DNA from: Actinomycetota bacterium
GTDB taxonomy: Bacteria > Actinomycetota > Thermoleophilia > RBG-16-64-13
Length of the DNA: 64,000 nt
Direction of reading: 5' to 3'
Assembly (NCBI GenBank): GCA_012514635.1
Contig: JAAYZX010000072.1
Span: 4,095-68,094 of the forward strand
The notes beneath the pieces are model-generated. The model was not told the origin of the DNA. It searched no databases and saw nothing but the letters and a program-made list of their open reading frames with translations. This document shows positions 1-64,000 of this stretch, in pieces. Numbering within the stretch: position 1 is the stretch's first letter; every line of letters begins with the position of its first letter. A program made the translations under genes and the position numbers.

Positions 1-1118
1 CCTCCGCATAGCAGTCGTCCGCCCTGCTTCTGGGCCTCCTCGATGGCCGCTAGATAACCGTCCACGGCTGCGCGGTTGATTAGCGGCCCCACGAGAACGT
101 TGGCTTCCAGAGGATTGCCCACGCCCACTGTAGAATATAGGCGGGTGAGTTTGTCGAGGAAGACGCGATATATACTCTCCTGCACGATCAGTCTGCGGGT
201 GGAGGTACAACGTTGCCCCGACGTGGCCAATGCACCGAAGGCAACGGCGCGAAGCCCCATCTCCATGTCGGCCTTCTCGCTGACCACGGCTGCATTGTTT
301 CCGCCGAGCTCGAGCAGGCTTCTGCCTAAACGGGAAGCCACTCGTGTGGCCACGTGTCTTCCGGTAGATACGGATCCTGTGAAGGATATGAGTGGCAACC
401 GGCGATCATCGAGTAGGCGTTCGCCCACGGTTCGGCCGTTTCCGCAGAGAAGAAGAAAGACGGGAGGATGCCCAAGGCTGGAGAGTACATCGTTGGCCAG
501 GCGAGTGACGGCAATGGCTGTGAGAGGCGCGTCGGAGGAGGGTTTCCAGATTGTTACGTCGCCCACCACGGCGGCGATGAACGCATTCCAAGACCAAACG
601 GCGGAAGGGAAGTTGAAGGCCGTGATCACGCCAATGGGTCCGAGTGGATGCCATTGTTCCTGCAGGCGGTGAGCGGTACGCTCGCTTGGCATGGTCAACC
701 CGTAGAGTTGGCGGGAAAGGCCGGCCGCAAAACGGCCGATGTCGATCATCTCTTGGATCTCTCCCTGACCCTCTCCAACGGTCTTGCCCACCTCGAGCGA
801 TACCAGAAGCCCCAGATCCTTCTTGTGCCGTTCCAGCTCCTCAGCCACCTGCAAAACTGCATATCCTCGAACGGGAGCCGGGATCTCAGACCAGGCTTGT
901 GCAGAGCAGCGGGCAGACTCAAGAACTTCCTCGTAGTCGACGGTGTGGGCCAAGGAAACTGAGCCGATAATCTCCCCATCTATGGGCGAAATACAGGTTG
1001 ATACATCCCTCCCCTTCGACTCGATCCATCGTCCGGCGTAGACGCCCGAGGAAAGGGTCGACTGCTCAAAGAGGGAGGCGACACGGGCCCGAGCTTCCGC
1101 TATCGTGGATTGCGTCAT
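1..1118 (-). CDS. Aldehyde dehydrogenase, ALDH7/antiquitin-like (aminoadipate-semialdehyde dehydrogenase family); 5' end complete, 3' end runs off window start
   Basis: Manual reverse-strand translation from the ATG at 1116-1118 gives MTQSTIAEARARVASLFEQS...EQWHPLGPIGVITAFNFPSAVWSWN...ELGGNNAAVV...GQRCTSTRRLIV with no stops to position 1. These are classic ALDH motifs. The gene is absent from the ORF track only because it is edge-truncated. The plus-strand ORFs 76..672, 468..962 and 644..970 are antisense artefacts. Confidence 0.85.
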   Translation of the reverse strand, partial: MTQSTIAEARARVASLFEQSTLSSGVYAGRWIESKGRDVSTCISPIDGEIIGSVSLAHTVDYEEVLESARCSAQAWSEIPAPVRGYAVLQVAEELERHKKDLGLLVSLEVGKTVGEGQGEIQEMIDIGRFAAGLSRQLYGLTMPSERTAHRLQEQWHPLGPIGVITAFNFPSAVWSWNAFIAAVVGDVTIWKPSSDAPLTAIAVTRLANDVLSSLGHPPVFLLLCGNGRTVGERLLDDRRLPLISFTGSVSTGRHVATRVASRLGRSLLELGGNNAAVVSEKADMEMGLRAVAFGALATSGQRCTSTRRLIVQESIYRVFLDKLTRLYSTVGVGNPLEANVLVGPLINRAAVDGYLAAIEEAQKQGGRLLCG

Positions 1119-1356
1119 CTCGTCATCCTTTCACTTACTTGTTGACCAGGGATGGACGCTTGGTGGGACGTGTTCATTTCTGGTGGCGAATGAGAGGTGG
1201 ACGGTTGAAGCGAGAGCCATCATGAATTGATTGTACGCGAAGAACAGCAGGGTGTATGAGAACCATAGTCTGTTTGATAGACTGAGCGAGGTCGGCGCGT
1301 TACTCAGCAGCTAAAGGTCTCCGTTCTGGAGCGTGCCTTGGACAGCGAAAGGAGAT

Positions 1357-4101
1357 ATGTCAGTGTCCGGACATCTCACCCTGGATGGGGTTGCGTACCC
1401 TTTCCAATCGGGGCAGACGGTTCTCGAGGTGGCCCGCGAGAACGGCATTAAGATCCCAGCCCTCTGCTATCACCGCAAGACCGGTCCGGCCGGTCGCTGC
1501 CGGGTGTGTATTGTAGAGGTGGAAGGTCAGGCCGGGTTGCCAACATCCTGCAACCTCGAGGCCAAGGACGGCATGGTGGTCTACACCAACACCGAAGCCG
1601 TCTTGGAGGTGCGCAGGTCGGTTGTGAACCTCTTGCTTGCTAATGGTGAGCACAACTGCCTCTCGTGCGAACAAAACGGTCGTTGTGAGCTACAGGATGC
1701 CGCGTATGACCTCGGTATCGAGATACCAGCGTTCACAATTATCGGGCCCGAAGTAGAAATAGACGATAGCAGCGAGATGATCGTTAATGATCGTCGCAAG
1801 TGCATCCAGTGCGGGATTTGCGTTGCTGCGTGCAACAACGTAGTGGTCAACGAAGTCTTGGGTATGGGGCAGCGCGGCTTCGACTCCAGGATAGTCTGCG
1901 ACCTCGACGTACCCATGGCCGAGTCCACGTGCGTGCAGTGTGGCGAATGTGTTCAGCTCTGCCCGGTTGGTGCCTTCATCGAGAAGAAGGCCATCGGGCA
2001 AGGTCGCTCCTGGGAGTTGGAGACCGTCGACACTACCTGCCCGTACTGCGGAGTGGGTTGTCAGCTCACACTCCATGTGGACACCAACGCCAACCGCATT
2101 GTGCGGGTCACCGGCCGGGAGGTCGTGCCCAACGACGGTATGCTGTGCGTCAAGGGTCGTTTCGGGTATGAGTTCCCCTCCAGCCCGAATCGCCTAACTC
2201 AGCCTTTGATCCGGAAGAACGGCGAACTCGAGCCCGTATCGTGGGAAGAGGCGCTGGACTTCACGGCCGAACGCATTAAGAAAATCGTAGAGGAGCACGG
2301 GCCTGATGTCTTCTCTGCCTTCGGCTCCGGGCGTACCACTAACGAGAGCAACTATGCCATATCTAAGTTCACGAGAGCGGTGATCAAAACAAACAATGTA
2401 GACCACTGCGCCCGTACCTGACACGCTCCTACTGTCGCCGGTCTGGCGACAAGCTTTGGCTCCGGCGCGATGACCAACAGCATCGCTGAGCTGGAAGATG
2501 CCGATCTGATCTTCGTCATCGGGTCCAATATGACCGAGGCGCATCCGGTCATCTCCTACTTCGTGAAGCGCGGGGCTAAGAAGGGCGCCACCTTGATCGT
2601 TAACGACCCGCGGCGGACCGATCTCTGCCGTTGGGCCGACCACTTCGTACGGATCAACTCCGGCTCCGACATCGCCTACATCAACGGTCTCATCAACGAG
2701 ATCTTCAAGAACGGCTGGGCGGACGAGGAGTTCTTGAGAGAACACACCGAGAACCCGGATGACATTCGCGCCTGGGTGGCCGACTATCCGGTAGAACGTG
2801 CCAGTGAAATTTGCGGAGTGCCGGTTGAGCGTATGAAGGAGATCGCTCGGCTTCTGGGCACGGCCAAGTCCGCCAGTGTTTGCTACACGCTGGGCATCAC
2901 TGAACACATCTGCGGCACGGACAACGTGATGACACTGGCCAACCTGCAGATGGTGTTGGGCAACCTGGGTAAGCCTTCCGCCGGCCTCAACCCGCTGCGC
3001 GGGCAGAACAACGTGCAGGGAGCCTGCGACATGGGCGCCCTGCCCAACGTGTTCCACAACTACCAGGCGGTCACCGATCCCAACGTGATTGCTAAGATGG
3101 AGCACTCCTGGGGAGTGACCGGCCTGTCGGACCGCGTTGGATACAAGAAGCCCACTATGCTGCGCAAGGCCCGCGACGGCGGCACCAAGATTCTGTACTG
3201 CATTGGTGACAACCCGGTTCACACTGAACCCAACATGGCGCACACTATTGAGGAAATCGAAGCTCTCGAGTTCCTTATCGTGTGCGATATCTTCCCCACC
3301 CTCACCACCCAATATGCCGACGTGGTGTTCCCCGACTACGGCTGGGGCGAGGAAGAGGGGACCTTCAGTAACACCGAACGACGTGTACAGCGCGTGCGCG
3401 CTGCAGTGAAAGCTGCCGATGGATGCCGTCCGAGCTGGTGGGTGCTCCAAGAACTCGGTATGCGACTGGGATATGACCTTGGGTTCACGTCGGCGGAAGC
3501 CGTCTGGGAAGACATGCGTCGTACCGCTACCAGCTATGCCGGTATCACTTGGGAGCGTATCGAGAACATAGGCCTGCAGTGGCCGTGCCCCACGTTGGAA
3601 CATCCCGGCACTACGTTCCTGCACAAGGACGGCAATTTCACTCGTGGCAAGGGACTGTTCGCCAAGACCGATTGGATACCTCCTGCAGAGGTGCCGGATG
3701 AAGAGTATCCACTCATCCTGTCGACGGGACGGAGACTCTGGCACTATCACTCGGGTACTCAGACTCGGAACTCGGTTGGACTTGAGGCACTCTTCCCCGA
3801 AGAGCTGCTTGAGATGAACGCCGCCGATGCGGAACCTCTCGGCATCAAGAGTGGTGACCTGGTTAAGGCGAGCAGTCGGCGCGGCGAGATTACACTTCGT
3901 GCTTGGGTCAACGAGCGGGCCACCCCCGGTTTCTGCTGGACGGCGTTCCACTTTGAGGAGGCCTGCGGCAACGTACTCACTATCGACGCATACGATCCTG
4001 TCACCGAGACGGCTGAGTATAAGGTGTGTGCCATTCGCGTGGAGAAGGTTGCGGATGCCGAGGAACTCATGAAGGATCTCTGTCGTCAGGCTCGACCCTG
4101 A
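1357..4101 (+). CDS. fdhA: Formate dehydrogenase alpha subunit (NAD-dependent FdsA/FdhA type) with an in-frame TGA selenocysteine codon at 2419-2421. N-terminal 2Fe-2S and 4Fe-4S domains plus molybdopterin domain. Start could be GTG 1333, ATG 1357 or GTG 1363.
   Basis: ORFs 1333..2421 and 2470..4101 are collinear. The first ends ...KTNNVDHCART-TGA and the same frame continues HAPTVAGL..., matching the E. coli FdhF active site NVDCCARV-U-HGPSVAGL. Cys clusters include CYHRKTGPAGRCRVC, CIQCGICVAAC and CVQCGECVQLC. The C-terminus EYKVCAIRVEK matches the FdhF C-terminus. Confidence 0.85.
2422..2460 (+). promoter_or_regulatory. Bacterial SECIS stem-loop immediately 3' of the UGA-Sec codon of fdhA
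   Basis: Hairpin tgtcgcc-GGTCT-ggcgaca (2433-2451) lies 12 nt downstream of TGA 2419-2421. Its apical GGUCUG loop matches the E. coli fdhF SECIS loop. Confidence 0.6.
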
Positions 4102-4131
4102 GAAACGTCCGTTCCGTGAAAGGAAGCGACC

Positions 4132-4587
4132 ATGGCTATGACCGATATCAAGAGCATACTTGAAGCGGCCATCGGCAGGGAAGAGGAGGCGTTCCAGTTC
4201 TACGCCGACGTAGCCGAACGCATGACCAACCCGGCCGTCAAGGAGATCTTCAGCCAGCTCTCTCAAGACGAGCTGGCCCACAAGGCGTTCCTGCAGGCCG
4301 CTGTAAAAGACGATCAGATTGTCACTAAGCTCCCAGTGCCGGCAGACTACAAAGTGGCTGAGGCAACAGGAGAGCCGACCCTGTCCGTCGATATGAAGCC
4401 GGCGGACGCCCTGGCGCTGGCGATGAAGAGAGAACAGGAGTCGGTGGAGTTCTACCGCGGGCTTGCGCAGTCGGCGACCGACGCCACGCTGAGTGCCATG
4501 TTCGAGAACTTGGCCCGCATGGAGCTGGGCCACAAGACGCGGCTTGAGACTATGTTTGTGGACGTCGGCTATCCGGAGGTCTTCTGA
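4132..4587 (+). CDS. Ferritin-like diiron protein (rubrerythrin/VIT1-type domain) inserted between the FDH alpha and beta genes
   Basis: Two internal repeats each carry E-x-x-E...F-Y...E-L-x-H-K (EEEAFQFY...ELAHK and EQESVEFY...ELGHK). Stop TGA is followed one nt later by the ATG of the next gene. Confidence 0.7.
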   Translation: MAMTDIKSILEAAIGREEEAFQFYADVAERMTNPAVKEIFSQLSQDELAHKAFLQAAVKDDQIVTKLPVPADYKVAEATGEPTLSVDMKPADALALAMKREQESVEFYRGLAQSATDATLSAMFENLARMELGHKTRLETMFVDVGYPEVF

Positions 4588-4588
4588 T

Positions 4589-6346
4589 ATGAAACCAGAC
4601 GTGCGAGCGCAGATCTTGGATCTGGCGGCCACGTATCCGACCCCCCAGGCGGCCTTGCTATCTGCTCTGCAGATGGTGCAGGAGGCCGAGGGAGGCCGCC
4701 TTACTACCGAGGATCTCTCGGACGTGGCGAGGCTGCTCGATGTGCCGCTTGGAACGGTGTATGCCACCGTTAGTTACTACACTATGCTCAACCTCGAGCC
4801 GGTGGGCAAATACCACCTGCAGCTCGATACCAACATCTCTGCCAAGCTGGTTGGAGCCCTCGATCTGCTCGCCCATATAGAGCAGGCTCTTGGGATAAGT
4901 GCAGGCGAGACTACGCCTGATGGGCTCTTCACGCTTTCAACTGTTGAAGACCTGGGAGCGTGCGGTACCTGTCCGGTGCTTCAGGTCAATGACCGTTACT
5001 ACGAGAAAATGACCGCCGAACGGTTCGACGAATTGCTCACGAGCCTCAAGCAGGGCGTGATGCCCGACTGGAAAACAGAGGGCAACTGGGGTACGGAGTG
5101 CAATATCCTGTTGGCCCGCCGTGGCAAGCCGGACTCCACTGCGCTGGCTGGATACGTGGCCGACGGTGGTTACCAGGCGCTGGAGAAGGCCCTCACGCTG
5201 TCGCCGGCCGAGATTGTGCAGATGGTCAAAGACTCCGGGCTGCGGGGACGCGGCGGTGCCGGTTTTCCCGCGGGAGTCAAGTGGAGTTTCCTACCCAAGG
5301 GTTCCACCAAGCCGGTCTACCTGGTTTGCAATGCAGACGAGGGTGAGCCGGGAACGTTCAAGGATCGCCAGATTATGGAGTTCGATCCGCACCTGCTCCT
5401 CGAGGGCATGGCGGTGAGTGGCTACGCGGTCGGCGCCAAACAGGGTTATATCTACATCCGGGGCGAGTTTGCCTGGATCGCCGATATCCTGGAACGGGCT
5501 GTTGCCGAGGCGCGAGAGGCCGGCAAGTTGGGGAACAACATCCTGGGCCGCGGCGTGGAGTTTGACGTCCGCGTGGTGCGGGGTGCCGGCGCGTACGTGT
5601 GCGGTGAGGAGACCGCCCTCATCGAGTCGCTCGAAGGCAAGCGTGGCAATCCTCGTCTGCGGCCACCGTATCCGGCGGCATCGGGTGTCTTTGGCTGCCC
5701 CACTATAGTCAACAACGTAGAGACCCTGGCCTGTGTGCCGTATATAGTGCTGGAGGGAGCCGAGGCCTTCAGTCAGATAGGCACACCCAATAATACCGGC
5801 CCCAAGCTCTTCGGTGTATCCGGGCATGTGAATAAGCCGGGAGTGTACGAGTTTCCGCTCGGTGTTCCGCTTGCCAAGATATTGGAAGCTGCAGGCGGCG
5901 TTGTCGGCAATCTCAAGGCTGTAATCGTTGGCGGTCTGTCAACGCAGATCCTAACGGCCGACGAGTGTCGCGATCTCACAATGGACTACGATACGTGTGC
6001 TGAATACGGCACCGGCCTTGGATCGGGCGGAATCATAGTCATGAACGACACGGTGGAGATCCCGGAGATCGCACTCAGAACCATAGAGTTCTATGCCCAC
6101 GAGTCGTGTGGCCAGTGCACTCCGTGTCGTCAGGGATCCACTACCATCAAGCAGATGCTTAAACGCGTGGTTGATGGTAAAGGTAGTTCGGAAGACTTGG
6201 AAAACGTCCTGCAGCTGTGCAAGACGATCATGGGGAACACGCTTTGTCCTATGGGAGACGCTTTTTCCATGCCCATTGAGGCGATGTTGCTCAAGTACAG
6301 AGCTGAATTCGACAGCCTTCTGCCTGACGGAAGCCTCGTCCGGTAA
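4589..6346 (+). CDS. fdhB: NAD(H)-binding FDH beta subunit, NuoE-NuoF fusion (24 kDa thioredoxin-like 2Fe-2S domain plus 51 kDa FMN/NADH/4Fe-4S domain)
   Basis: N-terminal half has 2Fe-2S ligands GACGTCPVLQVND. C-terminal half has GLRGRGGAGFPAGVKWSF, the NuoF FMN motif, and ESCGQCTPCR, the NuoF 4Fe-4S motif. The ORF-track start 4493 overlaps the upstream gene; the ATG at 4589 is the likely start. Confidence 0.85.
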   Translation: MKPDVRAQILDLAATYPTPQAALLSALQMVQEAEGGRLTTEDLSDVARLLDVPLGTVYATVSYYTMLNLEPVGKYHLQLDTNISAKLVGALDLLAHIEQALGISAGETTPDGLFTLSTVEDLGACGTCPVLQVNDRYYEKMTAERFDELLTSLKQGVMPDWKTEGNWGTECNILLARRGKPDSTALAGYVADGGYQALEKALTLSPAEIVQMVKDSGLRGRGGAGFPAGVKWSFLPKGSTKPVYLVCNADEGEPGTFKDRQIMEFDPHLLLEGMAVSGYAVGAKQGYIYIRGEFAWIADILERAVAEAREAGKLGNNILGRGVEFDVRVVRGAGAYVCGEETALIESLEGKRGNPRLRPPYPAASGVFGCPTIVNNVETLACVPYIVLEGAEAFSQIGTPNNTGPKLFGVSGHVNKPGVYEFPLGVPLAKILEAAGGVVGNLKAVIVGGLSTQILTADECRDLTMDYDTCAEYGTGLGSGGIIVMNDTVEIPEIALRTIEFYAHESCGQCTPCRQGSTTIKQMLKRVVDGKGSSEDLENVLQLCKTIMGNTLCPMGDAFSMPIEAMLLKYRAEFDSLLPDGSLVR

Positions 6347-6359
6347 ACTGAAACTCTTT

Positions 6360-6398
6360 GCAGAGGGACCGCCGCCACGGCTGGGGCGGTCCCTCTGC
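6360..6398. terminator. GC-rich 14-bp stem hairpin between convergent genes; candidate bidirectional terminator
   Basis: gcagagggaccgcc / ggcggtccctctgc flanking an 11-nt loop, followed by aattctt. Confidence 0.4.
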
Positions 6399-6442
6399 AA
6401 TTCTTGCGGTGAGTGGGCTGCTGTGAGTCGACTCTGCGGTGT

Positions 6443-7252
6443 CTAACGCCTGAGCACTCCCTGTACGTCAATGCGCGCGCGGAGAATGCCCAGTTCCTTG
6501 CGAGAAGGTAGATCTATCTCTTCAATTATCTCGGGGATCATGAGTTCGAAACCGGTATTGTTTACCACCTCATCGAGCGTGACACCAGGCAGCAGGTGTT
6601 TGAGACGCATGTGTTTGGATTCGGGCTCGAAGTCCATGATGGCTTTGGGTGTGATCACGAACTTGGGGCCGCCCCCCGGAAGTCCCAGTCTCTGGCGGTG
6701 GTCCCCGCCTTCACCGAATCCTACGGCGGACCGGAAGTCGCAACGCTCTACGAGCACACGCGGGGCATGACTTCCTACATGGATCATGTAGTTACGACAG
6801 ATAGCGGCTACGGTGCTGCTGCCCACACTACCGGGTCCGCGGAACTTCAGATTTGTGGGGTCGTCCCCTACGCCGATGAGGTTGGTGTTACCGAATTTGT
6901 CTATCTGCAAGGCACCCGTAAAACTCCAATCCATGCGGGGTACAGCGTCGAGCAGGGCGTCGAGACTCCATATGGACTCGGCCCAGCGACTCAGTCGCGG
7001 ACTGGCTACTTGGCCCAGGTCATGGAAGCGCTCCACGCGGGCCAGGTGCATGAAATACGAGAGAGCACTGATCTTGATGTCCGGGCAACGCGTAAGATGC
7101 GCGAGCAGTACTCCGGCGGTAGAAACGGGTAGGTTGGTCCCCAGAGCCACGTAGTCGCCGTTGCGCATCTGTTGCGCAATGAAGTACGCCATGAGTTCCA
7201 TGGGATACGGAGGGGCTTCCAACAGACTCTCGGGAACGTTTGCTAATGCCAT
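6443..7252 (-). CDS. CoA-transferase subunit B (3-oxoacid / glutaconate CoA-transferase family)
   Basis: Translation carries the family I CoA-transferase beta signature around SLLEAPPYPME...GTNLPVSTAG...IDKFGNTNLIGVGD. Immediately downstream of, and 1 nt from, the subunit A gene. Confidence 0.8.
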   Translation of the reverse strand: MALANVPESLLEAPPYPMELMAYFIAQQMRNGDYVALGTNLPVSTAGVLLAHLTRCPDIKISALSYFMHLARVERFHDLGQVASPRLSRWAESIWSLDALLDAVPRMDWSFTGALQIDKFGNTNLIGVGDDPTNLKFRGPGSVGSSTVAAICRNYMIHVGSHAPRVLVERCDFRSAVGFGEGGDHRQRLGLPGGGPKFVITPKAIMDFEPESKHMRLKHLLPGVTLDEVVNNTGFELMIPEIIEEIDLPSRKELGILRARIDVQGVLRR

Positions 7253-7253
7253 A

Positions 7254-8162
7254 TCAGGATTCCTCGTCCAGACGTTCCAGGCTGAGTTTGAACATGTTGC
7301 TCATGCCAACCATTTCGCAGTATTCGCCGTGTGTGGCCGGACCGTCCACGAACAGTTCCATATATGAGTTCCAGGGCTCCGGATTGCCGGCGAAGTAGGC
7401 TTTGGCTCCGTCGACGAACATGCGTAGACGCTCTGTATCGAGGCGATAGAAATTGTGAGATCCACCGGGGTGCGCACCGTAAGGGGCCTCCACGATTACG
7501 TCGACGAAGGCGGAGGGGAGAGACGTGAGGAGTGCGTTGCCGCGAATGGTGGCGTTAGGTACCAAGCGCTCCACCGTTACGATGACCTTCTTGGCGGCCT
7601 GCGCGAACAGGTGATCTATGAAGAGAGGTCCGAAATGCTGTACGTTGCCCCAACGGTCGGCCCGCGTGGCGTGGATGATGGCCACGTCTATCTCAATAGG
7701 TTTCACTACCGCTATGGGTGGTCCACCGAAAGGATCGTCTATTACCTTGACTCGGGGGTTAAGGTCTGGGATAGATGTGCCCACCACGTTGACCGGGAGA
7801 AAAGGCACACGTTGGATCTGGGCCTTCAACATGGCGATCAACGTTCCATTGTCCACCTCATCCACCTGAAACCTGCGCCCCGCCCACTTCTGGAAGAAGG
7901 GGAGGATGGGGGAGACGGCTTCGGCTCCACAGTAAGGAGTTATGAGACGATCAATCATATCGTTGGCGAGCATCAGGTCCAGTTCAGGTCCAGATGGCGC
8001 GGCGACGACTGTGAGGTGCTTGCATCGGAGTCTGGTGAGACGGCGAATGAGAGCGCAAGGTTTGTTGGTGGTTATGAAGCCACCGATACCGATGGTGTCG
8101 CCGTCCCGGATGAGCTCGGCGGCGTCCTCCACTGTCATGAGTTTGGGTGTACGAGTAGCCAT
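7254..8162 (-). CDS. CoA-transferase subunit A
   Basis: N-terminus MTVEDAAELIRDGDTIGIGGF is a typical CoA-transferase alpha motif. Tandem with subunit B. Confidence 0.8.
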   Translation of the reverse strand: MATRTPKLMTVEDAAELIRDGDTIGIGGFITTNKPCALIRRLTRLRCKHLTVVAAPSGPELDLMLANDMIDRLITPYCGAEAVSPILPFFQKWAGRRFQVDEVDNGTLIAMLKAQIQRVPFLPVNVVGTSIPDLNPRVKVIDDPFGGPPIAVVKPIEIDVAIIHATRADRWGNVQHFGPLFIDHLFAQAAKKVIVTVERLVPNATIRGNALLTSLPSAFVDVIVEAPYGAHPGGSHNFYRLDTERLRMFVDGAKAYFAGNPEPWNSYMELFVDGPATHGEYCEMVGMSNMFKLSLERLDEES

Positions 8163-8273
8163 GACCGGTTCAGTTTAGCATCCTGCGACGGTCAACCTCG
8201 GTGCATAGTGTTTCATGAGTTGCGGCTGTTGACGATGAGGGGGAGGGGTCTGGTATTATCCACTTCTGCCCGT

Positions 8274-8346
8274 GCGGGCATAGCTTAGCTGGTAGAGCAG
8301 GGGACTCTTAATCCCAAGGTCGAAGGTTCGAATCCTTCTGCCCGCA
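8274..8346 (+). tRNA. tRNA-Lys (anticodon CTT); CCA not encoded
   Basis: Cloverleaf readable: acceptor GCGGGCA/TGCCCGC, D-arm GCTTAGCTGGTAGAGC, anticodon stem GGGGA/TCCC with loop CTCTTAA, T-arm GAAGGTTCGAATCCTTC, discriminator A. Confidence 0.9.
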
Positions 8347-8356
8347 CTTGACTGAT

Positions 8357-8380
8357 GTCCCGCCGGAGCGGGACTTTTTC
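8357..8380 (+). terminator. Rho-independent terminator after tRNA-Lys
   Basis: gtcccgc-cgga-gcgggac followed by TTTTTC. Confidence 0.6.
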
Positions 8381-8477
8381 GTCTTGGTATTTCTTCTTTC
8401 CACGCAGGTTCATCACGTCTCAACTTTGTGCGATGATTGTCTAGTGAAGCTCTGTAAAGATGGATTAATGTATAACC

Positions 8478-9095
8478 ATGTCGTTTGATTCGCCATTTGA
8501 TGGTTTGGTCGAGCGCGCTCTGCTGTGGGCTATCCCCGACTGGGTCACACCCAATCAAATAACCATTGCCCGTCTCATTCTCTGTCCCGTGGCTGCGGCA
8601 TTTTATCTGACCGGTCCTATCTGGGTGGCCGTAGTTGTGTTCGCCGTGGCTGCTTTGCTCGATTTGGTGGACGGGGCTCTGGCCCGCCTTCGTGGCCCTA
8701 TCACCGATCTGGGACTGTTTCTGGATCCATTGGCCGACAAACTTCTGGTTGGTGTGATGCTGCTCTGTGTGGGATGGTCGTATCTGGTGGTCAAAATTGT
8801 CGTGGTATTGATCGTAGTGGAGCTGGTGGCGTTGATTGCGGCAAAAATAACGCAGCGACGCGTGGGGCTCATGGCGAAGTCGAACGCCTTCGGCAAGATA
8901 AAAATGTGGGTTCAGAGCGTAGGAGTAGGTCTGTTGTTGCTGGCGGCGCTGTTCACCGGTTCGCCTGCACTTTGGTTGGGAAGATGGGGATCGTACCTTC
9001 TGTGGGTCGGATTGGCATTGGCGGTGATGTCGGCGACTGCGCAGGTGACCCAGAGCACGGTGGTGCGCAGGAGGATTGGTCGAGGCAAAGGATAG
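8478..9095 (+). CDS. CDP-alcohol phosphatidyltransferase family protein (PgsA-like)
   Basis: Multi-TM protein with D-G-x2-A-R...G...D...D signature (LDLVDGALARLRGPITDLGLFLDPLADK). The overlapping minus-strand ORF 8256..9215 is low-complexity and crosses the tRNA, so it is rejected. Confidence 0.75.
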   Translation: MSFDSPFDGLVERALLWAIPDWVTPNQITIARLILCPVAAAFYLTGPIWVAVVVFAVAALLDLVDGALARLRGPITDLGLFLDPLADKLLVGVMLLCVGWSYLVVKIVVVLIVVELVALIAAKITQRRVGLMAKSNAFGKIKMWVQSVGVGLLLLAALFTGSPALWLGRWGSYLLWVGLALAVMSATAQVTQSTVVRRRIGRGKG

Positions 9096-9177
9096 GCGCG
9101 TCGGTGGAAGGTTGAGGGTCCGACCACGTGGGACTACTGCGTGACCCAGTCTCTGCGCAGGGGTGTGGCCGCGTGAC

Positions 9178-9411
9178 TCAGCCGCCGCTTCGGCGGCGGA
9201 TGATTTCCCACACAAAGAAGCCGACGGCGATGGCGACCACCAACCAGCGCGACGACTGCACTAAGATACGATTGTTTTTGGTCCAGGGCAGGAGGGGGAT
9301 ACCTACCAGGATAACGCCCAAGCCGAGCCAAATGGGTATCTGCCAAAAGACGCCGTCTCTGTAGCTGACAATAGCGAGGATGGCGCAAATGACTCCGGAA
9401 GCGAAGCTCAT
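9178..9411 (-). CDS. Small two-TM membrane protein (hypothetical); start uncertain
   Basis: C-terminal 77 aa of ORF 9178..9609 (MSFASGVICAILAIVSY...VAIAVGFFVWEIIRRR) is strongly hydrophobic. The upstream part of that ORF is Arg-rich junk. Confidence 0.3.
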   Translation of the reverse strand: MSFASGVICAILAIVSYRDGVFWQIPIWLGLGVILVGIPLLPWTKNNRILVQSSRWLVVAIAVGFFVWEIIRRRSGG

Positions 9412-9612
9412 AACCAGACGTTGAGCTTCTGGGTCTCGCTGTCTGCCACGGACGGGTTGCGGTCGTTTATTCACGCACTCATGGTACCTTGTCGATGGGG
9501 CGAGGAGAAGCCCGTGACCGTAGTGGCTCACTAGTATGCGCATCATCCTTGTCATCTTTGCGGTACTGCGCGCCATAGGTGTGGCGGCGTCGTTGGCTCG
9601 GAGTGGCATTCG

Positions 9613-9960
9613 TTAAGCTGTCAACGGGTGGAAGATGGCGGTTCTTCCTCTGGTATGCGCGGCTGCCTCGTCGCCGTCCGCCCGTGCGGCTGCCAGCCGC
9701 ACGGCCAGCTCTCTCCCGTCCATCTCCGGCATAATGACATCGGTCAGCAGAAGGTGGATGGGGTCGGAGCGTCCTGCAATGCAAGTTCAGTATTGCCAAG
9801 AATACTCTGCAGCATGTTGTTGAAGTCGTGTGCCACGCCTCCGGCCAGCAGACCAACTGCTTCCATGCGCTGAGCTTGGAGCAACTGCCTCTCCAGCTTT
9901 TGGTGCTCCTCCGGCGGAACAAAGTTGCGCAGATAGTCCGCCCCCTATCCGTTTAGAGAT
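9613..9960 (-). pseudogene. Decayed hybrid histidine-kinase remnant: HisKA phosphoacceptor fragment and receiver-domain fragment in different frames, HATPase domain missing
   Basis: One minus-strand frame reads ...[56 protein letters not shown], preceded by an in-frame TAG. An adjacent frame reads [25 protein letters not shown], a REC domain around the phospho-Asp, then a stop. No intact ORF spans them. Confidence 0.5.
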
Positions 9961-10008
9961 CTTCTCGGATGAGAAAGCCGGTGTCGCTGTTTCCGCTGCG
10001 TACGCGTC

Positions 10009-11298
10009 TTAGACCCAACCTCGATCTTTGCAGGCACGAGCCACACGATCTACGGCGATGACATATGCGGCATCCCGCAACGATAGGTTACGGGACTTGG
10101 CCAGTTCATTCACCGTCCGAAAGGCGGTGGTCATATGGGTGTCCAATCTGCTCAGAACTACGTCGTGGGGCCAGAAGAAGTTCATGTTGCTCTGCACCTG
10201 TTCGAAGTAGCTGCAGGTTACCCCACCGGCGTTGGCCAAGAAGTCCGGGATGGTCACTATGCCGCGGGCGGCCAGTTGTTCGTCGGCTTCCGGGGCGGTG
10301 GGACCGTTGGCACCTTCGATGATGAATCGTACTCTTTGCGAAATGTGTCCCACGGCATTGGCCGTTATCTGATTCTCCATGGCGGCGGGGATAAGGATGT
10401 CTACATCGTCGGCCAACCATTCCGAGCCGGGGATGGGTTCGTAGCCCAGCTTTTCTGCCTTTGCGAAGTCTATACCACCGAAACGATCCGTGATGTTACG
10501 CAGCTCTGCTAGGTCGATGCCTTCTTTTCGGCGCAACGCGAACGCGCTGCATGCCTTCTGGTCCCAGCAGGAGATGGTGGTGACTTTACCTCCCATCATC
10601 TGGTACAGCTCGATGGCGTGCTGAGCCACGTTGCCGAAGCCCTGTACGGCGGCGGACGTATCGGCGATGCTTAGATCGTGCTCCTTGAGAGCCTCGCGTA
10701 GCACGTAGATGATCCCGTAACCTGTTGCCTCCGTTCGACCCAAAGAACCGCCCAATCCAACAGGCTTACCGGTGATGAAGCCTGGATAACGTCCACCGTG
10801 AATGACCTCGTATTCATCGAGCATCCAGAGCATGTGCTGTGAGTCGGTCATGACGTCTGGAGCGGGTACGTCGCACACGGGGCCGATGTCTTTGGCCAAC
10901 TGGCGAATCCAACCCCGACAGATACTTTCTTGTTCGCGGGAGCTCAGATGGTGGGGATCGCAGATCACGCCGCCTTTGGCCCCGCCCAAAGGGATGCCGA
11001 CGACGCTGCACTTCCACGTCATCCACATGGATAACGCTCGGATGGTATCCACGGTTTCTTGGGGATGGAAGCGAATGCCACCCTTGCAGGGTCCTAGCGC
11101 GTCGTTGTGTTGGACACGGAAACCGCGAAACACCTTCGTCTGACCGTCATCCATACGGATGGGAATACTCACGTGGTACTCTCGCATAGGTTGCCGAAGG
11201 AGAGACCTAGTGGCCTCGTCCAGCTGCAGGAGATTGGCGATGCGGTCAAATTGTTGCTGAGCTGTTGTGAAGGGGTTGAACGCGGTGCCACTACTCAT
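10009..11298 (-). CDS. gdhA: Glutamate dehydrogenase (Glu/Leu/Phe/Val dehydrogenase family)
   Basis: Catalytic motif GPCKGGIRFHP, dinucleotide-binding GFGNVAQHA, and full-length 429 aa. Confidence 0.9.
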   Translation of the reverse strand: MSSGTAFNPFTTAQQQFDRIANLLQLDEATRSLLRQPMREYHVSIPIRMDDGQTKVFRGFRVQHNDALGPCKGGIRFHPQETVDTIRALSMWMTWKCSVVGIPLGGAKGGVICDPHHLSSREQESICRGWIRQLAKDIGPVCDVPAPDVMTDSQHMLWMLDEYEVIHGGRYPGFITGKPVGLGGSLGRTEATGYGIIYVLREALKEHDLSIADTSAAVQGFGNVAQHAIELYQMMGGKVTTISCWDQKACSAFALRRKEGIDLAELRNITDRFGGIDFAKAEKLGYEPIPGSEWLADDVDILIPAAMENQITANAVGHISQRVRFIIEGANGPTAPEADEQLAARGIVTIPDFLANAGGVTCSYFEQVQSNMNFFWPHDVVLSRLDTHMTTAFRTVNELAKSRNLSLRDAAYVIAVDRVARACKDRGWV

Positions 11299-11463
11299 CT
11301 GTCTGTCCTTCTTCTGGTTCGAGATCGAGACTCCAACGTATGCAGCGTATGCTTCCTACATACACCAAGCTTCGCTATGGTAGCAAGTGGCTGGAATGAA
11401 TCGGAGTGGGTGGTTGCATAACTTGCGAAGATGAGGTCCCGGTCCTAGGGAAAGGAGCAGGAC

Positions 11464-11931
11464 ATGGTCTACGAAATCGAAGAGAGGGAATTGGAGCCGG
11501 AGGTGCTCGCCTCGATCAGAAGCTGGGTCTCTATGGAGGAGATGGCGGAGAGGATGGGCAGGGACTTCGATCGCATAACGGCGGTACTTAGGGCTCAGGG
11601 TGTCGAGCCGGCGGGGCCTCCCCTTGCCTACTACCACGCCTGGACGGAGGATGCGGGGGACCTGGAAGTGGGATTTCCAGTAGAGCAGCCCTTTGTGGCG
11701 CGTGACGGGGTGGTCCGGAGTCAGCTGCCCGGCGGCAAAGCACTCTTCACTGTGTATATCGGCCAATACGATAAGATAGAGCCTGCCTACAACGCCATGC
11801 AGGCCTACGCAGTACAGAACGGACTGGATTTGGCGCCCTACATGTGGGAGCGGTACCTGACCAAGCCAGATGAGGAGCCCGATCTGAGTAAGCACGTGAC
11901 TCATGTGTACTGGCCTCTCGTAGAAGCCTGA
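11464..11931 (+). CDS. GyrI-like small-molecule-binding domain protein (AraC effector-binding fold)
   Basis: 155 aa with a domain composition typical of the GyrI-like fold (...LPGGKALFTVYIGQYDKIEPAYNAMQAYAVQNGLDLAPYMWERYLT). Strong RBS GGAGCAGG before the ATG. Confidence 0.6.
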   Translation: MVYEIEERELEPEVLASIRSWVSMEEMAERMGRDFDRITAVLRAQGVEPAGPPLAYYHAWTEDAGDLEVGFPVEQPFVARDGVVRSQLPGGKALFTVYIGQYDKIEPAYNAMQAYAVQNGLDLAPYMWERYLTKPDEEPDLSKHVTHVYWPLVEA

Positions 11932-11941
11932 GAGAGGTTCC

Positions 11942-12265
11942 ATGGATCTCCAGTACATCAAGCATTATATTGCGGCCCTCCCCGCGATGGCTCAGCCCCA
12001 TCAGGAAAAGATTAGAGGCCGAGACGGAACCATCAAGCTGGCAGTGGGAGAAGCCGGTACTTATATGGTCACCCTTCGTGACGGTGTTGTTGCCACGGAG
12101 GAAGGAGATGGTTCGGCCGACGTGACTGTGCGGATGTCTCCGCAGGACTTCACCAAGCTGACTAACGGCACGCTGAACGTGTTGGCGGCGGCGGCGCTGG
12201 GACGGATCAGGTTTGAGGGCGACATGAGCCTTCTGATTCAGTTGCGCGCAGCCTTCGAGGGTTAA
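11942..12265 (+). CDS. SCP2 sterol-carrier-like domain protein
   Basis: 107 aa ending ...LNVLAAAALGRIRFEGDMSLLIQLRAAFEG, the typical SCP2 C-terminal motif. Confidence 0.65.
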   Translation: MDLQYIKHYIAALPAMAQPHQEKIRGRDGTIKLAVGEAGTYMVTLRDGVVATEEGDGSADVTVRMSPQDFTKLTNGTLNVLAAAALGRIRFEGDMSLLIQLRAAFEG

Positions 12266-12512
12266 CAACGTCGGAAACGCGTGGTACAACAGCCGGCCCG
12301 TGTCGCTGATTCCAACGGCACGGGTGACGGCCCGAGCAATCGGATTCAGCGTGACACCAACCTGTCCGGCCGGGCCTGCGGTCACGGAGCCTACAGCACC
12401 GGAGGCAGTGGTTCCGGCCTCGAGTGAGCGAAACAAGTGAGGTACGGCGGGCCGCGCCTGCCGCGCTGCGCTGCACGATAAGCAGACGACAGAACAACTG
12501 GGAGGTACAGTA

Positions 12513-13958
12513 GTGGCGGATCTCAGTACCAGCTTTTGTGGGTTGCGGGTAAAAAACCCGGTGGGTGTGACTTCGTGCGACTTTGGCGGCTCGGCGCGAC
12601 TGGCTGCGCGGGTGGCGGAGCAGGGCATCGGTTGGTTGATTGGTAAGACCGTGCACCGTATTGATGGGCCGCATCGCTGGCCGCGCCCCCACTTCTACTC
12701 TTTACGACGCTTCGGTCGTGAGTTGGATGATGCGTTCGTATCCAGTCAGATGTTTCATCATCTTCCCTATGAACGTTGGTTGACGGAAGAGCTTCCGGCT
12801 ACTCTAGAGGTCTGCCGGCAGCACGACATGCTTTTTATCGGCTCTTGTTGCGGCATCGGGGACGACCCCGACACCTGGATTCCCTTCCTGCGCGATATGG
12901 CTGCGGCCGGTGTGCCTGCCGTGGAGCTCGATACCGGCGGTCCTCACGCCACTTTCGGAGCCGTTGCCGCGCATAAGAATGTCGGCGCTCCTTTGGCCAT
13001 GGATCCGGACACGGCCTACCGGGTGACGCTTGCCTGCACACGTGCTGTTGACATTCCCATCATCTTCAAGATGACCCCCCAGTGCGTGAACATGGCCGGC
13101 GTGGCTCTGGCAGTGGAACGTGCAGGAGCGGCGGCCATATCGGCTAACAATGCCTTCTACGGTGTGTGGATCGATACGGAGACGGGCAGTTTTTATGGGG
13201 TGCCCGCAGCCATGGGAGGGCTAATGGGGCGGCCGTGGCAGCTGTTCTCCCTCGCGAAGATTCTCGAGATAACGGCTACAGTTGATCTGCCGGTGATCGG
13301 TAGTGGCGGGGTATTCACAGCCGATGATGTGGTGCGACACTTGATGGGGGGCTGCTCGCTGGTAGGGATGTGCTCGGCAGTATATGCTCGAGGTGTCGGT
13401 GTACTGCGTGGAGCCGTGAAGGGGTTGAGTGCTTGGCTGGACGCACGAGACCACGCCGGCGTGGCTGCCATCCGGAGGCAGGTCGTCAATGACCTCACGT
13501 ATTTGCGTGATTGGCCTCGCGAGTCGCAGATGGCCGACGATACTCCGCTGCTCCCGGTGATAGATACCGACCGCTGCACAGGTTGCGGACGTTGCGCGCG
13601 GCTCTGTCCTTACGGCGCCTTGGAAATAAGTACGTCCGCCGCTACGGGTGGGGCATCGGATGCGCCGGAATCCACCGCAGCACCGGCTACTGTTGCACCG
13701 TCCACTGCCGTGGGCGCGGTGTTGGGGCCTATCTCGGTCGGCTCGGCGCCTGCACCCACTGCAGACGTTACAGTAGGCACGGCGGCTGCGGAAGCGCGGA
13801 CCGCCCGGAAATTGCCCAACCTCACCCGTGAGTTCTGTGCGGGGTGTGGCATGTGTGTGGGTCAGTGTCCCGAAGGTGCCATCCGGTTGGCGCACACGGC
13901 CACAGGGCGCACGGTCTGGGATGGTCACGGAGTCATCGCCGACTGGGTGGGATGGTGA
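12513..13958 (+). CDS. Dihydroorotate/dihydropyrimidine dehydrogenase-family flavoprotein with a C-terminal 2x[4Fe-4S] ferredoxin domain split by an Ala/Pro/Thr/Ser-rich linker
   Basis: TIM-barrel DHOD-like motifs (GSCCGIGDDPD, KMTPQ, GSGGVFTADDV). The C-terminus carries CTGCGRCARLCPYGA, then a ~70 aa low-complexity linker, then CAGCGMCVGQCPEGA. Confidence 0.75.
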   Translation: MADLSTSFCGLRVKNPVGVTSCDFGGSARLAARVAEQGIGWLIGKTVHRIDGPHRWPRPHFYSLRRFGRELDDAFVSSQMFHHLPYERWLTEELPATLEVCRQHDMLFIGSCCGIGDDPDTWIPFLRDMAAAGVPAVELDTGGPHATFGAVAAHKNVGAPLAMDPDTAYRVTLACTRAVDIPIIFKMTPQCVNMAGVALAVERAGAAAISANNAFYGVWIDTETGSFYGVPAAMGGLMGRPWQLFSLAKILEITATVDLPVIGSGGVFTADDVVRHLMGGCSLVGMCSAVYARGVGVLRGAVKGLSAWLDARDHAGVAAIRRQVVNDLTYLRDWPRESQMADDTPLLPVIDTDRCTGCGRCARLCPYGALEISTSAATGGASDAPESTAAPATVAPSTAVGAVLGPISVGSAPAPTADVTVGTAAAEARTARKLPNLTREFCAGCGMCVGQCPEGAIRLAHTATGRTVWDGHGVIADWVGW

Positions 13959-14068
13959 GCGCGCCCAATTCTAGGTAGTCGCTTGGGATTTGCCGGCTCG
14001 TCGGACTTAGCACATTTATCACATAGGCTGGTTGGGAGCAGGCCATGGGTTGCCTGCAGGTTGCTTGC

Positions 14069-14503
14069 CTAGAACGCTCCCAGTTGACAATGCGCGATCT
14101 TGATATCGAGGGCTTCACAGGCGGCGGCCACCGTCACCCTACTGACACCAAGTAAATCGGCGATCTCCCAGCACGATAGGCAATCAATCTTACCGTTGAC
14201 GGTCAGCTCCAGAAGGCGATCACGCAGGTCTTCAGATACCTCGTTGGCCGGCTGCACTATCGTTTTGTCGGGAAAGTAGCCAAAGAGACCCATCTGACAT
14301 TCCACGATGCGGTACTCGAGCAGATCGGCGGTTCTCCCTACCTCGGCGGGCGGGACCCCCAGTCTCTCGGCCACCTGGTGGGCGGCCTTGCAGGTGAGTC
14401 GCTTGTTCACCGTCTCTGGTTGGAGGGCGGTTGCGATGGCCTCATCTACTACCGTTCCGGCGGGATGTTTTGCCGCGTATTTGCTGGTATTTTCGCGTAT
14501 CAT
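14069..14503 (-). CDS. Hypothetical small protein with an internal duplication (two HTH-like modules each ending in a C-Q-[ML]-G-[LA]-F motif)
   Basis: Repeat 1: AAHQVAERLGVPPAEVGRTADLLEYRIVECQMGLFGY. Repeat 2: CWEIADLLGVSRVTVAAACEALDIKIAHCQLGAF. Family not recognised. Confidence 0.5.
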   Translation of the reverse strand: MIRENTSKYAAKHPAGTVVDEAIATALQPETVNKRLTCKAAHQVAERLGVPPAEVGRTADLLEYRIVECQMGLFGYFPDKTIVQPANEVSEDLRDRLLELTVNGKIDCLSCWEIADLLGVSRVTVAAACEALDIKIAHCQLGAF

Positions 14504-14571
14504 GACTTATCCTCTCGCAGCACCATGTAAGGGTTCGTCTCAGAGCTTACACCGGTTCTCCACATGCGAGG

Positions 14572-15039
14572 TCAGGTAAGTTGCTCCCGGGCCATTTCTG
14601 ACAGACGAAGAAGAGTCTTACCCCTGTCGGTCAGTACATCCGCCCAGGTCTGCAGGAGTTGGCGCCCGGATGGCTTGACGGTATACGTACGCCGAAGCGG
14701 CCCCGCAGTGCCCGTCTCCCAAGACGAGGTGATCATGCCCGCTTCCTCCAGCGAGCGCAGGATGCGGTATATGCTGCCCGGATCTATGTAGAACTGATCT
14801 CCTATCAGTTGCTCAACGCGCTCTACCAGCGCGTATCCGTGGCCCTTCTCTTCACACAGCGTGATCAGCAGAGCCGTTTCTATGAGGGAGCGCTTGTAGT
14901 CTCCCGGCCCGATGCCTGTTGCCGTTCCCGGCCCGGCTACGATAGGGGCGCTGGGGGGTGATGACGGGCATCGGGCGGGCGTGGCGTTGCCATGTCCTCG
15001 ACGTCGTCGTTGGTGTCCCCTTGGTGAACCCGGGCTCAT
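14572..15039 (-). CDS. PadR-family transcriptional regulator; the first ~45 aa are low-complexity and the true start may be internal
   Basis: Winged-helix PadR core LLITLCEEKGHGYALVERVEQLIG...DPGSIYRILRSLEEAGMITSSWE...RRTYTVKPSGRQLL. Confidence 0.75.
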   Translation of the reverse strand: MSPGSPRGHQRRRRGHGNATPARCPSSPPSAPIVAGPGTATGIGPGDYKRSLIETALLITLCEEKGHGYALVERVEQLIGDQFYIDPGSIYRILRSLEEAGMITSSWETGTAGPLRRTYTVKPSGRQLLQTWADVLTDRGKTLLRLSEMAREQLT

Positions 15040-15071
15040 GCAGTTCTCCCTATAATCAACTGCCTAAAGAA

Positions 15072-15096
15072 TGCGCACTGAAAATTGCGCACTGAA
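15072..15096. promoter_or_regulatory. Two 11-nt direct repeats TGCGCACTGAA spaced 14 nt apart (each containing the palindrome TGCGCA), 30-60 nt upstream of the PadR gene start
   Basis: aaTGCGCACTGAAaatTGCGCACTGAAgat read directly. Located in the PadR promoter region on the minus strand. Confidence 0.3.
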
Positions 15097-15103
15097 GATT
15101 GTA

Positions 15104-15145
15104 CAGCCAAGGACGGGCAAACGACAGCGCGCCCGTCCTTGGCTG
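15104..15145. terminator. Strong 14-bp stem hairpin between the DUF5320-like and PadR genes
   Basis: cagccaaggacggg / cccgtccttggctg with a 14-nt loop. A T5 run lies 8 nt downstream on the plus strand. Confidence 0.4.
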
Positions 15146-15226
15146 CTCCGTAAGTTTTTGGCTTGAGCGCCCCACCTATCGGTGATCTGCTCACCTCTGT
15201 TAGTGGCATGCCTACCAGCGGGCTGC

Positions 15227-15577
15227 CTATTTGGCGTCCGTTTCCAGATCGGCCAGACGCTTATTCACCTCATCCAAAGCCGTCTGTAGGAAGCTTGCCT
15301 GGTTTTTAAGGCCCTGTTTCTGTACCTCTGCATCGGGCGCTCCGTACGGATCAGCATAGCTGTGCGGAGGGACGAAACCAGCCGACCGCCTCCAACGAGG
15401 AAGACCGGTGGCGAAGAACATATTGCGCCATCCGCGACCCCCACCCCTGCCGAAGGCCCTTCCGAACATGGGGTTGGGATTGGCAAAACCGGGAGCCTCA
15501 CTACCGGCGCAGTAACCGGCTCCTCTACCTGTCATGGGACCTACACCGCTGGGTCCTGTTCCATCTCCTCTAGGCAT
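15227..15577 (-). CDS. DUF5320-like small protein (MPRGDGTGP N-terminal motif, Gly/Arg-rich middle, C-terminal coiled coil)
   Basis: MPRGDGTGPSGVGPMTGRGAGYCAG...FLQTALDEVNKRLADLETDAK. This resembles the conserved MPRGDGTGP family of small proteins, recalled from memory. Confidence 0.55.
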   Translation of the reverse strand: MPRGDGTGPSGVGPMTGRGAGYCAGSEAPGFANPNPMFGRAFGRGGGRGWRNMFFATGLPRWRRSAGFVPPHSYADPYGAPDAEVQKQGLKNQASFLQTALDEVNKRLADLETDAK

Positions 15578-15602
15578 TGTGTATCTCTCCTTTGCCTTGT
15601 GA

Positions 15603-15794
15603 TTAAGTGCTTCTCATCATCATGGAGCCGCATTTGGGGCACGGCCTCTCATTGCAGGGCTGTCCGGCAACATGGGCTGCCTTGTGGCCGCAGGCAGGGC
15701 AGACGCACTGTCCACCCGGACCGGCTGAGTAAGGCCCTCCCATCCTGCCCCCGCCCTTTTCGACAGGAGGTCCTGTCTTGTCGCCTCTGGGCAT
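15603..15794 (-). CDS. Small MPRGD-motif protein with a C4 zinc-ribbon; paralogous N-terminus to the preceding gene
   Basis: MPRGDKTGPPVEKGGG...CVCPACGH...CPKCGSMMM. It shares its first 9 residues almost exactly with 15227..15577. Confidence 0.5.
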   Translation of the reverse strand: MPRGDKTGPPVEKGGGRMGGPYSAGPGGQCVCPACGHKAAHVAGQPCNERPCPKCGSMMMRST

Positions 15795-15863
15795 TGTCTA
15801 CCTCGCTTTCGTCATTGTCGCGAGACAAGCGGTGCCACCTTGCAGCTATAGTCTACCATATAT

Positions 15864-15882
15864 TAGATGCGATCAGCATCTA
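15864..15882. promoter_or_regulatory. 19-bp perfect palindrome TAGATGC-GATCA-GCATCTA in the AT-rich divergent intergenic region; candidate operator
   Basis: Read directly in the sequence. Flanked by AT-rich stretches (tatattagatgcgatcagcatctagtgtcgataaaattatata). Confidence 0.35.
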
Positions 15883-16107
15883 GTGTCGATAAAATTATAT
15901 AGGGATCTTTGCAGGACGTCCGGCTCAACAACCCGGACTCCACACGCCTCCTGTTTCCGTCCCCAGGCTCGTCTATTATGTGAAGCTCGCAAGAGAATAG
16001 AACTTGGGCACCTCGCAACACGTGGATTCGTCACATATTGGGAGGATGATCCGGACACCTGGTACAGAGACGCATACCGAGAACTACGGAGGTCTTTCTT
16101 GATTGTT

Positions 16108-16461
16108 ATGCAACTCGTGGAACTGGCAGAGGAAGCATATGGTTCGCTGGGAGGTGATGAAATCTTAGCGGACTGCCCGTACGTTACCGCCCGTGGACGC
16201 ATCTCCTGTGGTCGTTGCCTGGAAGAGGCGCTCTATGGTATAGGACAAGCTCGGCTTGGTGCGCTGTGTGCGCGGAGGCACTGGGTGGAGACGGCGGCTG
16301 CGGTTTCGGGGAGCTTGAGTGATTCTTCAACTGCCTTCGTGGGGCTGCAATCCGTCTTCAGTATTCTACGGGAGCCTGAGGGGGGCGATTCGGATATCGA
16401 TTGCGGCGTAGACAGTCTGGTAGACCTTGTCTGGGAACTCGGCTTTCCGCGACGCGCATAG
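16108..16461 (+). CDS. Hypothetical Cys-containing acidic protein; start uncertain (TTG 16099 or ATG 16108)
   Basis: MQLVELAEEAYG...ADCPYVTARGRISCGRCLEEALYG...DSDIDCGVDSLVDLVWELGF. GGAGG lies upstream. The 5' part of track ORF 15778..16461 crosses the AT-rich intergenic region and is not credible as coding. Confidence 0.35.
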   Translation: MQLVELAEEAYGSLGGDEILADCPYVTARGRISCGRCLEEALYGIGQARLGALCARRHWVETAAAVSGSLSDSSTAFVGLQSVFSILREPEGGDSDIDCGVDSLVDLVWELGFPRRA

Positions 16462-16550
16462 TCGCCCCACGCGCGGCGTGAATGGTATACGCGTGGATGC
16501 TGGTCCTTGCAGGAGCGGTCATCGTTGGTGCAGTTTAGTGTTACTTCCCG

Positions 16551-17138
16551 TTGGGTATCTGCACGGCAAAAGGCGGTTCGGCCCTCATGGAGGGATCGGA
16601 CCGCGCGGTGCGTCAGGGGGGGAGTATGGTCTTTGGGGGAAAGACCCAGTTCGTCTGGCACATCCACGTGTCCCATGGTGGTGATCGCGAGCTCCTGGCT
16701 GTGGAGGTGGGGCCGCGTCAGGGGGGTGTCATGAACTGGCGGATGGCGGTGCCGAGCGAGGCGCACGTGGTTGACTGGGGAGTGGGACCTGCGGGCAACA
16801 AGGGAATGACGCGGCCTCGCCGAGCTCCATTCGAGGGCAAGAAGGCTCTGCTGGGCCAGGTGCCGGTCATGCTGTACGGCGCCGGCGATCGTCTTAGCGA
16901 GGGTCTTTGTGCCTACGTTGTGTTTCGGAAGGAGAATCTTCCCCCCTTTGTAGCTTTTGGGCAGGAGGATGTTGCGTCTCGTCCGCCTAAGTGCATGATG
17001 GAGCGCATTACCTTCGTCAAACCGGCGGAAGAGATGGCACCCACGGATGGTGAATCAAGTGGTACGGAACCATGCGCGGGGAATGCTGATACCCCTAACG
17101 GCGCGGGGGTGGAGAAGGCCACAGAAATGGGAAGCTGA
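16551..17138 (+). CDS. Hypothetical protein, no recognisable domain; start uncertain
   Basis: Non-repetitive composition (QFVWHIHVSHGGDRELLAVEVGPRQGGVMNWRMAVP...LPPFVAFGQEDVASRPPKCMMERITFVKP). Weak call. Confidence 0.3.
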   Translation: MGICTAKGGSALMEGSDRAVRQGGSMVFGGKTQFVWHIHVSHGGDRELLAVEVGPRQGGVMNWRMAVPSEAHVVDWGVGPAGNKGMTRPRRAPFEGKKALLGQVPVMLYGAGDRLSEGLCAYVVFRKENLPPFVAFGQEDVASRPPKCMMERITFVKPAEEMAPTDGESSGTEPCAGNADTPNGAGVEKATEMGS

Positions 17139-17222
17139 CCTTCGTTTACGGCCGCGGCGGTCTGTGCGGCCGTCGCTGCAACCACGGTTGCGGCCCTTGT
17201 GGTGGCCGCGACTACTCTCCGC

Positions 17223-18248
17223 TTATACGTTGAAGCGGAACTCTATGATATCGCCGTCCTGCACCACGTAGTCTTTGCCCTCTAAGCGGAGTGCGCCGGC
17301 GTCACGACAGGCCTTCAAGGAGCCGTGCTGCAGGAAGGTATGATACGCAACAACCTCCGCCCGGATGAATCCACGCTCAATGTCGGAGTGGATAGTACCT
17401 GCCGTCCTCTTGGCGCTTAGACCGCGGTGGAGGGTCCAGGCGCGTACTTCGTCCTCGCCGACGGTGAGGAAGGTGATGAGGCCCATCTGCTTGAAGCAGG
17501 CTTTGGTGACGAGGTCGGCGGCCGGCCCGGGCAGATCCAGGGCGGCCGCAAATTCTTCCTGCTCTTCAGGGGACAAGGTTGCCACTTCTGCTGCGTCGAA
17601 GAAGGGAAAAGCCACGATGGTGCGGCCGGCCGCACCATCGCTAAGAGACTCAGTGATGGTGGCCGCTTCCTCCGCCGTCGCGCCGGACTCCAGATTCAGC
17701 AGCAGTACCTGAGGTGTCTGGGTGAGTAGGTTGTAGGGGGCTATGAAGGCGAGTTCGTCTTGGGGGAAGTCCACCAGTCTCAAGGGCGTCTCTGACTCCA
17801 AGGCTTCCTTGGCTCGGTTCAAAGCGCGGCGGCCCACCTCGCTGAGCTTGGTTTTCTTGGATCGGTCGAAGGCACGCTCAACCGTGATGAGATCACCTAC
17901 CAAAAACTCTTGATCGAGGACGGCCAAATCGCGCGTCGGGTTGGGGGCTTCACCCAGCAGCGGGTTGGCGCAGGCACGCAAGACGTGAAGGAAGACTTGG
18001 GCTCCGGTCAAGGAGATGAGGTATCGTTCCATCTCGCTACGTCGTCCGGTAGCTGCCGGCCAGTGGGCCATACGCACCTTGAACTCGGCAAAGGTGGTCT
18101 TCTTGGGGCGAAAAATTGCGGAGAGACGGCGCACACGGGCATCGCCCACCTTGACGGTGGTGATTGCCCCATCTGCTCTCCCCTCGGATAGTGCCGCCTG
18201 TAGAGTCCGTTTGCCGGCGCCCTTCAAACCTATGGTGCGTGCTTCCAC
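17223..18248 (-). CDS. YchF/Ola1-like protein with conserved C-terminal TGS domain but degenerate G1/P-loop
   Basis: C-terminus GTIHSDIERGFIRAEVVAYHTFL...EGKDYVVQDGDIIEFRFNV matches YchF almost motif for motif. The N-terminal Walker A reads GLKGAGKRT instead of GLPNVGKST. Confidence 0.7.
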   Translation of the reverse strand: MEARTIGLKGAGKRTLQAALSEGRADGAITTVKVGDARVRRLSAIFRPKKTTFAEFKVRMAHWPAATGRRSEMERYLISLTGAQVFLHVLRACANPLLGEAPNPTRDLAVLDQEFLVGDLITVERAFDRSKKTKLSEVGRRALNRAKEALESETPLRLVDFPQDELAFIAPYNLLTQTPQVLLLNLESGATAEEAATITESLSDGAAGRTIVAFPFFDAAEVATLSPEEQEEFAAALDLPGPAADLVTKACFKQMGLITFLTVGEDEVRAWTLHRGLSAKRTAGTIHSDIERGFIRAEVVAYHTFLQHGSLKACRDAGALRLEGKDYVVQDGDIIEFRFNV

Positions 18249-18437
18249 CTGCGCTCCCTTGGCATGCGGTGTTTATCTTGTTAAACGGGGTGCCGCATTA
18301 TACTGCTCCATCATGCATCCACTGTCATTCCTCTGCTCCGCAGCCCATGACGGCGAAGCCTCTCGAGGAGTGATGCGGATTCCTGGTAGCCTATACAGGG
18401 ACACTCTGGTCAAGCATCCGCTGGAAAGAGGGACCTC

Positions 18438-19415
18438 GTGACGCTGGACGAAGTCATCGCCGAACTACGCGAACGCGCCGATAGAAAAGTCATAGCCGGG
18501 ATGTATCGTGTAGGTATCAATCCTCGGGGGACGCTGGGGATCCAGATCCCGGAACTGCAGAAACTGGCGCGCCGTATCGGGACCGATCACGCGCTTGCCT
18601 TGGACCTATGGGCAACCGGGGTACATGAGGCGCGCATACTCGCTGCTATGGTGGATGATCCGGCCCAAGCCACTGAGGAGCAGATGGATCACTGGGCGCA
18701 GGGATTTGACTCCTGGGATGTCTGCGACCAGGTTTGCAAGTATTTGTTCGGTCGATCATCCTTTGCCTACACCAAAGCAAAAGAATGGGCGGGACATGGC
18801 GGCCAGTTCGTCAAACGGGCGTCTTTTGTGCTCATTGCCGATCTCGCTGTAAACGACAAGAAAGCCTCCGACGAGCCCTTCCTAGAGTTCCTGAAGTTGG
18901 CGGAACGCGAAGCCGTTGACGAGCGCAACTATGTCAAGAAGTCCGTGAGCTGGGCGGTGCGGCAGATCGGTAAGCGCAACAATTCTCTGAACAAGGCGGC
19001 ATTAGCGCTCGCCAAGCGCATGAAGGCACAGGGACCGCCTCCGGCGCGCTGGATCGCTTCCGATGTGCTACGCGAACTCTCCAGTGCGGCCGTGCAGGAT
19101 CGGTTGAAAAGGGCGGGCAAAGCCGGTAGGACGGGAGGGCAGAGGAGGCCCAAGAAGAAGGTAGAGAGTGGCGGAAGCGATACGATTGCCGATACCGACG
19201 CGGCACTCGACGCCCGCGCCGAGTTGGAGGGTGGCGAAGCCGCCGGGGCGTCGGAGACGTCCGAACGGCCGCCGGCAACGCGCCGCCGCCGAGGGTCTCG
19301 CGGCGGGCGCAGCCGCAAGGTCGCAGACACCGAGTCCGCCGGTGCAGAACCCACAAGCGTTGATCCCGGCACCGAGTCCGCCGGTGCGGCATCGAATGAG
19401 GAACATACTCCGTGA
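18438..19415 (+). CDS. DNA alkylation repair (AlkD/AlkC-like HEAT-repeat) family protein with a ~110 aa charged low-complexity C-terminal tail
   Basis: N-terminal 210 aa resemble AlkD-family HEAT repeats (LDLWATGVHEARILAAMVDD...SWDVCDQVCKYLFG...KKSVSWAVRQIGKRN). The tail is RRPKKK...RRRRGSRGGRSRK. Stop TGA overlaps the GTG start of the next gene (GTGA). Confidence 0.7.
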   Translation: MTLDEVIAELRERADRKVIAGMYRVGINPRGTLGIQIPELQKLARRIGTDHALALDLWATGVHEARILAAMVDDPAQATEEQMDHWAQGFDSWDVCDQVCKYLFGRSSFAYTKAKEWAGHGGQFVKRASFVLIADLAVNDKKASDEPFLEFLKLAEREAVDERNYVKKSVSWAVRQIGKRNNSLNKAALALAKRMKAQGPPPARWIASDVLRELSSAAVQDRLKRAGKAGRTGGQRRPKKKVESGGSDTIADTDAALDARAELEGGEAAGASETSERPPATRRRRGSRGGRSRKVADTESAGAEPTSVDPGTESAGAASNEEHTP

Positions 19416-21181
19416 GTCTGCTGCGGAGGGCGGAGCCCGACGTCATACTCCTGCATGCCCCCAGCGTCTACGATTTCCGAAAAGAAGCCATCGTCTATGG
19501 GCCGGTGAGTGACCTCATCCCCTCTACTCCGGTTTTTGAGATGTATCCCATCGGTTTCTCTACTATGGCGGCGTATCTCACCGCCCAGGGGAAGAAGGTG
19601 CGGATCATCAACTTGGCCGTGCGCATGTTGCAGGATCCCGCATTCGATGTGGAGGCCTTTCTGGCGCCACTGCAGACAAAACTTTTTGGCATCGACCTAC
19701 ATTGGCTGCCCCACTGCCACGGAGCGGTGGAGATTGCAAAGATTGTGAAGAGACTTCATCCTTCCACACCAATCGTCTTTGGTGGTTTTTCGTCTACCTT
19801 CTATCACGAGGAGCTGATCTCCTATCCTGGCGTGGATTTCGTCATCCGGGGCGATTCGGCGGAGAAACCGCTCCTGTTGTTGTTGGAGGCCATCGAGGCG
19901 ACCGCTGTGGGTGGGAGTGATAGAGACGAGTTGCTGGTGCAGGTGCCCAACCTTACGTGGAAGAGCTCGGCCGGAGAAGTGCGGGTGAATCCGCTGGAGT
20001 ACGTACCTTTGACCATCGATGAGTTCGAGCACGGGTACGAGGAGATGGCACGCTCAGTGGTGAAGTTCCGCGATCTGGCGAGTGTGACACCGTTTCTGGA
20101 CTGGATGGGATATCCCATCATGCCCGTGATGGTGGTGCGAGGCTGCAATTGCCAATGCGTCTTCTGCGGAGGGTCTAACTTCGCCTTCAAAGGCACCATG
20201 CAGCGTGGGGTAAACGCGTATCGCAGTCCAGAGGCATTGGTCCAGGACATGCGCTCCATCGCGCGCATCAGCCGAGGGCCCATCTTCGTCATTGGCGACA
20301 TATACCAGCCGGGCACGCGCTACGCCGAGGAAGTTCTGGCACTGTTGGAGCGCGCACCGGTACGCAACACCGTCATTCTAGAGTTCTTTTTTCCTCCACC
20401 TGCCGACTTCTCCCAGAAAGTGGCTCGAGCGCTGCCTCACCACAGCTACGAGATGTCCATGGAGACCCACGATCCTGCCATTCGGGCCAAAGTGGGGAAA
20501 GGCTATAGCAACGAAGAGCTTGAGGAGAGTGTGGAGACGGCTCTGCGTTATCACGCCGAGCGCTTCGATCTGTACTATATTATTGGGCTTCCTCACCAGA
20601 CACCGGAATCGGTAGAGGCTACCATCGAATATTGCGACTATCTATACGGTCGCCTGAAGGGGGACCCGCGTTTGCGTCTCTTCATCTCGCCCTTGGCTCC
20701 CTTTCTTGACCCCGGTAGCCTGGGTTTCATGCATCCGGAAAAACTCGGTTACCGTCTCATCTGTCGCAGCTTGGAAGATCATCGTCAGGCGTTACTGCAG
20801 CCCAGTTGGAAGTACACGATGAATTATGAAACCGATTGGATGACCCGCGATCAGATGGTGGATTCCACATACCAGGCGGCATTGAAGCTCAATAGAATAA
20901 AGCTGAAGTGGGGGGTGATCTCTGAGTCCGAGGCGGCGACCACGGAAGCCCGCATCCTGCGCGCGGTAGAGGTTATGAAGAAGGTAGATGAGATCGTACA
21001 GGACAATGCGGACCTGGAGGAGCGTCGCCGTCGGCTGCTTGTCCTCAAAGAGGAGGCCGACGGGGCCAGCATTTCCACGGTCTGCGACAAGACCGAGCTC
21101 GAGTGGCGGGCCAGAGGCCTCCTCAAGTTTCACCCCTGGCGGTTGCTGCGCACCGCATTGGGATCGGGGAACAAGAACTGA
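19412..21181 (+). CDS. B12-binding-domain radical SAM protein (class B cobalamin-dependent radical SAM)
   Basis: N-terminal Rossmann-like B12-binding domain (VILLHAPSVYDF...VRIINLAV...IVFGGFSSTFYHEEL). Radical SAM cluster motif VVRGCNCQCVFCGG (CxxxCxxC). Large C-terminal domain. Confidence 0.85.
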   Translation: MSLLRRAEPDVILLHAPSVYDFRKEAIVYGPVSDLIPSTPVFEMYPIGFSTMAAYLTAQGKKVRIINLAVRMLQDPAFDVEAFLAPLQTKLFGIDLHWLPHCHGAVEIAKIVKRLHPSTPIVFGGFSSTFYHEELISYPGVDFVIRGDSAEKPLLLLLEAIEATAVGGSDRDELLVQVPNLTWKSSAGEVRVNPLEYVPLTIDEFEHGYEEMARSVVKFRDLASVTPFLDWMGYPIMPVMVVRGCNCQCVFCGGSNFAFKGTMQRGVNAYRSPEALVQDMRSIARISRGPIFVIGDIYQPGTRYAEEVLALLERAPVRNTVILEFFFPPPADFSQKVARALPHHSYEMSMETHDPAIRAKVGKGYSNEELEESVETALRYHAERFDLYYIIGLPHQTPESVEATIEYCDYLYGRLKGDPRLRLFISPLAPFLDPGSLGFMHPEKLGYRLICRSLEDHRQALLQPSWKYTMNYETDWMTRDQMVDSTYQAALKLNRIKLKWGVISESEAATTEARILRAVEVMKKVDEIVQDNADLEERRRRLLVLKEEADGASISTVCDKTELEWRARGLLKFHPWRLLRTALGSGNKN

Positions 21182-21299
21182 TCCAGGGTTGTGGAGAAAA
21201 AGTGACGGTGGGTGCTATGGTTGCGCTTCGCGCTGTGGTCGCGCTGCGCGTCGTGGTTGCGTAGGGTGCCGGGCCATACCTGCTCCATACGCCAAGATA

Positions 21300-21323
21300 C
21301 AACCTGGGTTGTACAGACAACCC
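21300..21323. promoter_or_regulatory. Overlapping dyad symmetries (CAACC-TG-GGTTG and GGGTTGT-ACAG-ACAACCC) ~75 nt upstream of tag; candidate operator
   Basis: Read directly in the sequence. Confidence 0.3.
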
Positions 21324-21396
21324 TTGCTTCTTCGCCTAGGCTTTGCTGTGCGTCCCCGTAGGGGCGTATGGGTCCAAGTGAGGAGAAGGAGGATGC

Positions 21397-21858
21397 ATGT
21401 TTGATCGACAGCCGTGGATGCAGCGCGCGGGTGACTATCCTCGCACAGATGAAGGCTATTTCGCATTGCTGGCACGGGCGGTCTTCTCGGCGGGATTGGG
21501 GCCCAAGGTGGTGGAGTCACGGTGGCCGGGTCTGGTCGCTGCCTTCCGAGGGTTTGATCCGGTTGCGGTGAGTGAGATGGGAGAGGAGGACGTAGCCACT
21601 CTTCTGACGGATACCTCCGTTATTCGTAATCGTCGGAAAATCGAGGCAGTTGTGGCTAATGCTTTCATTTTCCGGGATGTGCTGGAGGAGCACGGTAGTT
21701 TTCGTCACTATCTGGATTCCATCGGTAGCGGAGAAGACTTCGAGGGTGCAACGCAGGTGTTGGCAGAGCGGTTTCGGCATTTGGGGTCCGCATCGGCGGG
21801 ATTCTTTCTGTACAGTTGTGGGTGGCGTCGTAAGGAGGCCTCGCAATCGGCGGCCTGA
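21397..21858 (+). CDS. tag: DNA-3-methyladenine glycosylase I (Tag family)
   Basis: Alignment by eye to E. coli Tag: EGYFALLARAVFSAGLGPKVV...FRGFDPVAVSEMGEEDVATLLTDTSVIRNRRKIEAVVANA versus LEGQQAGLSWITVL...FHQFDPVKVAAMQEEDVERLVQDAGIIRHRGKIQAIIGNA. Confidence 0.75.
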   Translation: MFDRQPWMQRAGDYPRTDEGYFALLARAVFSAGLGPKVVESRWPGLVAAFRGFDPVAVSEMGEEDVATLLTDTSVIRNRRKIEAVVANAFIFRDVLEEHGSFRHYLDSIGSGEDFEGATQVLAERFRHLGSASAGFFLYSCGWRRKEASQSAA

Positions 21859-21954
21859 CATTGAAAGCTGCCGGACTATGGCGCGGGCGGAATATGCAGC
21901 AGTCAGTTCCCATCCCCGCCTCCGGTCGGGGTACACCGCCCGCTTCGGTACTTG

Positions 21955-22005
21955 CCCACCCCTGTCTGTGGCCTTGGCTTTGGCCGGGCCACAGACAGGG
22001 GTGGG
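21955..22005. repeat. Perfect 19-bp inverted repeat with 13-nt loop (cccacccctgtctgtggcc ... ggccacagacaggggtggg)
   Basis: Read directly in the sequence. Sits between tag and the small gene at 22079, with no downstream U-tract. Confidence 0.6.
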
Positions 22006-22078
22006 GGGCGGATAAAATGAGGGCAGTACGGGTAAATGAAATCCAAGGCGCACGATCCACGAGCCCAAGGAGGATGCC

Positions 22079-22309
22079 ATGGATCCGTTTCGGCTACGGG
22101 AATTCGAGGCGCAGTTGGACTACTGGCTTCAACAGGGCTACCAGATCATGGCAGACGAGGCGGACGGAGAGATACGGCTGACGGTTATCTTCGTTGCCAG
22201 AGCCGGAGATCCCGGCAAAGAGCGTGAGCAGATATTCTGGCCCATGGTTGCTGAAACGGTGGAGATGCTCACGCAGCGAGGTGTGCAAATCAGCCGAGCG
22301 ACCGTTTGA
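22079..22309 (+). CDS. Small hypothetical protein (76 aa)
   Basis: ORF with good RBS AAGGAGG 7 nt upstream of the ATG. No recognisable domain. Confidence 0.4.
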   Translation: MDPFRLREFEAQLDYWLQQGYQIMADEADGEIRLTVIFVARAGDPGKEREQIFWPMVAETVEMLTQRGVQISRATV

Positions 22310-22323
22310 GGTCGGCCGGCATC

Positions 22324-23781
22324 TCAGTTGTTCGATAACGTCGACGGCGCCGGATGGTCTGTGACGAGTGGCCCCTGGTAAAGCGGTAGGCTGACTGTAA
22401 ACGAGGAGCCCACTCCCAGCGTGCTGTCCATTGCTATGACGCCCTGGTGTTGCTCAACGATATGCTTCACGATACTCAGGCCTAGACCGGTTCCTCCGGT
22501 CGCCCGTGAGCGGGCTTTGTCTACACGGTAGAAGCGTTCAAAGATGCGGGTCTGTTCGTTTCTGGGAATGCCTATGCCGGTGTCGCGTACTTCCAGCTTC
22601 ACCAGGTGTTCGTTTTCGTCGACTTCTACCCACATGCTCACGGAGCCTCCCACGTCGGTGAAGCGGATGGCGTTGTCCATAAGATTTTTCACCACAGTGG
22701 AGAGCTGTACCTCGTCCCCCATGACCGTAGCCGGCCTATCTGCTACAAATTCAAAAGTCAAGTCTGCGCGGGCGAGGCGATCATGCGCCTCATCTGCCAC
22801 CGTGCGGGCCACCAGGGTCATGTCGACACGACGGAAATCCGGTGGCAGTGCGGCCTTTCTGCGTTCGAGACTGGCCAGCGTCAGAAGATCGTTTACGAGG
22901 TCTGAAAGGCGACCGATCTCCGCGGACAACCTCTGAGCAAAGTGGGCCGCTTGAACGGGATCTTCTACTACGGCGTGTTGGAGCGTGTCGGCCAACAACT
23001 TGAGCCCGGCCAGCGGTGTTTTGAGCTCATGCGAGACATTTGCTGCGAAATCACGTCTCACCCTGGCCGTGGTGACGCGACTGGTCTCGTCATGGAGGAT
23101 GAGTAACACCTGTCTACCACGGTAGCCGCTGAATGTCGTTGACAATGTCGTGTCTGGTTCCAGCGCAGGGTGGCTCTCGCGTAGAGGGACGAGTTCCACG
23201 GATATGTACCGAGGCCCCGGAAGCTCCAGCTTCTCCAGGAGTGGTTCGGCGGCAACCAGAGCTTTGGCCATCAGTTCGATAGCCGGGAAGCTACGTACCA
23301 CATCCACCACGCGTTTGCCTATGCTCTGCTCGAGCGGGGCATCCAACAACTTGGCGGCGGTGGCGTTGGCGCGCACGATTCGTCCCGTCTCGTCGAGTAC
23401 TAGTACGCCATCGGCCATCACGGCCAGGATCTCGCCCGCCTGTTCCTGTTCTGCGGCGTACAGGGAAGTCCGACTACGCAGTGCTCCCGACACACTGTTG
23501 AGAGACCTGGCAATGTCCGCCAACTCCTCCCCCTCCCAAACACGCACCCGCACTGAGGATTCGCCTTCCGCGATCCGTGAGGCGGCCTGCGTCAGTTCGC
23601 GTAACCGAGCTGCGTGAGTTTTAGCCTGGATATAAGTGATCAGGAGGAAGATCGCGAGCAGCGCTAGACCTGCGCCTATCTTGCCGGTGGTGGACCAATG
23701 GGTAATTCCGAAGACGGCGGCTATGCCGCCCGCCAGTATGGTGGCCAAGAGGGCAAGCCGTGTCCAGGTGGTGATGCTCAT
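22324..23781 (-). CDS. phoR: Sensor histidine kinase (PhoR/SenX3-like; two TM segments, HAMP, HisKA, HATPase)
   Basis: H-box NVSHELKTPLAGLKLLADTL. N, G1 and G2 boxes (NLMDNAIRFT, DTGIGIP, GGTGLGLSIV). Overlaps the response regulator by 4 nt. Sits next to pstSCAB-phoU. Confidence 0.85.
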   Translation of the reverse strand: MSITTWTRLALLATILAGGIAAVFGITHWSTTGKIGAGLALLAIFLLITYIQAKTHAARLRELTQAASRIAEGESSVRVRVWEGEELADIARSLNSVSGALRSRTSLYAAEQEQAGEILAVMADGVLVLDETGRIVRANATAAKLLDAPLEQSIGKRVVDVVRSFPAIELMAKALVAAEPLLEKLELPGPRYISVELVPLRESHPALEPDTTLSTTFSGYRGRQVLLILHDETSRVTTARVRRDFAANVSHELKTPLAGLKLLADTLQHAVVEDPVQAAHFAQRLSAEIGRLSDLVNDLLTLASLERRKAALPPDFRRVDMTLVARTVADEAHDRLARADLTFEFVADRPATVMGDEVQLSTVVKNLMDNAIRFTDVGGSVSMWVEVDENEHLVKLEVRDTGIGIPRNEQTRIFERFYRVDKARSRATGGTGLGLSIVKHIVEQHQGVIAMDSTLGVGSSFTVSLPLYQGPLVTDHPAPSTLSNN

Positions 23782-24506
23782 GATTTGTCTACCAATCGGT
23801 ATCCCACGCCTCGAACCGTCTCGATAATAACAGGAGCCTCTACCATCTCCAGTTTGCGGCGAAGTCGGCGAACGTGCACGTCCAATGTGCGGGAGCCGGG
23901 GAGGTATTTGTGGTGCCAGATGCGCTCCACGATCTCCTCGCGTGGGAAGAGGTGTCCGGGAGCGGAAAGCAGGAGCTCGAGCAGGCCGAATTCCTTGGGC
24001 TTGAGTGAGATTTGACCGGTTGCAGTACGAAGCAGGTGGGCATTGTGGTCGAGAATGTCTATGTCGCGAGACGGTGGGGCCGATGTCGCACCCAACTCGT
24101 CTGATGCGGCCGTGCGTAATCTTGCCCTTATCCTAGCCAATAGCACGTCCATATCGAACGGTTTGGTTACGTAGTCGTCGGCGCCGGCCTCGAAGCCTTC
24201 CAGCACGGTCTCGCGTTCGGTGCGCGCCGTCAGCATGATGATGGGGATGTCCGGTTTGTGTCGTTTCACTTCGCGGCTGACGGCCAGTCCGTCAAGGCCG
24301 GGGAGCATGAGGTCCAGTAGAACGATATCCACTTCAGCAGCCAGTGCGCTCTCCAGGCCGGCGCGGCCTGTCCATTCTTGGCGCACGGCGTAACCGGCGC
24401 GTTTTAAGTTGTACGCCACAAGGTCGGAGATGGTGACATCGTCTTCTACGATGAGAACCGTGTGAACCTTAGTGGTGGGTGTTGGGTCATCCAATATGTA
24501 CGACAT
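23778..24506 (-). CDS. phoP: OmpR-family response regulator (PhoP/PhoB/RegX3-like)
   Basis: Receiver domain (VLIVEDD...DIVLLDLMLPGLDG...MLTAR...DDYVTKPF) plus winged-helix trans_reg_C (LKPKEFGLLELL...RTLDVHVRRLRRKL). Confidence 0.9.
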   Translation of the reverse strand: MSYILDDPTPTTKVHTVLIVEDDVTISDLVAYNLKRAGYAVRQEWTGRAGLESALAAEVDIVLLDLMLPGLDGLAVSREVKRHKPDIPIIMLTARTERETVLEGFEAGADDYVTKPFDMDVLLARIRARLRTAASDELGATSAPPSRDIDILDHNAHLLRTATGQISLKPKEFGLLELLLSAPGHLFPREEIVERIWHHKYLPGSRTLDVHVRRLRRKLEMVEAPVIIETVRGVGYRLVDKS

Positions 24507-24617
24507 CCTTCACAAACGTACCTGTAACCCCACGTTAACATCTTGTTAACAATGGCAGTCCTGCTCGGTGTTAGGCTGCAGATGGTCGTCACTTTGAGTT
24601 AAGCAAGTGTGATCAAT

Positions 24618-24647
24618 AGTAACCAATACAAGAGTAACCGGTACAAG
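24618..24647 (+). promoter_or_regulatory. Tandem 15-nt direct repeats AGTAACCNNTACAAG x2 upstream of pstS; possible Pho-box
   Basis: agtaaccaatacaag immediately followed by agtaaccggtacaag. Response regulators of the OmpR family bind direct repeats. Weakness: very close to the proposed pstS start. Confidence 0.25.
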
Positions 24648-24659
24648 GATGGAGTGTTG

Positions 24660-25772
24660 CTCGTGTGCAGGCGTGCGTTGGTCCTGGTCGTTGTCTTGGC
24701 CGTCACGGTGGGAGTCTTTGGTCTGTTGACCTCAAGGTCTCCGGCGGGGCGTGGGGGCTCATTGGATATCGCTGATTCTTCGTCCTCGCTGCAGGCCATA
24801 GGTTCGTCTTCCTCTCCGCGGACCGGCCTCAACGGTGTAGGTGCTTCTTTCCCGCAACCACTGTATCTGGAGTGGATTGGGGCGTTTCGCGACTTGAACC
24901 AGGGCGTGAAGATCAACTACCAGGGCATGGGTTCCGGTGGTGGTATACAGCAGCTTACGCAGTTGACGGTGGATTTCGGTGCCAGCGATGCTCCCATGAA
25001 TGACGAAGAGATGGCTGCGGCCGAGCAGGCGGCAGGTTCCAGGGTTCTTCACATCCCGGCGGTCTTCGGTGCGGTGGTTGTTTCGTATAACGTAGAGGGA
25101 CTGGAAGATCTTAAACTCGATCCGGATGCTTTAGCAGGCATATTCCTTGGTGATATCACCAGGTGGGACGATGTCGAGATTGCGGTGCTGAATCCCGGCG
25201 TCGCGCTTCCCGATCAGGCCATTCAGGTGGCTCATCGCTCTGATGCATCCGGTACCACCAGCATCTTCACCACCTATCTTTCGCGCATATCCAGTCGCTG
25301 GGACGATACTGTGGGGAAAGGGAAGGAAGTCAAGTGGCCGGTTGGTGTGGGCGGGCAGGGCAATGACGGCGTATCGGCTGTAATCATGCAGCAACCCGGT
25401 ACGCTGGGTTATGTGGAGCTCTCGTACGCCCTGGAGTCGGGACTGCCGGTGGTGGCTTTGAAGAATAAGGCGGGTAACTTCGTTATGCCCAGCCTTGAAT
25501 CCACCTTGGCTGCCGGCCGGGGGGTGGACTTCCCCGACGACCTGCGCTTCGACCTGAGTGATGCTATTGCGGCGGATGCGTATCCTATTGTGGGTGCTAC
25601 CTGGATCTTGGCCTACGAGAAGATGAAGGATCCCGTGAAGGCGGAGGCGCTCAAAGCTTTTCTTAACTGGGCGCTGGAGAACGGCGCGGAGATCGCCGAG
25701 GAGCTTCATTATGCGCCGCTCCCAGAGGGGCTGAAGTCCAGGGCACTGGAGCAGGTCAACAGTATCCACTGA
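24660..25772 (+). CDS. pstS: Phosphate ABC transporter substrate-binding protein PstS; start uncertain (GTG 24651/24660)
   Basis: Signal-peptide-like N-terminus, then PstS motifs (GASFPQPLY..W..FR....VKINYQGMGSGGGIQQ...VDFGASDAPM...SDASGTT). Confidence 0.85.
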   Translation, partial: LVCRRALVLVVVLAVTVGVFGLLTSRSPAGRGGSLDIADSSSSLQAIGSSSSPRTGLNGVGASFPQPLYLEWIGAFRDLNQGVKINYQGMGSGGGIQQLTQLTVDFGASDAPMNDEEMAAAEQAAGSRVLHIPAVFGAVVVSYNVEGLEDLKLDPDALAGIFLGDITRWDDVEIAVLNPGVALPDQAIQVAHRSDASGTTSIFTTYLSRISSRWDDTVGKGKEVKWPVGVGGQGNDGVSAVIMQQPGTLGYVELSYALESGLPVVALKNKAGNFVMPSLESTLAAGRGVDFPDDLRFDLSDAIAADAYPIVGATWILAYEKMKDPVKAEALKAFLNWALENGAEIAEELHYAPLPEGLKSRALEQVNSIH

Positions 25773-26731
25773 TGGGCGAGAGGCGTGACTTGGTGCTGCG
25801 GGGAGGCCTGCAACGCCTGATGAAGCGAGGGGCCGGCCGTCTGGCCGATCCCGTGTTTGCCGTGGTGACCGGTATCGCCGGTCTCGCAGTGCTGATCATC
25901 CTGGCGTACATGGTGGTGGTGACCACGTATACGGCCGTACCCGTGTTTCGCAGCCAAGGGTGGTCGTTCATCTTCAGTACCGATTGGAGCCCGTCGGAGG
26001 GGAAGTTCGGGGCCTTCGCCTTCATCTACGGGACCATCATCACATCTCTGATCGCATTGTTGATTGCCGTACCGCTCAGTCTAGGGGTTGCGCTCTTTCT
26101 GACGGAAATTGCACCCAGGTGGATCCGGGGACCGGTGGCCTACCTGGTGGACCTGTTGGCAGCCGTTCCCAGCGTGGTCTACGGTTTGTGGGGAGTCTTC
26201 GTCCTTCTGCCCGGGTTTCTCCAGCCTATCGCCACTTGGCTATCTGTCAAGCTGGGCTGGATTCCCATCTTTGCCGGGCCGGCCACCGGGCTTTCTTTTT
26301 TTGGAGCCGGTGTTGTGTTGGCCATCATGATCATCCCTATCATCACCTCGCTCTGTCGTGAGATCCTGAAGGCCGTCCCTGTCGGCGAGAAGAACGCAGC
26401 CTTCGCTCTGGGAGCGACACGATGGGAGATGATACGGGGCGCGGTACTGCCGCGGGCGAAGGCCGGCATCATCGGAGCCGTCATGCTGGGCCTAGGACGC
26501 GCTCTGGGTGAGACCATCGCTGTTGCCCTGCTGGTTGGTTCACGGGCACAGGTGACGGCCTCTATTCTGCAACCCGGCTACTCGATGGCCGCGGTAATTG
26601 CCAACCAGTTCCAGGAGGCTACCGGAGATCACGTAAGCGCATTGGTGGGTGTTGGGGTGGTGCTTTTCGGCATTACCATCATAGTGAACGTAGCAGCGCG
26701 GGTGCTGGTGTGGCGCATGGTGGAGTCGTGA
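25772..26731 (+). CDS. pstC: Phosphate ABC transporter permease PstC
   Basis: Multi-TM protein with ABC permease EAA-like loop (ALGATRWEMIRGAVLPRAKAGI). Operon position. Confidence 0.9.
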   Translation: MGERRDLVLRGGLQRLMKRGAGRLADPVFAVVTGIAGLAVLIILAYMVVVTTYTAVPVFRSQGWSFIFSTDWSPSEGKFGAFAFIYGTIITSLIALLIAVPLSLGVALFLTEIAPRWIRGPVAYLVDLLAAVPSVVYGLWGVFVLLPGFLQPIATWLSVKLGWIPIFAGPATGLSFFGAGVVLAIMIIPIITSLCREILKAVPVGEKNAAFALGATRWEMIRGAVLPRAKAGIIGAVMLGLGRALGETIAVALLVGSRAQVTASILQPGYSMAAVIANQFQEATGDHVSALVGVGVVLFGITIIVNVAARVLVWRMVES

Positions 26732-26793
26732 GCGCGTTTTTCGGAGACAGTGGTTCTGATTGCCGGACGAACGAAGGGGTATCGCCCCTTAAG

Positions 26794-27645
26794 GTGAGAA
26801 CGACGCAGAAGCGCAGGATCATTGCCGACGTGGCCGCTCGGGTGGGCATGTGGGGCGCGACGCTGATGGTAATGATTCCCATCTTCCTCATTTTCTACTA
26901 CATCGCGAAGAAGGGGCTACCGACCATGGACTGGGAGTTCCTTACGCAGTCTCAGCCCTTCTCGATGCGGGCGCGCGGGGGCGGTTTTGTGCACGGGCTT
27001 ATTGGGACACTGATCATGGTGGGGCTGGCTGCATTGATATCGGTGCCCTTGGGCGTGTTGGGGGCCATCTACCTGGTGGAGTATGGGAAAGGGAGGCCGT
27101 TGGCGCAGGTGGTTCGCTTCTTCAGCGATGTCATGACAGGAGTGCCTTCGGTGTTTGTGGGTCTCTTCGTGTACACGGCGCTCGTCATCCCCTATGGGTT
27201 TGGGGCCGTCATGGGTGCAGCAGCGTTGGCCATCATCATGTTGCCTATTGTGGTGCGGTCCTCGGAAGAGATGCTGAAACTGGTTCCGCGTGAGTTGAAG
27301 GAAGCGAGCTACGCGCTGGGAGCAGGCAAGTGGCAGACCATTACCAGGGTGGTATTGCCAACTGCGGCTCCCGGTATCACCACCGGTGTGATGCTGGCGG
27401 TGGCTAGGGCGGCCGGCGAGACGGCGCCGCTGATTCTCACCGCGTTGGGTTCTCTTGAGATCGTGACTAAAATGGTGGGTGAACCTATTGCGTCGCTGCC
27501 TGTGCTTGTTTTCACGGGGGCGCGTAATCCCTTTCCGGCCGGGCAGGAGCGGGCTTGGGCCGGCGCCTTGGAGTTACTGCTCTTGGTGCTGGTGTTCACT
27601 CTTCTGGCCAGAATTGCTTCATCAAGGAACAAACTCCAGCAATGA
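26794..27645 (+). CDS. pstA: Phosphate ABC transporter permease PstA; start uncertain (GTG 26794 or ATG 26848)
   Basis: Multi-TM protein with permease signature (ASYALGAGKWQTITRVVLPTAAPGI). Confidence 0.85.
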   Translation: MRTTQKRRIIADVAARVGMWGATLMVMIPIFLIFYYIAKKGLPTMDWEFLTQSQPFSMRARGGGFVHGLIGTLIMVGLAALISVPLGVLGAIYLVEYGKGRPLAQVVRFFSDVMTGVPSVFVGLFVYTALVIPYGFGAVMGAAALAIIMLPIVVRSSEEMLKLVPRELKEASYALGAGKWQTITRVVLPTAAPGITTGVMLAVARAAGETAPLILTALGSLEIVTKMVGEPIASLPVLVFTGARNPFPAGQERAWAGALELLLLVLVFTLLARIASSRNKLQQ

Positions 27646-27667
27646 GTAGGAGCGGAAGAAAGAGAGC

Positions 27668-28453
27668 ATGAGTCAGGAACCGGCCTTCAGTGTACGGGAT
27701 CTTCACGTGAGCTATGGTGGGCAGCCGGCGCTCAAAGATGTTGGCATGGATATTGAACCCTGCAAGATCATTGCCGTTATCGGCCCCTCCGGATGCGGGA
27801 AGAGCACGCTTCTTCGCTGTTTCAACCGCATGAACGATCTCATTCCTGGAGCCAAGATCACGGGAGAGGTCCTGTACAATGGGCAAGATATCTACGCCAA
27901 AGACGTCGATCCGGTGACGATACGGCGAAGCGTGGGTATGGTGTTCCAGCGGCCCAATCCCTTCCCCAAGTCTATTAGAGACAACGTAGCCTACGGTGCT
28001 CGGATCAACGGCTATAAGGGAAACATGGACGAGCTGGTGGAGCGCAGCCTGCGGGGTGCGGCTCTGTGGGACGAGGTGAAGGACAATCTGAACAAAAGTG
28101 CGCTTTCTCTTTCCGGCGGCCAGCAGCAACGTCTTTGTATAGCGCGGGCTATCGCGGTGGAGCCGGATACCATTCTCATGGACGAGCCGGCTTCAGCTTT
28201 GGATCCTGTCGCTACGTCCAAGATCGAAGATCTGATGCAGGAACTCAAAGAAAAGTACACCATCATCATCGTCACACACAATATGCAGCAGGCGGCCCGG
28301 GTTTCCGACAAAGCGGCCTTCTTATACACGGAAGTGAATGAGACGGGCAAGGCGAGATGGGGCATACTGGTTGAGTATGATGATACAGACAGGATATTCA
28401 CTAATCCCCGAGACAAGCGAACCGAGGATTATATTTCCGGCCGTTTCGGCTAG
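27668..28453 (+). CDS. pstB: Phosphate ABC transporter ATP-binding protein PstB
   Basis: Walker [10 protein letters not shown], signature [14 protein letters not shown], Walker [12 protein letters not shown], and PstB C-terminal tail. Confidence 0.9.
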
Positions 28454-28498
28454 TCGGGCATACGCGGGTCGGTCAACAACGAGCACACCAACGATGCG

Positions 28499-29149
28499 AT
28501 GAGAGAACGGTACCGCCGAGAGTTGGATAGTGTGGACCAGGACGTGGTTCGCATGGGCGCGCTGGTAGAGCAGGCGATCGAGCAGGCCACCATTGCACTT
28601 ATCGAAAGCGATGCTACTTTGGCGCTCCGAGTCATGGAGGCCGACAACGATATCGATGATCTGTATGTGGGCATCGAAAAAAGGGCCTTGAGCATACTTG
28701 CCAAGCAGGCTCCCGTGGCGGGCGATCTCCGTCTCATTGTGGCTATCTTGCGGGCTACGCACGACCTAGAGCGGGCAGGAGACCTGGCTTACAATGTTGC
28801 CAAGGTAGCTGCTAAACAGGTACCGGTGGCGCGAATCAAGGCCATCAGCGGTCTGCTGGTGGAGTTAAGCGCCGAGTCACGTAGCCTGTTGAGCAAGGCA
28901 ATTGATGCGTGGGCGGAGAAGGACGTCATATTGGCACGTAGCCTACAGGACTTTGACGACGATATAGATGAGTTGCACAAACGTTTCTACCGCGAGATCT
29001 TTGCTCTGAAGCAGGACGAGACCTCATTCGAGACGGCGATGAATGCGGCACTGGTGGGCAGATGGTTCGAGCGAATTGCTGATCACGGTGTGAACGTGGC
29101 CGAGGGTGTTCAGTTCTACATCACAGGCCAAGAGGAGCTGCTTGGCTAG
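28499..29149 (+). CDS. phoU: Phosphate signalling complex protein PhoU
   Basis: Two PhoU repeats (ADNDIDDLYVGIEKR...; DFDDDIDELHKRFYREI...), each with the E-x-x-x-D metal-binding motif. Confidence 0.9.
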   Translation: MRERYRRELDSVDQDVVRMGALVEQAIEQATIALIESDATLALRVMEADNDIDDLYVGIEKRALSILAKQAPVAGDLRLIVAILRATHDLERAGDLAYNVAKVAAKQVPVARIKAISGLLVELSAESRSLLSKAIDAWAEKDVILARSLQDFDDDIDELHKRFYREIFALKQDETSFETAMNAALVGRWFERIADHGVNVAEGVQFYITGQEELLG

Positions 29150-29302
29150 GGCCGTGATTGTCCATTTACTCGTTAGCTGCTCCGGCGAGAAGTCCTTTGT
29201 TGACGTGCCCTGCTCCTGGCTGCGCATTGCATGATAGGATGAGACGTCGGCAGCGTACCGCGGGCCACGCCGTCGGTCCGGCGGGGCACGCAGATGCCGC
29301 GG

Positions 29303-29327
29303 GGGGCCGTGAGGCCCCACCTTTTTG
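29303..29327 (+). terminator. Rho-independent terminator after phoU
   Basis: ggggcc-gtga-ggcccc followed by ACCTTTTTGTT. Confidence 0.5.
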
Positions 29328-29356
29328 TTGATCGACCGAAGAAGGAGAGTCTGCAC

Positions 29357-30544
29357 ATGGCCCGCGAAACCGTCATCCTCAGCGCCTGCCGTACGCCTGT
29401 GGGGCGCTATCTGGGTACCTTGACCGATGTACCCGCCGTGCAGTTGGGAGCCCTCGTCATCCGCGAAGCCATAAAACGGGCGGGTGTGGACGATGACGAC
29501 GTCCAAGAAGTGATCATGGGTAACGTCCTAACTGCCGGTCTAGGTCAGAATCCGGCGCGTCAGGCGGCCATCCACGCAGGTTTGCCGCAGGAAATCCCCG
29601 CCATGACTATAAACAAGGTATGCGCTTCCTCTATGCGCTCCGTCATGCTGGCCGATCAGATCATTCGGTCCGGTGACGCTGATGTCATCGTGGCCGGTGG
29701 GATGGAAAATATGAGTGCGGCGCCTTACCTGGTCCCCAAAGCTCGTGGCGGCTACCGTATGGGTGACGGCGTTCTCGTGGACGAGATGATCAAGGACGGT
29801 ATCTGGTGCGCGTTCGGTGATTACCACATGGGTATCACCGCTGAGAACGTGGCCGAGCGTTTCGATGTCTCTCGTGAGTGGCAGGACGAGATTGGCTTCC
29901 GGAGCCAGCAGCTGGCCAAGAAGGCTATCGATACCGGTCTCTTCAAGGAAGAGATTGTTCCGGTTGAGATCAAGACCAGAAAAGGCGTTACCGTTTTCGA
30001 TACCGACGAGCATCCGCGCCCCGATACCACCCTTGAGGCCATGGGTAAGCTGCGCGGCGCATTCAAGAAAGACGGCACTGTAACGGCCGGCAACGCTTCC
30101 GGCATAAATGATGCCGGAGCATGCCTGGTATTGGCGTCGCGTGAATGGGCTGAGAAGAACGGCAAGAAGATCCTGGCCAGCATTGTGGCGCATGCGGCCG
30201 CCGGTCTGGATCCGGCCATCATGGGCATGGGCCCGTACTACGCCACCACCAAGGTGCTAGAGAAGACCGGTATCAAGATCGAAGACTTTGACGTAATCGA
30301 GGCCAATGAAGCGTTTGCGTCTCAGTGCGGTGCTGTTGCCAAGGAACTCCCGGGGTTCGATCTGGAGAAGATCAACCTCCGCGGCGGCGCGATTGCTCTT
30401 GGGCACCCAATCGGGGCATCGGGCGCTCGTATCATATCCACGCTCCTCTATCAGATGCTGCAGGAGGGCAAGGATCTGGGTTTGGCCACCATGTGCATCG
30501 GTGGTGGTCAGGGCACAGCGATAATTCTGCGGCGGGAGAAGTAG
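29357..30544 (+). CDS. Acetyl-CoA C-acetyltransferase (thiolase II)
   Basis: Active-site Cys motif [11 protein letters not shown]-terminal [19 protein letters not shown] and CIGGGQG thiolase signatures. RBS GAAGGAG before the ATG at 29357. Confidence 0.9.
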
Positions 30545-30611
30545 TATCGGACATCTAGAGCGCGGCTTAGGCGTACTCAGGACTTAGCCGGAGCTGCAGG
30601 TTGGAATGAAT

Positions 30612-30686
30612 GGAGGAGGGGCGCCCCCGCGGGGGCGCCCCTCCTCCTCGTGCGGACCGCCGCTCCCTGTGGGAGCGGCGGTCCGC
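30612..30686. repeat. Two consecutive GC-rich near-perfect palindromic hairpins (36 nt and 35 nt) after the thiolase gene
   Basis: ggaggaggggcgccccc-gc-gggggcgcccctcctcc, then gcggaccgccgctccc-tgt-gggagcggcggtccgc. No U-tracts. Confidence 0.5.
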
Positions 30687-30764
30687 GTGTGAGACAATAG
30701 TAACGGCATACACAGATAATGCCGAAGGCACCTCGTCTTCGAGGTACGCAGGGAGGAAGACAGG

Positions 30765-30989
30765 ATGAAAGAGAAGGTGGAGCAGGCTCTGGACATGATC
30801 CGGCCGGCCCTCCAGGGCGATGGCGGGGATGTCGAGCTCGTTGGTATTGATGAAACCACCGGCGTCGTGACGGTGAAATTAGTGGGCGCCTGCAGCGGAT
30901 GCCCCATGTCCCAGGTAACGCTGAAATCCGGCGTAGAACGTGTTCTCAAGCAGGCGGTCCCCGAGGTCACCTCAGTGGAATCCGTGTAA
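30765..30989 (+). CDS. NifU-like (Nfu) Fe-S cluster scaffold domain protein
   Basis: 74 aa with motif [22 protein letters not shown], the Nfu CxxC motif. RBS GGGAGGAAGA upstream. Confidence 0.8.
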
Positions 30990-31113
30990 GTTCCGGTACA
31001 AATAGACGCATGAGGAAGGCCCGCCCCCCGCAGGGGAGCGGGCCTCAGTCTTCTCAGGGAGCGCCACCTTCTCGTGGGCGACCCGGGCGTGCGGCGCCCA
31101 CTGGGCACGACGC

Positions 31114-31833
31114 TTATTCGATGTACTCGAGCACCAGATGGCGCAGCAACTCCGCGTTCTGGCTGCAGGTGTCCGCCATGGATTCTAGACGGTCGATGAT
31201 GGCGTTGGCCTGCACAAAAGTCTTGTAGTCGATATCGAGGTCGAAAAGGAGCAGATAGGACTCCTTGAAGACATCGTCTGCCCGACTCTCGATCTCTGTG
31301 ATCTGCTGGCAAATGGCGAAGGTTTCCCGCATATCGCGATTGAGGGCGAGCACGGCGTCGCAGAGGCGGGCGGTGGCTTCAACGTCGATGCCGGCAAGTT
31401 CCACCATGTAGTCCTTGAACTTCTGGGGGAGGTTGAGGGGGCGCATGGCGATGCGGTCGGCGGCGCCCACTGCGAGGTTGGCTATCTTGTCCATTGTAGT
31501 GATCAGACGGGAGACGTCGGCTGTGGCCATGAAGAAGATGCCGCCCATGGAGAGTCGATCAAGGATCCGTGCTTTCAGGACATCGGCTTCGCCTTCCAGG
31601 CGGTCAATCTCATTGGCAGCCGCTTGAAGTTCAGCGGTGGAGCCGGCGGCGTAGCGGAGCACCATTTCTTGGAGTCTTTCCACAACAACCACGACATGTC
31701 GTGAGAATTCCTCAAGCTGTCGGAAGACGTGCGACTCGCGTTCTCGCGAAAGGTGCGCGATGGCAGACCCGAGCTGGCTGTCACCGCCGAGGGTACGTCG
31801 TATCCGTCTCCACCTGGACGATCGCTCGGCCAC
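31114..31833 (-). CDS. DUF47-family phosphate-transport regulator (PhoU-related), paired with Pit
   Basis: Helical protein immediately downstream of the Pit gene. This matches the conserved pit-DUF47 pairing, and the sequence resembles DUF47. Confidence 0.7.
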   Translation of the reverse strand: MAERSSRWRRIRRTLGGDSQLGSAIAHLSRERESHVFRQLEEFSRHVVVVVERLQEMVLRYAAGSTAELQAAANEIDRLEGEADVLKARILDRLSMGGIFFMATADVSRLITTMDKIANLAVGAADRIAMRPLNLPQKFKDYMVELAGIDVEATARLCDAVLALNRDMRETFAICQQITEIESRADDVFKESYLLLFDLDIDYKTFVQANAIIDRLESMADTCSQNAELLRHLVLEYIE

Positions 31834-31848
31834 GATACACTTCCTCCC

Positions 31849-32871
31849 CTATAGCCAGATGTTGAGAAGGTAGTACGCGCCCGCCGCGACGCCGGCACAG
31901 AAGGGGAGCGTGACCACCCACGCCAGGATGATAGCACGGAAGACTTTCCAGCTGACCCCGGCCAATCCGGCACGTAACCCCGTGCCGGTTACCGATGAAG
32001 TGATGATATGAGTGGTGGACACCGGCAGGCCTAGGAGGGACGCCAGTTGGATCACTACGGCCCCTCCCACTTCGGCGCTGAAGCCGTTTACGGGGTGCAA
32101 CTGACAGAGGCGCTCGCCGACGGTACGTATGATGCGGAACGACTTGTAGTCGAGATAGGTCCCCAGCGCCATGGCAGCGGCAGAGGAAATGATCACCCAT
32201 ATGGGAAAACCGAATTTATCCACATACGCATCAACGCTAAGCTGGTGGCTGGACGCGATGAAGATCACGATCATCCCCATGACTTTGGTGGCGTCGTTTG
32301 ACCCATGGCTGAACGACACCCAACTGGCAGACAGGATTTGCATGCGTTTGTAGAACTTGTCGGCTTTGTTGAGATCCCACTTAACCCGCTTCACGATCCG
32401 CTGAGTAATCAGCATGACCATATATCCGGTAAACAGCCCTAGAAATGGCGATACCACCAGCGAAGTGAAGACTAGTATCACCTTACCCCAGATGATGCCC
32501 GAAGGGCCCATGGCCGCCATGCCGGCGCCAAGCAGGCCGCCGACCAGTGCGTGTGACGAACTCACCGGCAGCGCCCAAATCCAGGTTAAGAAGTCCCACA
32601 CCAAAGCTCCGAACAGAGCGGCGATCACTAGATGAGCGGAGGCGTCGGACGCATTGATGACACCTCCGATAGTGCGGGCCACCGCGATACCCATGACCAG
32701 GGGGCCGATGAAGTTGAACGTGGCCGACAATGCGATAGCCGTGCGCGGCTTGAGCGCTCCTGTGTAGATGACCGTGGAGACCGCGTTGCAGCCATCATGG
32801 AAGCCGTTCATGACGTCGAACAGAAGACCCATGAACACTACTGCGACGAAGAGAAAGGTTTCTAGAGACAT
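31849..32871 (-). CDS. pit: Inorganic phosphate transporter, PiT family
   Basis: Duplicated PiT signature GFHDGCNAVSTV (N-terminal) and GSNDATKVMGM (C-terminal, GxxDxxxxxG). Multi-TM. Confidence 0.85.
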   Translation of the reverse strand: MSLETFLFVAVVFMGLLFDVMNGFHDGCNAVSTVIYTGALKPRTAIALSATFNFIGPLVMGIAVARTIGGVINASDASAHLVIAALFGALVWDFLTWIWALPVSSSHALVGGLLGAGMAAMGPSGIIWGKVILVFTSLVVSPFLGLFTGYMVMLITQRIVKRVKWDLNKADKFYKRMQILSASWVSFSHGSNDATKVMGMIVIFIASSHQLSVDAYVDKFGFPIWVIISSAAAMALGTYLDYKSFRIIRTVGERLCQLHPVNGFSAEVGGAVVIQLASLLGLPVSTTHIITSSVTGTGLRAGLAGVSWKVFRAIILAWVVTLPFCAGVAAGAYYLLNIWL

Positions 32872-33021
32872 CAGACCATGGGGCGGGAGGAAGGAGTCAC
32901 GAAGATAACGGGTGCCGGGGGGCGGCCGGTAGCCGATAAAAGGATCGAGTGTGCCGGTCTGTCTCGATACGGTTGATTCATCTGCCAGGGGCGAATGTTA
33001 CCATTCGGGCACCGTCGCCTC

Positions 33022-35562
33022 TCAGCCCTTTCTAGTGTGCAGTCTGGGCCACCAACTCCAACGGCCCAACAGGACAACGATGGCGGGGACCAGCGCGGTC
33101 CTCACGACGAATGTATCCAGCAGGATACCCACGGTCACAGCAAAACCTATCTGCACTAGACCCAGGATGTCGGCACTCATCATAGCCGAGAAAGTGCCTG
33201 CCATGATAATCCCAGCTGAGGTGATGATTGCGCCCGTACGCGTCATAGCCCGCCTAATGCCTGCCAGGTTGCCCATTCTATCCACTTCTTCCTTGACGCG
33301 GCCCATCAAGAAGATGTTGTAGTCCATGCCGAGCGCCACCAGCATGACGAACATGAACATGGGCACCCACCACGTGATACTCGGTGTATTAAAGAACCAT
33401 CCAAACACCAAGCGCACAATGCCTAGGGTTGATAGATACGAAAGCAAGATGGTGGCTAAGAGGTAGATAGGGGCCACGAACGAGCGCAGCAGCCATACGA
33501 GAACCAGCATTATGCCCAACATTACCGAGATCAGAGCGCGCGTCATGTCTCGAGCGGAAGCTTCACGTAGATCGCTCATGATGGCGGAAGTTCCGTCGAC
33601 CAGCCCTGAGGGAGAATCTTGGGCTGTTATTTGACGAAGCTGTCTCACCGCGTCCATGGCTGCGTTGGTGTACGGACCGACGGTGAGGGTTACGCTAACG
33701 CGTGCTACCGACCCATCTTGGGACACATACGCTTCTTTGAGCGCCTGCAGCTGTTGGTTCTGTCCCAAGTAGGTGTCGGGCAACATGAGGGCATCCGGGC
33801 GGGCGGCAAACGAGTCCTTTAATAGTTCCAGTCCGGTTGCTACACGGGACAACTCCGGCAGAACTACGCTGTAATCCGGAACATCGATGTCTGCTGTTGC
33901 TGCGATTGCGGTGAGGGCACCGGTGCACTCAGCGAAACCGTCAAGGGCGATGACCTCTGGATACTGTAGGGCGAGTTGACGTAGATAGGTGCCGAGATCC
34001 ATGAGTCCCGCGGCGGCCTCCTGCACAGCCTGCTTCGGTAGGGAGGAGTTGTTGTCGACGGCCTGCAGCTGCTTCGTTCCTTCGCGGACAAGTCGGGCCA
34101 TGTCGTTCAATTGGTTTTCCACACGCAAAGTGTCGGTTTCCGCGAGGATTGAGGTGAATCCGGTCACGTGCCCTACGTCGAGGGTTTCGGCGATCTGTGC
34201 TTCCAGTCGGGTGAGGTGGGCCAGGCCGGCCGGCGTGTCGAAGCCGTCCGAGTCATGGACGAGGACTGTTAGGGGCGAGGTAGACCCGGCGTCCAGGTGT
34301 GTGGACAGAGTTCTGAAGCCCTGGACGGCGGGGGTGCTGTCGGAGAGATCCGCCAACATGTCAAAGTCCCGCTTTAGGCCTTGTCCGTAGACGGCGAGCG
34401 GCACCAGAACTATTGTCACCACCACCAGCACGCGCACCGGATGGCGCGTGATCCTGCCGGACCACCAGGACCAGAAACGACCCTCATGGAACTGGCGGGC
34501 CTTGCGCGGCCAAAACGCCTTTTCACCCAGTACAGCCAGTAGTGCAGGGGTAAGTGTGAGCCCTGCCACCAGTGCTATCAGAACGGCGATAGCCACGCTG
34601 GGGCCCGAAGCGTTGTACAGTCCCAGCTCAGCAAAGGCCATGGTAGATAGCCCCACAATTACCGTAGCTGCACTGGAGGTTATGGTCTCGCCCACCGTGC
34701 CGACCGTACGGGCCACCGCCGCTATAGCAGCGTGATCCACCGCCATCTCCTCGCGAAAACGACTGATGAGAAAGAGGCAGTAATCCGTACCCGCACCGAA
34801 GAGAACCACAATGATGAACACATTGGTATAGCCGGAGATGGTCAGCCAATGTGCCCCCAGTAGCGCCACGACGCCACGGGAGATCAGATAAGCCAGGCTG
34901 ATGGTGAAGAGTGGTACCAAGGGGCTGATGGGTGAACGATAGACGAGTAGAAGTATGATCACCACCAGAAGGATGGTGAGCCAGGTAGTGGAATCGACGC
35001 TGCTTCGGGCTGCATGGTCATAAGCAGCAAGAACGGCGGCATCTCCGGTCAGGTAGGCGGTGATTCCCGCAGGGGCTCCATCGAGCTGGGACTCGACTTC
35101 TTCAACTAAGGCGTTACCCTCGTCCCCTGCTACCGGCTTGGCAAAGAAGACGATGACAATGGCCACTTGGCCGTCGGGGCTGAGCAGGGCTTTGGCGGTT
35201 TGTTCATCTGCCGTTGCAGGCGAGACTACGCGGCTGAGTGTTCCTCGTGCAGCCAAAGAGTCGAACCGTGCGGTCAGTTGCCGGAGGTACTCCCAAGAGG
35301 ATTTATCGGTGGCTTTTCGTCCGGGTCCGACATCAACAACAGCTACAGCACTGTTGTTCGATACCCGCTCGGGAAAGTGAGCCTTGAGCAGCTGTGAGGC
35401 CTGCAGGCTGGGAACGTTTTCCGGAAGGAACGCTCGGTGGTCGTTGACGGCGACCTTGTTGATATCGGGAGCCAGAAGGGTGAGGAGAGCCGCGACAATC
35501 ACCCAGGCTGCAATGATTGCCCATCTATACCGGCCGCACCACTTACCCAGCCGACTGAACAA
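33022..35562 (-). CDS. MMPL-family (RND superfamily) membrane transporter
   Basis: 846 aa with two 6-TM bundles and two large extracytoplasmic loops. Duplicated MMPL motifs (GAGTDYCLFLISRFREE ... ALGMDYNIFLMGRVKEE). Confidence 0.85.
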   Translation of the reverse strand: MFSRLGKWCGRYRWAIIAAWVIVAALLTLLAPDINKVAVNDHRAFLPENVPSLQASQLLKAHFPERVSNNSAVAVVDVGPGRKATDKSSWEYLRQLTARFDSLAARGTLSRVVSPATADEQTAKALLSPDGQVAIVIVFFAKPVAGDEGNALVEEVESQLDGAPAGITAYLTGDAAVLAAYDHAARSSVDSTTWLTILLVVIILLLVYRSPISPLVPLFTISLAYLISRGVVALLGAHWLTISGYTNVFIIVVLFGAGTDYCLFLISRFREEMAVDHAAIAAVARTVGTVGETITSSAATVIVGLSTMAFAELGLYNASGPSVAIAVLIALVAGLTLTPALLAVLGEKAFWPRKARQFHEGRFWSWWSGRITRHPVRVLVVVTIVLVPLAVYGQGLKRDFDMLADLSDSTPAVQGFRTLSTHLDAGSTSPLTVLVHDSDGFDTPAGLAHLTRLEAQIAETLDVGHVTGFTSILAETDTLRVENQLNDMARLVREGTKQLQAVDNNSSLPKQAVQEAAAGLMDLGTYLRQLALQYPEVIALDGFAECTGALTAIAATADIDVPDYSVVLPELSRVATGLELLKDSFAARPDALMLPDTYLGQNQQLQALKEAYVSQDGSVARVSVTLTVGPYTNAAMDAVRQLRQITAQDSPSGLVDGTSAIMSDLREASARDMTRALISVMLGIMLVLVWLLRSFVAPIYLLATILLSYLSTLGIVRLVFGWFFNTPSITWWVPMFMFVMLVALGMDYNIFLMGRVKEEVDRMGNLAGIRRAMTRTGAIITSAGIIMAGTFSAMMSADILGLVQIGFAVTVGILLDTFVVRTALVPAIVVLLGRWSWWPRLHTRKG

Positions 35563-35598
35563 GCTAGATGCCCCCGGCCTGACGCTGTGGCTCTCTAC

Positions 35599-37035
35599 TT
35601 ACCCACGCGCCGGAGCGTCTTCCGGTATTGCTCGGCGACCAACGGCTCGTCTCGGGATCTTTTTGCGCCTCTTATAAGTACGGGCCAGTTCGAGAAAGAT
35701 GCCCACGTCCCGGTCCAGGTCGCTCTGAGTGCCGTCGAAGTAGAACATGCGCATGGGGAAACGGTCGTGGTCGCGGCTGACTTTGGGATATACGGCTTCA
35801 GTGATGATGGCATTCATGCAGCTGAATGGGCTGATATCAGCGATGCCGTCGGCTCCAATTTCGTAGAAGAAGATACTGCCACCGGTGGATAGCACCATCT
35901 CCCCGCCGCATCCCGCTGCCGGCAGGTATGGATGGGAGAGCTTAAGGAGGTGCGGGACATGCGGCTCTTCATAGCCGCGGAAATCCTCGGCAAAGGACCG
36001 ATAGAGTGCTTTCTCGTCGCGCTCCATGACCTGCTTGGTGAGAAAGGCTCTGAGCCACGTTTTGCTGGCCCGTCTGCGTTCTTCGCGCAAACGTCGGAAC
36101 TGCTCCTCGTTCGTATACCAGATCCACTCGGCCACACCGGCCAGCCAGCATTCGGCACCCGCCGCTTCCAGGCGGCGGATGACTTCCTGGTTGGCGAAAC
36201 TATTGAGCCGGGTAAAGATCTCTCCTACGACACCGATGAGGGGACGGTCCTCGTCCCGCACATGGACGGCGCGGAAATTGTCCCTGATGCGAGGCAGCAC
36301 CTGTACCAGCCGAGTCAGGCGTTCGTCGTGAGGTAGGCCGGGGATCTCAAGTATGGTCTCGCACGCGGCAATGCCGTCCAGGTATGCGCTGTCGGCATCT
36401 CCTGCATTGATCTCATACGGGCGGGTCATCAGGAGCAACTTCATGAGGATGTCGCTGAGGATGAGGGCACGCCAGGCCGTGCGTATGAGCTCCGGCGCAT
36501 GTCGACCAATTCCCTTATATCCATCAACCGATGAGAGCGAGACTATGGGTATATCCGGGTAACCGTGCTCGTCGAGCACATGGCGTTGCAGTCCGGCATA
36601 CTGCCCGAAGCGGCAGGGACCGTTGGCGGTGGGCAGGAGGAAGGCAACCTTGTTGTGGTCCACCTTGTCTACTTCCAGCAGCTTCATGAAGTCGCCGGTT
36701 ACGATTTTCTGCGGATAACATTCTTCTCCAGAGGTGTATCTGCCTCCAATCTCTAGGGTGAGGGCGTCGGCGTGGGGCACCACCCGGCCGTCTATCCCGA
36801 TTGAACGAAAAGCTGCCGCAAACAGCACGGAGCCTCCATAGGGCATGTGCGGGATGTACATGGTTCTACCGGTGAGGTCCAAGTCGTCGTTGACAAATGC
36901 CGATTCGTCAGCCCCCTGCGATGCGGTAGGTTGGGGAATGCGGCTGGGTATTTCGTCCACGGCGATGATGGCGTCTCGGGCCGCGTCACTGTCTCTGTGG
37001 CCATTGCCGTCGTTACGGTTGCCATCCGGGTTCAT
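35599..37035 (-). CDS. 2-hydroxyacyl-CoA dehydratase D-component-like (HgdB/HadC family) protein; ATG overlaps the stop of the upstream activase gene (ATGA)
   Basis: PYGGSVLFAAAFRSIGIDGRVVP...EECYPQKIVTGDF...PCRFGQYAG is typical HgdB-like. Minus-strand ...CCGATGAACCC shows the ATGA overlap. The track ORF start at 37092 is an upstream-extended artefact. Confidence 0.75.
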   Translation of the reverse strand: MNPDGNRNDGNGHRDSDAARDAIIAVDEIPSRIPQPTASQGADESAFVNDDLDLTGRTMYIPHMPYGGSVLFAAAFRSIGIDGRVVPHADALTLEIGGRYTSGEECYPQKIVTGDFMKLLEVDKVDHNKVAFLLPTANGPCRFGQYAGLQRHVLDEHGYPDIPIVSLSSVDGYKGIGRHAPELIRTAWRALILSDILMKLLLMTRPYEINAGDADSAYLDGIAACETILEIPGLPHDERLTRLVQVLPRIRDNFRAVHVRDEDRPLIGVVGEIFTRLNSFANQEVIRRLEAAGAECWLAGVAEWIWYTNEEQFRRLREERRRASKTWLRAFLTKQVMERDEKALYRSFAEDFRGYEEPHVPHLLKLSHPYLPAAGCGGEMVLSTGGSIFFYEIGADGIADISPFSCMNAIITEAVYPKVSRDHDRFPMRMFYFDGTQSDLDRDVGIFLELARTYKRRKKIPRRAVGRRAIPEDAPARG

Positions 37036-40000
37036 CGGACACTCCCTTCGACAGTCACCGGTTGCGGCTGTGTTGCGCCTTCCCGGGTCCACCAGCGCAG
37101 GAACCCCTTGCTGTCCAGGTAGGCTTCCACGCGCGTCATGGCCCCGGCGTCGTTACTATGTTCGTCGAACTGGAGTACGAGGAAGGGATCACGAGCAGCT
37201 TTGCGCATGAACTGCTTGATGTAGGAGTCCGGTCCGCATTTGAAGTTGTTGATGTAGATGAGATGCAGATTGGGGTGGCGACCCGCCACGCGTGCGGCCT
37301 GCAGGATCTTGCGTCCATAGTTCCAGAACATGTTGGGAGTGATATCCCTGGTCTCCTCGGTCCACAGCGGCAGAAATTCCAAGGGGATTACGTTGGCCCC
37401 ATACAATTTGCGGAGTTTGGCAGGGATATCCATATTAAGCCCGGGGTCGTAAAGATTGTAGGGACGGCCGATGAGCACGATTCCCAACTCGTTGTGCTCC
37501 TGTAGGCGGGCTAGGGCGTCTGCTCCGGCCTGCGACAACGCGGCGCGGAACTCGGCCTGTGCAGCATAGGCATGATCCACCGCACGTTCTACCTCACGAC
37601 GGCGGAGGCCCAGAGGCTTGAAGTAATCCACCAGTGTGCGTCGTACATATTCGGGACCGCGCCGGAAGTGCACAGTTGGATACAGGAAGCGATGTGCATA
37701 GGGTTCAAATGTGGGAGCCGCCATCACTACATATGGTAGTGTCTGGCCCCAGGCACAGGCGTGAGATTCCACCTCAGGTGTGTCTGTCTCCTCGTTCAGC
37801 ATGTTGGGGAGGAAGACGTAGTCTACGCCCTGGTCCAGCAGCCAAGCTACATGGCCGTGAGTCGCTCTGATGGGGAAGCAGGGCTCGGCTACGGCCGACT
37901 CGATGCCGGCTTCCTTGATACGTCTATCCGTCTCGCCGCTTACTAAAATGTTGAAGCCCAGATCCTTGAAGAAGGTGGCCCAGAAGGGGAGCCGGTCATA
38001 GGTGTACATGCTGCGTGGAATACCCACCGTATCGCGGCCGACACCGGCGTCGCTGCGGACGGGGCCGGAGATGTCTATGGAATCATCGGTAGAAACGTAG
38101 GTGAACAGCAGCCGTGCACGCAGGGCGAGGAGGTCGGGAATTACCGGCTTCTTCTCCACTTTGGCGCGTTTGCGGTAGCGGTCGGAGCACTTGTCGCCCC
38201 AGTAGGTCTTCTCGCCGCCGATGGTGAACTGCCGAATATCGCATTCGTTGGTGCAACCCTTGCAGGTGAACTCCTTGACGGTATATTCCACTTGATCCAG
38301 GTCCCAGCCGCGGAAGCGGGTGGACTCTCCGGTAATTTCCATCTTTTCGCGGGCCAGGAGTGCCATACCTACCGCCCCCAGCACTCCGTTGTGCGGAGGC
38401 ACGATAATCTCTTTGCCCAACACCTCGCTGAAGGCGGCAGCTACGGAGTCGTTATAGGCGGTGCCGCCCTGGAAGTAGATGGTATCGCCCACCCTGCGTC
38501 CCGCCACCAAGCGGTTCAAGTAGTTATGTACGATGGAGTAGGCCAGACCCGCCACAAGGTCACGTTTCTCCGCTCCTCGTTGTAGATAGGAGTTGACGTC
38601 GCGCTCCATGAACACGGTGCAGCGCTCGCCCAGGCGAATGGGGGCGGAGGAGGAGAGCGCCAACTCCGCAAACTCACCAATGATGTTGATGCCCATCTTC
38701 TCCGCCTGCTCTTCTAGGAAAGAGCCGGTGCCGGCGGCGCATGCTTGGTTCATGGCGAAATCTACAACGATGCCGTCTTCCAGGCTAATAAACTTGGAGT
38801 CCTGTCCGCCGATCTCGAAAATGGTGTCGGGTCGGCGGCCATTGAGCAGTGTATCGCCGATAAAAGTAGAGCCGGTTTTGTGGGCCGTGATTTCGTCGGT
38901 GATGGTGTCGGCGCCTATCAACTCGCCGATGAGTTCGCGGCCCGACCCGGTGGTTCCTACTCCCCGGATGTTGAGTCGAGGCCCCATCTCCTCCCAGATT
39001 TCTTTGAGACCCCGGTTGACCACTTCTACCGGGCGGCCGTCTGTATTGGTGTAGATCTCCTTAATGAGGTGCCCCTGATTGTCGAGCACCACTAGGTTTG
39101 TAGAAACGGAACCCACATCCACACCGAGATAGGCATCGATTACATCTGCCGGTTGTGACTGCGACGCCGCTGGACCTGCGTTCGGCGCGGAGGCGTCCGA
39201 ATTATCATGGGGCCACGTATAGGGACGGACCACATCTCTTAGCAGAATTACTCGCTCCATGGACAGGGCGGGACTGGTGGGAAATCCGGAGATACGTAGA
39301 TCGCGTAGGAACTCCAAATTCAGCGCCGCCGGGGCGTGATTTGGAGCCTGATCCGCGCTACCGGAGTGTGGCGCGACGGCTTCATCGGTCTCCAGCATGG
39401 CGGCGCCGATAGCGCCCATCCATGCGTAGTAGGCCGGGACGATCATTTGCTCTTCATCCAGCTCAAAAGCTGCACGCATGGCTTCTCTGGCGCCTTCGTT
39501 GGCGGCGACACCTCCGATGAAAGCCACGGTGCCATCGATCTTCTTGCTACGAGCGATCGCGCCACGAAAGTTGCGCACTACAGCGTCGCAGAGACCTTTC
39601 AATACCTCCGGCGGCTGGTAGCCCTTCTGCTGGGCGTGGATCATGTCCGATTTTGCGAAGACAGAGCAACGTCCGGCCACCGTGGCGGCCTTACCGGCGG
39701 AGAGTACGATATCTCCCACATCCTCTATATCGTAGAGGAGACGATTGGCCTGTTGGTCCATGAATGAACCGGTGCCGGCTGCGCAGTCGCCGTTGGTTTG
39801 ATAGTCGGCAACCCCTGCGTGACCGGCTTCGTCCGACGTGTCCAATTCTATGTACTTGGAAGTCTCGCCGCCCATCTCGAAAACGTAGCGGACCTCCGGG
39901 TGAAGCGCTGCCACGGCTCGTGCAATGGCTTTGAACTCGTTCTCAAATGTAACGTTGAGGCGCTCGGCCAATATGCGAGAGCCGGTTCCCGTCATGCGGA

Positions 40001-40283
40001 CACCGGTGATAGTGCCGGCAGGTACGGCTGCCAACAAACCGGTGAGCATGTCGAAAGCCGCTTGAGCCGGACTACCCTTTATGCGGCGATACCGGGTGAC
40101 CAGTAACGGGGGTGAGTCTGGAGCGGGAAGGACTCCATTGGCCGTAGATAGATCTAGAAACAAGCTCTGGTCTGAGCCGTTATGCTCCTGAGCCAGGGCT
40201 TCTAGGAGTGCTGCCTCATCCTGACGACCGACCAACGCCATTTTGACGCTGATGCAGCCGATGTCGATCCCCAGAGTCGCCAT
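37032..40283 (-). CDS. Giant CoA-substrate-specific enzyme activase fusion: two BadF/BadG/BcrA/BcrD-type ATPase domains plus a DUF2229/HgdB-like domain
   Basis: N-terminus LGIDIGCISVKMALVG and a second copy YLGVDVGSVSTNLVVLD, both acetate/sugar-kinase-fold activase motifs. The C-terminal third matches DUF2229 (VGIPRSMYTYDRLPFWATFFKDLGF...). Confidence 0.85.
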   Translation of the reverse strand: MATLGIDIGCISVKMALVGRQDEAALLEALAQEHNGSDQSLFLDLSTANGVLPAPDSPPLLVTRYRRIKGSPAQAAFDMLTGLLAAVPAGTITGVRMTGTGSRILAERLNVTFENEFKAIARAVAALHPEVRYVFEMGGETSKYIELDTSDEAGHAGVADYQTNGDCAAGTGSFMDQQANRLLYDIEDVGDIVLSAGKAATVAGRCSVFAKSDMIHAQQKGYQPPEVLKGLCDAVVRNFRGAIARSKKIDGTVAFIGGVAANEGAREAMRAAFELDEEQMIVPAYYAWMGAIGAAMLETDEAVAPHSGSADQAPNHAPAALNLEFLRDLRISGFPTSPALSMERVILLRDVVRPYTWPHDNSDASAPNAGPAASQSQPADVIDAYLGVDVGSVSTNLVVLDNQGHLIKEIYTNTDGRPVEVVNRGLKEIWEEMGPRLNIRGVGTTGSGRELIGELIGADTITDEITAHKTGSTFIGDTLLNGRRPDTIFEIGGQDSKFISLEDGIVVDFAMNQACAAGTGSFLEEQAEKMGINIIGEFAELALSSSAPIRLGERCTVFMERDVNSYLQRGAEKRDLVAGLAYSIVHNYLNRLVAGRRVGDTIYFQGGTAYNDSVAAAFSEVLGKEIIVPPHNGVLGAVGMALLAREKMEITGESTRFRGWDLDQVEYTVKEFTCKGCTNECDIRQFTIGGEKTYWGDKCSDRYRKRAKVEKKPVIPDLLALRARLLFTYVSTDDSIDISGPVRSDAGVGRDTVGIPRSMYTYDRLPFWATFFKDLGFNILVSGETDRRIKEAGIESAVAEPCFPIRATHGHVAWLLDQGVDYVFLPNMLNEETDTPEVESHACAWGQTLPYVVMAAPTFEPYAHRFLYPTVHFRRGPEYVRRTLVDYFKPLGLRRREVERAVDHAYAAQAEFRAALSQAGADALARLQEHNELGIVLIGRPYNLYDPGLNMDIPAKLRKLYGANVIPLEFLPLWTEETRDITPNMFWNYGRKILQAARVAGRHPNLHLIYINNFKCGPDSYIKQFMRKAARDPFLVLQFDEHSNDAGAMTRVEAYLDSKGFLRWWTREGATQPQPVTVEGSVR

Positions 40284-40405
40284 ATCTCAATGCCTCCCAT
40301 CGCGCGACGGCGCCCGTGCGGGCGATCCAAGATGCTACGGAGCGGAATGGGGCGAGAGCCCACCGCCGCGAGGTGTGTTGTGCGGGCGAAACATCGACGA
40401 GTAGC

Positions 40406-42484
40406 TTACCACGTTGGTCTGGGTGGCGGGTCGTCTCCCACGGGGAGATAGTGGACTCGGTTCCTACCCTCCTTCTTTGCCCGGTAGAGCGCGGTGTCGG
40501 CGGTGCGGACCAGAGAGTACGGAGAAACGTCAGAGGTGGGTTGGGCCGTAGCTACTCCAATACTTACCGTCAGGTAGGGGGCGATCGATGATTGAGAATG
40601 ATCGATGCCCAGGGAGGCGATGTCGCCGCGGAGGTGTTCGGCTACCTCGATTGCCCCATCCGCGGTAGTGTTGGGCAGTATGGTGACAAACTCCTCACCT
40701 CCGTAACGAGCCACTAAATCTGCGGGTCGGCGCATGGATCGAGCGAGCGCGGACGCGACATCGATGAGGCAGCGATCGCCTGCTACATGTCCGTAAGTAT
40801 CGTTGTAGGCTTTGAAGAAGTCGATGTCGACCATGAGCAAAGACAGTGGTCTGTCGTCGCGGATTGCCCGTGCCCACTCTCGCTCAAGGCGTTGGTCGAA
40901 ATGTCGTCTGTTGCTGATACCGGTGAGAACATCAAGCAAAGAAAGATCGCGGAGCTTCTTGTTGGCGATTCGCAGTTCGGACTGGAGTTGGACCAGCTCC
41001 TCTTCGCGTTGACGACGCTGTTCAATCTCTGCGCGGGTGCGTTTTTCGGCCAGCTTGCGATCTGAGATATCGATATAACTGTATAGTAAACAGAGACGCT
41101 CGCCTAACTGCAGTGGAACCACCGTCAGAAGAACCGGTATCACCGAACCGTCGGCGTGGTACGCGTGCCATTCATGGTTTCGGATTCCTGCATCTTCGTT
41201 GGGTGCCGTGTGTGTCTCATCGATATGCTTCAGTATGGAGCTTCGTGTGACTCCAACGGTCTCTTCATGGCCGCGACCCAAGATAGAAAGCCCCACAGGG
41301 TTCACGTCGATCACTCGGTCGGTTTCGGTGTCCGCGAGCAGGATACCCACTCCAATGGTCTCCAAGATACGCTGCAGCTGCTCTCGTTCTTTGTCTAAGC
41401 TTTCACGAGAATTGTCAAGGGCGCTGAGCATGTCATTGATTGCTTCAGCGAGACCTGGGAGTTCGCTTTCACGATCTTTGCCCTGAAGTCTAGATCCCGG
41501 TTTCGCATTTCGTCCCAGTTCCGCGATGTCGGACACCAGCCGATTCAAACGGGCGAACACCAACCACTCTGTCACAAAGAGTCCCATACCGCCAACGATT
41601 AGGCTGATGAAGAGAAGTGCGAAGAGGAAGAACGAGGTCGTTTTGGAGGCTACCCGCATGATCTCACGGGGCTGTTCGACTTTCACCACGCCCATTGGCG
41701 AACCTGAAACATCTTCCAGAAACACGTACGATGAGATGACTGTGGGACTTGAGATCTCGGTCCATACGTCTGTTTCGGGAGTCGGATTGATGGAAGCGGG
41801 CCGGTTGTGCGTTGGCTGGTTACCCCCGGTCGCCGGCTGGTCGTCGGTGGATAGGAGGGATACAGCGATCTTCATTCCGGCGGCACCCTGTATGCGTCTG
41901 GTGAAAGTGTCGTCGAGGTAGCGGCCCATAAGGAGTGTACCGTTGATGGGGCCGGTACCCTGTGTGCCACGGAGGGGGGCCGAAGCCACCAGTATCAGGG
42001 CCTGTGCGCTCTGGGCGAGGCCGCTGCTCACCGATGGCACCGTCTGTGAGGCGCCTAGATGGGCGGAAGCTAATAGGCCTGCAAGCACCTCCGAGGGGGC
42101 ATCTGAGCCGCGATGCGTTATCAGGTTCATGCTTCTGGCCAACAGTATATTGCCTGGAGAGTCTGTGATCACCAGCAGATGGAGGTGCAGGTTACGCATA
42201 GTGTAATCGATCATATCGATATCGAGGGGTGCGTTAGTCCGTCCCGAAGCGAACGCGTACAGCTCATCCGACGCTGCGGAGTTGGCTGCATCTGCGGCTA
42301 GGGCATTGACATCTGTGCTGATGGCGCACTTAACACGCTGCACGTTCTCCTGGGCGTCCTTGCGTTCCAGTTCTAAGAACTGCGAGCGCAACATGGACTC
42401 CGATATCGTGTACAAGGCTCCGGCTAATACCAGCAGGGTCAAACTAAGAATGATAATGGTTTTGGCGCGAAGCGATAGGTGCAC
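40406..42484 (-). CDS. Membrane-anchored diguanylate cyclase: periplasmic sensor domain, HAMP, PAS, GGDEF
   Basis: GGDEF active site RYGGEEF with the upstream I-site-like RRPAD. Two TM segments bracket a ~250 aa periplasmic domain. PAS-like ILETIGVGILLADTE. Confidence 0.85.
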   Translation of the reverse strand: MHLSLRAKTIIILSLTLLVLAGALYTISESMLRSQFLELERKDAQENVQRVKCAISTDVNALAADAANSAASDELYAFASGRTNAPLDIDMIDYTMRNLHLHLLVITDSPGNILLARSMNLITHRGSDAPSEVLAGLLASAHLGASQTVPSVSSGLAQSAQALILVASAPLRGTQGTGPINGTLLMGRYLDDTFTRRIQGAAGMKIAVSLLSTDDQPATGGNQPTHNRPASINPTPETDVWTEISSPTVISSYVFLEDVSGSPMGVVKVEQPREIMRVASKTTSFFLFALLFISLIVGGMGLFVTEWLVFARLNRLVSDIAELGRNAKPGSRLQGKDRESELPGLAEAINDMLSALDNSRESLDKEREQLQRILETIGVGILLADTETDRVIDVNPVGLSILGRGHEETVGVTRSSILKHIDETHTAPNEDAGIRNHEWHAYHADGSVIPVLLTVVPLQLGERLCLLYSYIDISDRKLAEKRTRAEIEQRRQREEELVQLQSELRIANKKLRDLSLLDVLTGISNRRHFDQRLEREWARAIRDDRPLSLLMVDIDFFKAYNDTYGHVAGDRCLIDVASALARSMRRPADLVARYGGEEFVTILPNTTADGAIEVAEHLRGDIASLGIDHSQSSIAPYLTVSIGVATAQPTSDVSPYSLVRTADTALYRAKKEGRNRVHYLPVGDDPPPRPTW

Positions 42485-42621
42485 AGACTCCCTCCTGGCT
42501 GTGTCATCGGAAGAACAGAAGGGTGTCTTTAGTGTAAGAGGGTAGTTGCGTTGATGCGGAGAAGGCTACGAACGCTCTGTGTTACCGGTGAAAGGAGGTG
42601 GAGCCGCCGGTGCATGAGAAG

Positions 42622-42685
42622 GGGCCGCCGGGCCCAGAGGGCCCGGCGGCCCCCGCCACCGCGCGCTTCATGGCGCGCGGTGGCG
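42622..42685. repeat. Two consecutive GC-rich perfect palindromic hairpins downstream of satP
   Basis: gggccgccgggccc-agag-ggcccggcggccc, then ccgccaccgcgcgc-ttcat-ggcgcgcggtggcg. Confidence 0.45.
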
Positions 42686-42705
42686 TCAAGCACTTAACAA
42701 AGTTG

Positions 42706-43305
42706 CTACTTGTTCATGGGCCCCAAGGGGAGAACAACGCGGCCGTAGACCTCGTTCCAGATCTGGGCGACGGCGGCGTAGACGGCCGAAAGACCGCACA
42801 CAATGCCCTCCCACCCAGCTATCTTCCCCACTATTTCGTTTCCGGTCCAATCGCGGATGGCTAGCAGGACAAAAAGCACGGTCAAGGTGAGAAACACCGT
42901 CTGCAGTGCCCGGTTCAACTTGAGTGTGCCGATAAACATGCAGAAAGTGAAGAATCCCCAGGCAAGAAAATACCAGGCCATGGCGTTATCCGATGCACCT
43001 TCCCACCAACCCCACTTGTTGAAAAGGAGTAGGCCTACCAAGGTGAGCCAGAACAGGCCATACGACGTGAAGGCTGTGGTTCCAAAAGTGTTGTTCTTTT
43101 TCCACTCCATGACACCGGCGATAATCTGGGCCAAGCCCCCGTAGAAGATGCCCATGGCCAGAATCATGGTGCCGAGCTCGTAGATGCCGGCATTGTGGAT
43201 GTTCAAGAGGACCGTGGTCATGCCAAATCCCAGCAGTCCCAACGGCGCCGGATTAGCCGTAGTGTCCTTGGTGATGACGATTGATTCCCCCGCTTGCGCC
43301 GCCAA
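42706..43305 (-). CDS. satP: GPR1/FUN34/YaaH (SatP/AceTr) acetate/succinate channel
   Basis: Family signature [14 protein letters not shown] near the N-terminus. Six TM helices. Confidence 0.85.
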
Positions 43306-43462
43306 CTGCAGTACCTCCTCCTTGTGTTACCCACACTTCCCTGTGAGCCGGCAGTATCCCCGAGACAAGAATAAGGGCGCATGATGGACGATGCCGCCTG
43401 CTCTGAGCCGAAGCCGAACTCAGTTTAGGCAATACAGACGCTATGCGCAATAGCGCGACGCC

Positions 43463-43885
43463 GTGTGGGTGATGTATTTCTTCGGAGCCGGAGCCGGTCT
43501 CATGATCATCGGTCAAGCGGTACCTATTGGGGAGGAGGTCGCTGGGATCGATACGGCCGTGGTCGCCAGCGGACTTGGGGTCATAGCCCTCTTGAACGGC
43601 TTGGGCCGTCTGGCTTGGGGCTCGATCAGTGACAAGATCGGCCGCATGCGCACAGTGATGCTCATGTTCGTAGTAATGATCATTGCCTTCGTAGCTGTGC
43701 TGCCCTACGCCTCCAACTTTGCAGTGTGGCTCATAGGTATGTGTTTGGTAGGTTTCAGCTTCGGAGGCTTCCTGGCCGTGATGCCCAGCATCACCGCCGA
43801 CTTCTACGCCTTCACAGTCAGAGCGCCGCGGGTGACTCTGGGTACCGACCAGGCGGCGACTGCCGTCGCAGGTAGCGAATCCTGA
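43463..43885 (+). pseudogene. Truncated MFS transporter remnant (OFA/oxalate-formate-antiporter-like C-terminal half); no N-terminal half upstream
   Basis: GLGRLAWGSISDKIGR is the characteristic OFA-family loop motif that begins the second six-helix bundle. Only ~4 TM helices are present and the ORF ends in non-family sequence. Confidence 0.5.
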
Positions 43886-43897
43886 GTTACAAAACTA

Positions 43898-44317
43898 CTA
43901 CGGGTGCGTAGTCTGCACCTCGCCGTCGTCCCGGGCCCCGTTCCCTACCGGCACGTAGACCGTGCTGCCGTCGTCCAGTCGATAGAATTGCCCTATCAGC
44001 TCACCTACACCCGACGTTTCCTCACCGGGCTGGAGTTGCAGGCGCTGAAGCGTGTCGCCTTCACGGATGATGAGCTCCATGTCGTGCCGTCCCGGGTTTT
44101 TGACCACGGTCATATCCTCACCCGCCAGCAGATCGGATAGGCCGATTCCGCTCAAGGCGGCCAATAGGAATGCCACGGCCAGCACGATGGCTACGTCGAA
44201 CAGGTTGACAACCCCATCCAGTGGATCGCCGTTGCGGTCCGTGCGATCCAGCCGTCTTCGTCCCATGAAGCGACCGTTGGTGCGGAGGGTGCGTCGTGTG
44301 CGCTTGATGTCGCTCAT
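43898..44317 (-). CDS. ExbD/TolR-like single-TM protein (DUF2149-like); start overlaps the ExbB-like gene stop (ATGA)
   Basis: Basic N-terminus, then VNLFDVAIVLAVAFLLAAL (compare ExbD INLTPLIDVVFVLLIFF), then a ~80 aa extracytoplasmic domain. Confidence 0.55.
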   Translation of the reverse strand: MSDIKRTRRTLRTNGRFMGRRRLDRTDRNGDPLDGVVNLFDVAIVLAVAFLLAALSGIGLSDLLAGEDMTVVKNPGRHDMELIIREGDTLQRLQLQPGEETSGVGELIGQFYRLDDGSTVYVPVGNGARDDGEVQTTHP

Positions 44318-45057
44318 AACGTGTCCTCGTTGGAGGCGGGGGGAAGATCGCCTCCTTCAGAAGTGCCGGTTTTATGCACTTGGTCGAGGGTTCGCATGGG
44401 GACGTGCGGAACAGGGGCAACACTGCCCTCCAGCAGTTCCAGCATGTACTCCAGATCAGATATGTCTTGCGAATACATGCGCTCTCGCAGGGCGCTGATC
44501 AGGTATGCCAGTCCACCGATGAGCAGCCCAAGGACCGTCACCGAAAACGCCACTCGCAGATTGCTGGCTAGAAGCTGAGTGTTGCCTTCCGCGAGTGCCG
44601 TCAGAGCCGGCGAAAGAGGGATCAAGGTACCCATGAGACCGAGCATGGGACCCACCCGCACTAGGATGCGGGTCTTTTCGAGACGCTGTTGGGTACGAAA
44701 CTCGTATTCCTCCAATAGCTTAAGCGGTTTTTCTGGGATCTGTGCCGTCTGGTAGTTGTGTATCAACTCGAAGAGGAAGTTGATCACCACGAGCGAGTAG
44801 CGGTTCTGGGCCAAGTATGAGTAGGCTTCGTTGGGTCGGTTGTTGGCAAAGGCTCTTTTGGCCCACAGGGCACGGGACTCGAGTCGTTCCAAATTGCGAT
44901 AGCGTTTGCGCAGATACATTTCATACGCCAGCCTGCCCAGCTCTACCAGGACCCACACCAAACAGGCCAGCGCTCCGATGAGGACCGGGTACAGCAACAC
45001 CCGCGCGATCTCATAGATAATCTGCTCAAGTCCCTGTGCGAAACTAACGGCGATCAT
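44314..45057 (-). CDS. MotA/TolQ/ExbB-family proton-channel protein
   Basis: Three-TM topology and family core RVGPMLGLMGTLIPLSPAL...LASNLRVAFSVTVLGLLIGGLAY. Confidence 0.8.
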   Translation of the reverse strand: MIAVSFAQGLEQIIYEIARVLLYPVLIGALACLVWVLVELGRLAYEMYLRKRYRNLERLESRALWAKRAFANNRPNEAYSYLAQNRYSLVVINFLFELIHNYQTAQIPEKPLKLLEEYEFRTQQRLEKTRILVRVGPMLGLMGTLIPLSPALTALAEGNTQLLASNLRVAFSVTVLGLLIGGLAYLISALRERMYSQDISDLEYMLELLEGSVAPVPHVPMRTLDQVHKTGTSEGGDLPPASNEDTL

Positions 45058-45063
45058 GCCGAA

Positions 45064-47070
45064 TCAGTCCTTCAGGTCGTCCGGTAATGGTAGGTGTGTC
45101 AGGTGATGGCGGACCCTACACTGTAGTTGCAGCCAGGCCGTGCGAGGACCGTCTCCAGGGGGCAGGTGCTTTCCGGAGGCGTCTTCAACAGCGAGGGCGG
45201 CGGGGAACATGTCGGCCAGCAGCGAGCTTCGCCGCCGGTGAAGCACGAGAGAGAGTCCGGCTCCCAACGGCGAGAGAGCGGCGATGCCTCCAGCGAGTAG
45301 TCCCGTTTGCCAACCATCGTCTGTCGGGAGTGGTGCGGTAGGTATCTCCTCACCGGTTACGAGGGTATTGGGCTCTGGGTTCTCAGTGGGAAAATCGGCG
45401 TCTGAAGCGGGTCCCATGCGGACACCGGCCACTACGCCGTCGAATCCGGCGACGTCGTGTGATGAAGATGAGTCGCCGGGTGTAGCCGTGCCGCCCATTG
45501 TGGAGTGCGCTCGGCTTGTCTGTGCGTTCGGGGTGTAGGCCGAGTGCGTCTCGGAGGCCTTCTGGCTACCGGATTGTCCGCCTGTGAGTACGCGCGTTGC
45601 GCCCCCCGCCGCACGGGTGGTCTCGGTGGTTCGGGACACGGTGGTTGGGCCGTTAGCGCTGCCGTTACCGGCTGCATGGGTTGTGGTAGTGGTCGGCGCC
45701 GTGGCGGTAATGGGAAGCTCGGAGGTCGCGACATGGCCTGCATAGTCGGCGATGATGATGCCTACCTTGTGCGCTCCCGGCGAAAGTGTGCCTATGGACA
45801 GCTCAAGCGAACCCTCCGTCACCGTAGCTGTATCGAGGGTGAGCGCTGTGCCGTCCAGATACACTTGTATCTGTGCGGGGTTGATGCCGGTCTGGCCCAC
45901 TCCATCGGTGAACTCGGCGCTGATATGAAAACCGTTGGTGGGCACGTCGGCGTCCGGCATCGGCGTCAGTGAGGAAAAAGAAGGACGATAGTCGGGGGCT
46001 TGGTTATGCTCCAACAGAGAAAAAGGAACACTGTGACCGGCAAGCGCTATAACGGCCTGCGTGGTGGTCATGAGGGGTGTGGCCACCTGTCCTGTCCGGT
46101 GTGCGAAGCAACCGCTGGGCTGCTGGAGGGAAAGCAGATATCCGGCGGGGTCGTTCTGTCTGGTCCAGTTGGATAGATCCTCGCCCAAGGCATTGAGGGC
46201 TTGAAGTGCCCAGGCGGTAGATTCGGCCGTGCTCCTGGTGTTCGTTATCCACGACGCAAAGCCGCCGTCCTCGTTCTGGTATCGGCGCAGGAATTCCACC
46301 GCCGCCTGCACGGCTGAGTCGTCTCGGGAAGCGCCGGAGGCCACTAATGCTTGGATGGCTGCTCCGGTGTCATCCACATCTTCTACGGCGCCGCTTTGGA
46401 ACGAAAAGCCCCCGTCGGCCGCCTGAGCCGTCCGCAGCCAGGCGGCGGCCTGCTCCACGATCTCCTGGTGCGATCCCAGGGCGGATAGTGCAAGAATGGC
46501 CCAGATGGTGGTGTTGATATCCGCCATGCGGGAGTTGGCGGTGGACATGGAGAAGTGGCCGGTGTCGGTATGGCGGAAGGCCAGCAGCTCATCTGTCAGG
46601 GATACGGTGGGCCGTCCTGCCTGCATGGCAAGGTCTGGTCGTCCTGCAGCGTTGAAGGCCAGGATCAGCTTGGCATAGAAAGCGGGTGTGTTGTTGCTGC
46701 CTGCTCCGGAGACGGCCTCGGAGGCGATGTCCATGTCGCGCATTACCGTCACCAGGTTTCGAGAGTCGAGGGACCATGAGGCGGGATTGTATCCGGCGGC
46801 AGAGACGGCCATGACGGCCCAGGGGAGGATGCTGAGGTCGCCGGTGGGGGAATTGGTAGCGAAGCCACCGTTCTCTTTCCACTGGGCGTGGAGGTAGTCG
46901 AGGGCTCGGGGGGCGGCATCTTGGGGTGTGAGGGCCAAGGCCGGACTGCTCAACGTGAGCACAAGTATGAGGAAAGATATTGTGGCCGGCGCAGCGGCCG
47001 TCATGGTGCGATTGGCCACAATACGCGCGCGTCCCCTGACTGCAGGAGGGGATGGGGTTGAGATCGTCAT
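45064..47070 (-). CDS. Cell-surface prenyltransferase/squalene-hopene-cyclase-repeat (alpha/alpha toroid) protein: signal peptide, Ig-like domain, Thr/Ser-rich stalk, C-terminal TM anchor and ~55 aa cytoplasmic tail
   Basis: Repeated QW/GGF-type motifs (KENGGFATN, ADGGFSFQSG, NEDGGFASWI, QQPSGCFAH). Stalk TATAPTTTTTHAAGNG...TSRAHSTMGGTATPGDSSSS. TM anchor GLLAGGIAALSPLGAGLSLVLHRRR. ATG at 47070 overlaps the S-component stop (ATGA) and has GGAGG 8 nt upstream. The track start at 47280 is an artefact. Confidence 0.75.
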   Translation of the reverse strand: MTISTPSPPAVRGRARIVANRTMTAAAPATISFLILVLTLSSPALALTPQDAAPRALDYLHAQWKENGGFATNSPTGDLSILPWAVMAVSAAGYNPASWSLDSRNLVTVMRDMDIASEAVSGAGSNNTPAFYAKLILAFNAAGRPDLAMQAGRPTVSLTDELLAFRHTDTGHFSMSTANSRMADINTTIWAILALSALGSHQEIVEQAAAWLRTAQAADGGFSFQSGAVEDVDDTGAAIQALVASGASRDDSAVQAAVEFLRRYQNEDGGFASWITNTRSTAESTAWALQALNALGEDLSNWTRQNDPAGYLLSLQQPSGCFAHRTGQVATPLMTTTQAVIALAGHSVPFSLLEHNQAPDYRPSFSSLTPMPDADVPTNGFHISAEFTDGVGQTGINPAQIQVYLDGTALTLDTATVTEGSLELSIGTLSPGAHKVGIIIADYAGHVATSELPITATAPTTTTTHAAGNGSANGPTTVSRTTETTRAAGGATRVLTGGQSGSQKASETHSAYTPNAQTSRAHSTMGGTATPGDSSSSHDVAGFDGVVAGVRMGPASDADFPTENPEPNTLVTGEEIPTAPLPTDDGWQTGLLAGGIAALSPLGAGLSLVLHRRRSSLLADMFPAALAVEDASGKHLPPGDGPRTAWLQLQCRVRHHLTHLPLPDDLKD

Positions 47071-47813
47071 GTGGTGTCCTCCAGAGGAAGCAGGCGGGGT
47101 GAGGTACGGGCTCTGAAACGTGCCAAAATACGGATGGCCTGAGGCCCGAATGCCAGCGCTCCTAAAACGGTGGCGGCAACGTGAGCGACGTCGAAGGGAG
47201 CGCCCTGTAGGTAGAGCGCAAATAACGCGCCCAGCGAGTGGTTTGTGAAGGCCAGGAACATCCACAAAGAAACGAACCAATCAAACGCGAGGGCTAGGGC
47301 GCCTCCCACCAGCGCCAGTGTCCAACGGGATGGGACGCGGCCATGGCGACCGAGGGCACCGCCGGCAAGTCCCACCAGTCCCCATGCCAGCATTTGCCAA
47401 GGCGTCCAGGGGCCTTGTCCGAAGAAGAGGTTGGAGACCAGGCCGGTAGTGGCCCCCGCCATGAATCCTGCGCGGGGACCGAGAGCCGCCCCCGAGACCA
47501 GAATGATGATGGTGACGGGTTTGAAGTTGGGCAGTGAGGCAAACAGCACGCGGCCCGCGGTGGCCAATGCTGCCATGGCGGCCACCAGCGCGAGTTCATG
47601 GGCGGCGGCCAGCCGGCGACCCAGCGTCCAGGTGAGAGTGGCCCCGGCCAGCAAGACGATCAGGAGGGCGAACGTCCCCCAGGGGAGTGCGCCGGGGCGC
47701 AGGATGGTCAAGATGGCGAGGGTGGCGGCGCCGGTGGCCAGAGTCACCGGCGCCGCCACCCTCGCCATCCATCTGGGGTTGCGCACACGGATGTCCGTCG
47801 TTTCAGGCTGCAC
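47067..47813 (-). CDS. Putative ECF-transporter substrate-specific (S) component (possibly CbrT-like); hydrophobic 6-TM protein
   Basis: Small multi-TM protein sitting between the ECF A-A' and surface-protein genes in the same operon. Assignment is by context and hydropathy, not by motif. Confidence 0.5.
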   Translation of the reverse strand: MQPETTDIRVRNPRWMARVAAPVTLATGAATLAILTILRPGALPWGTFALLIVLLAGATLTWTLGRRLAAAHELALVAAMAALATAGRVLFASLPNFKPVTIIILVSGAALGPRAGFMAGATTGLVSNLFFGQGPWTPWQMLAWGLVGLAGGALGRHGRVPSRWTLALVGGALALAFDWFVSLWMFLAFTNHSLGALFALYLQGAPFDVAHVAATVLGALAFGPQAIRILARFRARTSPRLLPLEDTT

Positions 47814-49527
47814 TCTCAGTCTCGCGATCTCTTATGATCACCTGTTCAGCACGCAACACACCCGGCAGGGCATGGCGTAGCAGGCGGTTGATCTGGGTGG
47901 AAAAGAACAGGGAGCCGTCGAGCACCTGCTCCACGGGTCCGTCGGCCAAAATGCCGCCGTCTCCCAGAAGAATCACCCTGTGGGCACAGCGGGCGGCAAA
48001 CTCTATGTCGTGGGTTACGACCAAGATGCCCATGCCCGTCTCCGCCCAGCGGGCCAGCAGGTCTGCCAGGGCCGATTTGGCGGTAGGGTCGAGGCCGCGC
48101 GTAGGTTCATCTAGGACCAGGAACGGCGGATGCGCACAGGCCAGAAGTGCCAAGGCCGCTCTTGTACGTTCCCCCCCGGAGAGATCGCGAGGGTTGCGGT
48201 CCAGTAGTTCGCTCAGCTCCAAGTCGTGGATGATAGCCTCTCGTAGGTACTGGCGGGCGGGCCCCGGTTGGGTGTGCATCTCCAACGAGTAGTCGAGTTC
48301 CCGAGAGAGGGTCTCGTGCACGAAGTAGTCGGTAGGATTTTGCCCCAATATCGCGCAAGAGCGGGCTGCTTCTGCCACCGACATGGTCGAAACCAGGCGG
48401 CCGTTGATGGCTACGCTCCCGGCCATGGGTTGACGCAGGCCGTTGAAATGGCAGATGAGTGTCGATTTGCCGCAGCCATTTTCCCCAAGGAGGGCCACTA
48501 TCCGGCCGGTGTGCAGCTCGAGGTCGATGTCGTCCAGAAGAGGCGGATCTGGAGGGTAGCCAACAGACAGGCGTCTGACGCTAAGCGTACCCCGGTCGGC
48601 AGAACTATCGTTGGCGCGATGAGATGCATAGTGGGTGCTAGAGGCAGGATTCGAATCTGAGACCGGGTCCGGATTTCGCCATTGAGGTTCAGCAAATCTC
48701 TCTGTACCGTCGTTCATGGCCAGGCGGGCATCGCGAACGGTGAGTGGTAGCCTGTGGCCGGGGGCAAACAATCGTGTCACGGGAGGTAGAAATTCAGGAT
48801 GCATCGTAGATGCCCACGATGCGAATGCTGAAGGGGTGGTGTCTAGGACTAGATCGCCCGAGTCCATGAACAGTACACGGCCGGCCATGTGTAGGCAGCG
48901 ATCGACCCGATGTTCTGCTAGGACAATGGTGGTGCCCGTATCCTCGCTCAGCCGGCGGAGCGCCGACAGCAACTCCTCAGCGCCGACCGGGTCCAGTTGT
49001 GATGTAGGCTCGTCCAACAATAGCAGCTGCGGCTGCGTGGCCAGCACGGCGGCAAGCGCTACCTTCTGTAGCTCGCCGCCGGAGAGCGTGGAGAGCGTGG
49101 CACGTCTGAGGTGAGATAGTCCCAGAGCCACCAGAGACTCCTCCACCAGCCTTCCTATGGATGCTACGGGTGTGCCGGCGTTCTCCAGCCCAAAAGCGAT
49201 CTCTCTCTCCACCGTAGTCATGACGGACTGACTCTCCGGATCCTGGAACACCAGACCCACTACCCGTGCCAGATCGCGAGGTCGAGATGAACGGGTGTCC
49301 ATCTCAGCGACGCGCACCCGGCCGGCGAATGTTCCCCCGTAGAAGTGCGGCACCAGCCCATTGAGGGCACGCAGCACCGTGGATTTGCCGCAGCCCGATT
49401 CGCCTAAGAGCAGCACTACCTCCCCGGCGTCCAGCTGAAAGGACACGTTGCGGACGGTAGGGGATGAGTCCTCGCGGCCTTCCGGATAGCTGTATGTGAG
49501 CTTCTCTACCGAGACTAGCGGCGCCAC
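47803..49527 (-). CDS. ecfAA: Fused tandem ECF-transporter ATPase (EcfA-EcfA', two ABC nucleotide-binding domains)
   Basis: Two full NBDs: GESGCGKST...LSGGELQKVALAAVL...LLLDEPTSQLD and GENGCGKSTL...LSGGERTRAALALLL...LVLDEPTRGLD. Likely GTG start at 49527 overlapping the EcfT stop. The first ~110 aa of track ORF 47803..49863 are an artefact. Confidence 0.85.
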   Translation of the reverse strand: MAPLVSVEKLTYSYPEGREDSSPTVRNVSFQLDAGEVVLLLGESGCGKSTVLRALNGLVPHFYGGTFAGRVRVAEMDTRSSRPRDLARVVGLVFQDPESQSVMTTVEREIAFGLENAGTPVASIGRLVEESLVALGLSHLRRATLSTLSGGELQKVALAAVLATQPQLLLLDEPTSQLDPVGAEELLSALRRLSEDTGTTIVLAEHRVDRCLHMAGRVLFMDSGDLVLDTTPSAFASWASTMHPEFLPPVTRLFAPGHRLPLTVRDARLAMNDGTERFAEPQWRNPDPVSDSNPASSTHYASHRANDSSADRGTLSVRRLSVGYPPDPPLLDDIDLELHTGRIVALLGENGCGKSTLICHFNGLRQPMAGSVAINGRLVSTMSVAEAARSCAILGQNPTDYFVHETLSRELDYSLEMHTQPGPARQYLREAIIHDLELSELLDRNPRDLSGGERTRAALALLACAHPPFLVLDEPTRGLDPTAKSALADLLARWAETGMGILVVTHDIEFAARCAHRVILLGDGGILADGPVEQVLDGSLFFSTQINRLLRHALPGVLRAEQVIIRDRETESAA

Positions 49528-50426
49528 GTCAGACTCCAGACGGCCGGTACAAAAACAAATGCGAGCAACGCGATGCTCGAGGGGGTTGTGAACGTCTCCA
49601 TAGGGTTGGCGATCACGGGGAAATACGCGAAACCCAGGTTGCGACTGACACCTCCCACAATCAAGCAGATGAAGCCTCCTCCTGCGAGAGCCGCTACTGC
49701 TATGTCGGTGGTCTTCCAGCGCAGGCGGCGTCTCCATGTGGTGCGCCCCGGTAGGCCGTAGCCGCGTGATTCCATGGAGGCGGCTACGTCGGTGCCGCGC
49801 TCCAGGCTTTGAGTGAGAAGTCCTGCTAGAAGGGGACCGCGGGCGATGGCTCGGTCTCGCCATCGCCCGCGGTCCAGTTCCGCTCCCCGCGAGCGTTGCG
49901 CATCGCTGATGCGGGCTGCGTCTCGGGAGAGCACGGGGAGCAGTCGTGTGGCCAGCGACACCACTAATGCCGACCTGGCCGATAGTCGACTCAGCATGGC
50001 CAGTTGGTAGTCCTGGTCTAGGATCAATGTCAATGTGGCGAATGCCAGGATCAATGTGATGAGGTGAAGTGCCTGCCCAGCTCCGAAGGCAATGCCCTCC
50101 CAGGTAATCCGTAGATGGAAGGGACCCAGTTGGGCGGCCAGCAAGGGGTGAATTCCCCCTGACGAAAACAGTGGGTTAATGATGAGCACCGTGATGCCTG
50201 CATAGATTGCTACACGTACGTATGCGGCAGCGGCACGCAGGCGGCCGTCGCTCGCCAGAGTCAGCAGGCAGGCACACAATATGCATACGAGGAACAACGG
50301 ATTCGTTATTACCAGCGCCGCTGTCACCAGGAACATCGTGTAAGCGGTTACCACTGCAGGGCGACGCGCAGCCATCCCCGCACGGAATGAGAGGCGGTGG
50401 CTTTGGATATGTCGTTGTCCGCGCAT
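49515..50426 (-). CDS. ecfT: ECF-transporter transmembrane (T) component, EcfT/CbiQ family
   Basis: CbiQ-family coupling-helix motifs (SRDAARISDAQRSRGAE ... AASMESRGYG). ATG overlaps the upstream stop (TGATG). Confidence 0.8.
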   Translation of the reverse strand: MRGQRHIQSHRLSFRAGMAARRPAVVTAYTMFLVTAALVITNPLFLVCILCACLLTLASDGRLRAAAAYVRVAIYAGITVLIINPLFSSGGIHPLLAAQLGPFHLRITWEGIAFGAGQALHLITLILAFATLTLILDQDYQLAMLSRLSARSALVVSLATRLLPVLSRDAARISDAQRSRGAELDRGRWRDRAIARGPLLAGLLTQSLERGTDVAASMESRGYGLPGRTTWRRRLRWKTTDIAVAALAGGGFICLIVGGVSRNLGFAYFPVIANPMETFTTPSSIALLAFVFVPAVWSLTWRR

Positions 50427-51433
50427 CAGTTGTTGCCTTCGGTTGGGGAGGCAGTCGACTTGTCGGGGAGGGGGACGAGTTTGTCTTCTGAGATCCCCAC
50501 GGCTACGCGACCGCGCGTAGATAAGGCGTGCAGTTCGGCCAGCAATGATTCTAGGGCTTCTATATCGGCCCCGAGCAGCACGAGTAGTAGGGCGTCGGGG
50601 TTATCAGGATGCGCCAGGCATAGGGCGGCTGCAGCGAGTAGACGTCCGGCTTCGCCCTCTTCGGTCAAAGCGTTCAGTGTGCCGTCCGGGTTTCTTTGCA
50701 CAAAAACTCCCATTCTATAGCCCCGCTCCAGGATGGCATTCAGCCACTGCGGTATCTCTGTCGAGGACAGGTCTATGGCCACCACAGCCTGACCTTGGGG
50801 CAGTTCTTCCACGAGAATCTCAGAGCCCAGGTTGATACCGGTAGCTGAGGCCCAAGAAGTAAGCTGCGAGGCCACATAGGGAGCCGCCCAGGATAGTAGC
50901 TCGTTGTTGAACGGGCGGGGGAAAGCGGACAGCGTGGCCGGGATCATGGTTGTACCCGACCATGCGTGGTAGTCCCACCAAACGGTCTCATTGCTGCTCA
51001 AAGTGTAATAATCTGCGCCTATATCGGCCAGACGCCCATCTACCCAGTAGAACCAGTCTGCGGCTTGGCCGGGGACGGCGGACCCAAAGGTGGATTGAAG
51101 TCCATCTATGGCGCCTACGAAACCGCCGCCGTAGCCCGTCTCAACTTTGGAGTGCTCTACCAGTAGAGCCATGACACTGGTTTCGGCCTGCAACTCCGAG
51201 GTGACGTCCAGGAGGACTTGGTCGCCGAAGTCGCGGGTGACGAGCAGCCGTGGCCCGGGAGCGTCTCCCGGGCCACGGCTGGACTCGGTGGTGGCGGCGG
51301 GCTGCGAAGTCCCGCAGCCCGCCGCCACCACCAACAGCACGACGCACATCAACAATATGCGCGCCACCAACACGCGGCGAGTCGGCGCCAACGGGCGGGG
51401 TACCCTCCGGGATGTGTCGTCGTGTGTGTGCAC
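50426..51433 (-). CDS. DUF4430 (transcobalamin-like B12-binding fold) lipoprotein
   Basis: Lipobox LLVVAAGCGTS. DUF4430 core ADWFYWVDGRLADIGADYYTLSSNETVWWDY (W-x-Y-x-V-[DN]-G ... Y-x-L ... V-W-W-x-Y). Confidence 0.65.
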   Translation of the reverse strand: MHTHDDTSRRVPRPLAPTRRVLVARILLMCVVLLVVAAGCGTSQPAATTESSRGPGDAPGPRLLVTRDFGDQVLLDVTSELQAETSVMALLVEHSKVETGYGGGFVGAIDGLQSTFGSAVPGQAADWFYWVDGRLADIGADYYTLSSNETVWWDYHAWSGTTMIPATLSAFPRPFNNELLSWAAPYVASQLTSWASATGINLGSEILVEELPQGQAVVAIDLSSTEIPQWLNAILERGYRMGVFVQRNPDGTLNALTEEGEAGRLLAAAALCLAHPDNPDALLLVLLGADIEALESLLAELHALSTRGRVAVGISEDKLVPLPDKSTASPTEGNN

Positions 51434-51440
51434 TTTCCCT

Positions 51441-52802
51441 CTACTTCAGCAGCTCAAGCAGGTTGGCGATGACCTGGGCGGTCTCCGCCCGCGTCATGGG
51501 CTCCCACGGATCGGCCGCCGTGCCTTGGAGATCGAGACCGGTGAGCAGGCCGTTGTATTCCGCGATGCGGGCGTTGTCCTGGTGATCTGTCGAGAAGGTT
51601 CCCCAAGTTGCCGAGAAGGTTTCGGGTGCCTCGCTGAGCGCCGCCGGCGTGATCATCTGTGCCGCTCTGACCACCATGGTCACCACCTGCGCGCGGGTCA
51701 CTTTGTCATAGGTGCCGAAAGTATTGGTCGTGAGGCCTTTGACGATCCCACGCGAGAAGGCCGCCGCCACAAAATCGTGAGGATAGGGGTTTCCGGTCTC
51801 GCGTTCGCCCAGATCGGTGAAGGGCGTGTCGGCCCCAGCTACGATCTCCAGCGAGAGCGCCAAAGAGATCATCTTGGCGAACTGGGCGCGGAAGAGGTTA
51901 TCGGCGGGCCCGAAACTCGGAGTGACGTCTCCCGCATCGGTCTTATAACCTTCCACGATGCCGGCACCGGCAATGGCGTGGATGGCGCCATAGTGGGGAT
52001 GATCCGCGCTCACGTCTGCGAACTCACCGATGAGGGTCAGGCCGCCTGGGCCCGAAATGTACTGCCAGTTCTCATCGTAGGCCTTCTCGGCCCACACGGC
52101 GTGGATGCCGACCGGGACTACAGCTATGGTCACCTGTCCCTGCGCGTCGGTTACATATGTAGCGCCGTTCACATGGACGGTTGCTCCCTCCACCGGCTCG
52201 AAGTCGGCCGGCAGTTCTACGTCCGTGGCTGGGTCGAGATCGAAACGCGGAGCGTCGGCAGCGGAGTTGGCTTTGCCGAGGTCGTCACCTACCACCGTCA
52301 ACGTGACCGGTCCACCGGCCGCGACCGCCTGCGGCCCCAGCACGATGAGTTCCTTGTCCACCCAAGGGGCCGTGGGATCCCCGCCGGCCTCGAAGAAGAG
52401 GATGCGGTCACCGTCCTGCAGCTCCCAGTCGAGCAGGCCCACCATGGGGATGCATCCGTTGACGGAGTACAGCCACCAGCTGGTCCAGTCCGGAGGGCCA
52501 CCTATTCCGGCGATGGAATCGAGGAAGGCTCCACCTGCAGTAGTGACGAAGGCAAAGTCCTCGGCTTGGGCCGCCAGATATAGTGCGCCTAGGGCATTGG
52601 CCGGACCGCAGGTGATGACGTTGCCCTCGCTATCGGTGATGGTCAGATCGTCAGGGACGTCTACCTGTACCGGCGCGCAGACCTCGCCGCTCAAGCTCTG
52701 CGCCCGCACCGTTACGGTTGCCGCCCACGCGGGCGCCGCCACCAGCAGTACGAGGGCGGTTGCCAGCACCGTGACCATGGTGAGGAGTGTTCTTTTCCTC
52801 AT
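51441..52802 (-). CDS. SLH-anchored surface protein with N-terminal DUF4430 (transcobalamin-like) domain and three C-terminal S-layer-homology repeats
   Basis: Signal peptide MRKRTLLTMVTVLATALVLLVAAPAWA. DUF4430 core TSWWLYSVNGCIPMVGLLDWELQDGDRILFFEA. SLH repeats (FADVSADHPHYGAIHAIAG..., FTDLGE...HDFVAAAFSRGIVKG, ...TRAETAQVIANLL). Real ATG at 52802. The first 52 codons of track ORF 51441..52958 are actually the riboswitch. Confidence 0.75.
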   Translation of the reverse strand: MRKRTLLTMVTVLATALVLLVAAPAWAATVTVRAQSLSGEVCAPVQVDVPDDLTITDSEGNVITCGPANALGALYLAAQAEDFAFVTTAGGAFLDSIAGIGGPPDWTSWWLYSVNGCIPMVGLLDWELQDGDRILFFEAGGDPTAPWVDKELIVLGPQAVAAGGPVTLTVVGDDLGKANSAADAPRFDLDPATDVELPADFEPVEGATVHVNGATYVTDAQGQVTIAVVPVGIHAVWAEKAYDENWQYISGPGGLTLIGEFADVSADHPHYGAIHAIAGAGIVEGYKTDAGDVTPSFGPADNLFRAQFAKMISLALSLEIVAGADTPFTDLGERETGNPYPHDFVAAAFSRGIVKGLTTNTFGTYDKVTRAQVVTMVVRAAQMITPAALSEAPETFSATWGTFSTDHQDNARIAEYNGLLTGLDLQGTAADPWEPMTRAETAQVIANLLELLK

Positions 52803-52861
52803 CGTCGACCTACCTTTCTCGGTCTCTCCGGCGCGAGCGCTATGGTGCAAAGTGCTCCGAC

Positions 52862-52893
52862 AAATAAAAAACCCCGCTGCTGTGTCAGCGGGG
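52862..52893 (-). terminator. Riboswitch expression-platform terminator (attenuator) between the cobalamin aptamer and the first operon gene
   Basis: On the minus strand: ccccgctg-acacag-cagcgggg followed by TTTTTTATTT, ~60 nt upstream of the ATG at 52802. Confidence 0.6.
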
Positions 52894-52954
52894 TGCACTT
52901 CACCTGATCGGTTGCTGAGCACCCATCCGCGTGGGTTAAGCAGCTCTGCAAGCG

Positions 52955-53125
52955 GCAAGGCAGGTCTTCTGGCTTCCGGTCTCAGCTATGCCGCAGCGCT
53001 GCCTTCCCAGACCGTTTGGTCCAGTGGCCCCACACCTCCGCCCCCGGTACGGGTGACGGTGGATCGCGATACGGCGACCGGTTACAGCGACGGGATCGCG
53101 CCGGACTCTCACCGGCTTCCCTAGG
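52955..53125 (-). ncRNA. Cobalamin (AdoCbl) riboswitch
   Basis: Minus-strand sequence contains the conserved elements GGTGAGAGTCCGGCGC, CCGTCGCTGTAA, GGGGCCACTGG, GGGAAGGC and the B12 box GAAGCCAGAAGACCTGCC in canonical order. Located in the 5' leader of the DUF4430/ECF operon. Confidence 0.8.
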
Positions 53126-53264
53126 CACATAGCCGCGCGCCTCTATTGATACACACCTCCATGGTAGAGGGCGGTCGCGGACAATGCAAGCACTCAAAGG
53201 GGTGACGGTGTTAGACGAATCCGACGGTTGCAGAGACCGACACTCCGGAGTATGGTGCAATGGT

Positions 53265-53780
53265 ATGGAAGGATACGTACAGGTATATACGGGCGACGGT
53301 AAAGGCAAGACCACCGCCGCCCTGGGGCTGGCGCTTCGAGCGGCGGGTGCCGGGCTGCGTGTACTTTTTGCCCAGTTCGTGAAGGGTATGGAGTACAGCG
53401 AAATGAAGGCTCTGCAGCGCTTTGCCGATCTCATCACCGTTCGTCAATATGGCCGGGGGTGCTTCATCTACGGTGAGCCTGCGGCGGAGGACTGTGCCGT
53501 TGCCCGTTCCGGTCTGGATGATGTGCGTGCCGCTTTGGTCTCCGGCGATTTCGATTTGGTCATAATGGACGAGGGCAACATAGCCACCAGCGTCGGTCTA
53601 TTCAGCGTGCGTGAGCTCCTTGATGTGATGGCGGCCAGACCTGCGGACGTAGAGTTGGTCATCACAGGTCGGGATGCCGACCCTCGTGTAATTGCAGCAG
53701 CCGATCTGGTGACCGAGATGCGTGAGATCAAGCACTATTATCAACAGGGCGTCCAAGCGCGTATCGGAATTGAGAAATAG
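53265..53780 (+). CDS. cobA: Cob(I)yrinic acid a,c-diamide / cob(I)alamin adenosyltransferase (CobA/BtuR/CobO family)
   Basis: P-loop VYTGDGKGKTTAALGLALRAAGAG and family core LFAQFVKG...DLVIMDE. Divergent from the riboswitch-controlled operon. Confidence 0.8.
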   Translation: MEGYVQVYTGDGKGKTTAALGLALRAAGAGLRVLFAQFVKGMEYSEMKALQRFADLITVRQYGRGCFIYGEPAAEDCAVARSGLDDVRAALVSGDFDLVIMDEGNIATSVGLFSVRELLDVMAARPADVELVITGRDADPRVIAAADLVTEMREIKHYYQQGVQARIGIEK

Positions 53781-53786
53781 CGGGCG

Positions 53787-54545
53787 TCAGGTCCGGCAGC
53801 TCGCAAAACCCCCATCCACTCCCAGAACTTGGCCGGTAACCCACGCCTGTTCCGGTTGCAGCAGCCAGACGACGGCCGCGGCTACGTTGTTCGGTGAACC
53901 AACCTGTATCGTTTCCGGGCCGGCAGATATTCCGGGGTCATCCGGTTCCTCGAGGTCGGGTTCGTGGTCCAGATTGGGTGATGGGAGCGTGAGTGTTCCG
54001 GGAGCCACGCAGTTGATGCGGAGACCGTAGGGCGCATAACCGGCCGCCGCCGCGCGGGTGAGCCCAATGACTCCTGCTTTGGTGGCCGCGAACATCTCAA
54101 GATTGGGTATGCCCACCTGGGCCGCTGCTGCTGATACTAACACCACCGCTCCGCCCTGTGTGCGCATGGTTTGGACAGCAGCTCTGACGGTTGCAAAAGC
54201 GGAGGTCAGGTCGGTGTCGATATGTTGCACCCAATCGCGCCCCGTGATGTCGGTGATGGGTTGGGGTTGGGGAACGCTGCCCGCACAGTTTACTACACCG
54301 TCCAGACGTCCTAGAGCGCGACGGGCCTGCTCAAGGCAGGCTTCGACATGGTCGAACCGAGCCGCGTCGAGCGATACGGCCGGTGCCTGAAGTTCCTCGG
54401 ACAGTCTCTCCAGCTTGGCTTGGTCGCGCGCAGCGATGACGAGACGCGCTCCCCGGCCGAACAGCATGCGGCATACGCTGGTTCCCACCCACCCGGTTGC
54501 TCCCAGCACGACATATACGGCCGAATCACGATCATTATTGCCCAT
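53787..54545 (-). CDS. Short-chain dehydrogenase/reductase (SDR) family oxidoreductase
   Basis: TGxxxGxG (VLGATGWVG), catalytic S...Y-x3-K (SAAAAQVGIP...FAATKAG), and typical 250 aa length. Confidence 0.85.
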   Translation of the reverse strand: MGNNDRDSAVYVVLGATGWVGTSVCRMLFGRGARLVIAARDQAKLERLSEELQAPAVSLDAARFDHVEACLEQARRALGRLDGVVNCAGSVPQPQPITDITGRDWVQHIDTDLTSAFATVRAAVQTMRTQGGAVVLVSAAAAQVGIPNLEMFAATKAGVIGLTRAAAAGYAPYGLRINCVAPGTLTLPSPNLDHEPDLEEPDDPGISAGPETIQVGSPNNVAAAVVWLLQPEQAWVTGQVLGVDGGFASCRT

Positions 54546-54713
54546 CTTGTCCTCCTCGCAGGCTTTGAGGACGACTATTGTAGCGGTGGATGGAGGCAGG
54601 TGTATTGGTGGGGGATGGATAGCGGGATAATGTCTGATGAGGCTTGCTTATGCGGTAGCAAGGCAATATCATCTATATGCAAATAACACTTAGTGACCGG
54701 TGGTAGGTGGTTC

Positions 54714-55187
54714 ATGTCTGAAGATGAGAAGCGCGGCCGGACTCAGAAAGCGTCGGGTGGCGACGACTGGGTATGCCCTCGGGCAATAGGTGGCAGAGGC
54801 CGCCTGCGCCGGTCTCTAATGGAGACCGCACTCTTAATCTGCTTGGCCCAAGGCCCCGCACATGGGTATCTGCTAATCGAGTTGGTAAACGATATGGTAG
54901 GCAGTCAAACACGTGTAGACCCAGGAAGTGTCTACCGAGTGTTGCGGGCCCTGGAGGAGGCCGGTTCCGTGGTGTCCACGTGGGAGGAACAAACAAGCGG
55001 CCCCAGCCGGCGCACCTACGATATCACCGAGCGTGGCCGCTTCCTGCTGGCGCAGTGGGCGGAGTTCCTGGAGCGTAGGGTGCACGCTCTGACGACATTG
55101 GCAGAAATGGCCCGTTCGGCGCTCGGCGACGATGCAGAGCGTTTGCTGCAGAACGCAGGCGTTGACCTGGACGGAGCGTTCGACTAG
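54714..55187 (+). CDS. PadR-family transcriptional regulator (paralog of 14572..15039)
   Basis: SLMETALLICLAQGPAHGYLLIELV...DPGSVYRVLRALEEAGSVVSTWE...RRTYDITERGRFLL. AGGTGG RBS 6 nt before the ATG at 54714. Confidence 0.75.
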   Translation: MSEDEKRGRTQKASGGDDWVCPRAIGGRGRLRRSLMETALLICLAQGPAHGYLLIELVNDMVGSQTRVDPGSVYRVLRALEEAGSVVSTWEEQTSGPSRRTYDITERGRFLLAQWAEFLERRVHALTTLAEMARSALGDDAERLLQNAGVDLDGAFD

Positions 55188-55233
55188 CGGGCGAGGCGGG
55201 AGTTACCGTCCTATCCAGCGATAGGCGGGAAGC

Positions 55234-55563
55234 CTAGCTGCACATTCCGCCGTAGAGCGACCCCATCCATAGGTGAGCGCGTCGGGCGCGGTTGGGATCA
55301 TCCTCGAAGGGTCCCGGAAATGTGACCTCGATAGGGCCATCGAACAGCTTGGCTTGGTACTCGTAGACCGTGAGTCCCACTATTTCTTCCGTATCGGGCC
55401 GGAGAAGTAGTTCGTGCCCTTCCGGAGTAACGTGAGTGACGGCGCCCGAGGTATCTCCTCGGGTTAGTACCAGCAGGTCCGTGAGCGGGTCATAGGAATG
55501 ATCGTCGAAGATGATATCTCCCAAGCGACCGGCAATAGGTTCTTGTTTTCCTTGTCTGTTCAT
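55234..55563 (-). CDS. Hypothetical protein (109 aa)
   Basis: Clean ORF with no recognised motif. Confidence 0.35.
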   Translation of the reverse strand: MNRQGKQEPIAGRLGDIIFDDHSYDPLTDLLVLTRGDTSGAVTHVTPEGHELLLRPDTEEIVGLTVYEYQAKLFDGPIEVTFPGPFEDDPNRARRAHLWMGSLYGGMCS

Positions 55564-55696
55564 GTAGAAACAGTACCACGTACCGGAGATAGAGGGCCAA
55601 GAGAAAACGGGTTCATGAGTAAAATAGGATCCATGGGGAAAGCAGGATGGCGATGGTGGGGAGGATGGATTTCGGTTGGTTCTTTGTAGGCTTTGG

Positions 55697-56086
55697 CTAC
55701 AAGCGGCCCAACAGCCCCCAAGCCAGGATCCCGCAGACGACTACGGCGATGGCAACGAACGCCCATTCGCGACGTTTTGCCATGGAATAGAGAGCGACGG
55801 TCTCGCGTGCCAGGGGAGTAATCAGCAGTAGGAGCACGCCGAGTTGAAGTAAGGACGCGGGTTTACCGGCGAACGAGTTTCTTAGGATATCACCGGGTTT
55901 GGTCAACTCAGGTTTCGCCGGAGCCAGAGATTCATATGCCGCGGTAGCGCCGCCTTCGGCTTTCAGAAACAGGACACCCGACACCAACACCAGAATCGTT
56001 GCGACTACCAGCATAATCGTCAGCAGGCGGGCGATGGCGGCCTCTGGCGTCGATGTGGAGTGGAGGGCTGAGTGGCGCCTAACCAC
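55697..56086 (-). CDS. DUF1634-like membrane protein (partner of TauE/SafE exporters); start uncertain
   Basis: Three hydrophobic helices. Overlaps the upstream TauE gene stop by 8 nt. The DUF81+DUF1634 pairing is a conserved arrangement. Confidence 0.5.
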   Translation of the reverse strand: MVRRHSALHSTSTPEAAIARLLTIMLVVATILVLVSGVLFLKAEGGATAAYESLAPAKPELTKPGDILRNSFAGKPASLLQLGVLLLLITPLARETVALYSMAKRREWAFVAIAVVVCGILAWGLLGRL

Positions 56087-56918
56087 CTGCCACCCCTTCC
56101 CATATCATTCGCACAGCTGCCAACACCACCAATATCGTGAACACTGCGCGCAGAGGGCGGACGTCGGCCCGCGCGAGAACGACGCTGCCCAGTAACGCTC
56201 CCGGCAGCGTTCCCAGGAAAACCGGCAGTGCGATCCCAGGATCGATATAGCCGCGACCAAGATAGATGCCGGCGCTGGCCGCCGCTGTGACGCCCATCAT
56301 GAAGTTTGAAGTGGTGGTGGATACTTTGAAGGGCAGGCGCATTATTTGGTCCATAGCGAGCACCTTGAATGCTCCCGCACCGATACCCAGCAGTCCGGAG
56401 AGCACTCCTGCTCCCAGCATCACGGCACCTCCCAACCCGGCTCGTTCCGGGCGGTAGGGTATGGGGACGCCATTTTCGTGGTACGTGGAGTCGAAGCCGA
56501 GTCGACTCACCCATCCGTTTGCTGGGGTGCTAAGCCGCTGTACCGGGTTATGGTGTTTGAGGGTGCCCAGGTATACGGTGCCCAGCAGTACCGTCCCGAA
56601 GACGACGGACAACCAACGGGTGGCAATGAAGGGAGCCAGGTATGCTCCTGTCACCGCACCGACGGCGGTGAGCAGCTCGAGGCCCATGCCTACTCGGAGG
56701 TTGACCAGTCCTCTGCGAAGGTATGCCGCCCCCGATCCGGACGACACGGCAATAATGGAGATTAGCCCAGCACCAATAGCGTATCGAAGGTCCACACCGA
56801 AGGCGATAGTCAGCAGGGGGATGAGGATGATGCCTCCGCCCAATCCGGTCAGGGCGCCGAGGAACCCGGCGGCAAGCGAACTCAGCCAGAGCAGCAGAAC
56901 GAAGAGCCACAATGTCAT
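56079..56918 (-). CDS. TauE/SafE (DUF81) family sulfite/anion exporter
   Basis: Two 4-TM repeats with conserved GLGGG motif (LGALTGLGGGIILIPLL and LGIGAGAFKVLAMD). Real start at MTLWLFVLLLW. The upstream 54 codons of the track ORF are an artefact. Confidence 0.8.
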   Translation of the reverse strand: MTLWLFVLLLWLSSLAAGFLGALTGLGGGIILIPLLTIAFGVDLRYAIGAGLISIIAVSSGSGAAYLRRGLVNLRVGMGLELLTAVGAVTGAYLAPFIATRWLSVVFGTVLLGTVYLGTLKHHNPVQRLSTPANGWVSRLGFDSTYHENGVPIPYRPERAGLGGAVMLGAGVLSGLLGIGAGAFKVLAMDQIMRLPFKVSTTTSNFMMGVTAAASAGIYLGRGYIDPGIALPVFLGTLPGALLGSVVLARADVRPLRAVFTILVVLAAVRMIWEGVAGG

Positions 56919-57101
56919 GGATGAAGTGTACGGGAGGCTTGGGACAAAGGCCAATACAGGCGTGGCATTACGCGGGCGGGTTGAAAGCGGCACGCACGCT
57001 GAGGAACAAAAGGTTGTCTGCCATCGGTCCGCGCATGGTCTCGGGTATGATCGCATTGGGAGGGCGGAAGGAAGAGCCAATACTGAATGCGGAGTTCATC
57101 C

Positions 57102-57479
57102 ATGAGTGAAAACCTGCTGACATTCTTGGCGCGATGGGCGCTGCTTCATGAGCTTGCGGACGATGCGTGGCGTGGGGCGGTCGCCAGGGGCAGGGCGACG
57201 GGCACATCCGAGACGCCAAAGGAAGCCGATGCATCCCTGGACGGCCTGGCGGCTTTGGTGGCAGATGAGAAAGACGCTTTGCGTTCGCGGTTGACGGAGC
57301 GGGCCGAGACACCGAGCGCAGAGGCCGCCGGAACGGTGGCCACCTTGGAGGAGATTCGATTTGAGCTGGGCGAATTGCGGGGTCGGCTGGAGTCCCTGGA
57401 AACGGCCATTACGGCTCTCGATTTACGGGTTCAAGCCGGATGTAACCCTTTATCTCCGGCTCAGCCTGAGCAGAAGTAA
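57102..57479 (+). CDS. Hypothetical protein with predicted coiled coil
   Basis: GGAG 8 nt before the ATG. C-terminal LEEIRFELGELRGRLESLETAITALDLRV heptad pattern. Confidence 0.35.
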   Translation: MSENLLTFLARWALLHELADDAWRGAVARGRATGTSETPKEADASLDGLAALVADEKDALRSRLTERAETPSAEAAGTVATLEEIRFELGELRGRLESLETAITALDLRVQAGCNPLSPAQPEQK

Positions 57480-57484
57480 CCTGC

Positions 57485-58933
57485 TTGAATACGCGGTCCG
57501 TCCAAGTGCTGCGCGTAGTGGGCCGCCGGGCCTTGGCCGCGGCGGCCGGAGCGCGTTTGGGTTTGGCTCCTCGGGCGGAGAGTAGGCAGGCCGCCGCGAG
57601 ACAGGTGCGGCTTGCCTGCGAGGAACTGGGTCCCACATTTGCCAAGATCGGACAGTTGATATCGGTGCGTCCCGACGTCTTCCCGCCCGAACTCTGTTTC
57701 GAGCTGGAAGGGTTGCAGGACACCATGGCGCCGTTGTCTTATGCAGAGGTGGCACAGGTTATCCGTGAGGAGTTCGGGCGGGATCCTGAGCAGCTGTTTG
57801 CTACTTTTGATCCTGAGCCTACCGCTTCGGCTTCTATTGCCCAGGTGCATCGGGCTACGTTACAAGAAGCCTCACGCCCCGTCTGGGGTGAAACGATGGT
57901 AGCGGGTTCTCCGGTGGCGGTGAAAGTGGTGCGCCCCGGTATCGAGCGCTATATAGCCGCCGACTTGGCGACGGCGCGTCGTATAGTGGGTTGGTTGAGT
58001 CGCTTTGGTGCGGTGCGTCGTTGGAGTATCGACGGTCTCATTGAAGAACTGGGAACTTCACTGCGTCGGGAGCTGGACCTCCGCAATGAAGCGCGGGTAT
58101 CTGATCGTTTCGCCTTCGATTTTCGCGACGATTCTCGGGTGTTGGTACCTCGTGTGGTATGGGGTCGCACTACACGGCGTGTGCTGACCATGGAGTTCGT
58201 CAACGGTTGGCGATTGTCGGCGCTGAACGATGCGGTGCGCAACGGAGTGGATGCTCGTGGTTTGGCGGTGCATGGCGCGCGGGTGTTCATGCGGCAGGTA
58301 CTGGTACACGGACGTTTCCACGCGGACCTGCACCCGGCCAACCTGCTTGTCACTCGGGACAATCGCATAGCCTATTTGGACTTCGGTATTGTAGGGATGC
58401 TCACGTCAAGGGAGAGGGTTGCGGTGGCTCAGATCCTGGCGGCCCTCGTGTTCCGTGATCCCGAGCGGGCGCTACGATATTCGGGGGAGTTGGGGGTGAA
58501 GATCCCGGCTGTAAAGACGGCGGCTTTGAGCCATGGTTTGAGCCGGCTGATGGACCAGAAACGGGCGGTGGGGTCAGTGAATGGGGCGGAAATTTCCGCG
58601 CACAGCTTTACTGATGGCTCTAGTGGAGATATGGGCGGTGATTGTGCCTGTGCCGTCCAACGTGCGAGCCTGGATGTCAAGGACTTCGGGATCGGGCTCT
58701 TGTCGTTGCTGGCACGACACGAAATCGAGATTCCTGTGGGCTATGGACTATTGGTGAAGTCTCTAGTCACCATTGAGGGTGTGGCGCGTGCTCTATACCC
58801 CGACATCGACATCGTTGAGACGGCACGTCCTTTTGTCACCAGGCTTCTGCTACAGGGTATGGATGGCGGCGGAGTCTCGTTGAAAAAGTATGAAGCTGCG
58901 GTTCGGGCTGCGCTGCGGGAACTGACGTCCTGA
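57485..58933 (+). CDS. ABC1/UbiB-family atypical protein kinase
   Basis: UbiB motifs GPTFAKIGQLISVRPD, ASIAQVHRA, VAVKVVRPG, and the HADLHPANLLV catalytic loop. Confidence 0.85.
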   Translation: MNTRSVQVLRVVGRRALAAAAGARLGLAPRAESRQAAARQVRLACEELGPTFAKIGQLISVRPDVFPPELCFELEGLQDTMAPLSYAEVAQVIREEFGRDPEQLFATFDPEPTASASIAQVHRATLQEASRPVWGETMVAGSPVAVKVVRPGIERYIAADLATARRIVGWLSRFGAVRRWSIDGLIEELGTSLRRELDLRNEARVSDRFAFDFRDDSRVLVPRVVWGRTTRRVLTMEFVNGWRLSALNDAVRNGVDARGLAVHGARVFMRQVLVHGRFHADLHPANLLVTRDNRIAYLDFGIVGMLTSRERVAVAQILAALVFRDPERALRYSGELGVKIPAVKTAALSHGLSRLMDQKRAVGSVNGAEISAHSFTDGSSGDMGGDCACAVQRASLDVKDFGIGLLSLLARHEIEIPVGYGLLVKSLVTIEGVARALYPDIDIVETARPFVTRLLLQGMDGGGVSLKKYEAAVRAALRELTS

Positions 58934-59024
58934 GCTTCACGGGCCGTGGGCTGTGGGCGGCGCCGATACTGTCTTCGGCGGAAGGTGCCGGCAGTAGGGT
59001 TACCGGCGTATACTGCTATTTCTC

Positions 59025-61250
59025 ATGGATCTCTCAAGTACACCATCCGCGACGCCTTCTCTCACTACCGTTCGAGACTTCTTCTGTCCCTGTCCGCTAG
59101 GCGTGGAGGATCTGCTGGCGGAAGAGTTGCGGGGTATCGGAGCGGAGGCGGTGTCGGTGACCAGGGCAGGTGCCCGCTTTCGCGGCACCATCGAGACTGC
59201 GCTCAGAGTTTGTCTGTGGTCACGAGTGGCCAGCCGCGTGCTTCTGCAGCTTGCCACGTTCGAAGCGCCTTCTCCGGAAGAGTTATATGCGGGTGCTTTG
59301 TCGATTCCCTGGGAGGAGCACCTGGACGTCTCGCGGACTTTGGCGGTGCAGGCCAACCTCTCCGCGTCACGCATGACACACAACGTTTTCGCCGCCCTCA
59401 AAGTCAAGGATGCCATAGTGGATCGGCAGCGCGAAGCGTGCGGGGGTCGTTCGAGCATACGACCTGTACGACCGCACGTGAAGGTGGATCTGCATCTGCG
59501 TCGTGACTTGGCCACCGTAAGCTTGGATCTATCGGGTGAGGCCCTCAGCAACCGCGGGTACCGTGTTCAGGGGGGCGAAGCTCCTCTGAGGGAGAATCTG
59601 GCAGCGGCCGTATTGCTTCGTGCGGGGTGGCAGGAAATTGCCCGACGCGGGGCGTCCTTGCTCGATCCCATGTGCGGGACCGGAACTCTTCTCATTGAAG
59701 GAGCCCTGATCGCAGGCGAGATTGCACCGGGGCTTACACGTCGGTACTACGGTTTTATAGGTTGGAAGCAGTTTCCGAGCGAAGTTTGGTCGCGGGCGGT
59801 GAGGGAGGCGGAAATCCATGCTGCCGCGAAAAGACCGCAGATCCCCCGCATCGTCGGCGGGGACGCTGATCCGAGAGCTGTGGCGGCTGCGTTGGCCAAC
59901 GCAGCCGCCACAGGGCTAACCGACGTGATAGAGGTGGACGGCCGGTCCATCACGGAGTTGGCACCGCCTGTAGGTGTCGAGGATGGGCTGGTGGTGATAA
60001 ATCCACCATACGGGCATCGCATGGGGCGGAATGGGGATCTTAAGGCTCTCTACACCACTATCGGCCTGCGTCTGCGTCAGACCTTCAGTGGCTGGAGGGC
60101 GGCGGTGTTGGTTGAACAGGACGATCTGGGACATCGGTTGGGATTGCGGGCACACAAAATGCATCGCCTGTACAACGGAGCCCTTCCGGTTCGCCTTCTA
60201 CACTTCAACGTGGGGCCTGCTGCTGTGCGTGCCCGCAAGGAGGGAGCGGCTTCGCACAAAGTTGCAACTCATGCTGACGCACCTGATCTGCGCAACCGTC
60301 TGCGCAAGAATCTGCGTCATCTGGGTAGGTGGGCGCGGCGGGAAGGGGTGACCTGCTATCGGGTGTATGATCGTGACCTGCCCGATTACAACTTTGCTCT
60401 CGATGTCTACGAAGACTGGGCGCTGCTGCAGGAGTACGATCCTCCCTCCGAGATTGAGCAGGCGGCGGCCCGTCGTAGACGGGACGCCGCCTTCGCAGTA
60501 GTGCGAGAGTTGCTCGGGTTGGAGCAGTCGCAGCTGTTCTTTCGCCTGCGTGAACGCCAACGAGGCAGTAGGCAATACACGCGTCGCGCGCTGCTCGGTG
60601 AACTGCGGGAGGCGCGCGAGGGCGGTCTGCGCTTTCTCGTCAATCCCTCGGACTACTTGGACACCGGTCTCTTTCTGGATCAACGTATCACGCGTTCGCT
60701 TGTTAGGGAGCAGGCCCAAGGCCGGCGTTTTCTCAATCTCTTCTGCTACACGGCCACCGCCACCGTCTGCGCGGTAGCGGGCGGCGCGGTCTCCAGCACA
60801 TCGGTGGATCTGTCGCGCACTTATCTGGCGTGGGGCAAAGAAAACCTGGCTCTAAACGGCTATGACGGCTCCATGGATCCTCGCTCGGGCACCCATCGGC
60901 TTGTACAATCAGACTGTCTCCGGTGGCTGGCCGGTGCGGCCGGGGAGCGGAACACGCGTTTTGATCTCGTATACGCCGACGTGCCCACTTTCTCCAATTC
61001 CAGACAGATGGAGGGTACGTTCGATGTACAGCGGGATCACGTGACTCTGCTCGCCGCAGTGGCAGGTGTTCTGGCGCCGGAGGGTGTGGTGCTGTTCTCT
61101 ACCAACAAAAGGCGTTTTCGGCTGGATGAGGAGCGCCTGCTGATGGAAGCGGGGTTGTACGTGCGGGATATCACGGCTCGGACTATCCCACCGGACTTTG
61201 CGCGCCGCGCCGCAGCCCACCGGTGCTGGATCCTTCATGCTTCCCGCTGA
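59025..61250 (+). CDS. rlmL: Bifunctional 23S rRNA methyltransferase RlmKL (m2G2445 / m7G2069)
   Basis: THUMP plus N6-adenine-type MTase with DPMCGTGTLLIEGA and NPPYG motifs, followed by a second SAM-MTase domain (740 aa, RlmKL architecture). Confidence 0.85.
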   Translation: MDLSSTPSATPSLTTVRDFFCPCPLGVEDLLAEELRGIGAEAVSVTRAGARFRGTIETALRVCLWSRVASRVLLQLATFEAPSPEELYAGALSIPWEEHLDVSRTLAVQANLSASRMTHNVFAALKVKDAIVDRQREACGGRSSIRPVRPHVKVDLHLRRDLATVSLDLSGEALSNRGYRVQGGEAPLRENLAAAVLLRAGWQEIARRGASLLDPMCGTGTLLIEGALIAGEIAPGLTRRYYGFIGWKQFPSEVWSRAVREAEIHAAAKRPQIPRIVGGDADPRAVAAALANAAATGLTDVIEVDGRSITELAPPVGVEDGLVVINPPYGHRMGRNGDLKALYTTIGLRLRQTFSGWRAAVLVEQDDLGHRLGLRAHKMHRLYNGALPVRLLHFNVGPAAVRARKEGAASHKVATHADAPDLRNRLRKNLRHLGRWARREGVTCYRVYDRDLPDYNFALDVYEDWALLQEYDPPSEIEQAAARRRRDAAFAVVRELLGLEQSQLFFRLRERQRGSRQYTRRALLGELREAREGGLRFLVNPSDYLDTGLFLDQRITRSLVREQAQGRRFLNLFCYTATATVCAVAGGAVSSTSVDLSRTYLAWGKENLALNGYDGSMDPRSGTHRLVQSDCLRWLAGAAGERNTRFDLVYADVPTFSNSRQMEGTFDVQRDHVTLLAAVAGVLAPEGVVLFSTNKRRFRLDEERLLMEAGLYVRDITARTIPPDFARRAAAHRCWILHASR

Positions 61251-61373
61251 AGATTTGCACCATCTACCCATCTCGGGCTGAAGACCGGCATGGTATCGTG
61301 AGTAGTTGAGTGGTAGGTGCTTGAGCAACGGCTGGGTGCTTGTTCCAAGCCAATCTCTCATCGGGGCAATGTC

Positions 61374-63611
61374 ATGTGCGTGAATCGCAACGTCTTGGAT
61401 GGCGCTTCGGCATTAGGTGAAGGATCGGCTGTGCTGCAGGCGGCATCTGCCGCCGGCCGACGACAACTTACCGAGATCGAAAGTAAGGCACTACTCGTGT
61501 CTTACGGAATACCGGTACCCTCGGGCGGCATGGTGACCGAACTCGGTGTTGCGGAGGCGCTGGCAGAGCGCATTGGCTATCCAGTTGTAGTGAAGGGCGT
61601 CTCCGAGTCTGTATCACATAAGACGGAAGCCGGCCTTGTGGAGTTAGGTATCCACGATAGTGTCTCGCTTCGCGATGCGTATAGGCGTATAAGCGGACGC
61701 GCAGGGCTGTGTGGGGTCCTAGTGGAACGACAGTTGCCGCGCGGGCGGGAGCTGGTAGTGGGAGCCATTAGAGATCCTCAGTTTGGGCCGGTTGTGATGT
61801 TCGGCTTGGGCGGAGTGGCTACGGAGATCCTGGATGATGTGGCATTTGCGTTGGCGCCCGTGACTCATGCCGAAGCATTGGAGCTGATGGAGTCCATCCG
61901 GTCGCATCGGGTGTTGGGTGAATTCCGTGGTCGGCCGTCTGTAAACAGAGATGCGTTGGCGCGGGTGATAGAGGCCGTCGCGCGGATGGCTTGCGAGCAT
62001 CCGGAGATCGCGGAAATCGACGTCAACCCCCTACTATTGGAAGGCGACAAGCCGCTGGCGGCGGATGCGTTGGTGGTGCTGGGAGGAAGCGAGATCGCAT
62101 TGCCGAATAGGCCGTCGCCTGCGTCGACCAACCTGGCTGCCTTATTTCAGCCGACGTCGGTAGCAGTAATCGGCGCCTCGAATGATCCGTTGAAGTGGGG
62201 TGGAACCATCCTTGTCAATCTCATCTCCGGCGGATTCAAGGGACGAATTTTTCCTGTGACTCTTCAGACCGATTCCGTCCTGGGATTGCCGGCATATCCG
62301 GATGTGACTTCTCTCCCCGAAGCTCCAGATATGGCGATGGTGGCAGTACCGCTACACCACGTGAAAGGAGTGGTGCAGCAGTGCGGCCGAAAGGGAGTCA
62401 AGGCGTTGGTCCTGGTCACGGCCGGATTCTCGGAGATAGGTGAAGAAGGCCGTCGTCTGGAGAGTGAGATCACGGAAATCGCAGCAGGATACGGTATGGT
62501 TTTGGTGGGCCCCAACTGTATGGGAGTATTGTCATCTCGCCATAATTTGTGCGCGATAGGCGCACTGCATGCTCGTCTCACTCCGGGACCGGCGGGTTTT
62601 GTGTCGCAGTCCGGCAATGTAGCCGTTCAGTTGATAGTCTCTGCGGAGCGGCGGGGGGGCGGGATCGGCAGCTTCGTGGGAGTGGGGAACGAGGCTCTGG
62701 TGGACACCGCCGATATCCTGGATTACCTGCGTGAAGATCCACATACCCGGTGCGCTCTGGCTTATATAGAGGGTTGCGACGATGGACGACGCCTCATGAG
62801 AAGCGCGCGGCGGTTTGCTCAGTCGAAGCCGCTGGTGGCGCTGCGCGCGGCGGTCAGCAGCTACGGGAGCAGGGCGGCTGCTTCGCACACGGGAGCGCTG
62901 GCCGGATCGCGCCGGATTTTTGAAGGAGCAGCGCGCCAAGCGGGCATGTTGCTCACCTTTGATCCCGACGAGTTTCTCGATCTAGCTATGGCCTTTTCGT
63001 ATCTACCGCTTCCGCGAGGAAGGCGGGTGGGTATTGTTACCATGGGAGGAGGGTGGGGGGTCCTCTGTGCAGACGAAGTGGCGCGTAGCAATATGGAGCT
63101 CGCTCCATTCGACCCTGCTCTGATTGAGAAACTGGACGGCTTACTGCCTCCATACTGGAGCAAGGCCAATCCGGTAGATCTGGTGGCGACCATCAAAGAA
63201 GGAGTGGTTGGGGCGGTGGTGGAGGCCGTTGTCGCTTCGGAACAGGTAGACGCTGTGGTGGTTTCGGCCGTAGTGAGCGTGTTTGGATTGGCGGCGGATG
63301 TTCTTGTGGAGGCTCACAGGCTGCATGACGACAGAGCCATCGAAATGTCGCAGCCGGAGATGGTGGAGCCGGGGGTGTTTGCACACCGTCGCGAGAGCTT
63401 CATGAAGCAACTGGCACGCCTCATGGAGACGTATCACAAGCCCATTATCAGTGTTGCAGCGGTACCGGTGGGACGGTCGGTATTCACTAATTGGGGGAAG
63501 TACGGGGTGGTGGTGATTCAATCACCCCTGAGGGCGGTTCGTGTGCTCTCCTATCTCGCGCGCTATACAGAGTGGAGGGCCAAACAGGAAGGTGAGGACG
63601 GCACGTGGTGA
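61374..63611 (+). CDS. ADP-forming acetyl/acyl-CoA synthetase (NDP-forming; fused ATP-grasp beta domain and CoA-binding/ligase alpha domains)
   Basis: N-terminal ATP-grasp (LTEIESKALLVSYGIPVP...VVKG). Central CoA-binding (SVAVIGASNDPLKWGG). Phosphohistidine loop region (GALHARLTPG...SQSGN) and C-terminal ligase-CoA domain. Confidence 0.8.
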   Translation: MCVNRNVLDGASALGEGSAVLQAASAAGRRQLTEIESKALLVSYGIPVPSGGMVTELGVAEALAERIGYPVVVKGVSESVSHKTEAGLVELGIHDSVSLRDAYRRISGRAGLCGVLVERQLPRGRELVVGAIRDPQFGPVVMFGLGGVATEILDDVAFALAPVTHAEALELMESIRSHRVLGEFRGRPSVNRDALARVIEAVARMACEHPEIAEIDVNPLLLEGDKPLAADALVVLGGSEIALPNRPSPASTNLAALFQPTSVAVIGASNDPLKWGGTILVNLISGGFKGRIFPVTLQTDSVLGLPAYPDVTSLPEAPDMAMVAVPLHHVKGVVQQCGRKGVKALVLVTAGFSEIGEEGRRLESEITEIAAGYGMVLVGPNCMGVLSSRHNLCAIGALHARLTPGPAGFVSQSGNVAVQLIVSAERRGGGIGSFVGVGNEALVDTADILDYLREDPHTRCALAYIEGCDDGRRLMRSARRFAQSKPLVALRAAVSSYGSRAAASHTGALAGSRRIFEGAARQAGMLLTFDPDEFLDLAMAFSYLPLPRGRRVGIVTMGGGWGVLCADEVARSNMELAPFDPALIEKLDGLLPPYWSKANPVDLVATIKEGVVGAVVEAVVASEQVDAVVVSAVVSVFGLAADVLVEAHRLHDDRAIEMSQPEMVEPGVFAHRRESFMKQLARLMETYHKPIISVAAVPVGRSVFTNWGKYGVVVIQSPLRAVRVLSYLARYTEWRAKQEGEDGTW

Positions 63612-63722
63612 ACTCTTCGCCCATTGAGGGGAGAATGCGCTCTGACGGATGCGCGATTGAGTAGGGGTCTTCAATCCGACGCGGGGCGATCCTGGGAGGT
63701 CAGGCTCCTTTCTCTTAGTGAG

Positions 63723-64000
63723 CCGGTGCGGCCGCTGTGGCAGCAGCTCCTGCTGGCCACTGCTACAGCGGCCGCGTGCACACTAATCTGCTGGCCGCTG
63801 GCCGGATTCTTCCCTCTGGCCGAACTCGTCATGGTGTATGTGTTGGGAATCATCTTTGCGTCCGTCCAACTGGGACCTATGGCCTCGGCTGTGGCTGCCG
63901 TGATGTGTGCTGCATGCTTCGATTTCTTCTACGTTATACCGCATTTCAATTTCGTTCCCTCCGACCTGAAACACTTGGCCACAGTGGTTGGATTGCTGGC
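63723..64000 (+). CDS. Sensor protein N-terminus with DUF4118 (KdpD-type membrane) domain; runs off the window; start uncertain (GTG 63723 or TTG 63622)
   Basis: RPLWQQLLLATATAAACTLICWPLAGFFPLAELVMVYVLGIIFASVQLGPMASAVAAVMCAACFDFFYVIPHFNFVPSDL matches the DUF4118 pattern (L...N..M.YLL.V......G..P......L.S.L.FNFFF.PP). Confidence 0.45.

Follow-up and report, generated by a model that had tools for sequence, protein, structure and literature searches.

Gene content and control of the operon

The window (the whole 64,000-nucleotide stretch of DNA analysed here) carries on its minus strand an operon of eight genes, g1–g8, whose starts were re-set by ribosome-binding sites and gene junctions. The junctions from g1 to g5 are a 7-nt gap and overlaps of 1, 13, and 11 nt; those from g5 to g8 are an ATGA overlap (g5/g6), a 6-nt gap (g6/g7), and another ATGA overlap (g7/g8). 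The tight packing noted in the preliminary description is confirmed, with every junction an overlap or a gap of at most 7 nt. Pfam and NCBIfam HMM searches also uphold its family calls for all eight genes; the accession it gave for DUF4430, PF15892, should read PF14478.

The first two genes encode DUF4430 proteins. The beta domain of transcobalamin has this same DUF4430/SLBB fold. The secreted g1 product (51441–52802, 453 aa) has a DUF4430 domain at residues 77–136 (36.2 bits, E 8.1e-9) and a C-terminal SLH cell-wall anchor (48.5 bits, E 8.6e-13, two stretches from residue 261); its signal peptide ends in APAWA/ATV, and a ribosome-binding site is present at start 52802. The g2 product (50426–51433, 335 aa) has a DUF4430 domain at residues 86–156 (45.5 bits, E 1.1e-11) and is a lipoprotein, with the lipobox VVAAGC read off the translation. 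Together with the stalked toroid protein g6, described below, they make three extracytoplasmic accessory proteins.

The next three genes encode a dedicated ECF importer, consisting of EcfT, a fused EcfA-A', and a CbrT-homologous S component. The T component g3 (49515–50426, 303 aa) belongs to the CbiQ family (Pfam 68.1 bits, E 1.1e-18; TIGR02454 59 bits, under the model cut-off). The EcfA-EcfA' ATPase g4 (47803–49527, 574 aa) contains two ABC_tran stretches (E 2.7e-56) and scores 330.7 bits against ECF_ATPase_1, for which the cut-off is 315. The S component g5 (47067–47813, 248 aa) matches the Pfam families ECF-ribofla_trS, DUF6580, and ECF_trnsprt, and its sole PDB match (E 2.9e-10, residues 73–220) is chain 6fnp_A, which is CbrT, the structurally solved S component that carries B12 in ECF-CbrT. 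Therefore, the ECF module is of the corrinoid type.

A cobalamin riboswitch, previously placed at 52955–53125, precedes g1. In the Rfam scan (cmscan), RF00174 matches 53147–52942 of the minus strand over model positions 1–189 of 189, with 75.4 bits (E 9.1e-17) against a gathering score of 31.5 bits. Its expression platform is an intrinsic terminator at 52861–52894 of the minus strand, close to the predicted 52862–52893: a 9-bp hairpin with 7 GC pairs (52894–52871) reads ACCCCGCTG-ACACAG-CAGCGGGGT, then TTTTTATTTG, with TTTTTATTT following the stem. This is the top terminator-like site of the 10 kb scanned (43400–53400), and the same scan detects no convincing internal terminator within the operon. 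At the operon end, a weak terminator-like hairpin (43897–43912, minus strand; 6-bp stem, then AGTTTTGTAA) overlaps the g8 stop codon and is assigned with low confidence. The riboswitch is of the transcription-termination type and lies 5' of the eight genes; as for others of its class, it would normally be expected to turn the operon off in the presence of abundant corrinoid. Homologous riboswitches occupy the same position in loci L001, L006, and L007 and in 12 further ECF-linked loci.

As the preliminary description stated, a cobA/btuR gene for ATP:corrinoid adenosyltransferase diverges from the operon (53265–53780, plus strand; PF02572 CobA_CobO_BtuR, 204.7 bits, 1.6e-60; probable start 53265). 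In L001, L012, and L032 it lies divergent at the corresponding place. The riboswitch with its terminator, the family assignments, the g5–CbrT match, and the divergent cobA together indicate that the importer is B12-specific.

The toroid protein and a putative motor pair

The g6 product (45064–47070, 668 aa) matches Prenyltrans (E 3.4e-14) and SQHop_cyclase_C (E 1.9e-10). Its AF2 model places, in order, a signal peptide, an alpha/alpha-toroid (27–343), and an Ig-like beta domain (364–457), the latter two with pLDDT >90, followed by a disordered T/S/G-rich stretch of ~105 aa (484–589), a TM helix (588–621), and a cytoplasmic helix (641–659), which is the architecture that had been proposed. Foldseek ranks class II terpene cyclases and the beta subunits of prenyltransferases highest. 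There is no Pfam Cobalamin_bind match to g6; only the L001 orthologue matches, below threshold (20.4 versus 25 bits). Among 77 toroid ORFs, comprising the motor-adjacent ones and those of the three motor-less loci L008–L010, 61 conserve the C-terminal TM motif GGxLLAxLPxGAxxS...RR.

The putative motor is the product of the last two genes. The g7 product (44314–45057, 247 aa) is a MotA/TolQ/ExbB-family proton-channel protein of the HmuU type, with a MotA_ExbB score of 38.9 bits against a cut-off of 22.9. Its TM2 (GPMLGLMGTLIPL) and TM3 (AFSVTVxGLLIGG), each with a threonine, are at least 95% conserved in 80 sequences. The g8 product (43898–44317, 139 aa; DUF2149, 82.9 bits) is of the HmuV type and has a single N-terminal TM helix with a conserved aspartate, D41 of NLFDVAIVL, which is kept in 24/27 sequences; the motif RNGDPLDG is invariant. 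Comparison of DUF2149 with ExbD by hhalign gives a probability of 28% over the TM helix only, with D41 aligned to ExbD D25. The DUF2149 profile finds zero matches in the PDB at E<=10, and its predicted structure has low confidence. Of the earlier label "ExbB/ExbD-like", the ExbB part stands, and a kinship of g8 to ExbD is weakly suggested by one TM helix, beyond which homology is not demonstrable. D41 and the threonine-bearing TM2 and TM3 of g7 are candidate proton-path residues.

The g7–g8 pair corresponds to HmuU/HmuV, encoded in the heme operon hmuYRSTUV of Bacteroidota (PMC11681262, PMC12583661, PMC12094164). In both, the MotA/TolQ/ExbB and DUF2149 genes are adjacent, in the same order, and within a tetrapyrrole-acquisition operon. 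However, the hmu operon belongs to a two-membrane cell and includes a TonB-dependent receptor, the CobN-like dechelatase HmuS, and HmuT, whereas the operon described here has no CobN, HmuT, or outer-membrane receptor, and the partners of the pair are a toroid binder and an ECF importer in an actinobacterium. This type of motor is also linked to tetrapyrroles in Desulfonema magnum, of an unrelated phylum, where a 112-bit cobalamin riboswitch is followed by DUF2162–MotA–DUF2149–SdpI–CobN.

The arrangement likewise resembles TonB–ExbB–ExbD and TolA–TolQ–TolR, which also pair a channel of the MotA/ExbB family with a small protein that has one TM helix and a membrane aspartate, and which add a further single-TM protein whose long extended linker reaches outward to the ligand-handling site. 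In contrast to these systems, the operon lacks homologues of TonB and TolA as well as a TonB-dependent receptor, and its third protein is anchored C-terminally rather than N-terminally.

Distribution of toroid, motor, and ECF genes

We surveyed 80 species-level genomes, nearly all from Thermoleophilia. At DUF2149 loci with enough upstream sequence, MotA is present in 75/75 and a toroid gene lies directly upstream in 67/75. The motor is absent from all five loci with S-fused or SLH-anchored toroids. These counts and the conserved C-terminal TM motif bear out the suggested link between toroid and motor and indicate that the motor belongs to the toroid. ECF genes are found at 12/63 loci (species-level genomes of several clades), and no ECF or DUF4430 genes adjoin 43 of 55 toroid–motor trios; nor was a riboswitch found in these 43 (all searched by nhmmer, eight by Rfam). 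The constant partner of the motor pair is therefore the toroid protein, not the ECF module, and the earlier claim that the motor is hard-wired to the ECF importer is corrected accordingly.

The complete operon is nevertheless a recurrent unit. All 12 complete ECF-linked loci carry the riboswitch, and at least 12 species-level genomes besides this one show the same gene order together with the riboswitch, so the arrangement is not due to chance. Most trios sit at a fixed site next to parB; in the window's clade the eight-gene block is away from parB, and this, with the shared order and riboswitch in 12/63 genomes, indicates that the eight genes travel together.

The toroid and DUF4430 proteins belong to the ECF system, as judged from S::toroid fusions and from operons that match both a 2007 prediction and a split arrangement in Lactobacillus sakei. 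Among the toroid homologues, many form one polypeptide with an ECF S component, some carry SLH, and one carries DUF4430. Loci L008, L091, L092, and L093 share the order DUF4430–DUF4430–CbiQ–AA'–S::toroid, with cobalamin riboswitches found at L008, L091, and L093. The operons predicted in 2007 to scavenge B12 (Burroughs, Balaji, Iyer, Aravind; PMC1796856) have, like the window, two paralogous secreted SLBB/DUF4430 proteins, a toroid, CbiQ/CbiO-type genes, and surface anchoring. MotA/ExbB/TolQ-type genes are not mentioned there; the window adds the MotA–DUF2149 pair, next to a toroid that is long-stalked and itself carries a C-terminal membrane anchor. L. sakei lsa1836–1840 (bioRxiv 10.1101/864751) likewise combines ECF S, fused A-A', and T components with separate secreted beta-like (DUF4430-type) and alpha-like (toroid) proteins, but it is linked experimentally to heme uptake, not B12, with no motor genes described and no riboswitch reported. 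ECF-CbrT of Lactobacillus delbrueckii (6FNP; PMC5997447) shares with the window the architecture of the energising module and an S component homologous to g5; it uses a shared ECF module and is not known to have extracellular accessory proteins or a motor.

A proposed corrinoid importer and its alternatives

We propose, as a moderately probable reading, that the operon encodes a corrinoid importer of the CbrT type in which a proton-driven motor would act on the stalked toroid binder; this role of the motor is inferred. From the families and prior work, the toroid and DUF4430 proteins would sandwich a corrinoid, like the alpha and beta domains of transcobalamin, and hand it inward from the wall to the CbrT-type S component; the ECF module would import it, and CobA would adenosylate it. 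Comparative genomics suggests that MotA–DUF2149 is a proton-driven motor with the toroid protein as client, engaged via the conserved C-terminal TM helix, in functional analogy to ExbBD acting on TonB. Such a motor may draw on the proton-motive force to tug at the stalked binder or return it to its starting state, and thereby free tightly held corrinoid for the S component. Counting against this reading, class II terpene cyclases, rather than transcobalamin, are what the toroid most resembles in both sequence and fold.

The strongest competitor, though unlikely, is that the trio of toroid, MotA, and DUF2149 forms a self-standing housekeeping module of Thermoleophilia with a non-B12 role (e.g., another envelope or tetrapyrrole ligand), uncoupled from the upstream ECF-CbrT operon. 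The 43 ECF-less trios, in which no riboswitch was detected, imply that the trio can persist without this ECF; most trios keep their place beside parB, and the common flanks of L005 and L006 make the ECF block look like an insertion or a deletion. The pocket-candidate residues cut both ways: ECF-linked toroids share D233, E283, S284, W287, and H324, a conserved set of their own, and trio-only toroids differ there. Against independence, toroids form an inherent part of ECF/DUF4430 operons in different phyla, including as fusions with the S component; g5 and g6 overlap, with no convincing terminator inside the operon; the eight genes stay together away from parB in the window's clade; and the Desulfonema MotA–DUF2149 pair is also under a B12 riboswitch.

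It is improbable that the motor acts directly on the membrane step rather than on the toroid, by translocating corrinoid or metal or by resetting the S component. Such a role in inner-membrane heme or iron transport has been hypothesised for HmuT/U/V (PMC12094164), and the Desulfonema and Bacteroidota pairs accompany DUF2162/HmuT and CobN, with no toroid. However, ECF transporters are ATP-driven and function without a motor partner, as exemplified by ECF-CbrT (PMC5997447); the S::toroid fusion operons have no motor; and the motor accompanies the C-terminally anchored toroid even where no ECF adjoins it.

That the substrate is heme, another metallotetrapyrrole, or a corrinoid precursor in place of cobalamin appears still less probable. 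The effect of the homologous L. sakei operon on heme uptake (bioRxiv 10.1101/864751) and the place of HmuUV in a heme system favour it, and Burroughs et al. did not decide between B12 and its precursors (PMC1796856); yet the riboswitch is of the cobalamin class at 12/12 complete ECF-linked loci, g5 is a CbrT homologue, and cobA adjoins the operon. A corrinoid precursor such as cobinamide is compatible with all the evidence, and a non-corrinoid substrate is unlikely.

It is very improbable that g6 acts outside the cytoplasm as an enzyme like the class II terpene cyclases and not as a binder: squalene-hopene and monodomain class II cyclases are its best sequence and fold matches and its DVDDTG resembles the catalytic DxDDTA motif, but orthologues from the same operon type do not keep that motif (L007 SVDQT, L019 SIDST, L021 GVDTT), the protein is secreted and stalked with relatives fused to S components or DUF4430, and the Pfam search of the operon genes finds no isoprenoid genes.

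Returning to the motor-actuated corrinoid importer, the preliminary picture of energised corrinoid capture and import is retained for the riboswitch control, the corrinoid-type ECF, and the tie between toroid and motor; it is abandoned for an ECF-wired motor, and the ExbD kinship stays weak. Its authors knew of no functional description of such a system. For the ECF, DUF4430, and toroid part, this does not hold (PMC1796856; bioRxiv 10.1101/864751), and the motor pair itself is already known from the hmu operon for heme (PMC11681262, PMC12583661). A B12 importer and capture proteins hard-wired to such a motor, in what is probably a single-membrane bacterium, appear not to have been described before. 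The importer and its capture proteins were thus already predicted; what appears new is their tie to a MotA–DUF2149 motor and the toroid as the constant partner of that motor.

Operon layout and the importer genes

The operon is preceded by a cobalamin riboswitch on the minus strand (53147-52942), which is matched by the Rfam covariance model RF00174 over its full length (model positions 1-189 of 189) with 75.4 bits (gathering score, 31.5) and an E value of 9e-17. The B12 box GCCACTG is present. A 9-bp GC-rich hairpin (52894-52871) continues into a T-run that ends at 52861, about 60 nt before the start of g1, the first gene, and this site (52894-52861) is the strongest terminator-like site of the scanned region. 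The element described earlier as a textbook cobalamin riboswitch with its own terminator is thus borne out. Consisting of an aptamer and a terminator as expression platform, and placed before a B12-related gene, the riboswitch is the predicted control element of the operon.

Gene starts were re-set from ribosome-binding sites and junctions. The operon comprises, all on the minus strand, g1 (51441-52802, SLH and DUF4430), g2 (50426-51433, a DUF4430 lipoprotein), g3 (49515-50426, CbiQ/EcfT), g4 (47803-49527, a fused EcfA-A'), g5 (47067-47813, the ECF S component), g6 (45064-47070, a toroid of prenyltransferase/squalene-cyclase type), g7 (44314-45057, MotA_ExbB), and g8 (43898-44317, DUF2149). 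The junctions have gaps of 7 and 6 nt or overlaps of 1, 13, 11, 4, and 4 nt. Family searches agree with the eight tightly packed genes of the preliminary description, in which the sole slip is the Pfam number of DUF4430 (PF14478 in place of PF15892). A scan for an internal terminator or promoter that cuts off g6-g8 gave no convincing site, a consensus scan being of little value in this phylum. The cobA/btuR gene is divergent from the operon, as proposed, with a probable start at 53265.

The scan of flanking genes turned up none for B12 biosynthesis. A likely consumer of the imported cofactor is encoded at 19412-21181 (plus strand), a radical SAM protein with a B12-binding domain. Of an MFS transporter gene, a 140-aa remnant (43463-43885, plus strand) is present, and its match to the profile is confined to the C-terminal part. 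At this position L001, a related genome, carries a 419-aa MFS gene and a carbonic anhydrase gene; sequence between g8 and the Gpr1/YaaH gene (42706-43305) has apparently been deleted in the window. Downstream of the operon, a 1083-aa BcrAD/BadFG and DUF2229 CoA-enzyme activase-like protein (37032-40283, minus strand) and an MMPL transporter (33022-35562, minus strand) are syntenic with L001. The CHASE4-PAS-GGDEF protein between these genes and the operon (40406-42484) is present in the window only, not in L001.

Both DUF4430 proteins score above the PF14478 cut-off (g1, 36.2 bits; g2, 45.5 bits), and a signal peptide or lipobox is present in each. Together, g3-g5 form a dedicated (group I) ECF set, with CbiQ, two ABC_tran domains and ECF_ATPase_1 above cut-off, and ECF S families. 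The sole PDB match of g5 is 6fnp_A, chain A of 6FNP and the S component of ECF-CbrT (E 2.9e-10, residues 73-220). By homology to the solved CbrT, g5 is assigned as a CbrT-type S component.

Fusion to an ECF S component is very common among toroid homologues; SLH domains are attached in several cases and DUF4430 in one. The four S-toroid fusion loci L008, L091, L092, and L093 share the order DUF4430 x2 - CbiQ - A-A' - S::toroid, with cobalamin riboswitches detected in three of the four and a PduO-type adenosyltransferase gene near the operon in three of the four. The Clostridia locus L010 has the order toroid-DUF4430-SLH, DUF4430, CbiQ, A-A', S, toroid-SLH. Toroid and DUF4430 proteins thus regularly accompany an ECF importer of the CbrT type. 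PAP2 and the PduO-type adenosyltransferase follow the S::toroid operon at L008:10601-11287, L091:10258-10860, and L092:10333-10878, whereas the window has the CobA type; a nitroreductase-family gene follows it at L093:9990-10523.

Burroughs et al. (2007) described bacterial transcobalamin-like SLBB proteins, some of them fused to alpha/alpha toroids, and paired SLBB paralogues in CbiO/CbiQ operons, and predicted B12 scavenging (PMC1796856). Verplaetse et al. studied an L. sakei operon in which the alpha-like and the beta-like protein are encoded separately, and linked it to heme (bioRxiv 10.1101/864751). The combination of toroid, DUF4430, and CbrT-type ECF genes is therefore already known, and the earlier claim that no description exists holds for the motor coupling but not for this part. 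Literature searches for ExbB with ECF and cobalamin in Gram-positives, and for SCO2321 or squalene-oxidase repeats with cobalamin, returned no prior description.

The toroid protein and the motor pair

In the AlphaFold model of g6, the toroid (residues 27-343) and the Ig-like domain (residues 364-457) are both confident and are followed by a disordered stalk of about 105 residues, a TM helix (residues 588-621), and a short cytoplasmic helix. The architecture read earlier from the sequence (toroid, Ig-like domain, stalk, C-terminal TM helix, and tail) agrees with this model. An alpha/alpha-toroid fold with QW-type repeats is supported by the matches of g6 (1gsz at 2.8e-38 by profile search; top Foldseek matches 8paj, 8pak, and 2sqc). 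Nearest by both sequence and fold are squalene-hopene and monodomain class II terpene cyclases and prenyltransferase beta subunits.

No transcobalamin was found at E<1 by profile or in the Foldseek top 50. In addition, g6 does not match Pfam Cobalamin_bind (PF01122), for which the L001 orthologue reaches 20.4 bits, below the cut-off of 25. A literal split transcobalamin is rejected: both searches place the toroid closer to class II terpene cyclases and prenyltransferases, and only the general fold and the toroid and SLBB architecture are common. The term "split transcobalamin" thus describes a similar architecture in a single fold superfamily and implies no close relationship. A terpene-cyclase enzyme is also unlikely. 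Although g6 carries DVDDTG (in the region of residues 231-235), which resembles the DxDDTA of class II terpene cyclases, the site reads SVDQT, SIDST, and GVDTT in same-operon orthologues. It is freely variable in the toroids of trio-only loci, that is, loci with the toroid-MotA-DUF2149 trio and no adjacent ECF or DUF4430 genes. ECF-linked toroids preserve residues D233, E283, S284, W287, and H324, which trio-only toroids do not, a difference that suggests a changed ligand pocket. These residues could line that pocket, with the histidine as a possible cobalt ligand.

The g7 protein matches PF01618 with 38.9 bits (cut-off, 22.9), and the GLMGT and SVT segments in TM2/TM3 of its family are conserved at at least 95%. 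The DUF2149 family of g8 (PF09919) is small, with 463 clusters at 50% identity among 1.84 billion representatives; RNGDPLDG is invariant, and the TM-helix residue Asp41 is present in 24 of 27 sequences. In the model, g8 has a single N-terminal TM helix (residues 32-57) bearing D41, and the domain beyond it is all-beta with a pLDDT of only 52-68 (59 overall). With E. coli sequences, hhalign sets D41 on D25 of ExbD at 28% probability over the TM helix only, and aligns g8 with TolR at 9% probability, mostly over the TM helix. No Pfam family besides DUF2149 matches g8, and the DUF2149 profile has no PDB match at E<=10. A true ExbD is thus doubtful for g8: given the weak hhalign results, the lack of a PDB relative, and the poor AF2 model, "ExbD-like" denotes a functional resemblance rather than shown membership.

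An anti-phage motor such as Zorya ZorAB is rejected because PADLOC models match none of g6, g7, and g8. A flagellar stator is rejected as well, the only matches being a sub-threshold NCBIfam MotA (15.6 bits) and a marginal PDB sequence match of g7 to MotA (6ykm, E 0.29); no flagellar genes were seen in the scanned parts of the window. Neither TonB nor a TonB-dependent outer-membrane receptor was found among the eight operon proteins and the flanking genes scanned.

The adjacent pair g7/g8 has the same annotation, MotA/TolQ/ExbB and DUF2149, as HmuU/HmuV of the Bacteroidota heme operon hmuYRSTUV. However, in the Hmu-type arrangement HmuSTUV the pair is adjoined by the CobN-like HmuS and by HmuT (DUF2162-type), both of which are absent from the window operon. 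The heme operon is reported to be ubiquitous in human gut metagenomes, and the role of HmuU/HmuV in it is still described as unclear or assumed.

Distribution of the motor loci

One genome per species was scanned with a DUF2149 alignment as the query, and the loci were annotated with the window's proteins. The 80 loci come nearly all from Thermoleophilia or other Actinomycetota MAGs, the closest being from a Thermoleophilia MAG of an anaerobic membrane bioreactor. Of these, 75 have at least 3.3 kb of upstream sequence: MotA is present in every one, and in 67 a toroid gene immediately precedes the pair, the filter having overlooked one further case. Where the upstream sequence extends to 8.5 kb or more, the toroid is found in 55 of 63 loci and the full DUF4430-CbiQ-A-A'-S block in only 12. 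The riboswitch heads the operon in all 12; none was detected in trio-only loci (by nhmmer, and by Rfam in eight of them).

The C-terminal helix motif of the toroid, GGxLLAxLPxGAxxS…RR, is conserved in ECF-linked and trio-only loci alike, and the motor is missing from all five loci in which the toroid is fused to the S component or carries an SLH anchor. Together with the upstream position of the toroid gene, these observations argue that the specific partner of the motor is the C-terminally anchored toroid. The preliminary description had proposed that DUF4430 captures corrinoid, that the toroid relays it with its tail contacting the motor pair, and that the ECF transporter imports it. This proposal is reasonable and gains comparative support, with the toroid as the motor's partner and the ECF link present in about a fifth of species.

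In the main rival reading, the toroid-MotA-DUF2149 trio would be a module of its own. This reading draws support from the large number of trio-only loci, and we consider it improbable. ECF-linked loci fall in several clades of the neighbour-joining tree of MotA and DUF2149, interleaved with trio-only clades, and parB adjoins most loci of both kinds. The loci L005 and L006 have both flanks in common and differ by the ECF block, which thus represents an indel at a constant position. In the clade of the window, the eight genes form one cluster that is not next to parB. Most Thermoleophilia species have the trio alone by parB-parA-gidB, with no adjacent ECF/DUF4430 genes or riboswitch (for example, L005:7084-10570); such lone trios are found at L005, L017, L018, L022-L027, and about 35 more loci.

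Elsewhere the motor pair comes after other large secreted proteins, which likewise have a TM helix and basic residues at the C terminus. An NHL beta-propeller precedes the pair in L003:3237-10483 and L071, with a weak ECF-S-like ABC_cobalt match nearby. A C-terminally anchored 433-aa protein precedes it in Conexibacter (L087:3771-10303), where the upstream genes are ABC-importer-like (an ABC ATPase match and an ORF read as a FecCD-type permease). In the close relative L002 (GCA_040769805.1, 2400-10000), several short ORFs stand in place of intact genes for the DUF4430 lipoprotein, the S component, and MotA, owing to either assembly frameshifts or operon decay.

In Desulfonema magnum (Desulfobacterota; CP061800.1, L094:8152-15188), a 112-bit cobalamin riboswitch lies directly upstream of a motor operon with the order DUF2162 - MotA_ExbB - DUF2149 - SdpI - CobN. 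This is a Hmu-like module under an upstream cobalamin riboswitch, in a different phylum, and is independent support for the link between B12 and the motor. With this locus, the MotA-DUF2149 motor type is found in tetrapyrrole operons of three phyla, two of them downstream of a cobalamin riboswitch.

Proposed mechanism and its meaning

ECF transporters are thought to work without an external binding protein, and transcobalamin-type binders retain B12 so firmly that its release in animals occurs by proteolysis. For the hand-over of corrinoid from a tight binder to the S component, a proton motor wired to the binder is a concrete candidate mechanism. In the proposed sequence of events, DUF4430 and the toroid would sandwich the corrinoid. 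The SLH-anchored DUF4430 copy would capture it in the wall, and the stalked toroid and the lipoprotein DUF4430 copy would carry it to CbrT, for import by ATP hydrolysis. By analogy with ExbBD-TonB, the proton-driven pair may act on the membrane helix of the toroid and so force release or re-set the binder. The three modes of toroid attachment (S-fusion, SLH anchor, and TM anchor with motor) fit a motor that solves the delivery problem of a free-standing stalked binder.

The analysis shows riboswitch control, a CbrT-type ECF importer, surface DUF4430/toroid accessories, and a MotA-DUF2149 pair with a genetic tie to the toroid. We slightly favour the whole account, a corrinoid importer with a motor-actuated toroid. 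Its importer part is near certain, and its motor step has about an even chance. A broader reading is tentative and rather doubtful: a TonB-analogous transduction of mechanical energy may operate in Thermoleophilia and perhaps in further bacteria whose envelope is presumed to contain one membrane. The MotA/ExbB-DUF2149 motor would grip the C-terminal membrane helix of a binder, and the pmf would unload or reel cargo across the thick wall to an ECF importer. The binder would be the corrinoid-binding toroid here; elsewhere its place would be taken by an NHL propeller or some other protein with a C-terminal anchor. This broader reading would also account for the unexplained HmuU/HmuV of the heme operon.

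The preliminary observation itself is correct, and what appears to be new in it is the proposed coupling of a motor to the B12 importer and toroid. The Thermoleophilia trio and the riboswitch-controlled pair of Desulfonema point to a general role of MotA/ExbB and DUF2149 in tetrapyrrole handling. Confirmation of the coupling would add a lineage of Actinomycetota, presumably without an outer membrane, to the bacteria with TonB-like energy transduction.

Follow-up and report, generated by a model that had tools for sequence, protein, structure and literature searches.

The DNA analysed here, a stretch of 64,000 nucleotides (hereafter the window), encodes two neighbouring proteins that both contain DUF4430, the C-terminal β-domain of TCN proteins, that are tethered to the cell envelope by different means, and that precede the genes of an ECF importer. 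What two such binders do side by side, and whether they pass a ligand from the wall to the membrane, is the question that the locus raises. Coordinates are those of the window, and features lie on the minus strand unless stated otherwise.

Two DUF4430 proteins with different anchors

The region from 50426 to 52802 holds exactly two adjacent minus-strand genes, as a first-pass annotation of the sequence had described, and DUF4430 is found in both products, with Pfam scores of 36.2 bits for gene 1 (E = 8.1e-9) and 45.5 bits for gene 2 (E = 1.1e-11) against a cut-off of 23.8. The accession under which the domain had been listed, PF15892, is wrong (DUF4430 is PF14478), and the core motif that had been quoted holds in part: W-x-Y-x-V-[ND]-G and G-[DE]-x-[IV] occur in both proteins, the trailing W-x-Y in gene 2 only. 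Re-analysis found a signal sequence in each, Sec/SPase-I in gene 1 and lipoprotein-type in gene 2.

Gene 1 (51441..52802; Pfam SLH 8.6e-13 in addition to DUF4430) encodes the outer binder, of 453 aa. Its N-terminus, MRKRTLLTMVTVLATALVLLVAAPAWA followed by ATV, is a classic Sec/SPase-I signal, and the signal peptide (residues 1-27; 52802..52722) ends in a cleavage motif recognised by eye, AWA before the cut and A after it. The DUF4430 domain (approximately residues 28-140; 52721..52383; PF14478) is followed by a middle domain with no assigned family that is probably Ig-like (residues 141-258; 52382..52029) and by the three SLH repeats that had been reported (residues 259-453; 52028..51444), which are supported by Pfam SLH (PF00395), by a PDB alignment in which residues 260-447 cover the complete three-SLH domain of B. 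anthracis Sap and also match SbsB, and by one SLH motif per repeat as read from the sequence (FRAQ, TRAQ and TRAE). The three tandem repeats form one wall-binding module, and no second SLH protein is encoded in the 64-kb window. Orthologues of identical architecture occur in related loci L001-L004 and L010. The presence of SLH had also been taken to indicate the envelope type of the organism, a step that we do not follow. SLH domains are found in both monoderms and diderms, and therefore SLH alone does not fix the envelope type.

Gene 2 (50426..51433; Pfam DUF4430 and a conserved Cys) encodes the inner binder, a lipoprotein of 335 aa. Its start is ambiguous between GTG 51433, from which the 335 aa are counted, and TTG 51391, with a Shine-Dalgarno-like sequence at both and a lipoprotein-type signal peptide from either. 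The lipobox VVAAG-C ends in Cys40 (codon 51316..51314); by pattern reading, LLVVAAG-C fits [LVI..][ASTVI][GAS]C, and the Cys is at least 90% conserved among 25 aligned homologues and is found in those inner-class genes that were inspected in the various loci. A flexible linker of about 20 residues follows the Cys and leads into DUF4430 (residues 61-160; 51253..50954; PF14478) and an α/β C-terminal domain (residues 161-325; 50953..50459). At E<=1e-10 the family comprises 561 representatives, clustered at 50% identity. An AF2 model, made for gene 2 alone (pLDDT 87.9), was matched by Foldseek to 3u7z (TMt 0.75), to the transcobalamin β-domain of 5no0 (TMt 0.67, rmsd 2.6 A), and also to the haptocorrin and intrinsic factor β-domains; as modelled, gene 2 thus has the β-domain fold of transcobalamin, intrinsic factor and haptocorrin.

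The operon, its riboswitch and its importer

Genes 1 and 2 stand at the head of a tightly packed, eight-gene minus-strand operon, behind a cobalamin riboswitch. Gene 2 is followed, in order, by genes for EcfT, a fused EcfA-A', a CbrT-like S component, an α/α-toroid protein, a MotA/ExbB-like protein and a DUF2149 protein. All eight genes overlap or are separated by gaps of at most 7 nt, spacing from which we predict a single transcription unit. The leader contains an RF00174 aptamer (52942..53147) that matches the full model (1-189) with a cmscan score of 75.4 bits (E = 9e-17; gathering score 31.5 bits). Between aptamer and gene 1 lies a terminator-like hairpin with a T-run (52861..52894; 9-bp stem, 7 GC pairs; ACCCCGCTGACACAGCAGCGGGGT, then TTTTTATTTG), which is probably the expression platform and would act by transcription attenuation. 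A second terminator-like hairpin (43897..43912) marks the end of the operon, where the next gene is on the opposite strand. Across related loci, a cobalamin riboswitch heads the cluster in all seven representatives (Thermoleophilia, Gaiellales, Solirubrobacteraceae, Anaerovirgula, Desulforudis and Paenibacillaceae), and, with an nhmmer profile built from these representative-locus hits, one is found there in 68 of 83 loci. Outside the operon and divergent from it is a plus-strand gene for the ATP:corrinoid adenosyltransferase CobO/BtuR (53184..53780; Pfam CobA_CobO_BtuR 1.6e-60), which occupies the same position in L001-L004, L010 and L084.

The importer that had been placed downstream does follow directly. 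EcfT is a CbiQ-type T component (49515..50426; Pfam CbiQ 1.1e-18) whose start overlaps the stop of gene 2 (TGATG). The fused EcfA-EcfA' double ATPase (47803..49527) has two ABC_tran domains (4.5e-56), matches NCBIfam ECF_ATPase_1 and ECF_ATPase_2 at ~1e-98, and probably starts at GTG 49527, overlapping the end of EcfT. The S component (47067..47813; Pfam ECF-ribofla_trS, DUF6580 and ECF_trnsprt), which starts somewhere within 47813-47768, is a CbrT homologue: its sole PDB match (E = 2.9e-10) is to chain A of 6FNP, which is the 182-aa membrane protein of ECF-CbrT. The constituents of a CbrT-type ECF transporter (EcfT, two EcfA domains and a CbrT-homologous S component) are thus all present, in a context that includes the cobalamin riboswitch and the adjacent CobO. 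6FNP is a B12 ECF transporter that carries Cbl and Cbi, for whose uptake hemin does not compete (PMC5997447), and by homology the substrate here is expected to be cobalamin or cobinamide. Together, the riboswitch and the ECF importer parts lead us to read the operon as a corrinoid uptake system; the link to B12, with a riboswitch of 75 bits, CbrT as the only PDB match and a divergent CobO, is much stronger than the first-pass annotation could have known.

Two further parts of the same operon were absent from that annotation: the toroid (α-like) protein and the MotA/ExbB-DUF2149 pair. The toroid protein (45064..47070; 668 aa; Pfam Prenyltrans 4.9e-14 and SQHop_cyclase_C), whose ATG overlaps the EcfS stop, comprises a signal peptide, the toroid, a β-rich domain, a long Thr/Ser/Pro-rich linker, a C-terminal TM helix and a cytosolic tail of about 58 aa. 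Its AF2 model (pLDDT 90.6) matches SHC and prenyltransferase-β toroids in Foldseek; the top 50 matches are all terpene cyclases or prenyltransferases, with transcobalamin absent from them, and Pfam Cobalamin_bind (PF01122) has no match in the window's toroid at E<=0.1. For this protein, 'α-domain-like' is therefore a statement of fold class only. Cobalamin_bind is matched by 4 of 38 toroid relatives (best 2.6e-8). EcfS and toroid genes are fused in 17 of 23 Solirubrobacterales loci, and also in P0220, and from the Solirubrobacterales fusions we infer that the toroid works at the S component.

The last two genes encode a MotA/TolQ/ExbB-family proton-channel protein with three predicted TM helices (44314..45057; Pfam MotA_ExbB 8.3e-10) and a DUF2149 protein whose single TM helix, at the N-terminus, includes an Asp (43898..44317; Pfam DUF2149 2.1e-23) and whose start overlaps the MotA stop (ATGA). 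A MotA/ExbB-family gene is present in seven of nine Thermoleophilia-like loci and in no other locus group. When the pair is set against TonB-ExbB-ExbD, the ExbB-family channel protein is there, its partner matches DUF2149 instead of ExbD (Pfam), and no TonB or TBDT domain was found in the operon by Pfam or NCBIfam; the DUF2149 protein has no PDB sequence match.

Roles of the two binders

Among related loci found by similarity to gene 2, and read with our own ORF calls and ad hoc HMMs, an extra DUF4430 gene lies beside the lipoprotein gene in 61 of the 70 with enough upstream flank (87%) and carries SLH in 33 of these 61, frequencies that are conditional and approximate. The layout recurs in many Gram-positive-type bacteria, and the pairing is not unique to this genome. 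An NJ tree of 173 DUF4430 domains separates outer from inner proteins perfectly, the nearest neighbour of every domain (173 of 173) belongs to its own class, and identity between the classes is ~22%. The classes also differ in their extra domains and in signal-peptide type: SPase-I, often with SLH, in the outer class, and lipoprotein in the inner. Judged by this tree, the two classes are ancient paralogues whose clades have been kept across phyla. The ancient split and the co-occurrence of the classes argue for non-redundant roles of the two binders, and the two-class pattern is compatible with a wall-to-membrane relay. Many relatives have an outer protein without a recognisable anchor, which indicates that the system does not depend on wall tethering. 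Toroid, DUF4430 and SLH are fused in 17 of 31 Bacillota loci.

We consider it moderately probable that the locus is a corrinoid (B12 or cobinamide) uptake operon repressed through its cobalamin riboswitch, in which a dedicated ECF transporter is served by three extracytoplasmic accessories at three envelope depths. The two differently tethered binders suggest the hand-over chain from wall to membrane that had been proposed from the outset, and, taking the observed parts list, predicted topology and regulation as given, we infer binding and transfer steps as follows. The product of gene 1, Sec-secreted and anchored in the wall through its three SLH repeats, would present its lone transcobalamin-β-like DUF4430 domain outward and capture the corrinoid, which would be handed on to gene 2, the DUF4430 lipoprotein flexibly tethered to the membrane's outer face. 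Gene 2 and the membrane-anchored toroid would probably close on the ligand, amounting to a transcobalamin split into α and β chains. With the toroid acting at the S component, the corrinoid would pass to CbrT, be imported by ATP hydrolysis and then be adenosylated by CobO, and the MotA/ExbB-DUF2149 pair may couple proton-motive force to one of the steps. When B12 is replete, the riboswitch would end transcription at the hairpin (52894..52871).

A more elaborate form of this proposal, which we regard as improbable, is a three-tier, pmf-assisted B12 capture system in which the SLH-bound, β-only binder feeds a split transcobalamin (lipoprotein β and TM-anchored toroid) on ECF-CbrT, with MotA/ExbB-DUF2149 as an ExbB/ExbD-like motor. 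By pulling on the TM helix and the conserved cytosolic tail of the toroid, the motor would pry the ligand from a very tight α/β sandwich. If true, this would be a TonB-like principle operating without TonB and without an outer-membrane receptor, in front of an ECF transporter, and it would mean that ECF transporters, which by definition lack extracytoplasmic binding proteins, can make use of such proteins.

The two binders could instead act in parallel, with no relay, gene 1 being a surface reservoir, a means of competitive sequestration or a corrinoid binder of other specificity, and gene 2 and the toroid alone serving the transporter. This arrangement, which we judge unlikely, accords with the absence of an outer gene from nine of the 70 loci and with the diversity of the outer class (mean identity 25%; copy number one or two; SLH or a fused toroid in some members and not in others), which fits diversification of specificity; moreover, Bacteroides BtuH and BtuJ1 are accessory surface B12 binders described as non-essential reservoirs. 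However, the outer gene directly follows the riboswitch as the first gene, with the inner gene packed close after it, outer and inner genes go together in the great majority of loci, and a reservoir can at the same time be a relay donor.

Import of heme or another tetrapyrrole instead of corrinoids, as proposed for L. sakei lsa1836-1840, is very improbable here. That operon is the only genetically studied relative and was linked to heme, not B12, its deletion or over-expression having altered cellular heme content (bioRxiv 10.1101/864751), and hmuYRSTUV, where the MotA/ExbB-DUF2149 pair is otherwise known, is a heme operon. Against this, a cobalamin riboswitch controls the operon, as it does almost every relative, the S component is a homologue of CbrT, for which hemin did not compete, and CobO adjoins the operon. 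That the two genes are a recent tandem duplicate, redundant in function and with incidental anchors, is scarcely credible: they are adjacent, on the same strand and have one Pfam domain in common, but their DUF4430 domains are 21% identical, the separate clades of the NJ tree contradict it, and extra domains and signal-peptide type differ by class.

Comparison with known systems

Of known systems, ECF-CbrT and the split transcobalamin-like pair predicted in L. sakei, Lsa1839/Lsa1840, come closest. ECF-CbrT of Lactobacillus delbrueckii (6FNP; PMC5997447) has the same T, A and A' components and CbrT-type S component, and a corrinoid substrate is expected for the window's importer as well; ECF-CbrT is a group II transporter with a shared ECF module and no extracytoplasmic partners that works alone in proteoliposomes, whereas the window's operon has a dedicated module, fused ATPases, three added surface proteins and the MotA/ExbB-DUF2149 pair. 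Lactobacillus sakei lsa1836-1840 is an ECF operon that is likewise dedicated and has its AA' ATPase fused; its secreted β-like Lsa1839 (DUF4430) and α-like Lsa1840 (toroid) are proposed to capture the ligand and deliver it to the S component (bioRxiv 10.1101/864751). By domain content and description, all five of its components (S, fused AA', T, β-like and toroid) are present in the window; the L. sakei paper has one β-like protein only, describes neither a second, SLH-anchored binder nor a MotA/ExbB-DUF2149 pair, claims heme as the substrate and reports no riboswitch (bioRxiv 10.1101/864751).

Mammalian transcobalamin, intrinsic factor and haptocorrin (TC, IF and HC) share the β-domain onto which the gene 2 model superposes and pair it with an α/α-barrel domain, whose Pfam family is the Cobalamin_bind matched by some toroid relatives. 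In these proteins α and β form one soluble chain (PF01122 and PF14478), whereas the window's operon, which has neither a PF01122 α-domain nor a single α-β chain, places them in separate proteins with three different tethers and adds an extra β-only protein; its toroid is closer in sequence to squalene-hopene cyclases. In the Gram-positive wall, the best topological analogue is the Isd system of Staphylococcus aureus, in which a tetrapyrrole is passed from binders anchored at different depths of the wall to the lipoprotein IsdE and on to an ABC permease. Isd relies on NEAT domains, on anchoring by sortase and on a type II ABC importer that has a classical substrate-binding protein; the window has DUF4430 domains, SLH anchoring and an ECF importer instead.

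Bacteroides BtuB-BtuG with BtuH/BtuJ resembles the window in its riboswitch-regulated loci, where several tethered surface B12 binders stand before a membrane transporter, and its surface capture of B12 is described as a 'multiprotein extracellular relay' (PMC6143338, PMC10404256, PMC13616437). It is assembled in a diderm from unrelated components, namely BtuG, BtuH and a TonB-dependent outer-membrane transporter, and Pfam scans of the window's proteins showed no similarity to the Btu proteins. Bacteroidota hmuYRSTUV is a tetrapyrrole-uptake operon that likewise ends with a MotA/TolQ/ExbB-family gene followed by a DUF2149 gene (PMC11681262, PMC10434189), a pair that in P. gingivalis is HmuU/HmuV (PMC11681262). 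In that diderm setting the companions of the pair are a TonB-dependent receptor, a hemophore and a CobN-like protein, and in the window they are an ECF importer with SLH and lipoprotein binders. What the window presents is two distantly related B12-binder-like proteins, one wall-anchored and one lipid-anchored, together with a probable B12 importer.

The two DUF4430 proteins and their operon

The interval 50426-52802 holds two neighbouring minus-strand genes that the first-pass annotation had taken for tandem DUF4430 proteins, and both indeed match this family in Pfam, under the accession PF14478 and not the PF15892 that had been cited. Gene 1 (52802..51441, minus; 453 aa) carries its DUF4430 match at residues 77-136 (E=8.1e-9, above the gathering score) and three SLH repeats (Pfam E=8.6e-13) with the motifs FRAQ, TRAQ and TRAE; its residues 260-447 align with all three repeats of the SLH module in Sap from B. 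anthracis, and also with SbsB, in agreement with the three repeats of the first-pass annotation. The N-terminus, read from the sequence as MRKRTLLTMVTVLATALVLLVAAPAWA/ATV, is a Sec/SPase-I signal, and residues 141-258 are without family assignment. A word-index search with the N-terminal half returned just eight homologues, and gene 1 relatives that lack SLH carry a FlgD_ig-type domain (PF13860) in precomputed Pfam annotation.

Gene 2 (51433..50426, minus; 335 aa counted from the GTG start) has a DUF4430 match of E=1.1e-11 and the lipobox that had been proposed for it (VVAAG-C), the cysteine of which is kept in at least 90% of 25 aligned homologues; translation may begin at GTG 51433 or TTG 51391, and either start yields a lipoprotein-type signal peptide. 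The sequence motif said to be shared by the two proteins stands in part, with W-x-Y-x-V-[ND]-G and G-[DE]-x-[IV] found in both and the remainder not common to them. An AlphaFold2 model of gene 2 (25 input sequences; mean pLDDT 87.9) runs from a signal helix through a disordered linker (residues 45-56) into a beta-rich domain, which is followed by an alpha/beta domain. By Foldseek, the beta-rich domain matches the bacterial DUF4430 crystal structure 3u7z (TM score 0.75) and the isolated transcobalamin beta domain 5no0 (TM score 0.67, rmsd 2.6 A), as well as haptocorrin (4kki) and intrinsic factor (2pmv); TCN proteins have DUF4430 as their C-terminal domain. Sequence searches of the PDB gave no meaningful match for this DUF4430 domain, whether with the single query or with a 25-sequence profile; the link to transcobalamin was found by fold search only. 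The C-terminal alpha/beta domain (50459-50953, minus) is conserved in all inner-class proteins, the group to which gene 2 belongs, and is a candidate docking domain. Its resemblance to the flavodoxin-like region of BcsB was considered but is weak and not interpretable (E=0.0085 in Pfam; E=1e-4 and an rmsd of about 20 A in Foldseek).

The operon is headed by a full-length cobalamin riboswitch on its own strand (RF00174, 53147..52942, minus; 75.4 bits), which places it under B12-responsive regulation by a predicted element. Between riboswitch and gene 1 lies a GC-rich hairpin with a 9-bp stem and a T-run (52894..52861, minus), followed 3' by a Shine-Dalgarno sequence and the gene 1 ATG. Six further genes follow gene 2, beginning, as the first-pass annotation had it, with those of an ECF importer: EcfT/CbiQ (50426..49515), a fused double ECF ATPase (about 49527..47803) and the S component (47813..47067), then an alpha/alpha-toroid protein (47070..45064), all on the minus strand. 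These B12 ECF genes end with a MotA/TolQ/ExbB-family gene (45057..44314, minus) and a DUF2149 gene (44317..43898, minus). Every junction in the operon overlaps or spans at most 7 nt, and a terminator-like hairpin (43912..43897) marks its end, with the next gene on the opposite strand. Divergent from the operon is a gene for ATP:corrinoid adenosyltransferase (CobO, 53184..53780; E=1.6e-60). Elsewhere in the window, 19412..21181 (plus) encodes a radical SAM enzyme with a B12-binding domain (Pfam 2.5e-14 for B12-binding and 1.1e-10 for Radical_SAM), which is likely to use the cofactor once imported. A PDB search with the S component returned a single match, to the membrane chain (182 aa) of 6FNP at E=2.9e-10. 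This structure is ECF-CbrT, an ECF transporter characterised for vitamin B12/cobinamide, in which hemin was no competitor (PMC5997447). The importer belongs to the ECF-CbrT kind.

The toroid and the MotA/ExbB-DUF2149 pair

The ectodomain of the toroid protein, modelled from 38 input sequences (pLDDT 90.6), is an alpha/alpha toroid with squalene-hopene cyclases and prenyltransferase beta subunits as its top matches, both by Foldseek and by profile search of the PDB. Transcobalamin is absent from the best 50 Foldseek matches of the model and the window toroid has no Pfam Cobalamin_bind match, a domain matched by 4 of the 38 toroid family members (best 2.6e-8). A specific assignment to the transcobalamin alpha domain is therefore not borne out by these searches, and the case for such a relation draws on the fold class and on those four matches. 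The ectodomain also keeps a D-V-D-D-T-[AG] motif (about 46370-46385, minus; near residue 185 in the fragment that was modelled), each Asp of which is kept in 27-30 of 38 relatives. This has the form of DxDDTA, the catalytic motif of squalene-hopene cyclases, and is puzzling in a protein of a B12-uptake operon.

The toroid protein is predicted to start with a signal peptide; a long low-complexity linker leads to its single C-terminal TM helix, behind which comes a cytosolic tail of ~58 residues. At this C-terminus (45064-45300, minus) the TM helix reads GLLAGGIAALSPLGAGLSLVL-HRRR, and in the tail a W-x-[QR]-[LF]-x-x-R-[LV] motif is conserved, which recurs in six other surveyed loci (L001, L004, L005, L011, L012 and L014). 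In this small sample the motif is found where the MotA/ExbB-DUF2149 pair is present, and locus L003, which is without the pair, is without the motif.

Sequence searches of the PDB gave no useful match for the DUF2149 or the MotA-like protein. An Asp lies inside the DUF2149 TM segment VVNLFDVAIVLAVAFLL, and the TM helix of ExbD/TolR also contains an Asp; a likeness of the DUF2149 protein to ExbD is suggested only by the TM motif VVNLFDVAIVL. In Bacteroidota, the pair belongs to the heme operon hmuYRSTUV under the names HmuU/HmuV (PMC11681262, PMC10434189). That it drives PMF-coupled release by way of the toroid TM helix and tail is a speculative proposal that we regard as improbable.

Related loci and the two DUF4430 classes

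The gene 2 family numbers 561 cluster representatives (50% identity) at E<=1e-10, the closest relatives belonging to Thermoleophilia and Gaiellales MAGs. For the survey, ORFs were called in 83 related loci, and HMMs iterated from the proteins of the window served to annotate them. Gene content was counted in the 70 loci that have 3 kb or more of upstream sequence; all frequencies are conditional on a gene 2 homologue in the locus and on this ad hoc annotation. At least one extra DUF4430 gene is present in the cluster in 61/70 loci and ECF genes in 57/70. The extra gene bears SLH in 33 loci (Thermoleophilia-like 6/9, Bacillota 24/31, other groups 3/4) and is fused to a toroid in 19, as toroid-DUF4430(-SLH), an arrangement that by its domain content would be a full-length transcobalamin-like chain. 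The S component is itself fused to the toroid in 17 of the 23 Solirubrobacterales loci (L021, L022, L027, L028, L031, L032, L050, L052, L059 and others); the protein P0220 has the same fusion in precomputed Pfam annotation. Among the 70 loci, MotA/ExbB with DUF2149 is limited to the Thermoleophilia-like group (7/9). A cobalamin riboswitch heads the cluster in all seven representative loci from six lineages searched with Rfam, and an nhmmer profile built from those seven matches finds it in 68/83 loci. The two-binder B12 ECF system is widespread and not confined to the source genome; cultivable carriers include Anaerovirgula multivorans (L018), Desulforudis (L023) and Brevibacillus (L071, L083).

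The first gene behind the riboswitch in many Bacillota encodes toroid, DUF4430 and SLH as a single chain (L017, L018, L023, L029, L033, L036, L037, L040, L041, L046, L070, L079, L080 and others), predicted from its domains to be a complete, wall-tethered transcobalamin-like protein; a second, separate toroid often lies beside it, sometimes with SLH itself. Some Bacillota loci (L018, L033, L068) have two cobalamin riboswitches; of those in L018 (15622-15813 and 6255-6446), one stands before the main cluster and the other before an extra toroid-DUF4430-SLH gene. GCA_040769905.1 (L084), a Thermoleophilia-type MAG, is syntenic with the window, flanks included (window 33022-43305 against 13573-21506, with MFS, Gpr1/YaaH-like, BcrAD_BadFG activator-like (1083 aa), DUF2229 and MMPL genes); several of its operon genes look split, probably by frameshifts.

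The DUF4430 domains fall into two anciently diverged classes with different targeting signals and conserved co-occurrence. Inner-class genes, such as gene 2, have a lipobox; outer-class genes, such as gene 1, have Ala-X-Ala SPase-I-type signals, and their few lipobox-pattern matches fall either within N-terminal extensions of the ORF that are doubtful or near the beginning of the signal peptide. A neighbour-joining tree separates the classes perfectly (83 vs 90), and the nearest neighbour of each of the 173 domains is in its own class. This split, together with low identity (between-class mean 22%; 21% for gene 1 against gene 2), excludes a recent tandem duplication. Outer-class genes without SLH have no recognisable anchor (L005-L009, L011-L014, L021-L032 and others); their products combine an SPase-I signal with a C-terminal Ig-like domain (FlgD_ig, precomputed Pfam) and might be released binders, the corrinoid counterpart of hemophores.

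A proposed corrinoid relay and known systems

We hypothesize that both DUF4430 proteins bind corrinoids and that the SLH-bound outer protein would feed an inner pair of gene 2 and the toroid. The interpretation in the first-pass annotation is partly supported, and the relay that it put forward is compatible with the data. The inner pairing is suggested by the toroid-DUF4430 fusions, and the S component-toroid fusions, as Rosetta-stone evidence, point to the toroid acting at the S component. In intrinsic factor and transcobalamin, the beta fragment binds cobalamin even in isolation, with the alpha part closing on it afterwards; this order would set up an affinity gradient running from the outer binder, which has beta only, to the inner complex of alpha plus beta. 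The outer protein could also serve as a reservoir or in specificity, a role compatible with the relay and for which the Bacteroides proteins BtuH and BtuJ1 offer a model. Heme import, put forward for L. sakei lsa1836-1840 (bioRxiv 10.1101/864751), the one relative with a genetic study, is unlikely as the function here because the cobalamin riboswitch and the homology of the S component to CbrT stand against it.

The L. sakei ECF operon, known from prediction and a deletion phenotype, is the one described case of separate secreted transcobalamin-beta-like and alpha-like proteins (bioRxiv 10.1101/864751). Our literature search found no publication on a second, wall-tethered DUF4430 protein, on the three-tether arrangement or on a link between MotA/ExbB-DUF2149 and an ECF importer. 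To our knowledge, Gram-positive-type B12 uptake has been described only for ECF-CbrT and BtuFCD, and ECF transporters are the textbook 'binding-protein-independent' importers. Together with several dozen relatives, which come from Thermoleophilia, Solirubrobacterales and many Bacillota, the operon suggests that many Gram-positive-type bacteria set transcobalamin-like binders, predicted to be held by the wall, a lipid anchor or a membrane anchor, before the ECF importer; this class of system challenges the view of ECF importers as lacking extracytoplasmic binding proteins and offers a testable Gram-positive B12 relay. If binding and hand-over hold true, it would provide a bacterial origin and split-domain model for animal B12 carriers, a handle on B12 competition in anaerobic digesters, soils and guts, and a second tetrapyrrole-uptake context, besides hmuYRSTUV, for studying the MotA/ExbB-DUF2149 pair. 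It would also be the Gram-positive equivalent of two known relays, BtuG/BtuH in Bacteroides and Isd for heme in staphylococci: the proposed relay resembles Isd in its working with no common parts, and likewise resembles the BtuG/BtuB relay, with no common parts in Pfam scans of the window.
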